NCBI GenBank assembly: GCA_032718475.1
Contig: JAUCBJ010007311.1
Location: forward strand, 49,012-113,011
DNA: 64,000 nucleotides
Direction of reading: 5' to 3'
Source of the DNA: Nemertoderma westbladi
Taxonomy: Eukaryota; Animalia; Xenacoelomorpha
The notes under the pieces are model-generated. The model did not search any database. It was not told the origin of the DNA and saw only the letters and a list, made by a program, of their open reading frames with translations. Positions within the stretch are counted from its first letter, which is position 1. The number at the start of each line of letters is the position of its first letter. Shown in pieces: positions 1 to 64,000 of this stretch. Made by a program: the position numbers and the translations under genes.

Positions 1-1310
1 AGCGATCCCCCTAGATAGGAGTAGCGCCCATCCCTACCTTCGGGTGCAGATAGGAGTAGCGCCCACCCCTACCTTCGGGTAGCAGATAGGAGTAGCGCCA
101 ACCCCTACCTTCGGGGAGCAGATAGAAGTAGCGCCCATCCCTAACTTCGGGTAGCAGATAGGAGTAGCGCCCACCCTACCTTCGGGTAGCAGATAACAGT
201 AGCGCCCATCCCTACCTTCGGGTGCAGATAGGAGTAGCGATCCTCCTACCTTCGGATAGCAGATGATAGGAGTAGCGCCACCCCTACCCTCGGGTAGCAG
301 ATAGGAGTAGCGCCCACCCCTACCTTCGGGTAGCAGATAGGAGTAGCGCCTACCCCTACCCTCGGGTAGCAGATAGGAGTAGCGCCCACCCCTACCTTTG
401 GGTAGCAGATAGGAGTAGCGCCCACCCATACCTTATGGTAGCAGATAGGAGTAGCGCCCATTCCTACCTTCGGGTAGCAGATAGGAGTAGCGCCCATCCC
501 TACCTTCGGGAAGCAGATAGGAGTAGCGACCCCCCTACCTTCGGGTAGCAGATAGGAGTAGCGCCCATCCCTACCTTCGGGTAGCAGATAGGAGTAGCGC
601 CCATTCCTACCTTCGGGTAGCAGATAGGAGTAGCGCCCATCCCTACCTTCGGGAAGCAGATAGGAGTAGCGACCCCCCTACCTTCGGGTAGCAGATAGGA
701 GTAGCGCCCATCCCTACCTTCGGGTAGCAGATAGGAGTAACGCCCACCCTACCTTCGGGTAGCAGATAAGAGTAGCGCCCATCCCTACCTTCGGGTAGCA
801 GATAGGAGTAGCGCCCACCCTACCTTCGGGTAGCAGATAAGAGTAGCGCCCATCCCTACCTTCGGGTGCAGATAGGAGTAGCGATCCCCCTACCTTTGGG
901 TAGCAGATGATAGGAGTAGCGCCACCTCTACCCTCGGGTAGCAGATAGGAGTAGCGCCCACCCCTACCTTCGGGTAGCAGATAGGAGTAGCGCCCACCCC
1001 TACCTTCGGGTAGCAGATAGGAGTAGCGCACATCCCTACCTTCGGGTAGCAGATAGGAGTAGCGCCCACCCCTACCTTCGGGTAGCAGATAGGAGTGGCG
1101 CCCACCCCTACCTTCGGGTAGCAGATAGGAGTGGCGCCCACCCCTACCTTCGGGTAGCAGATAGGAGTAGCGCCACCCCTACCTTCGGGTAGCAGATAGG
1201 AGTGGCGCCCACCCCTACCTTCGGGTAGCAGATAGGAGTAGCGCCCATCTCCCATACCTACCTTCGGGTAGCAGATAGGAGTAGCGCCCATCTCCCATAC
1301 CTACCTTCGG
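1..1310. repeat. ~36-37-bp minisatellite (CCCCTACCTTCGGGTAGCAGATAGGAGTAGCGCCCA), ~35 copies, runs off the window start; probably intronic in the carbonic anhydrase gene
   Basis: Directly visible tandem units; ORFs across it are repetitive in several frames. Confidence 0.95.
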
Positions 1311-1461
1311 GTTGCAGTTATCGAAGAGGAACCTTCGGGTCGCCACCGGCTTTGGCCGACTGTTGATTTGCTTTTTTATAGAACCATTGTTCTTGCAATT
1401 GGGACTGAAGGGGTTATAATAGAACCATTGTACTTGTATTGGGGAGTTAAGTGTTGTATAC

Positions 1462-1601
1462 CTGTAATATTGGGAATCTTGTCCAACCAGTAACTTATTG
1501 AGTTGTACATCCTCCGAGAGTAGAACTTTAGAGTTCTCATCAATGAGCTCCTTTGCGTGGCCCAGGATGGGAGCGATTACTTCGTTATTATCGTCACTTT
1601 C
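1462..1601 (-). CDS. Alpha-carbonic anhydrase, third coding exon (ESDDNNEVIAPILG...GQDSQYYR)
   Basis: Manual translation; AG acceptor at 1602-1603, phase 0 matching the previous exon; ends at YYR with a GT donor at 1460-1461, where the YxGSLTTPPC motif would follow. The 3' boundary is less certain (alternative donor at 1303-1304). Confidence 0.75.
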
Positions 1602-1681
1602 CTACGGCGAAACATTATTTTAGTACAAATTAGAAAACTGTTTCAAATCTCCGAGAATGAGGAGATATACTTTAATATCTA

Positions 1682-2068
1682 TTACTACTAGGTTGAGCGA
1701 ACTCGGGCAGTGGAAATGATATCCTTCCAGGCTTCCCGATTCTCCATAGTTGTCGCAATTTCGTTTCTCCCAAGTTCAGTATCCCTTTCAAGTTGATCTA
1801 TATATGTTATGGCCGGTCGTCCACGACTACGCTTTCCATGAGTTGGTTGCCAGAAAAGTAGATCTGGTATGACTTCGTCTTTACTTCGCCAGCAGTGCCC
1901 ACTGAATCTTAATCTGCGTTCACGGAGGGTGGTTGATACAGGTGGTATTGTACCATAAAGCTCGGCGTTTGTCATGTGTTGTCTCCAGCTGATGTTTAGG
2001 GCTGCCCTTAGTAGTCTTGTGTAGCAACCATCAATTCGTTGTTCAAGTGATTTCGTCAATGTCCATAG
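1682..2068 (-). mobile_element. 5'-truncated RTE-clade LINE (3' end only) inside a carbonic anhydrase intron
   Basis: ORF 1688..2059 has the RTE C-terminal motifs RRLRFSGHCWR and GKRSRGRP..TY; short (TAG)n-like tail; nearly identical to 33222-33573. Confidence 0.88.
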
Positions 2069-2088
2069 CTTCCATATTAATTACTTAC

Positions 2089-2328
2089 CTCGAATACAAA
2101 GCCTACGACCGCCAGGCCGTTGGGTTTCTCCAACGCTTGGTCCATTGTCAGCCCCTTCTGTTTGCACACGATGTGCATTTCGGCGACGTATTTGTGGCCG
2201 TTTATGTCATGTTCGGACCCATCGTTGCTTCCGACTCCCCAATGGAAATGAACGTTGTACGCTTGGTAGTTACCAGGGAGACTGCCCCCTATTACGTCTA
2301 CGTAATTGCTCTCATCGCCAATTTGTAC
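2089..2328 (-). CDS. Alpha-carbonic anhydrase, second coding exon with the zinc ligands
   Basis: Manual translation, 80 codons: VQIGDESN...YNVHFHWGVGSNDGSEHDINGHKYVAEMHIV...PNGLAVVGFVFE. Motifs HxHWG, GSEH, ExHxV and GLAV are present; flanked by cag and gtaagt. Not in the ORF track. Confidence 0.95.
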
Positions 2329-2485
2329 CTGGGAGACATTTTTTACCGGAATTTAAGTCTCAATTCTGCATTTTACTATACTGATGTTTGTATGAACAAC
2401 AGACCTACTTATTGGGGTATTAACATGTTTTAAATTTGAAAGGTTTTTTTAGTTAATAAATAAATGAGTAAAACGGGTTTAAAAA

Positions 2486-5268
2486 ACTTACTGGGGTATT
2501 ACTGTCCTGTACTTACTGGGGTATTACTGTCCTGTACTTACTGGGGTATTACTGTCCTGTACTTACTGGGGTATTACTGTCCTGTACTTACTGGGGTATT
2601 TCTGTCCTGTACTTACTGGGTTATTACTGTCCTGTACTTACTGGGGTATTACTGTCCTGAACTTACTGGGGTATTACTGTCCGGTACTTACTGGGGTATT
2701 ACTGTCCTGTACTTACTCGGGTATTACTGTCCTGTACTTACTGGGGTATTACTGTCCTGTACTTACTGGGGTATTACTGTCCTGTACTTACTGGGGTATT
2801 ACTGTCCTGTACTTACTGGGGTATTACTGTCCTGTACTTACTGGGTTATTACTGTCCTGTACTTACTGGGGTATTACTGTCCTGTACTTACTGGGGTATT
2901 ACTATCCTGTACTTACTGGGGTATTACTGTCCTGTACTTACTGGGGTATTACTATCCTGTACTTACTGGGGTATTACTGTCCTGTACTTACTGGGGTATT
3001 ACTATCCTGTACTTACTGGGGTATTACTGTCCTGTACTTACTGGGGTATTACTATCCTGTACTTACTGGGGTATTACTGTCCTGTACTTACTGGGGTATT
3101 ACTGTCCTGTACTTACTGGTGTATTACTGTCCTGTACTTACTGGTGTATTACTGTCCTGTACTTACTGGGGTATTACTGTCCTGTACTTACTGGGGTATT
3201 ACTGTCCTGTACTTACTGGGGTATTACTGTCCTGTACTTACTGGGGTATTACTGTCCTGTACTTACGGTGTATTATTGTCCTGAACTTACTGGGGTATTA
3301 CTGTCCTGAACTTACTGGGGTATTACTGTCCTGTACTTACTGGGGTATTACTGCCCTGTACTTACTGGTTTATTACTGTCCTGTACTTACTGGGGTATTA
3401 CTGTCCTGTACTTACTGGTTTATTACTGTCCTGTACTTACTGGTGTATTACTGTCCTGTACTTACTGGGGTATTACTGTCCTGTACTTACTGGGGTATTA
3501 CTGTCCTGTACTTACTGGTGTATTACTGTCCTGTACTTACTGGGGTATTACTATCCTGTACTTACTGGGGTATTACTGTCCTGTACTTACTGGGGTATTA
3601 CTGTCCTGTACTTACTGGGGTATTACTGTCCTGTACTTACTGGGGTATTACTGTCCTGTACTTACTGGGGTATTACTGTCCTGTACTTACTGGGTTATTT
3701 CTGTCCTGTACTTACTGGGGTATTACTATCCTGTACTTACTGGGGTATTACTGTCCTGTACTTACTGGGGTATTACTGTCCTGTACTTACTGGGTTATTT
3801 CTGTCCTGTACTTACTGGGGTATTACTATCCTGTACTTACTGGGGTATTACTGTCCTGTACTTACTGGGGTATTACTGTCCTGTACTTACTGGTGTATTA
3901 CTGTCCTGTACTTACTGGGGTATTACTGTCCTGTACTTACTGGGGTATTACTGTCCTGTACTTACTGGGTTATTTCTGTCCTGTACTTACTGGGGTATTA
4001 CTATCCTGTACTTACTGGGGTATTACTGTCCTGTACTTACTGGGGTATTACTGTCCTGTACTTACTGGGGTATTACTATCCTGTACTTACTGGGGTATTA
4101 CTGTCCTGTACTTACTGGGGTATTACTGTCCTGTACTTACTGGGTTATTTCTGTCCTGTACTTACTGGGGTATTACTATCCTGTACTTACTGGGGTATTA
4201 CTGTCCTGTACTTACTGGGGTATTACTGTCCTGTACTTACTGGGTTATTTCTGTCCTGTACTTACTGGGGTATTACTATCCTGTACTTACTGGGGTATTA
4301 CTGTCCTGTACTTACTGGTGTATTACTGTCCTGTACTTACTGGGTTATTTCTGTCCTGTACTTACTGGGGTATTACTGTCCTGTACTTACTGGGGTATTA
4401 CTGTCCTGTACTTACTGGGGTATTACTGTCCTGTACTTACTGGGGTATTACTGTCCTGTACTTACTGGTGTATTACTGTCCTGTACTTACTGGGTTATTT
4501 CTGTCCTGTACTTACTGGGGTATTACTATCCTGTACTTACTGGGGTATTACTGTCCTGTACTTACTGGTGTATTACTGTCCTGTACTTACTGGGTTATTT
4601 CTGTCCTGTACTTACTGGGGTATTACTGTCCTGTACTTACTGGGGTATTACTGTCCTGTACTTACTGGGTTATTTCTGTCCTGTACTTACTGGGGTATTA
4701 CTATCCTGTACTTACTGGGGTATTACTGTCCTGTACTTACTGGGGTATTACTGTCCTGTACTTACTGGGTTATTTCTGTCCTGTACTTACTGGGGTATTA
4801 CTATCCTGTACTTACTGGGGTATTACTGTCCTGTACTTACTGGGGTATTACTGTCCTGTACTTACTGGGGTATTACTGTCCTGTACTTACTGGGGTATTA
4901 CTGTCCTGTACTTACTGGGTTATTTCTGTCCTGTACTTACTGGGGTATTACTGTCCTGTACTTACTGGGGTATTACTGTCCTGTACTTACTGGGTTATTT
5001 CTGTCCTGTACTTACTGGGGTATTACTGTCCTGTACTTACTGGGTATTACTGTCCTGTACTTACTGGGGTATTACTGTCCTGTACTTACTGGTGTATTAC
5101 TGTCCTGTACTTACTGGGGTATTACTGTCCTGTACTTACTGGGGTATTACTGTCCTGTACTTACTGGGGTATTACTGTCCTGTACTTACTGGTGTATTAC
5201 TGTCCTGTACTTACTGGGGTATTACTGTCCTGTACTTACTGGGGTATTACTGTCCTGTACTTTCTGGT
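2486..5268. repeat. 25-bp minisatellite (CTGGGGTATTACTGTCCTGTACTTA), ~110 copies, intronic
   Basis: Highly homogeneous tandem array lying between carbonic anhydrase coding exons 1 and 2. Confidence 0.97.
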
Positions 5269-6043
5269 AATATTTGCACAAAGTGTGTGATTTATGACAA
5301 AAAGTATGTATAATTTTGGTATATATAAATTTAAATTTAATTAAAACTTTGATTACAATGTACCCGTATATTCCCTTTTGCTCTTGACATTCGTTTCGGT
5401 TGCCCTGAGTTACATACAGTATACAATACATTCCACTGTTAATTTTAGCCAAATTATTATTGAAAAAAAGGTTATTTCTTTTTTATTTTTATTTTAAACT
5501 TGTCTTCCATTGTTAGGGATTGTTATATTATAAGTTATTATGTCTTGGATTGAGTAGTACTGAAATTATTGTATTGTTTATTATTAGTTTAATAATATAC
5601 TTCATAGGTTACAAATTGCACATAAGTATAAAAAAAATATATAATTACGTATTACATAAAAACAAACGTATTACATAAAAACAAATAGCTTTCAACCTTA
5701 TGGCGCACCTTGATGTATAAAATTATACATCTCGTAGTCGGAGAGAAAAAAGGGAAAAAGGACATTTATTCTACATCTAATAATTTATAGATAAGATTCA
5801 ATATTTACATTTTTTAAACTTTTTAAATTAAACCTTTAATGAATGTTTACTATGCCTAACTTTATTACTATGCCTAACTTTAATATAAACCTTTTTTTAG
5901 TTATACCTAACTTTATTACTATCTAAACTTTACTTTGAATTATGCCTATCATTTTACTATAATATAAATAATCAAAAATATGTCTAATTTAAATATAAAT
6001 ATTAACTTTACTTTCATTATACCGGTAGTAACAGCTCCTTTAC

Positions 6044-6259
6044 CTTTATCCCGTGTCCATAGTTTTGGACATAGGTCCCCTCCGACGGACAGATTGTCGG
6101 TAACAAAAACGGTCGCAGTTTGCAGACCGACTCCGCGTCGGCATCCACTATATCAATGGGTGATTGACGATGTCCTTCCCCGTAGGCTATGACGTCACCA
6201 ACAGGGTTGCCGTAACAAACGGCTGAGATAAAAGCAACGACGGCCAGTAATCCGTACAT
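6044..6259 (-). CDS. Alpha-carbonic anhydrase, first coding exon with signal peptide
   Basis: MYGLLAVVAFISAVCYG (hydrophobic signal), RQSPIDI and NYGHGIK (His64-equivalent); 72 codons ending at AAG/gtaaag, in frame with the exon at 2328. Confidence 0.92.
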
Positions 6260-6317
6260 GATCAATTCGATTCGCAATCTACTGATGGTAATTTGTAAAA
6301 CAAATGAATCTTTGTGA

Positions 6318-6628
6318 ATATATATGATGTACCTGCACGGGAACTATATATATATGATGTACCTGCACGGGAACTATATATATATGATGTACCTGCACGG
6401 GAACTATATATATATGATGTACCTGCACGGGAACTATATATATATGATGTACCTGCACGGGAACTATATATATATGATGTACCTGCACGGGAACTATATA
6501 TATATGATGTACCTGCACGGGAACTATATATATATGATGTACCTGCACGGGAACTATATATATATGATGTACCTGCACGGGAACTATATATATATGATGT
6601 ACCTGCACGGGAACTATATATATATATA
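6318..6628. repeat. 30-bp minisatellite (GATGTACCTGCACGGGAACTATATATATAT), 10 identical copies
   Basis: Directly visible. Probably in a 5'UTR intron (candidate minus-strand donor CAG/gtgagt at ~6876, acceptor at ~6279). Confidence 0.95.
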
Positions 6629-7821
6629 TTCACTTGTCATAATACCCATCGACGAAGCTCAATACTATTTTTAACTTACATTTGTAACTGTAGACTGAGA
6701 TTTATATCCAAACGGTCGGATTTGTAACCGAACTTTCGGATTTGTAACTAGACAGACGGATTTTGCTTTACACGGAATGAAAATTTTGTGTCCAAAACCT
6801 AATAACGGTTCCATATCTGTCAGCCCGACCCGCCACTATTCAATGATAATATCGTATGAATAAATTTTTACTCACCTGAGTTATAATATTATCTCGAACT
6901 AACTTTTTTATATTCTTTTAACGTAGTCTGGAGAGTTGATGATGTATGACTAATTAGTTTATGTTTGCTGGGTTTGGATAATTTTATGCAACTAAATATG
7001 TTTGATCTTGAAAGGATAAGAAGAGCAGCCACCATGTGTTATTGCATTGCGCAATTGTCGGTTTTTTGAGTGAAATAAAGTGGATGATGTAATATTATGT
7101 ACCTGGATGTATGCCATGACCAGGACCACCATGTTGTATCGCTCATCCATAGATGTAAGGTAAATGATGCGAATGATGTTTATGATAGTTGTTGTAAAAC
7201 ATCTGCCGTATTACCTACTTGAAATTATCCCAGATAAAATTTATAATACCGACAAGTGGTTCTTGATTGGCAGTATATTAGAGCTAGAATAATTGAATAC
7301 AACTCTCTACTGTAATACCGACATATAGTCCCAGATGTCGTGCTGATCAGTAACTGGCTTTGTATTGAAATGCAATGTAAGGTTTTTAAATTATTTCTGA
7401 ACACCGCGTTACTTTTACTTTAATAAAAGACCAAAAATTACATTACTCCCTGTACATTACATTACATTAAAATTAATTTCAACTTCGCTCTATCCAGGAG
7501 AAAAGTTATTCGTTTGTTTCTTTAAAATAAAATCAACATTCTTTTTCACGATGAGTTGCTGAGGTTTTTCTGAATGTTTAAATCCCTGAGTTGCCAGTGA
7601 TTCATTCAAACTTCACTTCCTGGTAGTACTGGTTCCGGTAGACGTTGAATATGTGGTCTGTGTGATAGAACCAGTATGCCTAAACACCAGAAATTTAACG
7701 AATTCGGTTGCTGACTTAGGACACGTACAGGAGTCTAAGAACACCGTCGTTGAACTTTTGAAACTTTTAGGAAAATAATATGCCTTTTTCACTTCCATCG
7801 ATATAATCTATTTTCTCCCCA

Positions 7822-7903
7822 TCCATTGTTGCTATTGGTTCCATTGTTGCTATTGGTTCCATTGTTGCTATTGGTTCCATTGTTGCTATTGGTTCCATTG
7901 TTG
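7822..7903. repeat. 18-bp tandem repeat (CCATTGTTGCTATTGGTT), ~4.5 copies
   Basis: Directly visible. Confidence 0.9.
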
Positions 7904-8390
7904 CGTGTAATGTGCTTGATAATGAAATTATTACATGGTTAAGGCCGGAAAAATTGCACCACCGCGCCAATAATATTGTGGTACCGATCAGGGAGGTCGG
8001 ATCCCCGATCGATGTAATTGTATAAAAATAATTAATTATAACATGGGAAAAAAGGTAGAAATTTTATAATATTTTCGAGTCATTGTATTTGCCGAGCGCT
8101 AGCGAGGTTATTAAAGGGCAAGATAATATTGAAAAAATATATATTTATTTTACAAAAAGGAGGTAACAATTTTTGTCCGACTTTTTTCCCCCGTTTTCGA
8201 GGAATAGTAAAGCATATTTTTTAAAGGCCGAAGGCGGAGAAAAAAATGCTAGCAGAATAGAGAGCCTCTTAACTACATAAACCAATATTGGATATTGAGT
8301 TATGTTATGGTGTACACAGCTCAGACATTAAGTTTGCAGTAAGTGTGCATGGATTTTGCTCAAGTGACAAATTAACCTTTTCTATTTCGA

Positions 8391-9400
8391 TGCGGGGCGA
8401 GTGACGAAAGTAAGCGAGTTTAGCATACAGGTACCACTAACTCAATCGGTGTGTCTGTTGTTCTGTTGATATGTGGGGCGAGCGACGAAAGTAAGCGAGT
8501 TTAGCATACAGGTACCACTAACTCAATCGGTGTGTCTGTTGTTCTGTTGATCTGTCGTTCTTTCGATCTGTTGTGTCCAATTTTAAACGTTACTCACTCA
8601 GCCAAATGTTAATGAAATTTAACCAAACTTGGTACACATGTAGCCTGGCCAAAGTTTAGAAATTTACCAAGTTGAATTTTCGCGTGGCCTTCGAGAAGCT
8701 AAGATAATAGCAGTTAATTAGTTAATTAAGTTGATTAGGGTAAAAAAATCAATTTCAACCTGCCTCCTTAAAGGATATTATTTATTTTCTAGTATAAGAT
8801 TTAAATAATTATACTTAAAAGTTATACAGCTGTAATCCCCATACACCATTCCATTATAGTTTTTAATTAGTTCAAGAGAATTGCTTTAAGAAATGTGTTT
8901 TTAATGTTAAACGTAATTAAGTTAAAATGCATTCCATCACTCTATACTTCCATACTTCCAGTCTCATCATTCCTTGGCATTCTTGATATTGCCTAGATGG
9001 GAAACATTCCAAACATCCTTCCACTGATTAGCTAAATGATTTCGTTGAGGCATTGACATTATAAAGTAATATTTCAGTATCAATACTATCGGCATAAGGT
9101 AAGTTTTAATAATTTTTACAAATTGGGTTGCCTCCGCACATAAAAATATATTTATTTTAAAACACTAATTTCCTGTTAACACCTCTGCTGCCTTTCATTA
9201 ATCCTTTGTGCTCCTTTGCGGTTGGGGTGGTGCAGATTAAGATTTCCTCTCTTCTTTGATTTATTCTTATAGGCGGTTTGGTTAAATTTCTTATTTATTT
9301 ATTTAAATTTCTTAAGTATCGATTTTGGGATAGAATTGCTCAATTTTAATCTGTATCTGATATCTGAGCCTCGTCCTGCGCGATGGCCCCACGAACGTGT
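8391..9400 (+). mobile_element. Non-autonomous TGT-bounded interspersed element, copy 1 (first 81 bp tandemly duplicated)
   Basis: Head TGTGGGGCGAGC at 8472 (degenerate duplicate at 8391); tail CGTCCTGCGCGATGGCCCCACGAACGTGT; about 400 bp alignable by eye to 48938-49350. Confidence 0.75.
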
Positions 9401-9658
9401 TCATTTAACGCATGTAATTAAATTTAAGAAATTCCACCAAAAATATTTTACTTTACTTTTATGGCCGAGAGAAAGTAAAATCAGTGGTATCCTATGGGTT
9501 GCTTTTTCCCCTAGGGAAGAAGTTCTCGTTTTTCTCCCGATGTGGTATATTCGAGCGAAAAGGTAAGAAATTAAGAGTAAAAGTTAAATCTTTATTCTTG
9601 AAAAATTTGTTATAAAAAATATGTTAATAATGCGGAATAATATATATTTATTATCCAG

Positions 9659-9790
9659 GCGAAAGCACCTCGGTAGTGGAGGATGAGGGGGGAAGATCTA
9701 TAACCGGATACGAAGTGGCTGAATTATGGTACGCCGATATGGACAATTATGATTTCGATGTTGGAGATTATACAACAAAAGGAGAGGATA
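9659..9790 (+). CDS. CAP/SCP/PR-1 superfamily (GAPR-1/GLIPR2-like) gene, internal exon
   Basis: cag/ ... /gtaagt; translates ESTSVVEDEGGRSITGYEVAELWYADMDNYDFDVGDYTTKGED, resembling the CAP WYxExxxYxF motif; the phase-1 end joins the exon at 11977 to give TGQFAQMVW. Confidence 0.78.
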
Positions 9791-9979
9791 GTAAGTTGGA
9801 AGGGATAACGTTACGTAGCGAATGTTTTAATTTTAACAATGGGAAATTGAAATAAAATATCACACTTTAGACGAAATATCTAAATTTTAGCTTTACATGT
9901 TCTACTTGACATTCAGTTCTAGAATTATTTCCAGACTTTGGCAATTTCGTACAGTTTCTTCCTCGGAGGACAGATCGGA

Positions 9980-10600
9980 GGATCCAGAGCCGAGCTGCGG
10001 ACTAAAGGGTATAGCGAGTCCACACTTTAATAGCCGCTCACAGAGGGATTCAGAGCAGAGCTGCTGACTAAAGGGTATAGCGAGTCCACACTTTAATAGC
10101 CGCTCACAGAGGGATTCAGAGCAGAGCTGCGGACTAAAGGGTATAGCGAGTCCACACTTTAATAGCCGCTCACAGAGGGATTCAGAGCCGAGCTGCGGAC
10201 TAAAGGGTATAGCGAGTCCACACTTTAATAGCCGCTCACAGAGGGATTCAGAGCAGAGCTGCTGACTAAAGGGTATAGCGAGTCCACACTTTAATAGCCG
10301 CTCACAGAGGGATTCAGAGCAGAGCTGCTGACTAAAGGGTATAGCGAGTCCACACTTTAATAGCCGCTCACAGGGGGATTCAGAGCAGAGCTGCTGACTA
10401 AAGGGTATAGCGAGTCCACACTTTAATAGCCGCTCACAGAGGGATTCAGAGCAGAGCTGCGGACTAAAGGGTATAGCGAGTCCACACTTTAATAGCCGCT
10501 CACAGAGGGATTCAGAGCCGAGCTGCGGACTAAAGGGTATAGCGAGTCCACACTTTAATAGCCGCTCACAGAGGGATTCAGAGCCGAGCTGCGGACTAAA
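9980..10600. repeat. 66-bp minisatellite, ~9 copies, in the CAP gene intron
   Basis: Tandem GATTCAGAGCAGAGCTGCGGACTAAAGGGTATAGCG... units. Confidence 0.93.
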
Positions 10601-11592
10601 CACCTTCACAGATCGCGATTGGCCACACCCACTATGATGTATCGCCGGCCGACTGGCCCCACAACCCAACACCTCCACAGATCGTGATCAGCCACACCCA
10701 CTATGATGCATTGCCGGCAGACCTGCCCCGCAACCCAACACCTCCACAGATCGTGATCAGCCACACCCACTATGATGCATCACCGGCCGACCGCCCCCCC
10801 CCCCAACCCAACACCTCCACAGATCGCGATCAGTCACACCCACTACGATGCATCGCCGGCCGACTGGCCCCACAACCCAACACCTCTAGATGGCGATTGG
10901 CCACACGCACTACGATGCTTCGCCAGCCGACTGGCCCCACAACCCAACACCTCCACAGATCGCGATCGGCCACACCCACTACGATGCATCGCCGACCGAC
11001 TGGCCCCACAACCCAACACCTCTAGATGGCGATTGGCCACACGCACTACAATGCATCGCCGGCCGACTGGCCCCACAACCCCACACCTCCACAGATGGCG
11101 ATCGGCCACACCCACTGTGATGCATCACCAACCGACTTTCCCCACAACCCAACACCTCCACAGATCGTGATCAGCCACACCCACTATGATGCATCACCGG
11201 CCGACCGCCCCCCCCCCAACCCAACACCTCCACAGATCGCGATCGGCCACACCCACTACGATGCATCGCCGACCGACTGGCCCCACAACCCAACACCTCC
11301 ACAGATGGCGATCAGCCACACCCACTACGATGCATCGCCGACCGACTGGCCCCACAACCCCACACCTCCACAGATGGCGATCGGCCACACCCACTGTGAT
11401 GCATCACCAACCGACTTTCCCCACAACCCAACACCTCCACAGATCGTGATCAGCCACACCCACTATGATGCATCACCGGCCGACCGCCGCCCCCCCCATA
11501 ACCCAACACATCCATAGATCGCGATCAGCCACACCCACTACGATGCATCGCCAGCCGACCGGCCCCGCAACCCAACACCTCCACAGATCGCA
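10600..11592. repeat. ~69-bp C-rich minisatellite, ~14 copies, directly abutting the 66-bp array
   Basis: Tandem CACCTCCACAGATCGCGATCGGCCACACCCACTACGATGCATCGCC... units. Confidence 0.92.
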
Positions 11593-11976
11593 ATCACCAC
11601 ATAACTCCCCAATTAATCTCCATTACCTAGCTGCTTTTCTCTCGCCAGTTTGTTGCCATAGAACCTGCACAGACTGATAAGTTCTACAAAAGCCGATAAT
11701 TCTGACCCGTAGTGTCTGCGGCGGGCTGCTGGGCTATATGGTGATTATCCGTCACTACCAATATTATTCTTCTAGTGAGGCAGAAATATAAGACCACGCT
11801 GCCAATGATTACAGAGTTCATTATTGTTACTATTTTGAAATAGATAATTATACTTTATAGAAATATCTTTGTATTTGAAAGATCTTTGTAGAAAATAACA
11901 TTATATTATTAAAACTATGTATTAAGAAATAAAGAATAAAGTAGAAAATAACATTATTTGATTAAATTCTCTACAG

Positions 11977-12182
11977 CGGGCCAGTTCGCCCAGATGGTGT
12001 GGGCCTCTACCCGAGAATTCGGTATCACCAAACACAAACCGGGCGACGGTAGAGAGATCATAGTGGCCAACTTCTCTCCTGCTGGTTGCGGCCCCAACGA
12101 TAACTTTAAGGATAATATCAGAGATGTAGTCAACCATGACGTCGGTCTGCATGAGGTTGATGAGGATTCCGGAGATGATTGA
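11977..12182 (+). CDS. CAP/SCP/PR-1 superfamily (GAPR-1/GLIPR2-like) gene, last coding exon
   Basis: GQFAQMVWASTREFG...IIVANFSPAG matches the CAP signatures GHFTQxVW and VxxYxPxGN; tacag acceptor; TGA stop; AATAAA at ~12211. Confidence 0.85.
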
Positions 12183-13324
12183 GGAGAAGTGGAGAAAATC
12201 TATCCGCAATAATAAAATGTATGACTCGAATAATTGTCATTGTCACTTTCCACTGGTTTTGCTTTGGTAACAACCTATCATTGAATTTGGTTAATACCAA
12301 ATTGTTACCTACAATACTCAATTATCAATAGGTGTGAAACATGTACGCAACATGTTGATAACTTGATGACCTGTTTAATTCAATACTCATTCATTCCCTA
12401 TCAATACCGGTACTATATATTATCTATTCTGTAGTAATTGAAGTTGTTAAATTGAAGAATTTAACAATAAAACAACATAATATTAGTTTTTGTATTACGA
12501 TAGAGGGGGAGGGGGTGGGTGGTGGTGGTGAGGGGGGGGGGGGGGGGGGGGGGTGAATGCTAATTCAATCTGGGTGAATTAATATATTGTCTCTTTGAAT
12601 TGACAATGTTAATTGCCAATTAAGGGAAGGAGCCGGTTAGAGTGACATGTTATTATAACCATTAAAACAGGTTACAGTTTTTGTAACGTTTTAGTAAATC
12701 AGCTGTTATTCACGTGGATTATCCTCTGGAGGGGGGTAACTCCCCCTTACTTTCTAAACTTCTGTTTCTCGTTTCAATATCTCACAGAAACATCTAGAAT
12801 ACTGATATTTTCTATTATTATACATTTTATACATTATTTAATATTATTTATTGATATTGATATTATTTGTCAATGCGGGAAAATGTTAATCGCCTTCATA
12901 TCACCCAGGAAAACCATTTTGATTGTTAGCGGATCCAATCCGCTGCACCACCTAGCGGAAAATGAGGAAAGTCGTGATTTACCAATTACGATTAGATATG
13001 CAATATTACATACCAGAGGGAACGAGGCAATATACACTGCTAGCTAGAGAGAGATGCCAATACATCTCAGGGGGAACCCAACACAGGGCCAGGAAAGACA
13101 GGGAGTGGCTAGGGGAGGTAAACCAACCAATAGTGGGGCAATACACCATCAATTAGCGCGTATCTATTGGTAGGTCAGTACAGTAAGCAATGTGTGTAAC
13201 CTAAGTGTAATGTCAATATAACTGTTACCTCAGTCTTACCTCAGAACATCTGATATATGGTGACTCAGAAGAATTATATAATTTTCTTGCAGTCCTATAT
13301 AACTCCATAAACAAGTCACACCAC

Positions 13325-15131
13325 ATGCCTACAACTTTATGTTTAACTCTCATTCTTCCACACCTCAAACCAGGAAATAGAGATATACATACCAACGAGA
13401 ATTACCGTGCTATCTCGGTGATGCCAATATTAACTAAAATATGGGAGATCCTAATAGTGAATGAAATAAAAAAGATCAGATTTAGTGATCTTCAAATGGG
13501 CTACAGAAGTGGACAAAGCACAGAGTTGCCACACATCCTAGCAAACAGATTAACAAAACATTTCAATTCCCATGGATCAAACGTGTATATTATATCCCTA
13601 GACCTTTCATCAGCTTTTGACACTGTATCTTACAAGACCCTCGTCGACAAATTGGAGAACACCAACATCGACAAATCAATCCTTCTAACTTTATCATCTT
13701 ATTACTACCAGTCAAAAGCATTTATAGCCCTGAATAACATTATATCCAGACAATTTATTGTGTTAAAGCAGGGAGTGCGCCAGGGAGGGATCATCTCTGC
13801 ATTCCTCTTTAATTTTTACATGCGAGACCTAGTCGAAGAACTCGAACAATCCGGGAAAGGACTGCACTTAAATAAAATATAATTTCCAATGCTGACATAT
13901 GCGGATGATTTAATTATTATGGCTAACCTCAAAAACGACGCACAGTTCTTGCTAACTACTTGTGAAAGTTATTTCAAAAAGCACAACCTGAGATTAAATT
14001 TGAGAAAAACATGGTTTGTCACAAGCTACACGAAACATAAGATCCCATCTGGAATGATTCCACGTAAAGATGAACAAGTGTACCTGGAGAGTGGCACTGC
14101 TATCATTCAATCGAATTTTATTTCTTTCTTGGGTCTTCCTCTACCAGCAGAAAACTGGAAGTTAAGAGACCATTACACCAAGCGCATATGGGGAAATCTG
14201 CACCAATTACAGAAGAATGGGTTTGGAGCTGACAGTGTTCCATTTGATATTACTAGACTAATATGGAATACGGTCTGCTTACCATCAGCACTTTATGGAT
14301 GTGCTTGCATTCCAAGTAACATTATAGAAGATATTAAAATAACCTGGTATAAAGCACTGAGAAGCATACTATCTGTCAAAAACTATGTATCCAACCAAAC
14401 AATAGATAGTACATTCCTCATTACAAATTTCGAATTTCTTCTAAAGTCAGCAAGTCTTCGCTCTAATTACAGCGCATTCAATTCTAATACCAAGGGGATC
14501 TATCTCTCTTATTACTTCCTTTCTCACCACATAGCGGGAATATCGAAAGATTTAATGCTACAAGATTACAGCAGATACGCATTTCAACTTGGAATTCCAT
14601 CGCTAGAAGCGCTCTCAATTAATCAATACAAAATTAAACAGATCATTTATCAGAAAAAACAAGAAGGAAAACACGACTTAATTAACACACGTTTCAGCAT
14701 TCACTTTGACGCACTATATGCAGGTAGTTTTAAATAAACCCAAGTATAATTTCAACGTAAAACATGACGTGTTAGTTGAATATTTTCAACCCAGGTGGCA
14801 AATAGTTTAGAAGCAACACATACACTGGTGTGGTACTTAGGAAAAACAATAATAGATTGGAGAATTAGAATTCCGACCACGATCTTGGGACAAAAATAAT
14901 ATATATTATATTCTGCAACCCTAAATATTTTATTCTATCGATAGAGCAAAGTATGTATAGTATAATATTCTGCTGTTTTATGTGTTTTGCAATATTTTAT
15001 CGTCTATATATACCGGTCATGTTTTGTAATATTTATAGTACCGGTCATGTGACGTTTTATATATTTGGTTTTAACATTTTAATTCAATTAAAGCCACCGG
15101 GGCCAAATCCGGGAATGAAATGAATGAATGA
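13325..15131 (+). mobile_element. 5'-truncated non-LTR retrotransposon (RT pseudogene); clade uncertain, possibly RTEX-like
   Basis: NYRAIS, QMGYR, LDLSSAFDTV, GVRQGG and YADD motifs; ORFs 13325..13882 and 13889..14737 are in one frame, split by a single TAA; (TGAA)n tail at ~15120. Confidence 0.85.
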
Positions 15132-15696
15132 TAGGGTAAATAAAATTTGTACAGTATGTAGCCCTACTTACGTAATTTTATAATAAAACCCTAGTATATT
15201 CATTTGCGGTGGCAAACTTCTATGAAACAAAATATGAATTTGCCGGTTTGTAATAACTATCGTATCTAGTACTTATTTGTGCTAATTTCATTTCTATTTC
15301 TCTATAAATCGATGTGTGTACTAAAATAACGCCAGAATTGTGCTTTTAAGAGACTTCATTAAATTAAATAATCGCCAAATTAAGTTAAGGTGATTATGTG
15401 CTTCTGCCCACTGGTTGGTCGAAAATCCAGCTGAGACAACTCTGGATATCGCCTGATCATGTGAGTAGTTTTAGACATTGCATCATTCTTACAGTTTAGC
15501 AGTTAGCCATCTTTTATCTTTGTATTTTGTACTTCCGTTGATTGTAAAACTTGCTGTTTTCTTCTATGATTTGTGACTTTTGCAATGATTACTGCTTAGT
15601 CTGACTCTTGATTTGATTTCTTGTTGTCAATTATAATTCACTGGAATGTAGTCAATCTAAATCAATGCTTTGTTTCTTCGACAGTCTGACTGTTTG

Positions 15697-16256
15697 TGTG
15701 ACGGGATCTACGGATCCCGGTTTATCCGTTTGGGTTTTCTATCTACGCGTCCCCGCCGTGTATATGAAAAGGTTCGTTAAGAGTTCTGATGTTCGGTAAT
15801 ATGTATAAAGGTATAATAGTCTGATATAGCACAGTTGAAATGGATGACACGGTTACCGGTAGATAAGTACTACATGTGATGGCGGTAGCGGACGGTGATA
15901 GAAGTCACCGTTCCACCCTACTGAGCTGACTGAGTAAACTGAATAACTGATTGCATCGACCGGTAATATATATTGCACGGTTTGGCCTTGTTACAGTACC
16001 TAGTCGATGCTCCCCCCCTGATTGGCTAATATCCCACTTCTCGCCCTTTCACCTTCCCTGGTGTGTTTCCCGTTGCCCCTGTTGTTCTCTCTCTGTTAGG
16101 GGTTTGGCCCCTGACCCTTATTGTGTGTTTCTCCTTCCCACTTTATTGGGGTGACACGAGGTTGATATTGGTAATCAACCTCGTGCTCCCAATATTGCTT
16201 TACGGTTTAATGGCTCACTTTATGGGGTTTGGTGAGGCGGAATTGATTCGCTAACA
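15697..16256 (-). repeat. 3' LTR (type A)
   Basis: Two substitutions seen relative to 32243-32802; directly preceded on the minus strand by the PPT GGGGGGGAG (16257-16265). Confidence 0.96.
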
Positions 16257-16613
16257 CTCCCCCCCATGCTATCTTCCCGGTGAGAAGATAGCATCAACCA
16301 CTAAGTGCGCTTCAATTCCGCTGGAACTCGATCTATTATCGGGTGTGGGGTGGATCTATTTTCTTGGAGTCGGCTTTCCGGGCCGCTCCCTATGGGTATG
16401 ATGTCACTACCCTCTGGCGTCTCGTGTCGGGCCGATCGTGCGCTTCTCTCACACAATTTTTGTTTCCCCAACACTCTCACCACTCTAACTCCGCTCTCTA
16501 ACTCAACTCCCCGGTCTTACTCTCTCCCCACACCTGAATCGCACTCTAACTCTCTCGCCAACGGCTCCTCTCAATCAACCCCGGTATAAACCCCTGTATA
16601 GGGGTTTAATTAC

Positions 16614-17151
16614 TGTGACGGGATCCAGGAAGGATCCCGGTTGTTTAGTTCACGCGTCCCCGCCGTGTGTGAAAGGTAAAAAGAGTTCGTGTCGTTCGTC
16701 GTATATAATAATCGGCTGTACGGGTATATAGATATAGGTATAGATATAGATAATGTTGTCATACACGGAAGGCGGGATACGGTAATTAAAGTCCCGGTCC
16801 TTCCCTAGCTAAACTAACTAACCTAACTAGCACCAATATGATACTGAGATAACTGAACTGAAATGATTACTGCCAACTGGCTATATTGCACGGTTGGCCT
16901 TGTTACTCTACCTAATCGATGCCTTTCCCCCCCCTGATTGGTTGATACCCTTGTTGGCGCCCTTTGGAGTGTTCCCGTTCACTCCACCTGTTCTCTCTTG
17001 GTTAGGGGTTTTGGCCCCTGACCCTCATTGTGTGTTTCTCCTTCCCATTTTGTTGGGGTGGCACGAGTGATTGATTACTCAATCTCGTGGCCCCCAATAT
17101 TGCTTATCGGCTTAACTTTATGGGGTGTTAGCGGGATTGAATAAGCTAACA
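16614..17151 (-). repeat. Internal diverged LTR (type B), 538 bp
   Basis: Same termini as LTR A (TGTGACGGGATC...GCTAACA) and shared internal blocks; has its own PPT (17152-17159). Confidence 0.9.
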
Positions 17152-17891
17152 CTCCCCCCATGCTATCTTCCCGGTGAGAAGATAGCATCCACCTTAAAGT
17201 GCGCTACAATCCCGCTGGATCCCGATCTAGTATCGGGTGTGGGGTGGAATTCTTTTCTCTCGGAGCCGGCTTTCCAGGCCGCTCCCTATGGGTATGACAA
17301 CGCTACCCTGTATGCCTGGCGTCCCATGTCGGGCCGATCGCGCTCACCTCTCACGCGATTTTTGTTTCCCCAACACTTTCGGCCTATCTCTTCTCCACTC
17401 TCACCCTAACTCTCGCATACCCTCGGACCTCCTCGTCCCTCACTCAGCATCTTATTCCTCCCCCTCCACACTAGAATTGCATCCGCACTCTCTCCGCGCT
17501 TCGCACTATCACTCCGTCCCTCAACCCCACTTTGACTATCTCATCCCTTCTGACGAATCTCACCCCCCCTCGCATGCCGTCGCACTCAAGAAGTGTGAAA
17601 TCGTCTGGTGTCTCGTCCATAGTGCCATAGTCAGTTTACCCCCCAGTCCCAGTGGCTAATTGAGAAAGGTTGTATGACTATAGTACTTACTTCGAACATA
17701 TATTTTATTGCTAAACTACTGATTACTACGTACGTACATATAATTACACTTATTTTATTATTTTGCATCAGTTTAATTTGTACTTAATAGTTCGTACGTC
17801 CCACGCGGCGCCTTCCAGGCGTACCACGTCCAAGTCTCAGTTTCTGTCCCCCGGCCCTGGGAACCTATTTGTCCCTCTGGAGATAGTTCCC

Positions 17892-19250
17892 TCAGGCGTC
17901 CTCTTCCCTGGGTCGTTTCTTGGTTATTACCGCTCCTCTGGGATCCGCTTTCTGCTTTCGGACTTTCGCCGCCACCTCCCTGCTGATTCCGGTTGTTGGC
18001 TCCTTGGGCGCTGATGTTATTAGTGCCCGATATCGCTTCGCCGGTGGCCCCTCCGAGTGGCCCTGTTGTCTCCCCCTGGTGGCGTCCCATAGGATCATCT
18101 TCATTGCTCGCGGCACGTGCTCCGCCAAGAAATCCCTAAACTCCCCTCGGTTCTGTGGCGTCCACCTGTCCAAATATCTTTGTGTATTCATCACTCCGGC
18201 ATACGACGCCGCCGTTGCTACCTCTTGATAGGTAAACGGTAGCCTCCGCTTTATGATTTCCATGTGAGCCTCCTGATTGATAAGGAAGAAACCCCACTTG
18301 AACTCCTGGGCCTTCATGCGCTGGCGCGTCATGGCCCTGACGTCGGCCCACTCCTAGAATCTTCTGAACTTCTCTTCGTCGTCCATCCCGTCGCACTGGC
18401 GTCCGTAGTGCCCCCGAAAGTTGCACTTTGGACATCGGTTATGCAACCGTGGACTCGCCCCCATCCTGTGGCTCGACTCTCGGCAGTAGAGACAAAAGGT
18501 TCCCTTTTGGAACCGGTACAAGCAGCTCCTTTCCTGGTGGGTCTGTCTCCCACAGTAGTCGCAACCGAGTACCAATGTCTCCCGCCCCACGTCGTCTTTC
18601 GTCCCAAGCGATCTCCGCGGTCTGTGGAGTCGCTGGTAGGCGAACTTCTGGACGTTAGCGTCCCTGTCTACGTCGATCTCCTCGCCCCTCCCGGGCATCG
18701 TCTCTCCGAATACTACCCATGGTGCCGTCCCCGGTTGCTTGCCCAACCTGATAGTGCTCCCCGCGAAATCCATCGCCGGCTCCTCGTGCACCCAGGTCCG
18801 CTTGCCGGATCTGTCCCAGAAGGCTCTCGCCCCACTGGCCGTCACCACCCTCCCGCCAACCCAGTCCGTGTCCGAGTGGCCTATCCTCTCGATGGGCGGC
18901 ATCTCTCCGAACTCGTCGTCGTCCTCGTCCTCCTCTCGCAGTGGTCCCAACCCCGGTATCCCGGTGGACCCACTATGTCCCTTCCCGCCTTGGTTCTTGC
19001 CCGTAACTCTCCATTCCTCAAGCTCCCCTAGCTTCCTTTGCGGTTGATCGCCCTCGGCGCCCGCTGGTATGGGCATCGCTTGCAATCCCGACGTCGACTG
19101 TCTCGGTGATCCCACCGTCAACCCCAGTTCTTTCCCTAGAGACTCCCCCGAACTCCCTGACGAAGCCCAACGAAGTTCGTCTAAGGTCGTTTGTTCCTCA
19201 AAGCCGTAGCTCTGCGCCCTAGCTTCCTCCTCCCTCTCCTCTGCTTCTCT
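17892..19250 (-). pseudogene. Accessory ORF in the env position with tandem CCHC zinc knuckles, interrupted by stops
   Basis: ORFs 18354..19121 and 17892..18332 share a frame (one TAG between them); knuckles CDYCGRQTHQERSC, degenerate CLYCRESSHRMGAS and CPKCNFRGHYGRQC; frame stays open upstream to a TGA near 19256. Confidence 0.7.
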
Positions 19251-19669
19251 CCTCTCTCACAAGTTTGCCTGCCATCTCGAACTCTGCCCGATCGCTCACC
19301 CGTAGGTGGTGCCTTGCCAAGGCGCAAACGTGATGAGTGATGGGTTTAGGTGGTTTAAGTTCAGTTCGATGGCCTATCTCTTTCTGAATTTCTGAGTTAT
19401 TGCCTATTCTTACTACTGTTACCATAATTTGTTCCCCTTCTTAGCCCTATTCTTATTCTAATTTTTTTTTATTTTAATCCTACTGTCCTATTACTTGCTA
19501 CTGCCTATGGATTATTCTATCTCCTAATCCACATTCTGGCCTACTCTGTGGGCCTGTGCAGTACAGCAGTATATGTCGCGCGGCCTACACGATCTATCCA
19601 ACTGTACTCAAATGCCCCCCTCTCGCTACTAACTGCTAACTAATATCTATATCTTATATACCCTTCTAC

Positions 19670-20230
19670 CTCTTACTCTCTCTCTAACTAACGGTACTAC
19701 GTACCCTCTAACTCTTACTCTCTCTCTAACTAACGGTACTACGTACCCTCTAACTCTTACTCTCTCTCTAACTAACGGTACTACGTACCCTCTAACTCTT
19801 CTCTAACTAACGGTACTACGTACCCTCTAACTCTTACTCTCTCTCTAACTAACGGTACTACGTACCCTCTAACTCTTACTCTAACTAATGGTACTACGTA
19901 CCCTCTAACTCTTACTCTCTCTCTAACTAACGGTACTACGTACCCTCTAACTCTTACTCTAACTAACGGTACTACGTACACTCTAACTCTTCTCTAACTA
20001 ACGGTACTACGTACCCTCTAACTCTTACTCTAACTAACGGTACTACGTACCCTCTAACTCTCTAACTAACAGTACTACGTACCCTCTAACTCACGGTACT
20101 ACTTACCCTCTAACTCTCTCCTAACTAACTAACTAACTCTAGGTACTACGTACCTCCTAACTAACTAACTAACTAACTCTAGGTACTACGTACCTCCTTA
20201 CTGACTAACTTCTGCCTACTAACTGCGTAC
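19670..20230. repeat. Tandem repeats (CTAACTAACGGTACTACGTACCCTCTAACT...) in the spacer between pol and the accessory ORF
   Basis: Directly visible; each unit carries the small inverted repeat GGTAC-TAC-GTACC. Confidence 0.85.
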
Positions 20231-20350
20231 CTACTATGTACTATTATTTTATTTTTATTTTCTAATTTTTTTGTGTGGGGAGGGCGTCTCACCCTCAATC
20301 CCACCCCCCTCAGTCCAAAGCTTGGACGACTAAACTCTACTCTAACTCCA

Positions 20351-23300
20351 CTAAGGTGCCCCTTCTAACAGACAGCATTTCCCTACAGCTCTCCTGTAGG
20401 TTTTTCTGTCCTTCGCACCTATCTTACCACCTATCCGCACTTCTACCGATCGGACTCTTCCGTCCTCATCGGAGTAAGTGCCTACAACTCTCGCCAACCG
20501 CCACTGGTTGTTGATGATAGTATCATCCGTAACGATTACGAGATCTCCCTTTCTTTACTCCCTATTCGGCTTCCTCCATTTGCTTCTTTTATGGAGCGTG
20601 GGTAGGTATTCTTCGACCCACCTCCTCCAATACTCTGCGCTTATTGCTTTTGCGACTTTCCAACTCTGGCGGGAGTGTATGTCGTCTGGATCCACACCCC
20701 GCATGTCGATGGTCGCTGGCCTTTCCATTAGAAAATGGCTAGGCGTCAGCACGTCTAGTGACTCAGGGTCATCATTCTCCTGATATAGCGGTCTGCTATT
20801 AATGATACCCTCACACTTCGCTAGTACTGTTCTCAAGACGTCCTCTGTGACCATGTGGGTGTTCATTAGCTTCGTCATTAGACGCTTTGAACTGCCCACC
20901 AGTCTCTCGACGCATCCTAGTGTATGTGGTGCATACGGCGTCCTTCTCTCCCACTTTACTTGTCGTCGTCTCATGGCCGCCCTGACTTCCTCCCCTTCTA
21001 AGATGTCCAAGGCCTCTGCCATCTCATTCTCTGCCCCCACAAAATTGGTGCCGTTGTCGCTGTATATCACTGCGATCGTCCCACCTTTGCGGTCTCTAAA
21101 CCTTTCTAAAGCATTAATGAATGCTGATGCGGTTGCATCTTGGGCGAGTTCTATCCCTACTGCCCGTGTGTTGTTACATACGAAGATGATACCGTAGCGT
21201 TTCTCCGTGTGCCGCATCACCTTGATCTTTATCGGCCCGAACATGTCCACACCGCAATGCGTAAATGGCGGGTTGTGCTGTCTTACTCTACTCGCTGGTA
21301 GTGGCGCCATCTCTTGTATGGCTCGCTCCTTCTTCGCTCGTCGGCAGGTCTGGCACTGCCCCACGACCGCTTTTACCTTCTTCCTCAACTGTTTGACCCA
21401 AAAGGTCCTCCTTATCTCCGTGAGAGTTCTGTTGGTGCCCCCGTGCAATATCGACTTATGGGAGTCCCAGATAAGCTGGTGGACTATTGGCGATCCTGTG
21501 GGAATGATGATGGGTTTCGGTGGTACGATTATGCTGTTGTTGTATCCCACCCTAGAATTCATTACTAGAATCCCGTCGTCATTAAGTTGTGGCGACAGCG
21601 TGATCAGATCGCTGTCCCGTCGAAGGTGCTGTTGGTTACCGACGCGTTCCACCTCGTCGCCATAGTTCTTCCGTTGTTCATAGCGGATGACTGCCTTGGC
21701 CGCTCCTTCCAGATCTATTGTTGTCCTGATCTTCTTGTCCTTGCCAACTCCCACGAGGAAATTCCCGAAGGCTCTCCAGTACGCCACTAATTTCTTGGTC
21801 TTATACCAACTAGAACTGTAGCTGAGGAGTTTATCCGTCGGGTTATCGCATAGTTCTTGTTTTGGTTGCACGTCCCTAATCTCCCTCACCATCTGGGAGT
21901 ATATCTCTTCTCCCTCTGAATCTCCTTCTTCTCCCTCTGACACTACTTCTGAGCCCGGGTCTACCTTTCTCATCGGCGGCCAGGCCTCCTTATCGCTCAG
22001 AAATTGTGGCCCATGTTGCCACAATACTTCCTTCTTCAAGAAAGTGTGGCGTACCACGCCCCTCGACAACAAGTCCGCTGGGTTCTCGTCTGTTGGGCAG
22101 TAGTGCCACCTTTCCAGTTCTGTGGTCGCCCTTATTTCGTCCACTCTATTTGCGACGAATATCGGGTATCTCGTCCTTTCGTTATGTAGCCAACCAAGCA
22201 CTACCATGGAGTCCGTCCAGTAGTGTGTCTCCACTATGTTGGGAATAGTATCCACTAGGTAGGCTGTGGCTCTAACTCCTAGTCTCGCAGCTGTCAATTC
22301 TAACTTGGGAACTGATGCTGAGCTGAGCTGATGCTGAGCTGTCTCTCTGTTCCACACGATTCCCAATGCCTTCTGTTGAGATTCTGTTCTCTTGTTCGCC
22401 ATGTCCTGCCCTTTGGCTGTTGTGGGATTATCCATGGTCGATTCTGGTCTCTTGTCCTCTATCGCCTTAATAAATTCTTCCGAACTGGATTGGAATTTGG
22501 TCAGGTTAAAGCCGGATCCTTTTAGGATGTCGCAAACCTCGCGCCCTGTGTCCAGTATCTCCTTAACCGTATTTCCAGTCTCCATTCCGTCGTCTACGTA
22601 GAAGCCGCGTCGAATCATATCAACGGCCCTAGTGCTGTATCTATCTTCCTTCCCCTTCACTGTGTCTCTCACTGCCATAGTCGTCGTAAATGAAGACGAC
22701 TTGGCCCCCATGTTTTGTACTACCATCTTATATGCCGGTATTATCGACGGTTCTTCCTCGCCGTTATACCATAAGAAGCGTTGACTGTCGCTATCTTCTT
22801 CCGTTACACGGACTTGGTTGAACATGCCTTCTATGTCACACGTGAAGGCGTGTTTCCCATCCTGAATCTAAGTAGGACCTCTATGCCCGAGTTGTATATG
22901 TTTGGACCTTCTAACAGATAGTCGTTTAGGCATTTTCCGTTGGTCTTTGCCGATGCGTCAACTACCATCCGCAGTTTACCTTTCTTTGGGTTTAGAGCCA
23001 CGTGGAATGGCAGGCACTCCGCCTGCGTCAAGTTTTTTGTTAGTATCTCGTTACTATACATGCGCCGAAACTGTAGATATTCTTCCGGCCTACTCCCATC
23101 GAACTTGAATGGTTACACGGGTGGTAACTCGATCCTCGTTTTCAACGCATCGATCAACGTGGCCATCCCCATCGCCTGTGCTTCCAATGGGTTCGATGGA
23201 TGTTGTATAGTTTCTCCTGTCTGGTGCGGTCCGTCTGTCCTATTTCCACCTCTCCTTTGACTTGGATATGTCATCGGGGGTAGCGGCCCCCTCCATATTT

Positions 23301-25333
23301 CTGTGTCGCACGACCTATTTTCATCCAAGGGTCTCGTTGTTCTTGCTCCTATCGGGGTATATTGTTGATATTGTGATGGGGGAATGTCACCCTGTCCCCC
23401 CCCCACCGGTATGTTTGGTACTGGGGTTGATGTTAATATGTTGGGGCCCATACACCTATCCGCAATAATTCCCCCCTCCCCTGGGTATATGTTATGTCCC
23501 TGCATGCTGTAGTCATACTGCTGTACTGGTACCGGTATAGGCCTATCAGCTTCTGGCCTACTCGCCGGTATGTATTCCGCGACTTCCGGGTTTAATCCCA
23601 TTGTCCGCGCTATCCTATCGCCTACATTGCCTCTCTCAGTATGGCCTATGGTATGTGCAGTAAAGCCTACAGTATGTCCTACAGTCTGCATGTGTCGCTC
23701 GGGATCGAAGTTTATTCTTCTCGAATAATCCTCCCCGCGGCTACCGTATTCTCGATCGGTAGGTACATTCCGTCGGAAAGTTTCTCTTCGACCCCCCTCT
23801 CTACTGTTCTCGTCTTCGTACCGGTACATCGCGTACCCCTCCATCGGCGCGTAATGCGCCTCACCAGGTCGCATCTCTCCGGGGCGACGGCAATCTCCCG
23901 GAGTCCGACCCCACTGACTCTCCGTTCTCATCTCGACTACCGACGGCTCGCTATCCGTCCTCGCTCTTCTATCATTCGCGGCGATACTTCTACTACTGTC
24001 TTCTCTTCTTCTCCTTTCAGTGGAGTATTCCCGCTCGTGAGATCTCTCGTCGACCTCCCGGTTAAACCCCACTGTTCTTCTTCCCTCTTCTGATCGGGCT
24101 CGACGCTTCGTCCGCCCTCTCACGACGTCAACCCGTCCCTCTCCGCTCGGTCGCACGCCGCCGGGGATACTCGCAATCCCCCTATTACTCTCCGTCGCCG
24201 GGTGTTGCGGTTTACCTATTTCGGCCCGCGCATTATCCGCTGACGGCTGTGGGACACTCTCTGCCCCCCCCCCCTTTCGCCGCTAACTCGCTGTTGTGGG
24301 GCCCCTGTAGCCCCCCCCCCCCCACTCGCCACATCTAGCTTCGCTATCTCTCACCCCGCTACTATATCCCTCTCTAGTCGACACATCAACCCTACCGCGG
24401 TCGGGTCTATTCACCCCCGCCTCTCCCTCTGCTATTGCGTGGCCTACCAGGCCCTCTACTCCCTGCCTACCAACTACGTGGCCTACCAGGCCCTCACTGG
24501 GTCTACCCAACCCAGCCGCTCCCTGCCTACCAACTACGTGGCCTACCAGGCCCTCTCTGGGTTGGCTCAATCCCGCCACTTCCGGCCTACCAATTATACG
24601 GCCTACCAGGCCGCCGTCTGCCTGGCCATACACGCCCGACGTGTTCACGTTAATAGCACCCATATTGGAAACGGAATTAATTTGTTCGTTTGAAACAAAA
24701 TCATTTGAATTATTTTGTAAATTCGGGCTTGGATCATTATTTAAATTATTTGAATTATTATTATTTTCTAAATTTAAATTATTATTCGGATTATTTTGCA
24801 CGTTCAAATTGAAATTATTATTTGTATTTAAATTTAAATTACTGCTACTAGGTAAAGTATTATTTGCTGCAATAAAGGTTTGGTTAGAGTTATCCCATAC
24901 GGTACTATTAATATTAACGACGTCTACTGTAGCATTATTGTTATTACCCCCCCCCCCCCCCCCCCCCGCCCGTACGGTCACACCAGTTTTGGGTCTGTCG
25001 TGCGGTCCCTGTAAGTGGGGTATTAATAAATGTATCCACGGCCCCCGGCTCCTCGAAAATACTCGAGCCGGCCCCGCTTTCAGACGCCCCCGCCCGCGCC
25101 AGTTGCGGCTCGCGCGTGCGTCTAATCTTATGCTCCATAAGCTCACTTTGGCGTCTCTCTAATTCTTTTCGCTCACACTCCTCCCTTGCCATTCTCTCCC
25201 TACACTCCCGTTCGCTTTGCTCGGCCAATTCCAACTCTCTTCTAGCTCCCTCCCTTCGTCTCGCCTCACGCTCTCTGCGTTCACCCTCCTCTCTCACCTC
25301 CCGTTCTAACTGTTTCCGCTCTACCGCCGCCAT
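20351..25333 (-). pseudogene. BEL/Pao unit 2: gag N-terminus fused through a deletion to RT, partial RNase H region and integrase
   Basis: Gag ...TQAECL joins RT PFHVALNPKKGKLRMVVDAS at ~23010; stops at 23113 and 20555; frameshift near 22850; second deletion near 22330; integrase has HHCC, GVDMFGP, SDNGTNF and VERLV motifs. Confidence 0.9.
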
Positions 25334-26284
25334 TTCTAATTTATGCTCTAGAAATCAATTAAGTTGTTAGAATTTGAAACGAGATTTAAATTATATATAA
25401 TCTATATATATATATATATTTATTATATTTATTCCCGGTGAGAAGATAGCATCCACCTCAAAGTGCGCTACAATCCCGCTGGATCCCGATCTAGCACCGG
25501 GTGTGGGGTGGAATTCTTTTCTCTCGGAGCCGGCTTTCCAGGCCGCTCCCTATGGGTATGATAATGCTACCCTGTACGCCTGGCGTCCAATGTCGGGCCG
25601 ATCGTGCTCACCTCTCACACGATTTTTGTTTCCCCAACACTTTCGCCCTGACTCTACTCTTCTCTCATACGGACTCTCCTCTCTCCCGCTCTAACTCTCG
25701 GACTTCCTTGTCCCTCACTCAGCCTCTTATTCCTCCCCCCCCCACACTAGAATTGCATCCGCACTCTCTCCGCACTCCGCACTATTGCTCCGTCCCTCTT
25801 TGACTACCTCATCCCTTCTGACGAGTCTCACCCCCCCTCCGTGCCGTCGCACTCAGGAAATGTGAAATCGTCTGGCGTCTCGTCCCTAGTGCCATAGTCA
25901 GTTAGCCCCCCAGTCCCAGTAGCTAATTGAGAAAGGTTGTATGACTGTAGTACTTACACCACTCTCTCCGCACTCCGCACTATCACCTCTCCACTCTCTG
26001 TCACTCCCTAAGGCTTTAATCTCTAATGCTACCTCTGTGCTATCATACTATCTACCTACTACTTACTTACTAACTTCTTATCTAACTAACTCTGCTAACT
26101 ACTAACTCTTACTACTTCTAGCTCTAACTGAGAGCCTCTAACTTTCTACTGACTCTTACTTTCTACTAAGTCTAACTAACTCCTACTAACTCTCTACTTC
26201 TACTAATTCTACTTGACTCCTCTGAGTCTACCAACTCTCTAGCCCTTTAACTAGAACTCCCTAACTCTACTCACTCTTCTAACC

Positions 26285-26890
26285 ACGTGGCGCTTGCGGT
26301 GCCCACAACCACTCTACTATCTGGCACCCTATGTGCCCTTCTACTACTCAACTACCTCTGTAACTCTACTACCTGGCACCCTATGTGCCCTCTCTACTAC
26401 CTCTACCCTATCTCTAACTTACTTCCTTTATATCTACTCCCTTTACGTCTACTCGCCTACACGTGACGCTCTGAATGCCGGCAGAGTGGGTACGTTAATT
26501 ATGTGAACTACTACTAACTCTTACTAACTCTACTAACTCTCTACTAACTCAACTAACTCTACTACTAACTCTCTACAAACTCAACTAACACTCTAACTCT
26601 ACTACCTGGCACCCTATGTGCCCTCTCTACTACTCTACTCTCTGGCACCATATGTGCCCGTCTCTACTACTCTACTCTATCTACATCTCCACCTCAACTA
26701 ATACCTCTATCTACGTGGCGCTTGCGGTGCCCACAACCACTCTCTCCTACTACTTTCTACGTGGCGCTTCCGGTGCCCACGACCCCCCTACTACTACTTT
26801 CTACGTGGCGCTTCCGGTGCCCACGACCCCCCTACTACTACTTTCTATGTGGCGCTTCCGGTGCCCACGACCCCCCTACTACTACTCGTG
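26285..26890. repeat. Short tandem and dispersed repeats (GTGGCGCTTCCGGTGCCCACGACCCCCCTACTACTAC and CTAAC-rich tracts) in the 3' non-coding part of unit 1
   Basis: Directly visible. Confidence 0.75.
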
Positions 26891-27062
26891 GCATGACAAT
26901 ATGCCACACTCCCTTACCCCGCCACCTTCTAACTTAACTCTACTTACTATTATTTTAATTATTTAATTATTTATTAATATTTATTTAAATTAAATAATTA
27001 ATTTTTGTGGGAAGGGCGTCTCGCCCTCATTCCCACCCCCCTCAGTCCAAAACCTTGGACGA

Positions 27063-30000
27063 CTAAACTCTAAGGTGCCCCTTCTTCCAGTTGGCACACT
27101 CCCACTGCCCTCCTATATGTCCTCTTACTCTTTGCCACACCCTCTTCGCCAATTCCACCTGACCAGGGATTGGCTCTCCCCCTTTCACCACCCCAAGGTT
27201 GGGTCTCTCCATCGTCTTCTTAACTAGCTCGTCTCCTGGCATCAAAATGCCACCTCTCTCCTTGTTGTCTCCCGCCGGCAGAATGAATAGAAAGTGAAAG
27301 AACAGGCAGAACAGTAGGTACAATAGTAGTCCTATCCCTTTCCGTCCTGCCTTCCTTCTCGACTTCCCCCTTGTCGGTATGCCCCCAAACCGGACCTGCG
27401 TCTCTTCCGGACACTCCTCTGGACACTCCCCCGGACTATTGTCCTCCTGACACTCCACCGGACACTCCTCCGGAGTGTTGTCCCCCGGACACCCCACCGT
27501 CCGCTCCCTTCCATCCCCACACCGACACCCGCTGGGAAGTCTATTATCCTCCGCCCACTCTCTTATTGTTACTTTCCTGTCTGGCTCTACTATCTCCTCC
27601 GGCTTCTTATCTTCGTCCTCTGTGTCTGCGGTGCCTGGTAACATGCACCCAGATGTCTCTGTCACACTGCATGGGATGTTGGTTTTAACTGGGCCGCTAA
27701 GCGTCCATCCGAACGGCGTGAGGATCGCCGTCGGATCCCGCTGCCTGTCTTCGCCGAAGACCGTCTTCGTTCTCTCGTGGGCCGTCGGGCAGTCCATCCC
27801 TACTATAATGGACACCTTCCTAACGTCCACCTTTGGTATTGAGAAATCGATACCGTCCAGGAATCTATATTGTTCGACCTCAATGTTGGTTGGTCGCCTG
27901 GCGTTGATGTTTATCGATTCTATGACGTGGATGGGGTCGATCGTCGCCCCATAGTCGTATCCCGGTGCAATCGCTGCTATCCTGCACCGCCCCGCCCTCG
28001 TCTCCAGGACCTCATCTTTACTCGAGACGGTAGTCACCGCCATTCTATTCGGCCTTGTCTTTAGCCCTATCTCTTCGGCCACCCAGTTCTCCACCAGCGT
28101 GAAGGCTGCTCCGCTGTCGACCAGCATTAATGTCGTTACTGATCGACCGCCCTCTCCTGATATCTTTACTGGTACTACCCCGAGTAGTACTTTTCTCTTC
28201 TTCTCCTCTTCTGTCGTGCTTGTGGCCATTGCCTGGCCTCCAGTCTCGGACTCTCTAACTGCTGTCTCTCTACACTCTCCGGATCTGTGTCCTTCTACCA
28301 CACATCGATGACATAGTCCGTTTGCGTCTGTGTAGGCTATACGATCTTGTTTGGGCAACGCTTGCCAGTGCTTACAACTCCTGGTCTTATGTGTTCCATC
28401 CCGATGTAATTGACATTCGAATCCTGGATTATAGCGTTCCCTGTATAGTCCTTCACGTATCGCGCGTAGGTTTATATGTACCGATTTAGTGTTTTGGTTG
28501 TCTGTACTCGGCCTACTGGGTATATTGGGATTATGTTTATTTATGGTGTTATTTTTTTTCTGTCCCTGCCACGGTGTGGCCCTGCTACCAGCTAACTGTG
28601 GACTAGCAGTCCCCTGTGTGGCCGCATGTGGTAGTGATTGTCCTACTCTCGGGAATGGATCTGCAGGATCGTGTTCGGGTTTATGGCTTGTCCCCAAACT
28701 ATCCTCGCTATAGACTGGGTCTGTTATTAATTCGGCTTCATAGTTGAGGAAGCTCGACATCTCTTCTAAGCCCGGTTCCGCACCCTTCTTCTCCCGTGTG
28801 GAGAAGGCTATCTTCCTCCACTTCCTTCGTAACCAGATCGGCAGTGCCTGCGCTATCGTGGTGATGTTGTTAGACGCGTTGAGTTCGTATGGTGCGTCTA
28901 GCGTCTTTAACACGATTAACGCCTTCTCGACCTTGTTTGCAAAGGTCCTTATGCTAACGGGATTGTCCTGTAGGCCATCCGATGTTATGCCTCTCAGGGT
29001 TTGCCGGATGATCTTGGCCGGGTGCCCGTATTCCCTATCTAGCGCCCGCCATGCTGTCGTGAAGCCGCCCTCGATGCCCTGGTATTGCCTCACGATGTCG
29101 TATGCTGGGCCTCCTGTATATACTTGCAGATATTTTAGGCACTCCGCCTGCGTCAAGTTCTTACTTAATATTTCGTTACTATACATGCGCCGAAACTGTA
29201 GATATTCTTCCGGCCTACTCCCATCGAATTTAAATGGTTCCACAGGTGGTAACTCGATCCTAGTTTTTAACGCATCGATCAATGTGGCCATTCCCATCGC
29301 TTGCGCTTCTAATGGGTTCGATGGATGTTGTATAGTTTCTCCTGTTGGGTGCGGTCCGTCCGTCCTATCTGTTGTTGTCCTTTGCGTCGGATATATCATT
29401 GGGGGTAACGGCCCCCTCCATATTTCCGTGTCGCATGATCTGTTCTCGTCCAAGGGGTTCGATGTTCTCGCTCCTATTGGGGTATATTGTTGATATTGTG
29501 ATGGGGGAATGTCACCCTGTCCCCCTCCCACCGGTATGTTTGGTACTGGGGTTGATGTTAATATATTGGGGCCCATACATCTATCTGCAATAATTCCCCC
29601 CTCCCCTGGATATATGTTGTGTCCCTGGAAATTATAGTCATGCTGCTGTACCGGTACCGATATAGGCCTATTCACTTCTTGCCTACCTACCGGTATGTAC
29701 TCCGCGACTTCCGGGTTTAATCCCGTCGTCCGCGCTACCCTATCGCCTACTCTATCTCTCCCAGCATGGCCTATAATAGTATGTGCAGTAAGGCCTACAG
29801 TATGTCCTGCAGTCTGCATGTGCCCTTCCGAATCGAAGTTTATTCTTCGCGAATCTCGAATCTCCCCGCGACTACCGTACTCTCGATCGGCAGCTATATC
29901 CCGTCGGGAAGCTTCTCTTCGATCCCCATTCCTGTTCTCTTCTTCGTATCGGTACGTCCTGTACCCCTCTCTTGGTGTGCGGTGCGTTTCTCCGGGGCGA

Positions 30001-32183
30001 CGGCAATCTCCCGAAGTTCGACCCCACTGACTCCCTACCTCCATCTCTACTATCGACGGCTCGCTATCCGTCCTCGCTCTCCGGTTGCTCCTAGCAACGA
30101 CTCTTCTATTATCTTCCTTTCTTCTCTCTTCGACCTCTCGGTTAAACTCTACTAATCTTCTTCTATCTTCGACCTCTCTATTAAACTCTACTAATCTTCT
30201 CTCTTCTGACTGGGCTCGACGTTCCGTCGCCCGCCCTCTCGCGACGTCAACCTGTCTCTCTCTGCTCGATCGCACGCCGCTGGGGATACTCGCAATCCCC
30301 CTATTACTCTCCGTCGCCGGGTGTTGCGGTTTACCTAATTCGGCCCGCGCATTATCCGCCGACGCCTGTGGGACACTCTCTGCCCCCCCTCTCTCGCTAC
30401 TAATCCCTCGCGGTGGGGTGCCCGTAGCCCCCCCCCCCCACCCGCTACTTCTAACTTCACTATCTCTTACTACACTTCTGCGTCCCTCTTGTCGGACACT
30501 CTCTACCCCCTTTCTCTCGCCACTAATCTTCTGTGGTGGGGCGCCCGTAGCCCCCCCCCCCACCCGCCACTTCTAACTTCACTACCTCTTACTACACTTC
30601 TACACCCCTCTTGTGGGGCATTCTCTGCCCCCCCTCTCTCGCCGCTAATCTCATGTGGTGGGGCGCCCGTAGCCCCCCCCCACCCGCCACATCTAACTTC
30701 AATATCTCTTACTTCGTCTCTACACCCCTCTCTAGTCGACACACTGTCTCTACTGCGGCCGGGTCTATTCACCCCCGCCTCTCTCTCTACTACTGCGTGG
30801 CCTACCAGGCCCACCTCGGGTTGGCTCAACTGCGCCACTTCCTGCCTACTAACTACGTGGCCTACCAGGCCGCCGTCTGCCGGGCTATACACGTCTGACG
30901 CGTTCACATTAATAGCACCATTCCCAATATTATTCGTTAAGTCAATTAAATTATTAGAATTTGAAACGGGATTATTATTTAAATTATTTAAGTTAGAATT
31001 ATTATTATTTTCAAAATTTAAATTGCTATTCGAATTATTTGAATTATTTTGATTATTCTGAATATTTGAATTAATATTATTATTTGAATTTAAACTTAAA
31101 TTACTACTACCGGGTAAAATATTTCCTGTAATAAAGGGATTAGGGTTATTTACTACGGTACTATTAATACCAATATTTCCTAACGCACTACTACTACCCC
31201 CCCCCCCCCCCCCCGCCCGTACGGTTACTGTATGTACTGTACGTGTACCGCACGCTCTGTTCTCTTGCCTCACGCTCTTCGCGTTCACTCTCTTGCTCCT
31301 TCCTTCTCCCCATTATCCACTCTAATTTCTCTCTAGTTCTCTCTAATATCTCTCTAGTTTTTAATTCATACGCTGCCAGATTTATCTCCTGCACCCTTCT
31401 TTCTTTTGCGGAGGATGTAGCAGACTTATCGGTTGCGACGGACTCCCGCCGCCCCTCCGTCCTACTAACTTTCCCCCGCTTTCCGGGGTCCTCACTGACC
31501 GACGAGGCCGAATCCTCGGAGCTAACCTCGGATTCGCCCTCGTGCGGTCCCGCCCAACCCACTAACTTAACTTCCCTGGCATCGACTAAGTATGGCCCTA
31601 TGTACACTACACCAGGCCCCATACCCCTACGTTCCCATAGCCCAAACAGTTCGAAGGCAACCCCTCTCGCTCTCTCCTCGGCCAGTTCTCCCTGCCCAGA
31701 ACGCACTAGGTAATCAAAGTATCTGTTCGACTCACCTAGTCGTCTCCTCAACTTCACCTGGTCTATCTCAGCCCCTCCTCTAGCTTCCTTCAGTTGTTCC
31801 CGGGTCGCGGCGTAGGCTCGTCGAAGTCGATCAGAAACCCCGACATCCTCATCGCCGACCTCTCCTCCATCTCTCCGGGTCCGACGTCGTACCGACGGCC
31901 CCACCGTCGCCGTTCCGGTGGACCGTTCGTCGTCCTCGGCCTGTGGCTGGCCGGCGACATCGGTACGTCGACCCTCGCTCCGCGTCGACTCGTCTTTCTC
32001 CCTTTCGACTCCCGACTCGTCTCTTCCTTCTCGTTGTAGACGGCCCCCCTCCGTTTGGATTGCCGGATCGTCTGTAGTTGACGGATCCGGCGTCGTGGGT
32101 CGATGCCGTCTCGCCGCGGCCTCGCGGATCGTTAGGTTGTCGTCCGGGGTCCACGGCGGTGTCGTCTCTCCTATTCGGCTCAT
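27063..32183 (-). CDS. BEL/Pao unit 1: Gag-protease polyprotein with a hydrophobic C-terminal tail, no RT or integrase; frame breaks at or near poly-G runs
   Basis: ORFs 31194..32183, 30503..31288 and 27063..30563; DUF1759-like LPPVEPFKFDG; zinc knuckles CQLH...H...C and CHRC...H...C; aspartic protease LVDSGA. Confidence 0.85.
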
Positions 32184-32242
32184 CTTTGTCTTTGGTGGCT
32201 GGCAGCCACAGTCTGTCAGTTGGTTGGATCTAGTTCTATCAC

Positions 32243-32802
32243 TGTGACGGGATCTACGGATCCCGGTTTATCCGTTTGGGTTTTCTATCTACGCGTCCCC
32301 GCCGTGTATATGAAAAGGTTCGTTAAGAGTTCTGATGTTCGGTAATATGTATAAAGGTATAATAGTCTGATATAGCACAGTTGAAATGGATGACACGGTT
32401 ACCGGTAGATAAGTACTACATGTGATGGCGGTAGCGGACGGTGATAGAAGTCACCGTTCCACCCTACTGAGCTGACTGAGTAAACTGAATAACTGATTGC
32501 ATCGACCGGTAATATATATTGCACGGTTTGGCCTTGTTACAGTACCTAATCGATGCTCCCCCCCTGATTGGCTAATATCCCACTTCTCGCCCTTTCACCT
32601 TCCCTGGTGTGTTTCCCGTTGCCCCTGTTGTTCTCTCTCTGTTAGGGGTTTGGCCCCTGACCCTTATTGTGTGTTTCTCCTTCCCACTTTATTGGGGTGA
32701 CATGAGGTTGATATTGGTAATCAACCTCGTGCTCCCAATATTGCTTTACGGTTTAATGGCTCACTTTATGGGGTTTGGTGAGGCGGAATTGATTCGCTAA
32801 CA
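32243..32802 (-). repeat. 5' LTR (type A)
   Basis: Direct repeat of 15697-16256, upstream of the gag ATG at 32183; TATA-like AATATATATT at 32511-32520. Confidence 0.96.
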
Positions 32803-33207
32803 GTTTGCTGTTTATGCCGATACGGTAACGGCCTGTTTTACCATGTTGGGTTACGTTAGTTTTAGTTTTAGCTAAGTTTTAGTTAGGCAAGGCCATAATT
32901 GACTTGGGTTGACCTTAGCTATTCACGCTAACGCTAATGCTACACGTAAGTGCTCATGCTAATGCTAACACTACACGTAAGTGCCCACACTAACGCTAAT
33001 GCTACACGTAAGTGCTCACACTAACGCTGTCGCTACTTTATGTTGTGTTGTTTTATAGAGTGCCTGATGCTTGATTGTGATGTTTTAGATAGGCACTACT
33101 TGATTGTTTTCTATTTTCTATTTTATGCTTGTTAAATTACTGTTAGGTCAAATAATACGGTATTTAGGCTGTTTCTAGCATAACCCAGTAGCGTAATTAA
33201 TTAGTAT

Positions 33208-35820
33208 TACTACTACTACTACTAGGTCGAGCGAACTCGGACAGTGGAAATGAGATCCTTCCAGGCTTCCCGATTCTCCATAGTTGTCGCAATTTCGTTT
33301 CTCCCAAGTTCAGTATCCCTTTCAAGTTGATCTATATATGTTATGGCAGGTCGTCCACGACCACGCTTTCCATGAGTTGGTTGCCAGAGAAGTAGACCTG
33401 GTATGACCTCGTCTTTACTTCGCCAGCAGTGCCCACTGAATCTTAATCTGCGTTCACAGAGGGTGGTTGATACAGGTGGTATTGTACCATAAAGCTCGGC
33501 GTTTGTCATATGTTGTCTCCAGCTAATGTTTAGGGCTGCCCTTAGTAGTCTTGTGTAGCAAGCATCAATTCGTTGTGGGGCGAGCCACGAAGTTGGCGGA
33601 GCCTTAGCGAATTGACACTGTTAGGGGGTGGGTCAATTTATGCAAATAGTTGTCGTCGTCGTCGTTGTCGTCGTCGTCATCGTTACGATTTTGACATGCT
33701 AATAACTTTGTCGGATTTAAAGCTGCCAAGTTGAAAATTTATAGGTATCAATATGAGCAAAAGTTGAGATTTTTGAAAGACTTTCAGACACCATCAGTGC
33801 AATGGTCTCCCGCTAGAGGGCCACATGTCTAAACATTAAATGCCCTCCCATTTCTTTGCTTTTAATCCGTTTAAGCTGAAACTTGGCAGATATGTATTAG
33901 ACCATTAGCTGTGACTTTCAAAGGAGGCGAATCCATCTGCAGTTCTCCAGTCTGCCGCTAGAGGGCCAAAGGTCTGAAAGTGAAATCGTTGTCGTCGTTA
34001 CGATTTTGACATGCTAATAACTTTGTCGGATTTAAAGCTGCCAAGTTGAAAATTTGTAGGTATCAATATGAGCAAAAGTTGAGATTTTTGAGAGACTTTC
34101 AGACACCATCAGTGCAATGGTCTCCCGCTAGAGGGCCACATGTCTAAACATTAAATGCCCTCCCATTTCTTTGCTTTTAATCCGTTTAAGCTGAAACTTG
34201 GCAGATATGTATTAGACCATTAGCTGTGACTTTCAAAGGAGGCGAATCCATCTGCAGTTCTCCAGTCTGCCGCTAGAGGGCCAAATGTCTGAAAGTGAAA
34301 TCGTTGTCGTCGTTATGATATTGACATGCTTATAACTTTGTCGAATTTAAAGCTGCCAAGTTGAAAATTTGTTTTGTTGAAAATCAGTTCAACAGTCACC
34401 CGCTATAGGACTACTTTATGCCTGAAAGTGAATAGATTCTCCCGTCTCATTGATTTTAATCAGTTTAAGCTGAATCTTGCCATATATTCTGGACCACATG
34501 CTGCGTCTTTGTGGGGGGGGGGGGGGGGGGACATTTAATCGGTCTGCCGCTATACGACGAAATTTCTGAAAGTGAGATCCGTCTCTCATTTCGTTATCCG
34601 TTATTCAAGATGAAACTTGGCCGATGTACGTATGTACTATTCATCCATAGGCTGTGTCTTTGTGGGGCTGGAGACCCTAATCCATCTTCAGTTCTCACTA
34701 TACCGCTAGAGTCAGAAATGTCTGAATAGAAATGAAAGAGGTAAAAAGTGATTAGGCGAAATCTGCTTAAAATTTGCTAATACAGTAATACTTTCGAATT
34801 AGTACTTAAATTAAATTTAAGTCACGTGCTGCGCGAAGGCCCCACTTCGTGTTCAAGTGATTTAGTCAGTGTCCAGGTCTCACCCCCGTATAAAAATACA
34901 CTTTCCACTGTGGCTCGAAAGAACTTAGTCTTCAGGTGCCTGGAGAGATCTGATTTCCAGATGGTATCCATTTTTGATAGAGCTACCCAAGCCTTTGCTT
35001 TCCTAACTTCTATGTCCTTTTTGCTACTCTCTATCCATGATCCAAGGTACTGGAAGTCATCGACCTTCCTTAGTTGATTATTATCAATGGTTGTCAAGTT
35101 TCCATCAACATTAAAGGTCATGAATTCGGTGTTGGTAGCATTTATATGCAATCCAACCTCCTTAGCAGCCCTCTCCACTTTATTTAGTAGAAGGTGTGCA
35201 TCTGCTAGCGTATTAGAGAGCAGGGCGATGTCATCCGCAAAGTCGGTGTCTGTGACTGTAGTTGCCGGATATCTACTACTTCTGCGTTCTTGAAGTGTGA
35301 ATCCCAGATCTTCACCCTTTGTGGCCGTCCTCATTGCGTAATCCAGCACAATTACAAATAGTAATAGTGCTAATGTGTCACCTTGTAGTACGCCAGCCAG
35401 GATTGCGAAAAACGCAGTTTCACCAGCTGGTGAGAGTACCTGCGCTTCTGTGTCACAATATAACAATCCAATGCCAGCAACAATTACTTCTGGTATTCCA
35501 TAAGCTCTTAGGATTTCAAGCATTTTACCTCTATGGATAGAGTTGAATGCCTTCTTGAAGTCCACAAAAGTCATGACTGCGGGGAGATTCTTTGATTTAA
35601 TTCCTTCAATCAGTCTCCGTAGTGCAAGTATCTGAGCTATTGTTGATCTACTTGGTCGAAATCCGTTTTGGCTCTTACGCAGTAGTTTCTCTATGTGAGG
35701 CCTAATCCTATATAGAATCATTTTATTGTATATTTTGGCAGCTACCACAAGCAGACAGATCCCACGATAGTTTGTTGGTATGCCGAGGTCTCCTTTCTTG
35801 GGAAGAGGCTTTAGTTGACC
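33208..35820 (-). mobile_element. 5'-truncated RTE LINE (family A), interrupted by a TGT-bounded element
   Basis: RT ORF 34822..35748 (QNGFR, DFKKAF, GVLQGD, DFADD) continues into 33222..33573; (TAG)n tail. Confidence 0.92.
33574..34852 (+). mobile_element. Non-autonomous TGT-bounded element, copy 2, with a (GTC)n tract and ~3 internal 315-bp tandem repeats
   Basis: Boundaries are exact because the uninterrupted target CAATTCGTTGTTCAAG is present in the RTE copy at ~2032-2047; internal repeats start near 33683, 33998 and 34313. Confidence 0.88.
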
Positions 35821-37514
35821 TTTGTAATTAGTATTACAAATTCTGGAATATCTAATAATTAGTATGCAAACCCGTATGTCTGAGAAATTGTAGTTTACGC
35901 TAGCGCTTAGAATAAATATTAAGAGTTTGTACGCTGCATAGCAGATAATAGTTTTGGTTAAATTACGTTTAGGAAATACTTTAGAATATTAAACGCTAGG
36001 CGGTTATCTAAAAATAGTGGGTCAGCAGGTTAGCAGTGGTAGTGGGCGCAGCGAAGCAGTAAAATCGCTGACTACATTCAGCATAAGGTCAATAAGCCAC
36101 TACTACTACTAGGATCGGCATGCTGCATTGCAGCTGCATTTTTAAGAATGCTGTGCCGGTTTGTCGACAAAATTGCGCCGCCACAACTCCCTATCACCCA
36201 TGACATTTGCTAGATCATCCGCATCTTTAAGGCCAGTGTCCTTTAAGATGCGTCTCAAGAAAGTCATGGGCTGTCCACCATGCTTATTTACTCCATGAGG
36301 CTGCCAAAGTACAAGATTATGCACTGGCTGGTCCTCACGGCGAAAGCAATGTCCTGCAAAGCGGAGGCGATTTTGTTCTAGTGTCAAGCTTGGGGGAACC
36401 AATGAGACACCTCCAATGTTATATAGTGTCTGGTTGGAGATGTGTGCATTGTACTTGACACAATGTACCCGGCGTAGCATTCTTGTGAATGTGCCATCCA
36501 GAGATTTGGTGTCCTCAGCAGTTAGAGCCCAGCATGGACTCCCGTAGAGGAGTACTGGAACTACTGCTGCTCTAAATAATCGGACCTTAAGTTTCCGATT
36601 AATTCTAGGTGACTTCCAAATCCTGGAAAGCCTATTCAAGGCTGCCCATGCCTTTCCCTTACGTATTCGAAGGTCCTCACCTGACTTCCGGATCCATGAT
36701 CCCAGGTAACAGAAATCGTCCACATGCTCAAGCATACCATCCTTTGAGCTTATGCTCATCCAATCAGAGACTTGCTGAGGACTTTCAAAGTTAACTGTCA
36801 AAATTTTGGTCTTTCTGGAGTTAATAAAAAGACCAACACTAGAAGCAGCATGTTCTAATGAGCCGAGGAGCCGCTGGGCTCCCTCTAATGATTCTGAGAG
36901 TACTCCTAAGTCATCAGCAAAGTCTAGATCAGTTATGTACTTGGCAGGATTTCCTCGACTTCTGGAGCCAGTAGGTGGAGTTATCATCACCCCATCATCA
37001 TTATGGTGATCTAAGGACATGCGTAGAATATAGTCAACCACAATTATGAACAAGAATGGTTCAAGTGTGTCTCCCTGGAGGACGCCCCATAACACCTCAA
37101 ATCGTTCTGTGTCACCATCAACAGTAGACACAAATGTTGTCGAACCATGTATACTGATCTGATTGCTGCTATAATTTCATCAGGAATCCCATATAATGAA
37201 AGTATGCTGAACATACGTGAGCGAGAGCCTGAATCAAAGGCATTGAAGAAGTCAACAAAGATAACAGCCAGATGCCTGTCTTTCTTTTTTGATAACTCTT
37301 CAATTATCCTTCTAAGTGCCAAAATGGGCTCCATGGTCCCACGACCTTTACGGAACCCATTCTGATTTCCACGGACCAGTCTCTCAATGGGATCCCTGAT
37401 GCGATTTAATAGAATTCTATTGTATAGATTTACAGCAATTGAGATCAATGAGATTCCCCGAAAAGACCATAGAGTGTTAGGTTGCCCTTCTTGGGAACTG
37501 GCACCAACTTATTT

Positions 37515-40500
37515 ATAAACACATATTTATATGTATAATCACAGTACGATAAGCTGTAGGCCTGCCGACAATAAGACCAAGAAAGATACCGGTACTAGGC
37601 CTATACAGTTTTTATCCCTGAATCAGACTACAGCCAGACAGCACAATGTCCCCGCTCTTAATCTCCACAGTTTTCATCGTTCTGGGTCGTTTCGTTGTGG
37701 CAGAACCATCCGATCCGCGGGGTAACCCTGCAACCCACCCAATACCCGTATTGGACTGGTTTGCGGAACACCCTGTCGCTACCGTTTCGAACTGCCGCGC
37801 CGAATCGACGGAGATGTGGTCGACGAGTGGATTTAGCCTCTACTGCTCTCGTCGGGGAAGAAGATCTTGGGTCTCCTCTCCACGATCTAGAGGCCTAATC
37901 GCTAAACTTTGTCTTCTGTCTCTGGCTGGGGATATTGAGACCAACCCAGGACCCAGCAGGACGCGGGCCCCGAAGATCAACTGTCCCGTCTGTCAACGAG
38001 GAACAAACTCTCGGAGTAAGATCGTCCAATGCGAGAGTTGTGACACATTTGTACATTTAAAATGTTACCGTAGGAAACGCAGTAATTTATTCTCCACCAG
38101 AAACAATCTTGAACCAAGTTTTCTCTGCAATAGCTGTATTTTTACCGAACTTCCCTTTCATGATACAATTTTAGAATCAGAAACCGACGATTCATTTCTC
38201 ACATCGCCTCTGCAAACTCCAAGTGATGCTGAGAGTGAAACTTTTAATTTTTTTAAGAAAAAAGGTCTGCATTTTTTGCATTTAAACGCACGATCTCTGC
38301 TTCCAAAACTTTCCGAAATTCGTATTTTAATCAATAAATCCAACCCAGCAGTTTTAACAATCTCTGAAACTTGGCTCGATGATAGTGTTTCTGATGGAGA
38401 AATTTATATTGATAATTACGTAGTTTTACGTAAGGATAGGGACAGACACGGTGGTGGTGTCTGTACTTACATTCGATGTGATTTAGCTTTTAATCGTAGG
38501 GAAGATTTAGAGACTTGTGACGAAGTTTTACTGGTGGAACTTTTACTTCCTAAAACTAAACCTATTTTAATCGGTACTTTATATCGGCCCCCTAAACAAT
38601 CAGATTTTTTGCAAAATTTTGAAAATACAATTTTATGTAATCTTAGGTCAGACTGTGAAATATATTTCTTAGGTGATTTTAATATCTGTTACCATCACAA
38701 AGCATCCCCCATCTGTAAACAGTACCAAAGTATTTTAAATTTGTTTGGTTTAAAACAAATTATTCGAGATTCTACCAGAATTACCAGTAAAACTTCTACT
38801 TTACTAGATCACATCCTTTGTAATAATACCGATATTATTTCTCAATCTGGGGTTTTACCTATAGGTCTAAGCGATCATTTTATAGTTTTTTGCACAAGAA
38901 AGACACAAAAATCTTTTTTCGGGGATCATAAAACAGTAACAGTTAGGTCTATGAAAAATTACAGCAAGGAACGCTTTTTAAGTTTGTTAGTTAATTCTGA
39001 CTGGGAACCCTGTTTTAAGGCCGCTGACATTAACCTTGCGTACACTGTTTTTAAAGATATATTTTTAAAGGCACTTAATACTGTAGCACCAATTAAAGAA
39101 ATTAGTCTTAAACAACGCACTGAGCCCTGGATGACCTCGGGTATTCTTAGTAATATCAGAGAAAGAGATAACTATTTGTATAAATTTAGGAAATACCGTG
39201 TTTTAGCTGATTATAATAATTACTGCAAATATAGAAACCTTGTCCAACGGGAAATAAAAAAAGCGAAATCTGAATATTTGTACAACAAAATAAGTGAGAA
39301 TAAAGATAATCCTAAAAGTCTATGGTCTACCCTAATATCTTTAGGTTATAAAAACCTTAAATCTAAATCGAATATTGTTCTGCAAGATAACGGTGAGCTG
39401 ATTCATGATCATACTCTAGTTAGTAATTTATTTAATAATTATTTTACTAATGTTTCCTCTAATTTAGCTAAGAAGTTACCGTTATCAAGTAATAAATATA
39501 GTATAGGGTCCGAAACTCTAAATAATTTTTATTTAGAAAAGTTACAAAATTCAGAAAAGTTATTTTTAAAACCCGTTTCTGAGGATTTCGTTTTTAAAAA
39601 TCTACTTAGCCTATCAGCCTCAAAAAGTACCGGTCTAGACCTAATACCTGCCCGTTTTCTTAAGGATGGTGCTGAAGTACTTAAAGTGCCTATTACTTTT
39701 ATTATTAATTACTCTATCGTAGATAATGTAGTACCAGACGAACTGAAATTAGCTAAGGTTGTTCCTCTGTATAAAAAGAATAGTAAAGTAGAACCCTGTA
39801 ATTACAGACCTGTTAGTATCTTAAGTATTGTATCTAAAATTTTAGAACGTTCTGTTTTTCTACAGCTGGAAGCACATCTTAGTAGGCTAAATCTGATCTA
39901 TGAACTTCAGTCCGGTTTTCGTAAATCATATTCTACAGACACCTGCCTTATTAACTTAACTGATACAATTAGATGTAATAACGCAAAGGGTTTATATACT
40001 GGTATGGTAATGTTGGACCTACAAAAGGCTTTCGATACTGTAGATCACGAAATTCTGCTTGGTAAGTTAGGCCTGATGGGTGTAGGTTCTATAGACTGGT
40101 TCAAGTCCTACCTGTCAGACAGAGGTCAAACTGTAGTCATTAGCAAATCGCTGTCTACTGTACAAGAGATTACCTGTGGTGTACCGCAAGGTAGTATATT
40201 AGGTCCTCTGCTTTTTGTATGCTATGTAAATGATATTATAAGTAGTATAGATCCCGATTTTAAACTCATTTTATATGCCGACGACAGTGCTCTTATTTTC
40301 TCTCATAAAGATCATATCCATATTTCCCAAAAGTTAAGTGCAGTTCTAGAATCCTGTAATGAGTGGTTGGTTGATAATAAGCTATCCATTCACTACGGTA
40401 AAACTGAAAGTATTTTGTTTGGTTCCAAAAGAAAGTTAAAGAAGGTAACTAAGTTTGAAGTCACTAGTAATGGACATAAGATTGAAAATAAAAAGGAAGT

Positions 40501-41470
40501 TAAATATTTAGGCGCCACATTGGATAACTGCTTATCAGGAGAAAGCATAGTGAAAAATATTTTCTCGAAAGTTAACAGTAGGCTTAGGTTTCTATACAGA
40601 AATAAAAATAGTTTAAACACCGACTCCCGCAAGTTACTTTGCTCTTCTTTAATACAGTGTCACATGGACTATGCATGCTCTTCTTGGTATGAAGGCTTAA
40701 CCAAACAGCTTAAATGTAAATTACAAGTAGCTCAGAATAAAGTAGTACGATTTATTAAAGACTACAAACCTAGGCACCACCTAACTCCAGACGACTTTTC
40801 TGAATCTGGACTACTTAACTTAGATAGTAGAGTTAAGCAGCTACGCCTTAACCATGTGCATAAAGTGTATAATGGTAAATGTCCCAATTACCTAAAACAA
40901 AAATTCAACAGAGTACGCGATACACACTCTTACAGTACCAGAGCTAGTGCTTCAAACTTCTACCTCCCGAATTGTAAATCCTTTGAATCTGATACTTTCT
41001 TTTTTAACGGCATAAAAAATTGGAACGCTCTGCCTAATGAAATTAAAAACCTAAATAATCAACATTCTTTTAAATCTGCAGTTAAATCTCACCTCCGTGT
41101 GCAATGTAAAAATAGGTACAATAGTCCTACAGTAAGTTATTAGTTTATTAATTATTTACTATTTATACTGTAATTACGTTTTATAATAAATTGTTCTGTA
41201 CATTACATCTTTATCGTTGAGTCGGACATTGTCACGCTCTCGGTAAAGTTGTACATGTACATAGTGTAATTACGTTATATATTGGTTTTAGGTTAGCGTA
41301 GTGTAATTTTGTATTTGTAACCAAGTAACATAAAGGACCCCCTTGGAAATAAGCTGCAAAGCTTTAGGGGTAATCCTATATGTTATGTTGGACAATACCT
41401 TTATACCGGTACATTGTTTGGTGTATTTGATATTGTTTTTACATAATGTATAAATAAATCTATCTATCTA
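37515..41470 (+). mobile_element. Apparently full-length single-ORF L2/Crack/Daphne-like (CR1-group) LINE
   Basis: Inserted in RTE-B with TATTT on both sides (37510-37514 and 41471-41475); ends ATAAATAAA(TCTA)n; 3' stem-loop at ~41335-41378. Confidence 0.92.
37646..41143 (+). CDS. LINE polyprotein: leader peptide - 2A - PHD finger - APE endonuclease - reverse transcriptase, 1165 aa, intact
   Basis: [11 protein letters not shown]; CPVC...CESC...HLKC...CNSC; LNARSL, SETWL, GDFN, SDH; [18 protein letters not shown]. Confidence 0.95.
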
Positions 41471-41982
41471 TATTTGTTTTCATTTCTTGTGGGACTCTTG
41501 TTGTTCGGTACATGTCTACTTTGATGGGATAGATGAGCTTTAAACACTCGGGTATTTTAAAGACCTCAGGGGGAACACCATCTAGTCCACTGGCACGATT
41601 TGTCTTAATGCTCTTTGCAGCAGCCTTCACTTCTGCAAAGGAGATATCGCCAATGGGAATATTTGGGAGTACAGACTCAAACACTTTTACTTCTATAAAG
41701 TTATCAGGCAATACCCTGTCATCTTTTCAAAGTATATTTCAAAGCATAGCGGATAATAGTTTTGGTTAAATTACGTTTAGGAAATACTTTAGAATATTAA
41801 ACGCTAGGCGGTTATCTAAAAATAGTGGGTCAGCAGGTTAGCAGTGGTAGTGGGCGCAGCGAAGCAGTAAAATCGCCGACTACATTCAGCATAAGGTCAA
41901 TAAGCCGGGGCAAATAATATCCTGTCCCTTTGCAATATTAAAATATTCTCACATTCGACATTGTTTGCCTCGTCCTGACATC

Positions 41983-42443
41983 TATGGGAGTCCATGCTGG
42001 GCTCTAACTGTTGAGGACACCAAATCTCTGGATGGCACATTCACAAGAATGCTACGCCGGGTCCATTGTGTCAAGTACAATGCACACATCTCCAACCAGA
42101 CACTATATTACATTGGAGGTGTCTCATTGGTTCCCCCAAGCTTGACACTAGAACAAAATCGCCTCCGCTTTGCAGGACATTGCTTTCGCCGTGAGGACCA
42201 ACCAGTGCATAATCTTGTACTTGGGCAGCCTCATGGAGTGAATAAGCATGGTGGACAGCCCATGACTTTCTTGAGACGCATCTTAAAGGACACTGGCCTT
42301 GAAGATGCGGATGATATCTAGCAAATGTCATGGGTGATAGGGAGTTGTGGCGGTGCAATTTTGTCGATAAGCCGGCACAGCATTCTTAAAAATGCAGCTG
42401 CAATGCAGCATGCCGATCCTAGTAGTAGTAGTAGTACTAGTAG
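41983..42443 (+). mobile_element. 3' fragment of RTE family B in the opposite orientation
   Basis: Near-identical reverse complement of ~36100-36545; (TAG)n tail. Confidence 0.9.
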
Positions 42444-42984
42444 CCCGACGAACCACTTTATTTCTATGTGAAAAGTGAGCATTGAGTGTCATGTCAACCG
42501 CACTCATATTGAGTGGCCTCTTTGATCGATAAGTCAATCGGGTTTATTGTTTTGGTATTCTCTGTTTGGTTTATGTTTAGGATGATTAGCTTGGTATGTT
42601 ATAGATTGATTAAAATTTAGTTTATTTGAAAATACAAACATATCAAAAGAAAAGACCACTTTCGGGGACTTTTAACAGTGAACAGTCCTCAAGGTGATAT
42701 CTTTTAACACCCTGTTATATCCAAACAACCAATCAGGGTATTTTTCACTTTCCTACCCCATAGAGTTCCATTACACAGAAAACTGGATCCATGGGTTACA
42801 AGCAGCTGGCAAGGATTACTGGCCCCTGACTGGAGTTTTGACAAAAATTCTGAGAATTCTATGACTCACCTTTTCAATGATATTTTAGTGCAATTCATAC
42901 CTAAGTTCCGGCAGTCTGATGGTGATAGCCCAAAAGAACGAGACAGGGGGGGGGGGGGGGGGAAACTGGACGCAAAACCCGCCT

Positions 42985-43135
42985 TGGCGAATTAATACCC
43001 CGCCTCAATGTGAAATTCTCAATTTAGGGAAAGGTGCAGGTTACAGTGGCACGATATTTTAACCAAAACAATAAACTAAGCACAATAGAACAGGTTACAG
43101 TTTTATTTTTGAAAATAATCATTTGTTATTTGCGT
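42985..43135 (+). repeat. Dispersed ~150-bp repeat (…AATTTAGGGAAAGGAGCAGGTTACAGTGGCACG…), class unknown
   Basis: Close copy at ~56095-56240; weaker copies near 12620-12710, 46585-46670 and 59068-59105. Confidence 0.7.
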
Positions 43136-43136
43136 C

Positions 43137-43293
43137 CAATTCTAATCTAATCTAATCTAATCCAATCCAATCCAATCCAATCCAATCCAATCCAATCCAA
43201 TCCAATCTAATCCAATCCAATCTAATCTAATCTAATCCAATCCAATCCAATCCAATCCAATCCAATCTAATCTAATCTAATCTAATCTAATCT
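43137..43293. repeat. (TCCAA/TCTAA)n pentanucleotide microsatellite
   Basis: Directly visible. Confidence 0.95.
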
Positions 43294-44122
43294 AGTTCCT
43301 TTCTGTTCCGTTCGAGTTCCTTTCTGTTTCTACTGTTTCGATTTGAATTACTGTATGCTTAATTATTTAATGGTAAGTGCTTTTTACTTTGTACTGTTTT
43401 AATTACTATTTTGAATTATGTTTTATAATAATTAATCACTGAAGACGGCCGGGAGGCCAAAATGCCTATCGGATAAAAATAAAAATACTTATTCACAACC
43501 CGGTGGCGAAGACCCTCAGAGACAAATCGCAATTCTTTCATAACTCTGTATTGTATCTAAGTCGCATCATTTGAAAGGAACTGCTAATACTACCCTGAGA
43601 GTGAACATAGTTTTTAGAGATTATAATATAGTAGAAATCAATCGAACAATACAAATTAACCGACTTTTATGCCGATAGAATTCAGTCTCACACACACAGT
43701 GGGTCATACGCCGCGCAAGACTGTCTTCTACTGTTGTATCAATAATTTGACTTTAGTGCTGGCTAGCGAAATAATATAAGACACATAAATTAACAGGTTA
43801 AACTGTTAAAGGTCTAAAAGCGCGAACAATTTTGGTAGGGCCTCCTACCGGGATACGGATCCAATGGTTGATTTTTGGGCACCGAACTGCACGAAAAATA
43901 CAAGTATATAGCATATTTTTACTCAGACTAAATTTGAGAATTTTTCGATAAAAATTTCAACCACTTGGTTTTGTGGCATTGCGAATTCGATGGTTACATT
44001 TCCCAACGGTTTAAATTTTGGTGAGGCCCCATACCGGGATGGTATGGCATGAAAATTACAAGTACTGTAGATCTTTTCGCTAATCACATGGGGTTGAAAA
44101 GTAAGCCTTCGCATGTCTGAGT

Positions 44123-45222
44123 GGAAGCAGGAAAATTCGGTTCCGGACAATTCGGTCCCGGACAATTCGGTCCCATTAATTTTGTGTTTAGGGACCGAAT
44201 TGTCCGGGACCGAATTGTCCGGGACCGAATTGTCCGGATACTGACTAGGACAATTCGGTCCCAAAACATGCATATTATTGGGACCGAATTGTCCGGGACC
44301 GAATTGTCCGGGACCGAATTGTCCGGTACCGAATTGTCCGGGACCGAATTGTCCAGGACCGAATTGTCCGGGACCAAATTTAATTGGTACTATATAATGG
44401 TGAATGTTCTAGAACCTTAATATATATTATTATATGGTAGCTCGTGTTTTTTTTACTAGCTAGAATTTTTTTAAAAATAAAAAAATTTACTTTTTTTTGT
44501 TAACATTATTAGTTATGCTAGCTACTGTATTATGAGTGTTTTTATGGAGCTTGTGAATTATTTACTAGCTAGTGATAGTATGTATTTAAAATGTTTAAAA
44601 CTAATTTTTTTTATATATTACGTAAGTATACTGTATGTGTTGTTGGTTGGTTAACAAGCCTAAATTATTATCCAGATAATAGCTGGATCTCATTCAGGGA
44701 CTGATATAATATCATCAATATTGTTGGTAATTAATATAATCAGCAACAGTTTAGGCCTAATTCTGAAATATCAATGTTTACACAAGTGTTTTAATAATTT
44801 CAAGGAAATGCTAGCTAGTAACAAAAAACACTAGCTACACCTTAATAAATAATATATAATCATGTTCTCGAACACTACCAATAACAAAAATAAAAAAAAT
44901 ACAGTATTTTTAAAATTTCAAAAAATTCTAGCAAGTAAATAACACTAGCTACCATAACAAATATCTCTACTAATGTTCTAGAACATTCAACAATATCAAA
45001 AAAGCACTAAAAAGTTGCTATCAGGAAACGGACAATTCGGTCCCGGACAATTCGGTCCGGAAAATTCGGTCCCGGACAATTCGGTCCCGGACAATTCGGT
45101 CCCGTTTATTTAGTGCTTTGGGTGCGGGACCGAATTGTCCGGGACCGAATTGTCCGGGAACGCATTGTCCGGGACCGAATTGTCCGGGACCGAATTGTCC
45201 GGGACCGAATTGTCCTACATCC
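44123..45222. mobile_element. Foldback MITE with 15-bp GGACAATTCGGTCCC subterminal arrays and an 8-bp TSD
   Basis: TSD GTCTGAGT (44115-44122 and 45223-45230); imperfect TIR GGAAGCAGGAAAATTCGG / CCGAATTGTCCTACATCC; internal inverted arms at ~44400-44480 and ~44915-44990. Confidence 0.88.
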
Positions 45223-46174
45223 GTCTGAGTGACCCTACAACATGTTTTATCGTATTCAGCGCCCCAGAAAACCCATATAAACTAAAATTAGAACATTACA
45301 ATTAATACATTACATAACATCTGTATTATCTAGATAAGAAATGTAAAGTTTACAGCAATAAATTAATTGTTTAAATTATATTGATAATGAAACTTGAAAT
45401 TCGCGGCTTCATGATTAATTTTTTTTGGTACAATCTTTGTCTACTTTGATGTCCGATCAATCGTAATTATTCAGTTATTCATTATTATATATAATAATTA
45501 CTTAATTATATTATTAATTAATTAATTTTAATAAATTAATTATATATATTATATTATTATATTCATTCAGTAAATGTTCCGCATATTGAAATTGCTGCAA
45601 AGTGAATCTGCCATATGTTACCTGATGCATCTCCAGATTGTTGGCTACGGTAATATAGCCGAGACTGAAATGTAAAGAGTTTTAGAGGCTAGAAAAATAA
45701 TTACAGTATTTTATGTTTATCAATTTAATTAATCAATATAATATTTTGAAACATTCCTTAGAAATGTAACACTTTTATTTAACAAAACTTAATTAATATA
45801 CAGGTGTTTCATCAGCATTCCATTGGTCATTCATTATGTGACAATATCGTCCCAATGTGTGCAGGCAGTCTGGTTCAACAGTTACTCATAGACGAAGTAT
45901 ATAATAATAGCGCCACCTTGCGCCAGACCAGGAATTACGTCACGCCAGAAACTTATTAATTTAATTAAGAAATGATGATAAATATACAAACCGCCATGTA
46001 ATGTGCAAATGTCCGTTCCGAAACGCGGTAGGCCCTACAGATTTTATGAGAATCACCCAAATAATCGTGTTAAACCGAATTTTGCATTGAAGTAACCATC
46101 ATCAGTGTGCCGTTAAAGTAGGCCCTATACTGATTCATCATCAAAACGAAAGTTACTGAAAGACAAACATGTCT

Positions 46175-46318
46175 ACAAAATAATGGTAAATTCAAGTAAA
46201 AGATTGAGTATCCAATAATTACAAAATAATGGTAAATTCAAGTAAAAGATTGAGTATCCAATAATTACAAAATAATGGTAAATTCAAGTAAAAGCTTGAG
46301 TATCCAATAATTACAAAA
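46175..46318. repeat. 46-bp tandem repeat, 3 copies
   Basis: ACAAAATAATGGTAAATTCAAGTAAAAGATTGAGTATCCAATAATT repeated. Confidence 0.9.
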
Positions 46319-46802
46319 TATATTTATTTATTATCAAGCACGTTAAGTAAAAAACCTTACCGGTAGGTGTGTTAGTACCAAAGTATGTAAAAAAACTAAA
46401 AAGCATCAGGTAGTAGACGTTGTATGCAATTAGTGATCAGCTGACAGCAGCCAGCTGATCGGTAGGTTTCGCCCTTCAGCTGAGGGAATTCTCCGGGGCC
46501 AAGAAAGGAAATGTAGAGATAAATTCGGCCATATCCTGGTATTTGGTCCGCGGACCAAATACGTTTTCCGGCAAAGCCATTTAAATGAGCAGGTTAGTAA
46601 AGGAGCAGGTTACAGTGGCTTGTTGGGGGAACCAAAACAATAAACATTGAATTACTTCATTGTTATTAATATTTTATTGTACATGATTACACATGATTAC
46701 ATTATACATTGGTCCGCGGACCAGAAGCCAGTATAATGCCATAAATTCACAAAGGGAGACGGAATGGGTATTGAGATGAAGAGAGACATATTGAGATGCA
46801 GA

Positions 46803-48937
46803 CGCTTGCGCGTTTGGATGTAAGAGAGGTCTGTAAGGCTTGCGCGTTTGGATGTAAGAGAGGTCTGTAAGGCTTGCGCGTTTGGATGTAAGAGAGGTCT
46901 GTAAGGCTTGCGCGTTTGGATGTAAGAGAGGTCTGTAAGGCTTGCGCGTTTGGATGTAAGAGAGGTCTGTAAGGCTTGCGCGTTTGGATGTAAGAGAGGT
47001 CTGTAAGGCTTGCGCGTTTGGATGTAAGAGAGGTCTGTAAGGCTTGCGCGTTTGGATGTAAGAGAGGTCTGTAAGGCTTGCGCGTTTGGATGTAAGAGAG
47101 GTCTGTAAGGCTTGCGTGTTTGGATGTAAGAGAGGTCTGTAAGGCTTGCGCGTTTGGATGTAAGAGAGGTCTGTAAGGCTTGCGCGTTTGGATGTAAGAG
47201 AGGTCTGTAAGGCTTGCGTGTTTGGATGTAAGAGAGGTCAGTAAGGCTTGCGCGTTTGGATGTAAGAGAGGTCTGTAAGGCTTGCGCGTTTGGATGTAAG
47301 AGAGGTCTGTAAGGCTTGCGCGTTTGGATGTAAGAGAGGTCTGTAAGGCTTGCGCGTTTGGATGTAAGAAAGGTCTGTAAGGCTTGCGTGTTTGGATGTA
47401 AGAGAGGTCTGTAAGGCTTGCGTGTTTGGATGTAAGAGAGGTCTGTAAGGCTTGCGCGTTTGGATGTAAGAGAGGTCTGTAAGGCTTGCGCGTTTGGATG
47501 TAAGATAGGTCTGTAAGGCTTGCGCGTTTGGATGTAAGAGAGGTCTGTAAGGCTTGCGCGTTTGGATGTAAGAGGTCTGTAAGGCTTGCGCGTTTGGATG
47601 CAAGAGAGGTCTGTAAGGCTTGCGTGTTGTGATGTAAGATAGGTCTGTAAGGCTTGCGCGTTTGGATGTAAGAGAGGTCTGTAAGGCTTGAGCGTTTGGA
47701 TGTAAGAGAGGTCTGTAAGGCTTGCGCGTTTGGATGTAAGAGAGGTCTGTAAGGCTTGCACGTTTGGATGTAAGAGAGGTCTGTAAGGCTTGCGTGTTTG
47801 GATGTAAGAGAGGTCTGTAAGGCTTGCGCGTTTGGATGTAAGAGAGGTCTGTAAGGCTTGCTCGTTTGGATGTAAGAGAGGTCTGTAAGGCTTGCGCGTT
47901 TGGATGTAAGAGAGGTCTGTAAGGCTTGCGCGTTTGGATGTAAGAGAGGTCTGTAAGGCTTGCGCGTTTGGATGTAAGAGAGGTCTGTAAGGCTTGCGTG
48001 TTTGGATGTAAGAGAGGTCTGTAAGGCTTGCGCGTTTGGATGTAAGAGAGGTCTGTAAGGCTTGCGCGTTTGGATGTAAGAGAGGTCTGTAAGGCCTGCG
48101 CGTTTGGATGTAAGAGAGGTCTGTAAGGCTTGCGCGTTTGGATGTAAGAGAGGTCTGTAAGGCTTGCGTGTTTGGATGTAAGAGAGGTCTGTAAGGCTTG
48201 CATGTTTGGATGTAAGAGAGGTCTGTAAGGCTTGCGCGTTTGGATGTAAGAGAGGTCTGTAAGGCTTGCGCGTTTGGATGTAAGAGAGGTCTGTAAGGCT
48301 TGCGCGTTTGGATGTAAGAGAGGTCTGTAAGGCTTGCGTGTTTGGATGTAAGAGAAGTCTGCAAGGCTTGCGCGTTTGGATGTAAGAGAGGTCTGTAAGG
48401 CTTGCGTGTTTGGATGTAAGAGAGGTCTGTAAGGCTTGCGCGTTTGGATGTAAGAGAGGTCTGTAAGGCTTGCGCGTTTGGATGTAAGATAGGTCTGTAA
48501 GGCTTGCGCGTTTGGATGTAAGAGAGGTCTGTAAGGCTTGCGCGTTTGGATGTAAGATAGGTCTGTAAGGCTTGCGCGTTTGGATGTAAGAGAGGTCTGT
48601 AAGGCTTGCGCGTTTGGATGTAAGAGAGGTCTGTAAGGCTTGCGCGTTTGGATGTAAGAGAGGTCTGTAAGGCTTGCGTGTTTGGATGTAAGAGAGGTCT
48701 GTAAGGCTTGCGTGTTTGGATGTAAGAGAGGTCAGTAAGGCTTGCGCGTTTGGATGTAAGAGAGGTCAGTAAGGCTTGCGCGTTTGGATGTAAGAGAGGT
48801 CTGTAAGGCTTGCGTGTTTGGATGTAAGAGAGGTCTGTAAGGCTTGCGTGTTTGGATGTAAGAGAGGTCTGTAAGGCTTGCGCGTTTGGATGTAAGAGAG
48901 TTCTGTAAGGCTTGCGCGTTTGGATGTAAGATAGGTC
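46803..48937. repeat. 34-bp satellite (GTAAGAGAGGTCTGTAAGGCTTGCGCGTTTGGAT), ~63 copies; a last unit is displaced to ~50484-50520
   Basis: Directly visible tandem array. Confidence 0.97.
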
Positions 48938-50486
48938 TGTGGGGCGAGCCACGAAGTGAGTGAGCCTTAGCGTAGTGGTACCATTAATCAACCTGTCGTT
49001 CTGTCGTGTTCAATTTTAAACGTTAATAACTCGGCCAATCTTTGATGAAATCTATCCAAACTTGGTACACATGTTGTTTGGCAAAAGTTTAGAAATTTTC
49101 CAAGTAGAATTTCCGTGTGGCCTTCGAGAAGCTAAGATAATAGCAGTTAATTAGTTAATTAAGTTGATTGCGGTGAAAACGCCATTTTCAACCTGCCTTT
49201 TAAAGGAAATTAATTGTTTTACAGTATAAGATTTAAATAATTATACTTAAAAATTATACAGATATAATCCCCATACGCCATTCTATTATAGTTTTTAATT
49301 AGTTTAAGTGATTTGCTTTAATAAATGTGTCTTTAATTGATCTAAACGTAATTAAACCGCACAATTATTGAGTACAAATTTAATCCTTCCCATTATTGGT
49401 CAAGTCTCTGCTGGTGTGGAGCTAGCTGCTGGGAGTTGTGGCTGTAGACTAACCTGAGAGGAATTGTAATAGAGGCAACCAGTATTGCTATTCCAGCCCA
49501 ATCACTGAATTGTGTTTATTATAGGCTGGACGGGCCGCATAACCGTTCGACTATTACTACTATTGCTATCTCAGTTAAATGACAGATATAATAACATAAA
49601 TACAATCCATGGCATGGCTGTTGTAGGCTTCTGAAATAGTTTATTCCACAATGTATATGTCTGGTTATTTTTTAATTGAATTTTTGCAAAGTAGTAAAAT
49701 TAATGTTCTTAAAAATAATATTATTATTTTATATGTAACCTAGGAAATTAGCTACATTTTTTCGCTGCAGCTTTAAGAGTGTACATTGATTTAATATATT
49801 ATTTCAATACCCATATTACTACATCGGCATAAGATGCGTTGGCGTTGTATCACACATCTCCACATATCACACATCTCCACATAGATGTATCAACAGTTAC
49901 TCGCACAGTTTCGAAACTTCGCATAGTTATAACTGTATAAAGATCGTCAGTCTGCGTTTAGGAAAAATATTTTATGACAAAACAGGACAAGCGACGAGCG
50001 CAACGAGGCATATAATGAAGACGAGTACTGCGTTGACTAAATTATTAAATAAACCACCTGGCTTCACATATTGATCGCATCCCTAGTTATTATTATTATA
50101 AAGATCGTCCTAGCTTGCGTTTAAGAAATATATTTAAATACAAAACAGGACGAACGCAAAGAGGCTTATAATGAAAACGAGTACTGCGTTTATTATATTC
50201 CTATAAACCACCTGGCTTTGCATATTTAACGTGCGATTGGAAATAAGTTCGTGCTACCCTTCCGTGGGTGGTAGATGTCGCGGTTATGTATTGGTGGTTG
50301 GGAAGGGTGGGGGGGGGGGGGGGGGGGGGGGAGATTAAAAGGGGTGAACACGTACTGACCACCTTTCTTTGATTGATTGGTGGTGTGGGTAAATTTCTCA
50401 AAACCTGATTTTGTGATACAGTCGCTGCATTTTAATTTGTATATAATAACTAGGCCTCGTGCTGCGCGAAGTCCCCACGAACATGT
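48938..50486 (+). mobile_element. Non-autonomous TGT-bounded element, copy 3, inserted in the satellite
   Basis: Head TGTGGGGCGAGCCACGAAG, tail CGTGCTGCGCGAAGTCCCCACGAACATGT; satellite sequence resumes after it. Confidence 0.85.
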
Positions 50487-50900
50487 AAGAGGTCTGTAAG
50501 GCTTGCGCGTTTGGATGTAATACATTTCAAGATTTTGCAAGACTGGCCGCATGTCAGCTGATCACTGATTGCTTGTAACGTCTAGGCCTTAATTTTTTTA
50601 CATACTTTGGTACTAACACACCTACCGGTAAGGTTCTTTATTTCCGGAGTACTCCGCCTCCAGAACCCAGCATACTTATATATTATTCACATGAATGTAT
50701 ACAGTATAACCACAGCAACGACTTTATTGCACTGCGATAGTTAGTGGTGCATATTTTGTTAAATATAAAAATATATTAAATATAAAACTACGATAATAAG
50801 TCCTTAGCCTTAACTAGTATGGGACTCGGTATAAGATTGATCCATTCCACACTAAAACTATTAGACCCCCATCCACATATTTCCGTAGTCAATTCGTTCG

Positions 50901-53750
50901 CTATTTTTTGTTAACAATCTGATATAAAACGCTTCCTACTCGAGGAGTAGTTTGTGCAGCATTAAAATTTGGTACAAACGGCACCGCCTTTCGTTTCTTA
51001 AAAGTGCCTAAGTTAGTTAATGAATTATCGGCTTTGTTGTGAGGTTGCCTTGGCGACGATGGAGTTTGTGGTTGCCTGGGCGACTGAGGTGGCGTCATCA
51101 CCCTTTGTGGAGTATTGTTAAGAATAAAGGGGCAGATGACAGTTGGAGTGAATTTACAGTTTCTTTTCACAGAAAACACTTTATCACTATCAGCATCCAG
51201 TCTAGGTCGCTTCACATGAGTATTTTTGGGGCTAATAAATAATCTGTAATTTGCGTTGAAACCAGTCATCGTCCCGGTATCAGTATATGGTCCAGGTTCT
51301 ATACGCGCTTTATCAGATAAGTGCGACGGTTTATCCCAGCTCGAAACGCACCCATGGTTGATACGTTTTTGGTTGAGTTCCAGGTGTGTTGGTGTAATCG
51401 TACCAGATTGGTCTCCTTTCCTCGGCTGGACAACCACACCAGACTGGTCTCCCTTCCTTGGCTGGCCAACCACACCAGACTGGTCTCCCTTCCTTGGCTG
51501 GACAACCACACCAGACTGGTCTCCCTTCCTTGGCTGGCCAACCACACCAGACTGGTCTCCTTTCCTCGGCTGGACAACCACACCAGACTGGTCTCCTTTC
51601 CTCGGCTGGACAACCACACCAGACTGGTCTCCCTTCCTTGGCTGGCCAACCACACCAGACTGGTCTCCCTTCCTTGGCTGGACAACCACACCAGACTGGT
51701 CTCCCTTCCTTGGCTGGCCAACCACACCAGACTGGTCTCCCTTCCTTGGCTGGCCAACCACACCAGACTGGTCTCCTTTCCTCGGCTGGACAACCACACC
51801 AGACTGGTCTCCTTTCCTCGGCTGGACAACTACACCAGACTGGTCTCCTTTCCTCGGCTGGACAACCACACCAGACTGGTCTCCATTCCTTGGCTGGCCA
51901 ACCACACCAGACTGGTCTCCTTTCCTCGGCTGGACAACCACACCAGACTGGTCTCCCTTCCTTGGCTGGCCAACCACACCAGACTGGTCTCCCTTCCTTG
52001 GCTGGCCAACCACACCAGACTTGTCTCCTTTCCTCGGCTGGACAACCACACCAGACTGGTCTCCCTTCCTTGGCTGGCCAACCACACCAGACTGGTCTCC
52101 TTTCCTCGGCTGGACAACCACACCAGACTGGTCTCCCTTCCTTGGCTGGCCAACCACAGCAGACTGGTCTCCCTTCCTTGGCTGGACAACCACACCAGAC
52201 TGGTCTCCCTTCCTTGGCTGGCCAACCACACCAGACTGGTCTCCTTTCCTCGGCTGGACAACCACACCAGACTGGTCTCCCTTCCTTGGCTGGCCAACCA
52301 CACCAGACTGGTCTCCCTTCCTCGGCTGGACAACCACACCAGACTGGTCTCCTTTCCTTGTTTGAGTTACCTTAGAAATGTACACCTCTCTACTGTCACA
52401 AAATTCCAGAATGTCCGAGCGTCCGTCTGGTGGTCCGAATCTGTCACAAATGTCCAGGAGGTCCTTGTCCATCCCATCTGGCATGCCTCTCTGACTGGAC
52501 AACTCATCCGTACTGTCCACATACCGGACACCCAACGCCCTGTGGGGTTTGCTCATTGGACGGATTATCTTTATGTGGAGTTTCGTTTTGTTGGACACCC
52601 TGGAGTTGGATGTGTCCGAGACACACTCTCTGTACCGGACACATGCTCTGTCCTGGACACATGCTCTGTCCCGGACACATGCTCTGTCCAGGATACATGC
52701 TCCATCAGGGGCACCCATCAACAGTTTCAGACCAGCTGGAACTCTCACGTTTCCACAGACACAGGACCGGACAAATTGCCCAAAATGACGGTCCATATCG
52801 GCCCGCTGGGTGTCTGGCTTCTCCATTCCAGACACTCGGAACTTCTTACAAGTCGGAACTATATGGGAGGGTGAAACGAGTTGGACGAAGTCGAGCAACT
52901 CGGTGTAGGACGAGTGATCGGAGTATGGGAAGACTCGCGTGTCTGTCCGGGACCGGGGTTGCAACCACGAATCCAGACCCCAATGTAACGCAGATGGGAC
53001 CACGACAACGGTTGGCCCTTCCGTGCGACTTAGTTGCTGTGATTCCGACCTGCCGCACACGTGGATTCGTGCCTCAGAACGTCTCATCGTGAAGATATCA
53101 GGGTACTGGAGTGTGGCGAGCACCTGGTAACGCTCTGGTTCAACACAAACTCGTTCATTGGTCGCGCGGGAAATCGCCTCCAGAAGTTCCTCTTTCCCAA
53201 GGAATTTACTAGATAGAATGATTTTTATAGTTGTTTCTTTTGGGTAAGCTGTTATGCAGGCTAGGATTCGGGATAGAACTTCATCTCGAGAAGGGAATAT
53301 GCAACGGGGATCACAGTAGGTGTTGTCGAGATATACTGTGTCAACTGGATTGTCGAAGAAACTGTCCATAATCTCCGGAGAGTAACGGAAGTCACCGGTG
53401 CACAGAACACGGCCAAAGTAGCCCTCTAGGAGGAACATAACAGCCCCTGGGGCGTGGTTCGCGTCTATAACAGTGACTGCGACAAAGTGTGCCGTATCGG
53501 GGATTGGAACCGCGTGGGTTTGTCCCACATCGAGAGGAACGACAGAGGACTCGAGAAGGAAACGGAGTTTCAGTAACTGGGCGGATATTGGGGAGCAGTA
53601 GATAGGTTTGGGGAATGATTCGTTGAGGCCATCCGTGTGGTCTGTGTGGAGGTGGGTGAGGAAGAACATGCGAATCTGGGGGTAGTGGTGGTAACGGAAG
53701 AAGTCTACCGCTATGGGAGTTTGGGGAATGGTGTAGCCTGCACCAGTCAT
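50901..53750 (-). CDS. DCLRE1B: 5' exonuclease Apollo / SNM1B-like metallo-beta-lactamase/beta-CASP nuclease, single coding exon, ~949 aa
   Basis: Likely start MTGAGYTIPQTPIAVDFF at 53750; motifs FLTHLHTDH, DANHAPGAVMFL, TGDFRY, YLDNTYC, GKEELL and PYSDHSSY; the nuclease domain is N-terminal, as in SNM1B and unlike SNM1A. Confidence 0.88.
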   Translation of the reverse strand: MTGAGYTIPQTPIAVDFFRYHHYPQIRMFFLTHLHTDHTDGLNESFPKPIYCSPISAQLLKLRFLLESSVVPLDVGQTHAVPIPDTAHFVAVTVIDANHAPGAVMFLLEGYFGRVLCTGDFRYSPEIMDSFFDNPVDTVYLDNTYCDPRCIFPSRDEVLSRILACITAYPKETTIKIILSSKFLGKEELLEAISRATNERVCVEPERYQVLATLQYPDIFTMRRSEARIHVCGRSESQQLSRTEGPTVVVVPSALHWGLDSWLQPRSRTDTRVFPYSDHSSYTELLDFVQLVSPSHIVPTCKKFRVSGMEKPDTQRADMDRHFGQFVRSCVCGNVRVPAGLKLLMGAPDGACILDRACVRDRACVQDRACVRYRECVSDTSNSRVSNKTKLHIKIIRPMSKPHRALGVRYVDSTDELSSQRGMPDGMDKDLLDICDRFGPPDGRSDILEFCDSREVYISKVTQTRKGDQSGVVVQPRKGDQSGVVGQPRKGDQSGVVVQPRKGDQSGVVGQPRKGDQSGVVVQPRKGDQSAVVGQPRKGDQSGVVVQPRKGDQSGVVGQPRKGDQSGVVVQPRKGDKSGVVGQPRKGDQSGVVGQPRKGDQSGVVVQPRKGDQSGVVGQPRNGDQSGVVVQPRKGDQSGVVVQPRKGDQSGVVVQPRKGDQSGVVGQPRKGDQSGVVGQPRKGDQSGVVVQPRKGDQSGVVGQPRKGDQSGVVVQPRKGDQSGVVVQPRKGDQSGVVGQPRKGDQSGVVVQPRKGDQSGVVGQPRKGDQSGVVVQPRKGDQSGTITPTHLELNQKRINHGCVSSWDKPSHLSDKARIEPGPYTDTGTMTGFNANYRLFISPKNTHVKRPRLDADSDKVFSVKRNCKFTPTVICPFILNNTPQRVMTPPQSPRQPQTPSSPRQPHNKADNSLTNLGTFKKRKAVPFVPNFNAAQTTPRVGSVLYQIVNKK
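51402..52360 (-). repeat. In-frame 36-bp coding minisatellite (QPRKGDQSGVV[V/G]), ~27 copies
   Basis: Visible in both DNA and translation; frame is preserved throughout. Confidence 0.95.
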
Positions 53751-54504
53751 AACGATGTTGGATGAGGAATAACAACCAAAAGGCCTCTTATTCACCCATT
53801 CCCATTGGCAAATTAATCTTGAAAATTACACATACTGACATACTGGTAGGCTTACACATGTTTAGACTACAGGTAGAATTACAATTTTCAGGAATAATAA
53901 TAATAGCACAGTAGGATCACCATCATGATCACACTAATCACATACAACTTTAGAACTTCCTACTGTTCTAACTTTCCATAAATTTACAAACCAAGGTAAA
54001 TTATGTACCTGGCAGCCTGGAGGACCGGTACCGGCTGACCGGTAGCTGGACTTCAGGTTGGAATTTAAGTAGAGTTTTCTCAACATGTGTGGCACACATT
54101 TAGGATCCTGACAGCTTGCCAGCCTGGCATGGCATGCATATGGTTTAGAGTGGCAGAGTGGTTCAAAAAAATATTTTTCTAATTTCAACTGGTCTCCTGT
54201 TCAATCATTGTCTAACCATTCATTCATAACTATGTTTAGTAAAAAAATTTCATCACAAACCCATGGGAAATACTCCCACGAGTATCTGCTTAATTTGCAC
54301 TTTAGCACCATTATTTGGCATGATATCAATAATAATCAGCCACAAAACTGAACTTTTGGTTAATTATATATGGGAATTGTTAGTTTAATTTGATTTTGAC
54401 TGATTTTAGTGTGTAGAATCCGAAAATCACATCGGATTTGGATTTTAAAATGATTTGGTGCATGATATAGGCCTACAACCTGACAACAGTACTATACTGT
54501 ACTT

Positions 54505-55452
54505 CAAATCAGCTAACAGCCAATCATATGTATCGTATAACACAGTCGCTATCTCCCTCCTATCTCTTATCATTGGTCCAGTTCAACTCTGTATCAGTTA
54601 ATCTCAGACATGGATGTACTCACGCTGTTGTTCCCTTGCGACGAACTATAACAGGAAGTGAATGCTTCTCGTTTCTAGGGCCGATAATATGGAACTCGCT
54701 ACCATTGGATGTAAGAAACTCTGTCTCCCTGGAAATGTTCAAACACAAAGTCAAGAATTACTTACTCGGCAAACTGGCAATGAAGGATAACTCGATTTGG
54801 AATTAATAAATTTGCAGGTTATGGCTTGGGGGGGGGGGGGGGGGGGGGGGGTTAACACATAACTCTTAATTATTTTTTGCGTTAAATTTCAGTTGTAATT
54901 ATTTGCTCTTTTTGCAGCTTTATTTCATTTATTTTTTAAATTACATACTACGGTCTACCATATTTTAATCCGTAATGTTTTATTACGTCATAACTATTGT
55001 TTTTTTTTATTTTCTTTTTACCTAAGTTTTACATATTTCGATTTTACGACCTATTCGAGCTGCTTTATTTTTAAATTCTTTCTGTTATATTTTTAAATTT
55101 CTAACTGAACTACGGTCTACCAGATTTTATTTATTTGCTCTGTTATATCTCTATCTGCACCAGAACTTTATTTTTTTTTATTTTTTTAAATTATGTACTA
55201 TGTCTTCCAAATTTTATTTCTTTGTGTCAGTCGGAACATCATAAATATATTGCTATGTCTATAACTTAATTTTTTAGTGTTTTCCATATTTCGAATTGCT
55301 GTTATATTTTTTTAATTACGTAGGTACTGTACTATGGTCTACCATATTTTATTTAGTTGCATGTTAAACTGCACGTGATTCCTGTGTAATTCCGTTTAAT
55401 TTAAAGGGACCTCCATGGAAACGAGGTATAACCTCATGGGGCTATCCCAAGG
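54505..55452 (+). mobile_element. 3' fragment of an L2/Crack-like LINE
   Basis: ORF 54528..54806 (FSFLGPIIWNSLP...FKHKVK) resembles the C-terminus of 56273..58693; T-rich 3'UTR and stem-loop at ~55405-55450. Confidence 0.8.
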
Positions 55453-56272
55453 ACTACTATACTACAGGACTGGCACACCCCTTCATCCGACTTCGCTAGT
55501 GAAGTCCATTGGTTTGGTATTGCTTTATATTGTTATAGACATTGTTATCAAAGGATTTTCATGAAATTCAGTACACAATCGTAATTATTAATAACATAAT
55601 ATATTTTGGTGTCAAGAAATAAAGGACGAGCACAGCGAGGCATGTAACAAAGTAGACGAGTGTAGTGTACCAACTATTCTTTATAGTCTTGAACGACCGT
55701 GTTTAGTACATTGTGCGACATAAAAACGATACGAACAGTATCCCTATCCCAGGGTAATGTCATGACACAGATGATAACGGATTCAACTAGCGGTAAATTG
55801 TCTATACAATATACATACATGGACCTCTCTAAATATTCTTTATCTCTGGTCATTTACTATCCTAGCAGTTCTCAAGCCAGGTTCCAGGTAACCACCACCA
55901 CCCCCCCCCCCCCCCCCCCTCCCTCCCCCACTCCCAACCGCCATTCTGATATTATTACTTTATAGGGCTATTATTATTAGGTACTTTATATTATTATTAG
56001 GTTCTTACTTTATATTACTAGTAGGTACTTTATGTTATTACTTTATTATTTATTACGATTGCCGACCCAATATTCCCCACCCCTGGGGAAACTAGGCGAA
56101 TCAATATCCCGCCTCAATGTTAAATTCTCAATTTAGGGAAAGGAGCAGGTTACAGTGGCACGTTATTTTAAACAAAACAATAAACTAAACATAATATAAC
56201 AGGTTACAGTTTTATTTTTGAGAGTAATCAGCTGTTATTGTGTATGTAACAAGAAACAAATGTATGTAACAA

Positions 56273-58693
56273 ATGTACATGGTCTATGTAACAAGAAAAA
56301 GAGTTAAACTTTCTACTGGTACACACACAACTCGTATATGTAGGTCCTTCAAACACTACTCCAAAGAACTTCTACTAAGCACTATACAAAACAACAATGT
56401 GCTACCTTCAATCCTTGGTGAATCTGACGTCAATAAAGCTGCTGAAACACTTTCGAATGAATTAAATAATATCTTAAACGACATTGCCCCAATAAAGGAA
56501 ATTCGAGTAAAGGCTGCCACTGAACCTTGGATCAACAGCACAATCACAGAATTGATACAATTGCGAAATAAAGCACTTGAAACTTTCCATCACCACAGAA
56601 ATGCTGAGAACCATATCAAGTTCAAAAATCTGAGAAACTGTGTGACATTTGAAATTCGAAATGCGAAAGCTGACTTCTTTAAGCAGAAACTGGAAGCAAA
56701 CAAATCCAACCCCAAAGAGCTGTGGAAGACATTAAAATGCATAGGGACACCTTCGAAAAAAGTAAAGAAATCCACTCACATATCAGCCCTAGAAGTTGAC
56801 AACAAAATAATTCACAATGACCAATGCATTGCTGATGAATTCAATAAGTATTTCACTCAAATTGCCAAATCGCTTGTGGACAAACTTCCGCCACCCAGTA
56901 CTCAATATTTAGAGGAAGTCCAGCAATACTATATAAACAAAGGAGTTAAACCAGATTCATTTGCTCTTTCCAATACTAACACTTCTACTGTTTCCAAAAT
57001 TCTAAACAATCTGGATGCTAGCAAAAGCTCAGGTCCCGACAACAACCCCCCTCGCATCTTCCAGGAAGGATGTAATGCCCTATCTCCCTACATCACACAT
57101 ATCGTGAATCTTTCTATAACCAATAATACCTTCCCAACAATATACAAACTTGCCAAGATTACTCCTGTTCACAAAAAAGCAAACCGCCTAATTCGCCCAA
57201 ATTACAGACCTATATCATTGTTACAGATTGTCTCCAAGGTTCTAGAAAAAGTCATTTTTGACCAAGTAATGGAATTCTTCCACTCTTCAAAAATTATTGA
57301 TAAATTCCAATCCGGTTCGAGGCCTGGACACTCTGTCCAGACCTCCCTGCTATTTCTAGATAACTATATAAAGAATGCAATGGATTCTGGTAAACTCGTC
57401 GGAATGGTAGCCATAGATCTCCAGCGTGCTTTTGATACAGTTGACCATAACCTTCTGCTTCATAAACTGAAATGTATTGGCTTTTCACAATCTACTGTTT
57501 TATGGTTCCGCTCATATTTGACTGGTCGCTCTCAATTTGTCCAAATTGCAAACTCTAAATCACAGGTATTATCAACTGATATAGGTGTTCCACAAGGGTC
57601 CCTTCTTGGTGTGCTAATGTTTCTCGACTACATTAACGACTTTAACCTCGCCATCGAAGGTACTTCTCTAACCCAAACACTGGATGCCACAACCCATTCT
57701 CCTTCGAATTCCAAGAAGACCTTGGGCAACAAGCACAACCTAGCAATAGGACCAGCGGTAGTTAGCAACAAGGTAATGCTAGCCAAACCTAGAGAAGAAA
57801 CTGTCGATACACAAGCAGACCCATCGCCAAAGTATGTTGATGACACTAACCTACTTACTTCTGGCACAAATCCTGCAGAAATAGCTAAGTCATTAGCAAA
57901 TAAGCTATCGAAAGTGTCAACATGGGCAATAAACAACCGTTTAAGCATACACCCAGAAAAGTTCGAGGTTATGCTTTTTGGAACTCATCAGCGACTTTCA
58001 GATGTTGACAACTTTAATGTAATCTACCAAGGTAAAAGTCTCCCAGCAGGAAAAACTGTTAACTTCCTTGGATGTCCTCTTGATCCATCACTGTCAGGTG
58101 AAATGGCTGCTCGTAAGGCTATTCGTAAAGGAAATGCAAAACTCCGCTTCCTCTATCGGAACTCAGCATCTATCCCTCAATCGCTCCGGCGGCCTCTTGT
58201 CAATACTTTGATTCAACCTCACCTTGACTTTGCTTCCCCTTGCTGGTACATAAGTGCCCCATCGCAACTAAAAAGGCAGGCAGATGCGTTATTGCGTAAA
58301 TGCATACGGTATTGTCTGTCTCGTCGACCTCGTAGCCACATCGGTATAGAGGATCTAGTTGAAATAAACTGGTTACCAATACGGGAACGTGTTCAGCAAA
58401 TAATACTAACACATATGTTTCGTATTCGTAACCACCAATCCCCAGCCTACCTGCAGGACTTGGTTACCTTCTCGGACAGCTCTGCTCGTTTACGTAGTGG
58501 GGTTTCTCAGGCTGTTGTCCCCTTCCACCGCACAACAGTTGGTTGTGAATCTTTCGCTCATCAGGGACCAGTTCTGTGGAATGCGTTGCCATCGGACATA
58601 AAAAACGCCCCAACAATTGAGACCTTTAAACACAAAGTTAAATCATACTTGCTTAACAAACTGATCGAGGAGGAAAACTCTATATATGCCTAA
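56273..58693 (+). mobile_element. 5'-truncated L2/Crack-like LINE with an open RT frame
   Basis: NYRPISLL, IDLQRAFDTV, GVPQGSLLG and YVDD motifs; most of the APE domain is missing. Confidence 0.9.
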
Positions 58694-59283
58694 AGGTTAT
58701 GACATAAACTCTTATGCTTTAAGATTGTTTTTAAGATAATACCTATTTCATGTATATACAGTACGTTTTTATTTTATTTTTATTTTATGTTTTTATTTTA
58801 TTTATGTTCTTATTTTATTTTACGAGGAGGGGATAACCGAAGGGAGGAAAACTCATTGCTAAAAGTTATGAGTGAAACTCCTATGCCCAGAATATTTTAA
58901 CTTAATGGATATTAATTAGTCATGGTTATTAGTAATATTTATATCTATTCGCCTAATTGTGTTTTATATTATTTAGTTCTTCCTAAATTATTGCAATTCG
59001 ACTTAAAATTTGCAATAATGTACATATGTAACATACTACAATACTATATGTATCAACTTATACAGAGGAAAAGGAGCAGGTTACAGAGACGAGATTTTCT
59101 AACCAAGTTTCTGACCATTTGTACCGGTACTGTCAGGCTGCCTAGGTTAGGTCTGTAGACTGCCTGACTAATGATTTTCTGATACCGGTAATTATAATTA
59201 TAATATATGTTTGATGATCGATCAACTCTGCAACTTCAGAACTTGCAACAACTGCTGTCTGAACTGCTGAACTGTCATCTACA

Positions 59284-60861
59284 ATGCCACCACAATCCCC
59301 AGATAACTCCTTTATTTTGAGTGACGATTCGCCCGAAATGAAATGTGATTCCTGCGGTCGTTCCGACGAAATTTGTCAACTAATAGAGGGACAGCCTACA
59401 TGTTCGGACTGCGTACAGCAGCTACTGCGCCTGGGACGACGCTCTCTATCGGAAAGGGTCTGTTTGGGGACTAATTCCCCCCCTTTGATCGGGTCTCAGC
59501 CTCAGGAGGCACAGGGTGGTCGACCTGGACGTGGAACAGTATCCACAGCCACTCGAGTTTCGACTGCTTCTCGGAGAAACACTAGATCAGCAGTGGCATC
59601 ACATATCAACGAACGTCCGCCACCGAAAAACGTCGGGAAAAAATCGTCTATGTCAACGAAGACCACCGGTAAACAAAAAGCGGGTGCCGGCAACAAACCA
59701 ACATCGAAAACTGGGTCCAGTTTCAGTAGGCCTAGTGATATCTCACCAATGGGGCCCCCTTTGGGACGATCATCCGGCTCCACAAATAATTCTAGCGTAA
59801 ATGTTTGGGCACCAAAGTCTTCCACTCCCACTGCTAACAACTGTACAGCTAATACGGTTCCAACCGGGTGTAAGATTTGCTCGCGCGATGCTTCCTCCTT
59901 TAACAGCCGCTGGATTGGTTGTGTGGGGTGCGAGTATTGGGTTTGCTACGAATGCGCCTTCGATGCCCTACCCTCCCGCCAGGTCAATGGTGCAGAATGC
60001 TTCTACGACCGAGCTAACTCCGGACACGACGAATATTCGCCATGGGTTTACCTGTGTCGCGACTGTCACAAATGCATTACTCGCAGTCGCAGCGATAAAC
60101 CGAAGAGTTCCGGAATCACTCTTGAGGATCGTGTTGAACAGTTAAGTAATCTAGTCGCATCTCAATCGGACCTTATAAGAACTGTGACTGCAGATCTGAA
60201 AACAAGGGAGGACTCCCTAGGTTGCGAGTCTAATGCTCCACGGGGTGTTCACAATAGTAACCCTGCACGTCTAGCACAGGTTGTTGAATCCTCCATTAAG
60301 GATGTACTTCGCAATGAGCAAATTCGCAAAGAAGTTATTGTCGCTCGCCTACCGGAGTCCAACGGCCCAAGTGCAGACAGAGCAGCTGTAACAAAATTAT
60401 GTGAAGAATTTTCGGTTGACCCGCTTTCCGTTGGTGATATATCAAGGTTGGGACGTCACTGTGAAGGTCGCGATCGTCTCCTGAAGGTTTCCTTCTCTTC
60501 CGACTTAGAGGCCCGAAACCTGCGAGTGAACCACAACTTGAACCGCTCCAACGAGAACGTCTCGGATATCTCGAGGAAATTAAGGATCCGACCAAGCCTC
60601 CCGGTAGGGGAACGGAAGTTGATGAGCGATCGATCAAAGTTAGTTCACTCACTGAACAATGCGGCAAACAACGAGGAGGTAAGTTTCAGTTTGCGATCGG
60701 ACGGTTCAATTTGGAAGTTTGAACACCACGAAGATGGAAAGTGGAAACGCAACCGCCAATGGAACCATCAACAAGTTAGCGATGACCATACGAGAAATCA
60801 CGCGTCGGAATCATCGCGGCCCTCAGTCGGAGTTCTCTCCCAGGCCCAGGGAAACAAGTAA
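59284..60861 (+). CDS. CR1-type LINE ORF1 (Cys-rich N-terminus, PHD finger, coiled coil, RRM-like region)
   Basis: CKIC...WIGCVGCEYWVCYEC...YLCRDC; VIVARLPE and RLGR...RLLKVSF; lies directly upstream of ORF2. Confidence 0.88.
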   Translation: MPPQSPDNSFILSDDSPEMKCDSCGRSDEICQLIEGQPTCSDCVQQLLRLGRRSLSERVCLGTNSPPLIGSQPQEAQGGRPGRGTVSTATRVSTASRRNTRSAVASHINERPPPKNVGKKSSMSTKTTGKQKAGAGNKPTSKTGSSFSRPSDISPMGPPLGRSSGSTNNSSVNVWAPKSSTPTANNCTANTVPTGCKICSRDASSFNSRWIGCVGCEYWVCYECAFDALPSRQVNGAECFYDRANSGHDEYSPWVYLCRDCHKCITRSRSDKPKSSGITLEDRVEQLSNLVASQSDLIRTVTADLKTREDSLGCESNAPRGVHNSNPARLAQVVESSIKDVLRNEQIRKEVIVARLPESNGPSADRAAVTKLCEEFSVDPLSVGDISRLGRHCEGRDRLLKVSFSSDLEARNLRVNHNLNRSNENVSDISRKLRIRPSLPVGERKLMSDRSKLVHSLNNAANNEEVSFSLRSDGSIWKFEHHEDGKWKRNRQWNHQQVSDDHTRNHASESSRPSVGVLSQAQGNK

Positions 60862-60893
60862 AGGGAGGGTCTAGCCCAGCACTGGGACCGTTC
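60849..60893 (+). promoter_or_regulatory. Candidate -1 ribosomal frameshift signal (G GGA AAC, 7-nt spacer, stem-loop)
   Basis: Slippery heptamer phased correctly in ORF1, one sense codon before the stop; ORF2 is in the -1 frame. Confidence 0.65.
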
Positions 60894-63722
60894 ATTAAGT
60901 GTTGTCATTTTAATGCTCGCTCATTAAAAAATAAACTGATAGAGTTACAATATTTACTATCTGATCAACAATACGATATAGTTTGCATAACTGAGACGTG
61001 GCTTAATAACGATGTACCAAATTCTTTACTAGTGAATGGAAGTAACTACTCGGTAATTGCCAGGGCTGACCGTAAACTCCGCGAGGGTGGAGGCGCCGCG
61101 ATTTTAGCTCGTAAAAATCTTAAATGTGTCGAAGTACCTCTCCCTGCTAACTCAAACAATACAGAATACTCGTTGGTGGTCATTGATATATTAGGCCATC
61201 TCGCTCTCTCCCATCGGTTAGCCTGTGTGTATAGGCCACCTCCCCGTCCGGATGTTTCAGATCACAGTCAGATCCTCTGGAATGACCTATCAGTTCTTTG
61301 TGATGTTGTTTTTCCGTTTACCATTGTAGGTGATTTTAATTTTCCCCAATTCGATTGGAAAGAATTTTCTTACCCCGACAATTACCTGTATAATAAATTC
61401 GGTGATTTTGTGTTACAAAATAGTTTATACCAGATCCAGTTAGTCCCCACTTGTGGAGATAATGTTCTGGATCTAGTGTTTACTACTGACCGGAAATTTA
61501 TCAGCGACGTTCACACTGACGCGCCGTTTTCCACTAGTAACCACGATTGTGTTGTGTTTGATATCATTGTATGTAAAAATGACAGCGCACCTGCACCTAT
61601 TACGGGATACTATGACTACTCAAACGGAGACTATACTTCTTTTAATAATTATATTAGAAATGCTGATCTTATTTCACAGCTTGCTTCTTGTACTACAGTG
61701 AATGAATATTACAATACTTTTAGTGCTGTAATTAAATCAGGTGTTGAACAATTTGTTCCTTTTAAATCGTTTAATGTCGATAAAAGAAAAAGTTATCCTT
61801 TATATGTTAAGCGCCTGCAGCGCGCAAAAAAAAAGCTGTGGAAAAGGCGTAATACCGCGCATGGGAAACAGGCGTATCAGCGGGTGGCACTACTAGCTTC
61901 CAAAGCGGCTCTTCGTGCCACCTGCGCATACGAAACTAAAATTCTCAACTCGGCCGACCCCAATAAAATATTTAAATATATGAACTCCAAAAGGAAGGAT
62001 CGTAATGTAATTGGACCTTTGAAACATAACGGCGAAACTGTAGTAGATGACAGTACTAAGGCGAAAATTTTCGCCGACGTGCTAGCGGAAAATTTTTCGA
62101 ATGACAACCACAGTGTCCCAATATTCAACCGTAGGGTTCCTACTGGTACATCTTTGTCTACTGTAGATTTATCCCCAGTTCGTGTGTTAACAATGTTAAC
62201 TAAAATGCCAGCCAAAAAGAGTGCGACGCCAGACAACTTGCCTAGCATTTTATTTTCCAGATTAGCTATTAATATCGCCGCACCACTATCTGTTTTATTT
62301 AAGTTATCTCTCGAAACATACACACTTCCATCTGCATGGCTCACAGCTACTATTATACCAATGTTTAAAAAGGGTGATCCTTGTAACCCATACAATTACC
62401 GTCCAATATCGTTAACGTGCATATCTTGTAAAGTGATGGAAATGTGTATAAAAAGTGACATTATTCTGTATCTACGCAATAATAATATTATTTCGAAGTC
62501 CCAACACGGGTTTCTTCATCGTAAATCCACGTGTACCCAGCTATTAGATTGTGTGACTGACTGGTTTCGTATTTTAGATAAACGTAGGAATATCGATATT
62601 ATATATGTTGACTTTGCCAAAGCTTTCGATTCTGTAGTTAAATCAAAATTATTGTGTAAGTTAGCTGCTTATGGGATTTCTGGAAATCTACTAGATTGGT
62701 TGAATGCTTTCCTCTCAAACAGATCTCAACAAATTATTGTCGGAAATGAGTTTTCACCATTAGTTGCTGTGAAATCAGGCACACCCCAAGGAAGTGTTCT
62801 GGGACCAGTGCTATTTCTTGTTTTCATTAACGATCTGCCAGACCTGTTAAATCCCATAACAGTGAAACTTTTTGCTGATGATGTGAAATTGTATTCTAGT
62901 ACAACCGAGAGTGAATCCCTCGCCCAAGCACTCAGCAAGCTGGAGGCATGGGCGAGCGAATGGCAGCTCTCTATTGCAACCCATAAATGTATTGTTATTT
63001 ATGTTGGCTCATCCAATGCGAAGCGCGAATACACTCTCAATTCGTCTGTGCTCACCTCTGATACACACTGTAAGGACCTGGGCCTAACAATTTCATCCGA
63101 TCTAAAATTCGATCTTTATTGTAGAGACCAAACAGCAAAAGCTTACAAAGTTATCAATATGTTATTCCGGAGCATCGTAACTAGTAACCGTCAAGCTTTA
63201 ATAATAGCTTATAAAGCCATAGCTCGGCCACTTGTAGAATATTGCACGCCTGTCTGGTCTCCACATACAAAACGCAGCATAGACATGATTGAGGGTGTTC
63301 AACGCTACTTTACTCGTCGTCTGTTTATGCGCTGTAAGATACCCTACTCTAGCTACATGGACCGCCTCGAACTGCTTTCCCTACAACCTTTAGAAGTGCG
63401 TCGAATGATATTCGACCTAAAAATGGTTTACAAAATTACACACGGTCTTGTTGATCTTGACTTTGATAATTATTTCTCTCAAGCTCCCCGAGCTGGTCTT
63501 CGTGGCAACAGTAGGAAACTTTACGTACCTAGGTGTCGTTTAGATATCAGCAAACATTCTTTCTCATCTCGTGCAGTCAGATTATGGAATAATCTCCCTT
63601 CTTCAGTAGTTGATTCTTGTAACCTGAAAATATTTTCACGCAAGTTGCTGGCGATCGACTTTTTGGAACACTGTAATTTTACACGACCCCCTGGCAATCC
63701 ATTATTTTTAGTACAACAGTGA
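60855..63722 (+). CDS. CR1-type LINE ORF2 (APE endonuclease + RT), open frame, no AUG before the APE domain
   Basis: Frame is open from 60786; FNARSL and TETWL lie upstream of the track's GTG start; GDFN, DFAKAFD, GTPQGS and FADD follow. Confidence 0.92.
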   Translation, partial: QVKGGSSPALGPFIKCCHFNARSLKNKLIELQYLLSDQQYDIVCITETWLNNDVPNSLLVNGSNYSVIARADRKLREGGGAAILARKNLKCVEVPLPANSNNTEYSLVVIDILGHLALSHRLACVYRPPPRPDVSDHSQILWNDLSVLCDVVFPFTIVGDFNFPQFDWKEFSYPDNYLYNKFGDFVLQNSLYQIQLVPTCGDNVLDLVFTTDRKFISDVHTDAPFSTSNHDCVVFDIIVCKNDSAPAPITGYYDYSNGDYTSFNNYIRNADLISQLASCTTVNEYYNTFSAVIKSGVEQFVPFKSFNVDKRKSYPLYVKRLQRAKKKLWKRRNTAHGKQAYQRVALLASKAALRATCAYETKILNSADPNKIFKYMNSKRKDRNVIGPLKHNGETVVDDSTKAKIFADVLAENFSNDNHSVPIFNRRVPTGTSLSTVDLSPVRVLTMLTKMPAKKSATPDNLPSILFSRLAINIAAPLSVLFKLSLETYTLPSAWLTATIIPMFKKGDPCNPYNYRPISLTCISCKVMEMCIKSDIILYLRNNNIISKSQHGFLHRKSTCTQLLDCVTDWFRILDKRRNIDIIYVDFAKAFDSVVKSKLLCKLAAYGISGNLLDWLNAFLSNRSQQIIVGNEFSPLVAVKSGTPQGSVLGPVLFLVFINDLPDLLNPITVKLFADDVKLYSSTTESESLAQALSKLEAWASEWQLSIATHKCIVIYVGSSNAKREYTLNSSVLTSDTHCKDLGLTISSDLKFDLYCRDQTAKAYKVINMLFRSIVTSNRQALIIAYKAIARPLVEYCTPVWSPHTKRSIDMIEGVQRYFTRRLFMRCKIPYSSYMDRLELLSLQPLEVRRMIFDLKMVYKITHGLVDLDFDNYFSQAPRAGLRGNSRKLYVPRCRLDISKHSFSSRAVRLWNNLPSSVVDSCNLKIFSRKLLAIDFLEHCNFTRPPGNPLFLVQQ

Positions 63723-64000
63723 CAAATATCTTTTTTGTCATTTTTTTTTATTGTTTTAGTTTTTCGTCTCGTTTTTCTTTTTATAAGTCTCAATTTTATT
63801 AGAAATTTAAAATATTATAGCAATTTGTAAAGTGTACTGTATGTGCATTACAGTATATTTTATGTTCACTTTATAGTACCCAAACTCCCGTAAGTGCCTT
63901 GAGCCTGGGCAGTTTCCCTCCCTCGACCTTTTGTGTATTCTTTGTTCTGTATGTATGTTTCTATGTTATGTGTATTTCACATATTTTAATATCGAGTTTT

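Follow-up and report, generated by a model that had tools for sequence, protein, structure and literature searches.

BEL/Pao elements make up one of the three big superfamilies of LTR retrotransposons of animals. The element Cer7 of C. elegans has reportedly been proposed to encode its own tRNA-like primer. BEL/Pao replication has been described as "poorly understood", and the ICTV account of the family (Belpaoviridae) gives it an 18-nt primer site for a host tRNA 3' end (PMC8742986). Published work has demonstrated self-priming in Tf1 and has inferred it in Tj1, the Tf1/sushi group, Tcn1 and TAR copia (PMC4600332, PMC10085805, PMC5341516, PMC6317226). Tf1/Tf2 of S. pombe, Tj1 and the Tf1/sushi group of Ty3/gypsy chromoviruses have no tRNA site; their primer site, next to the 5' LTR, is the complement of a stretch of the LTR of the same element, and duplexes may form on its flanks (PMC4600332, PMC10085805, PMC5341516). 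Tf1 is reported to require such flanking duplexes around the primer duplex (PMC10085805). For the plant elements Tcn1 (gypsy) and TAR/Houba/Osr-1 (copia), self-priming was predicted from complementarity between the word after the LTR and the LTR itself, and the trait arose in more than one superfamily (PMC6317226). Fungal GalEa copia elements (PMC5445492) and bivalve TRIMs (PMC6934838) also have no canonical primer site.

For BEL/Pao itself, a term search returned no mention of PBS or tRNA in the accessible parts of three surveys (PMC554778, PMC3118150, PMC6238403), and the available portions of six further papers (PMC3601003, PMC6934838, PMC5445492, PMC3286476, PMC8220671, PMC7472051) contain no self-priming in this superfamily. 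The same is true of the titles and abstract openings searched, a scope that lies outside most subscription papers, Repbase reports, GyDB pages and supplements, so that a prior remark is possible. An earlier note on this DNA knew of no description of self-priming for BEL/Pao, in agreement with this literature.

The window, by which we mean the whole 64,000-nt stretch of Nemertoderma westbladi DNA that was analysed, contains a BEL/Pao insertion of 17.1 kb on the minus strand (32802-15697), bounded on both sides by the 5-bp target duplication CAAAC (Table 1). The two LTR-A copies differ at two positions and have TG..CA ends. The insertion is compound, with the order LTR-A, gag-protease, 3' UTR, second gag-pol, extra frames, 3' UTR, purine tract, LTR-B, a 357-bp non-coding segment, purine tract and LTR-A. 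Since the LTRs are nearly identical and the target duplication is present, this copy was probably reverse transcribed and integrated recently. The copy is broken and non-autonomous, and would have been mobilised by the proteins of an intact relative.

Table 1. Positions of features of the BEL/Pao insertion and its primer region in the window
Feature	Position	Strand	Remarks
5' LTR-A, 560 bp, TG..CA	32243..32802	-	558/560 identity to 15697-16256
Target-site duplication, 5 bp	32803..32807	.	partner 15692-15696
Promoter-like motifs	32484..32571	-	CCAAT 32571-32567, TATA-like 32518-32511, initiator-like TCAGT 32496 and 32488
Candidate self-primer of LTR-A	32441..32449	-	exact complement of 32234-32242; 3' LTR copy 15895-15903
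Arm directly 3' of candidate primer	32427..32440	-	predicted pairing with 32294-32303
Conserved G+C block, partner of arm	32294..32303	-	17/18 identical A vs B over block
Second copy (7 nt) of part of primer-binding word, in U5	32283..32289	-	competes for candidate primer in predicted A fold
U5 hairpin, 5 nt before LTR end	32248..32265	-	7 bp in A, 8 bp in B, loops differ
Primer-binding position of LTR-A, 9 nt	32234..32242	-	no spacer, no TGG
First open frame past leader	31194..32267	-	no Pfam match
Gag-protease frame, first copy	27063..30572	-	DUF1759, aspartyl protease; most of pol missing downstream
3' UTR, first copy	25432..25957	-	ends just short of purine tract; no LTR after
Second gag-pol copy, diverged, broken, internal deletions	20555..24981	-	71-83% identity to first copy where overlapping
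RT with YVDD, Pao A17 remnant, integrase, DUF5641	20555-22867	-	within second gag-pol copy
Extra sense frames downstream of pol, Cys/His-rich	17892..19256	-	weak zf-CCHC_5 match (E 0.11)
Purine tract adjoining LTR-B	17152..17159	-	
LTR-B, internal, 538 bp	16614..17151	-	399/489 aligned bases identical to LTR-A
Candidate self-primer of LTR-B	16782..16790	-	complement of 16605-16613
Primer-binding position after LTR-B, 9 nt	16605..16613	-	no spacer
Short non-coding segment	16257..16604	-	palindrome, 3' UTR copy and purine tract
Purine tract adjoining 3' LTR-A	16265-16257	-	
3' LTR-A	15697..16256	-	near-identical to 5' LTR-A

The BEL/Pao identity proposed in the earlier note agrees with the domain search. 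DUF1759, aspartyl protease, integrase H2C2 and DUF5641 score above the cut-off, Peptidase_A17 and rve score below it, and the YVDD motif is present. PF05380 occurs in all of the 120 best long homologs listed, and the nearest proteins found have 27-37% identity to the element. Judged from its sequence, the domain content and gypsy-like order assign the element to BEL/Pao (Belpaoviridae). It resembles the ICTV description of the family in gag-pol domain content and order, LTR size and purine tract, but lacks the 18-nt tRNA site given there (PMC8742986). The TG..CA ends, the short target duplication and the purine tract are those of BEL/Pao LTRs, and the purine tracts abut both LTR types with no spacer, as had been noted before. 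No chromodomain family matched the element in Pfam, and in this it departs from the Tf1/sushi group; it works like that group but is not a member, its superfamily being different from that of Tf1.

Some other traits of the insertion may be recorded here. The extra frames after pol contain three Cys/His clusters with one stop between them and are not env-like by Pfam. Tandem repeats after pol differ between the two copies (19659-20210 versus 26138-26886). The stretch 16257-17151 on the minus strand, with LTR-B, primer word, 357-bp segment, purine tract and LTR-A, resembles a miniature (TRIM-like) tandem unit; a palindrome of 20 nt extends over the end of the primer word after LTR-B, in competition with the duplex. 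In four DNA runs from three samples, the summed depth of contigs over the LTR and leader reaches thousands, and the unique flank has 10-21 in three of the runs; as summed contig depth is no copy number, we read this only as repeated.

The 5' LTR-A is followed directly by the word GTGATAGAA, the exact complement of which lies 198 nt inside the same LTR, and LTR-B is followed directly by a different word, GTAATTAAA, which also has its complement in its own LTR. A primer site beside the LTR end and complementary to the element's own LTR is an arrangement shared with Tf1-type self-priming. The positions reported earlier for both words and both complements are exact. No TGG follows either LTR directly, and none occurs within 33 nt of the LTR-A end (the first is 34 nt on) or within 44 nt of the LTR-B end; the tRNA 3'-end primer site of the ICTV description is not found. 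When the LTRs alone are aligned, the two partners fall in the same nine columns, with six of nine positions identical and with GAC and CGT flanking both. All three differences between A and B are compensated between primer site and LTR partner, as the earlier note had observed, and the 9-mer of one LTR does not pair beyond five bases with the other LTR. Within the window this covariation comprises two LTRs. The duplex ends at the LTR edge. This edge is known without recourse to the pairing, from the target duplication and the near-identical LTRs, so that the junction was present at the recent insertion.

Of the 63,992 9-mers in the window, 144 and 128 (about 0.002) have their exact complement somewhere within a single LTR, and with a free spacer of 0-5 nt a 9-bp match was reached in 0 of 200 shuffled LTRs for A and 4 of 200 for B. 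When the LTR end is also left free, the 9 bp of LTR-A alone are not significant (8 of 40 shuffles); the weight of the LTR-A match therefore comes from the fixed LTR end together with LTR-B. Scanning loosely for complements that follow any CA gave too much noise for a count. The survey that predicted self-priming in Tcn1 and TAR/Houba/Osr-1, which are plant elements, needed at least 10 bp, and would miss the 9 bp of the window (PMC6317226). GalEa and the bivalve TRIMs differ in another way: their hairpin lies in the internal region, and the GalEa authors found no LTR complement (PMC5445492, PMC6934838).

The LTR-B arrangement claimed earlier stands as regards the pairing but not as regards its setting, since LTR-B, rather than heading a coding element as its 5' LTR, is internal to the compound insertion, with a purine tract before it and the 357-bp non-coding segment after it. 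The 9-mer of LTR-B was either captured as a copy of a primer end or is the primer site belonging to a short tandem unit; either way the implied pairing is the same. Contigs from two samples in two studies track LTR-B through base 16605 and then continue in unlike sequence (seven contigs in X1 and three in X2, agreement 0.56 and 0.62), and one X2 contig has a depth of 886 against 16 at the unique flank. This comparison had no cover at 16560-16599 and 16720-16810, and 16718-16810 was skipped as repeats. It hints that other copies have the LTR-B word in common, but not the leader. The exact LTR pattern had 0 matches in metagenome contigs, and alignment of pol against viral contigs gave 391 stretches, none confirmed as a relative.

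A host RNA such as a tRNA half, a CCA-less tRNA, a spliced-leader or another small RNA could prime instead, with the LTR match as a by-product. Several copia lineages are described as priming with half-tRNAs (PMC6317226) and ICTV describes Belpaoviridae as tRNA-primed (PMC8742986), but a host RNA would be needed for each of the two different words, both of which also match their own LTR at the same columns, and more than ten further different words in relatives (below) each match their own LTR as well. We regard this explanation as very unlikely. The window has no tRNA gene, and 15600-33000 has no Rfam match at E values up to 1; from these two results, no element-encoded tRNA-like primer is seen.

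In predicted RNA structures, the arm directly 3' of the candidate primer and the G+C block form a duplex of -16.5 kcal/mol in A, and the homologous pair in B has -18.3. The 9-bp duplex has an energy of -10.0 kcal/mol in A and -5.0 in B. In A its pair probability is 0.00-0.01 across all 15 settings of start and temperature and it never appears in the most stable fold, while in B it belongs to the most stable fold only with 5-10 nt of leader included (0.94-0.95). Forcing the duplex costs 5.7 (A) and 8.3 (B) kcal/mol with 40 nt of leader. Since the duplex falls outside the most stable fold, annealing would probably be aided by Gag or RT. Flanking helices, namely the U5 hairpin and the stem behind the primer, are possible in both LTRs according to these models; in the pretzel of Tf1 the primer site is flanked by a duplex on either side, of which only the upstream one, here the U5 hairpin, is predicted in both LTRs, in addition to the stem behind the primer.

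These structures bear on a second alternative, in which the 9-bp pairing is a conserved leader helix (a packaging signal, or a translation or polyadenylation switch) and something nearby primes. The duplex is weak, other helices are kept in both LTRs, and the LTR-A segment has an alternative partner in U5, which is switch-like. Against such a helix, no TGG lies within 33 nt (LTR-A) or 44 nt (LTR-B) of the LTR end, the pairing starts at the first base past the LTR in both LTRs and within 0-4 nt of it in relatives, which is the position required of a primer end, and it is absent at the junction of relatives of the TGG type. We consider a leader helix rather unlikely, if less so than a host RNA.

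The LTRs also contain CCAAT, TATA-like and initiator-like motifs, which we take to be promoter-like from their consensus, and all are retained in both LTRs. The initiator-like A lies 31-32 nt from the TATA-like motif and 37 nt (LTR-A) or 64 nt (LTR-B) upstream of the 9-mer, in agreement with the caveat of the earlier note that the primer may be internal. Given a predicted start upstream of the partner, the primer would be internal, a difference from Tf1, whose primer is at the RNA 5' end. A strict Tf1 kind, with the RNA starting at the first base of the 9-mer and a 5'-terminal primer, shares the evidence of our preferred explanation and takes a small share of the probability, a little above that of the leader helix. 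In its favour, LTR-A and LTR-B both have a duplex of exactly 9 bp that directly follows a conserved GAC, and the promoter motifs are consensus matches only; but the three motif types kept in both LTRs put the start upstream, and there is no TATA-like word 30 nt before the 9-mer.

The pairing, its flush position, the three compensatory changes and the lack of TGG are present in the sequence. From these features we think it likely that the element self-primes reverse transcription from an internal, not 5'-terminal, segment of its LTR; about a fifth of that confidence allows for a 5'-terminal primer. The RNA would start some 37 nt (A) or 64 nt (B) before the segment, which would anneal to the primer site in place of a tRNA for minus-strand synthesis. 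The RNA would be cut after ...AC, most likely by the RT/RNase H of the element, as reported for Tf1, and RT would extend the new 3' end across U5. The part of the LTR upstream would be regained from the copy in the 3' LTR. When the primer end is copied in plus-strand synthesis, the primer site would be rewritten, by which the two words could stay matched. The primer RNA may be used in cis or in trans.

In order to find relatives, metagenome contigs were scanned with the pol alignment, which gave the best 80 of 564 confirmed loci. The 36 of these that have sequence upstream of gag were taken further; two were too short, leaving 34 that were scanned with the LTR end free. Self-complementarity at the primer site, in different letters, occurs in at least 14 of the 34. 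In 11 of them (L010, L017, L026, L029, L032, L033, L037, L046, L048, L061/L062, L080) the word that begins 0-3 nt past an LTR-type end has a complement of 10-15 bp that exists only across a GT-AG junction in the LTR just upstream of gag (0-4 of 40 shuffles each), the end of the donor exon being joined to the bases after a YAG/AAG acceptor, with predicted introns of 76-426 nt. Three more have 11 unbroken bp (0-1 of 40 shuffles), and L070, the upstream part of which is off the contig, has 9 unbroken bp (1 of 40). The paired word begins 0-4 nt past the LTR end in these self-complementary relatives. At the junction of the nine leaders labelled by eye as TGG type there is neither a spliced nor an unbroken signal, and the remaining ten leaders are cut short or could not be classed. 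Several loci share a small number of assemblies and do not represent independent hosts; L061/L062 belong to a single family and enter the count once. The reading of the earlier note, that this lineage would self-prime, gains support from this recurrence.

Where the LTR end could be set by the divergence between the two LTRs, the spliced complement measures 15 bp in L017, 12 in L029, 11 in L061 and 11 in L026 (0, 0, 0 and 5 of 200 shuffles) and the unbroken one 11 bp in L024 (2 of 200), and the TGG-type L002 and L042, with LTR ends set in the same way, have no complement. Donors read GTAAG in 9 of the 11 spliced loci, though the scan required GT[AG] only; we take this to be the splice consensus. 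The GT-AG introns in the LTRs of relatives are predicted from these patterns. A 10-bp spliced match of L041 at an inner site was reached in 14 of 40 shuffles and was not counted. Further 10-bp unbroken matches at other sites occur in L032, L033 and L079, and the LTRs of L024 and L026 seem to end in TA, not CA.

Unlike Tf1, these BEL/Pao relatives would have a primer that spans a predicted splice junction, while the LTRs of the window have the unbroken form; distant relatives use the same position, spliced in 11 of 34. No GT-AG join of at least 10 bp exists in LTR-A or LTR-B. A non-canonical GT..AC excision (32545-32450) would lengthen the A duplex to 12 bp with the 5' LTR or 13 bp with the 3' LTR copy, and its donor-like block is retained in LTR-B, but given the 9-mer this extension was reached by 301 and 39 of 1000 shuffles, the acceptor is AC, and the site is outside the six best donor-like sites of A. 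None of the eight joints listed for DNA contigs skips 32545-32450, and the predicted promoter lies inside the excised stretch. As the extension is not significant in shuffles, splicing of the window primer by this route was rejected, and we give it hardly any weight. Returning to the internal primer, we lean slightly towards a wider proposal: a large part of BEL/Pao would be tRNA-independent, with an internal primer from the LTR transcript. In many families the host would assemble this primer by splicing out an LTR intron, which would let the spliceosome license replication, and this lineage and others would use an intron-less version.

A tree was built from 56 rows and 883 columns (38 loci, 17 proteins and the window) by a quick method with no bootstrap, and without named references for the BEL/Pao clades (Pao, BEL, Tas, Suzu, Sinbad/Sailor, Dan, Flow). 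Seven TGG-type loci cluster with insect elements, apart from a group of 37 rows in which all 15 of the self-complementary loci fall together with three more TGG-type loci; the labels require three changes. L003 (unbroken) and L032 (with intron) are sisters. The pol of the window, with 36% identity at most, is a long branch (1.67) outside both groups, and its placement with the TGG-type and insect elements is not rejected by the AU test (p 0.50). Given this branch and test, the relatives establish that BEL/Pao has the trait, but not its inheritance from the same ancestor. The three TGG-type junctions nested among self-complementary elements (L065, L075, L077; read by eye, LTR ends not fixed) possibly represent a return to tRNA priming.

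If the reading is correct, tRNA-independent priming would have arisen once more here, from a primer that is internal and not 5'-terminal, and this would account for such elements lacking a recognisable primer site in annotation tools. The elements would also be beyond silencing by tRNA 3' fragments, and in the relatives reverse transcription would depend on splicing by the host. The reading predicts exact RNA ends, which lend themselves to direct testing.

Other features surround the insertion. A host gene resembling Apollo/DCLRE1B (50901-53825, minus strand) consists of one long frame with an in-frame 36-bp repeat in about 27 copies (a 12-residue unit), and has at most 46% identity to any match found. 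An inverted repeat of 452 bp (97%; 36099-36548 and 41981-42432) lies around non-LTR RT frames in opposite orientation, among them a PHD-endonuclease-RT frame at 37622-41143. Fragments of non-LTR RT occur several times at 13211-14737, 34822-37176 and 56270-63722, and large tandem arrays occupy 13-1290, 2486-5267, 9980-11601 and 46804-48940, with units of 36, 25, 66/69 and 34 bp.
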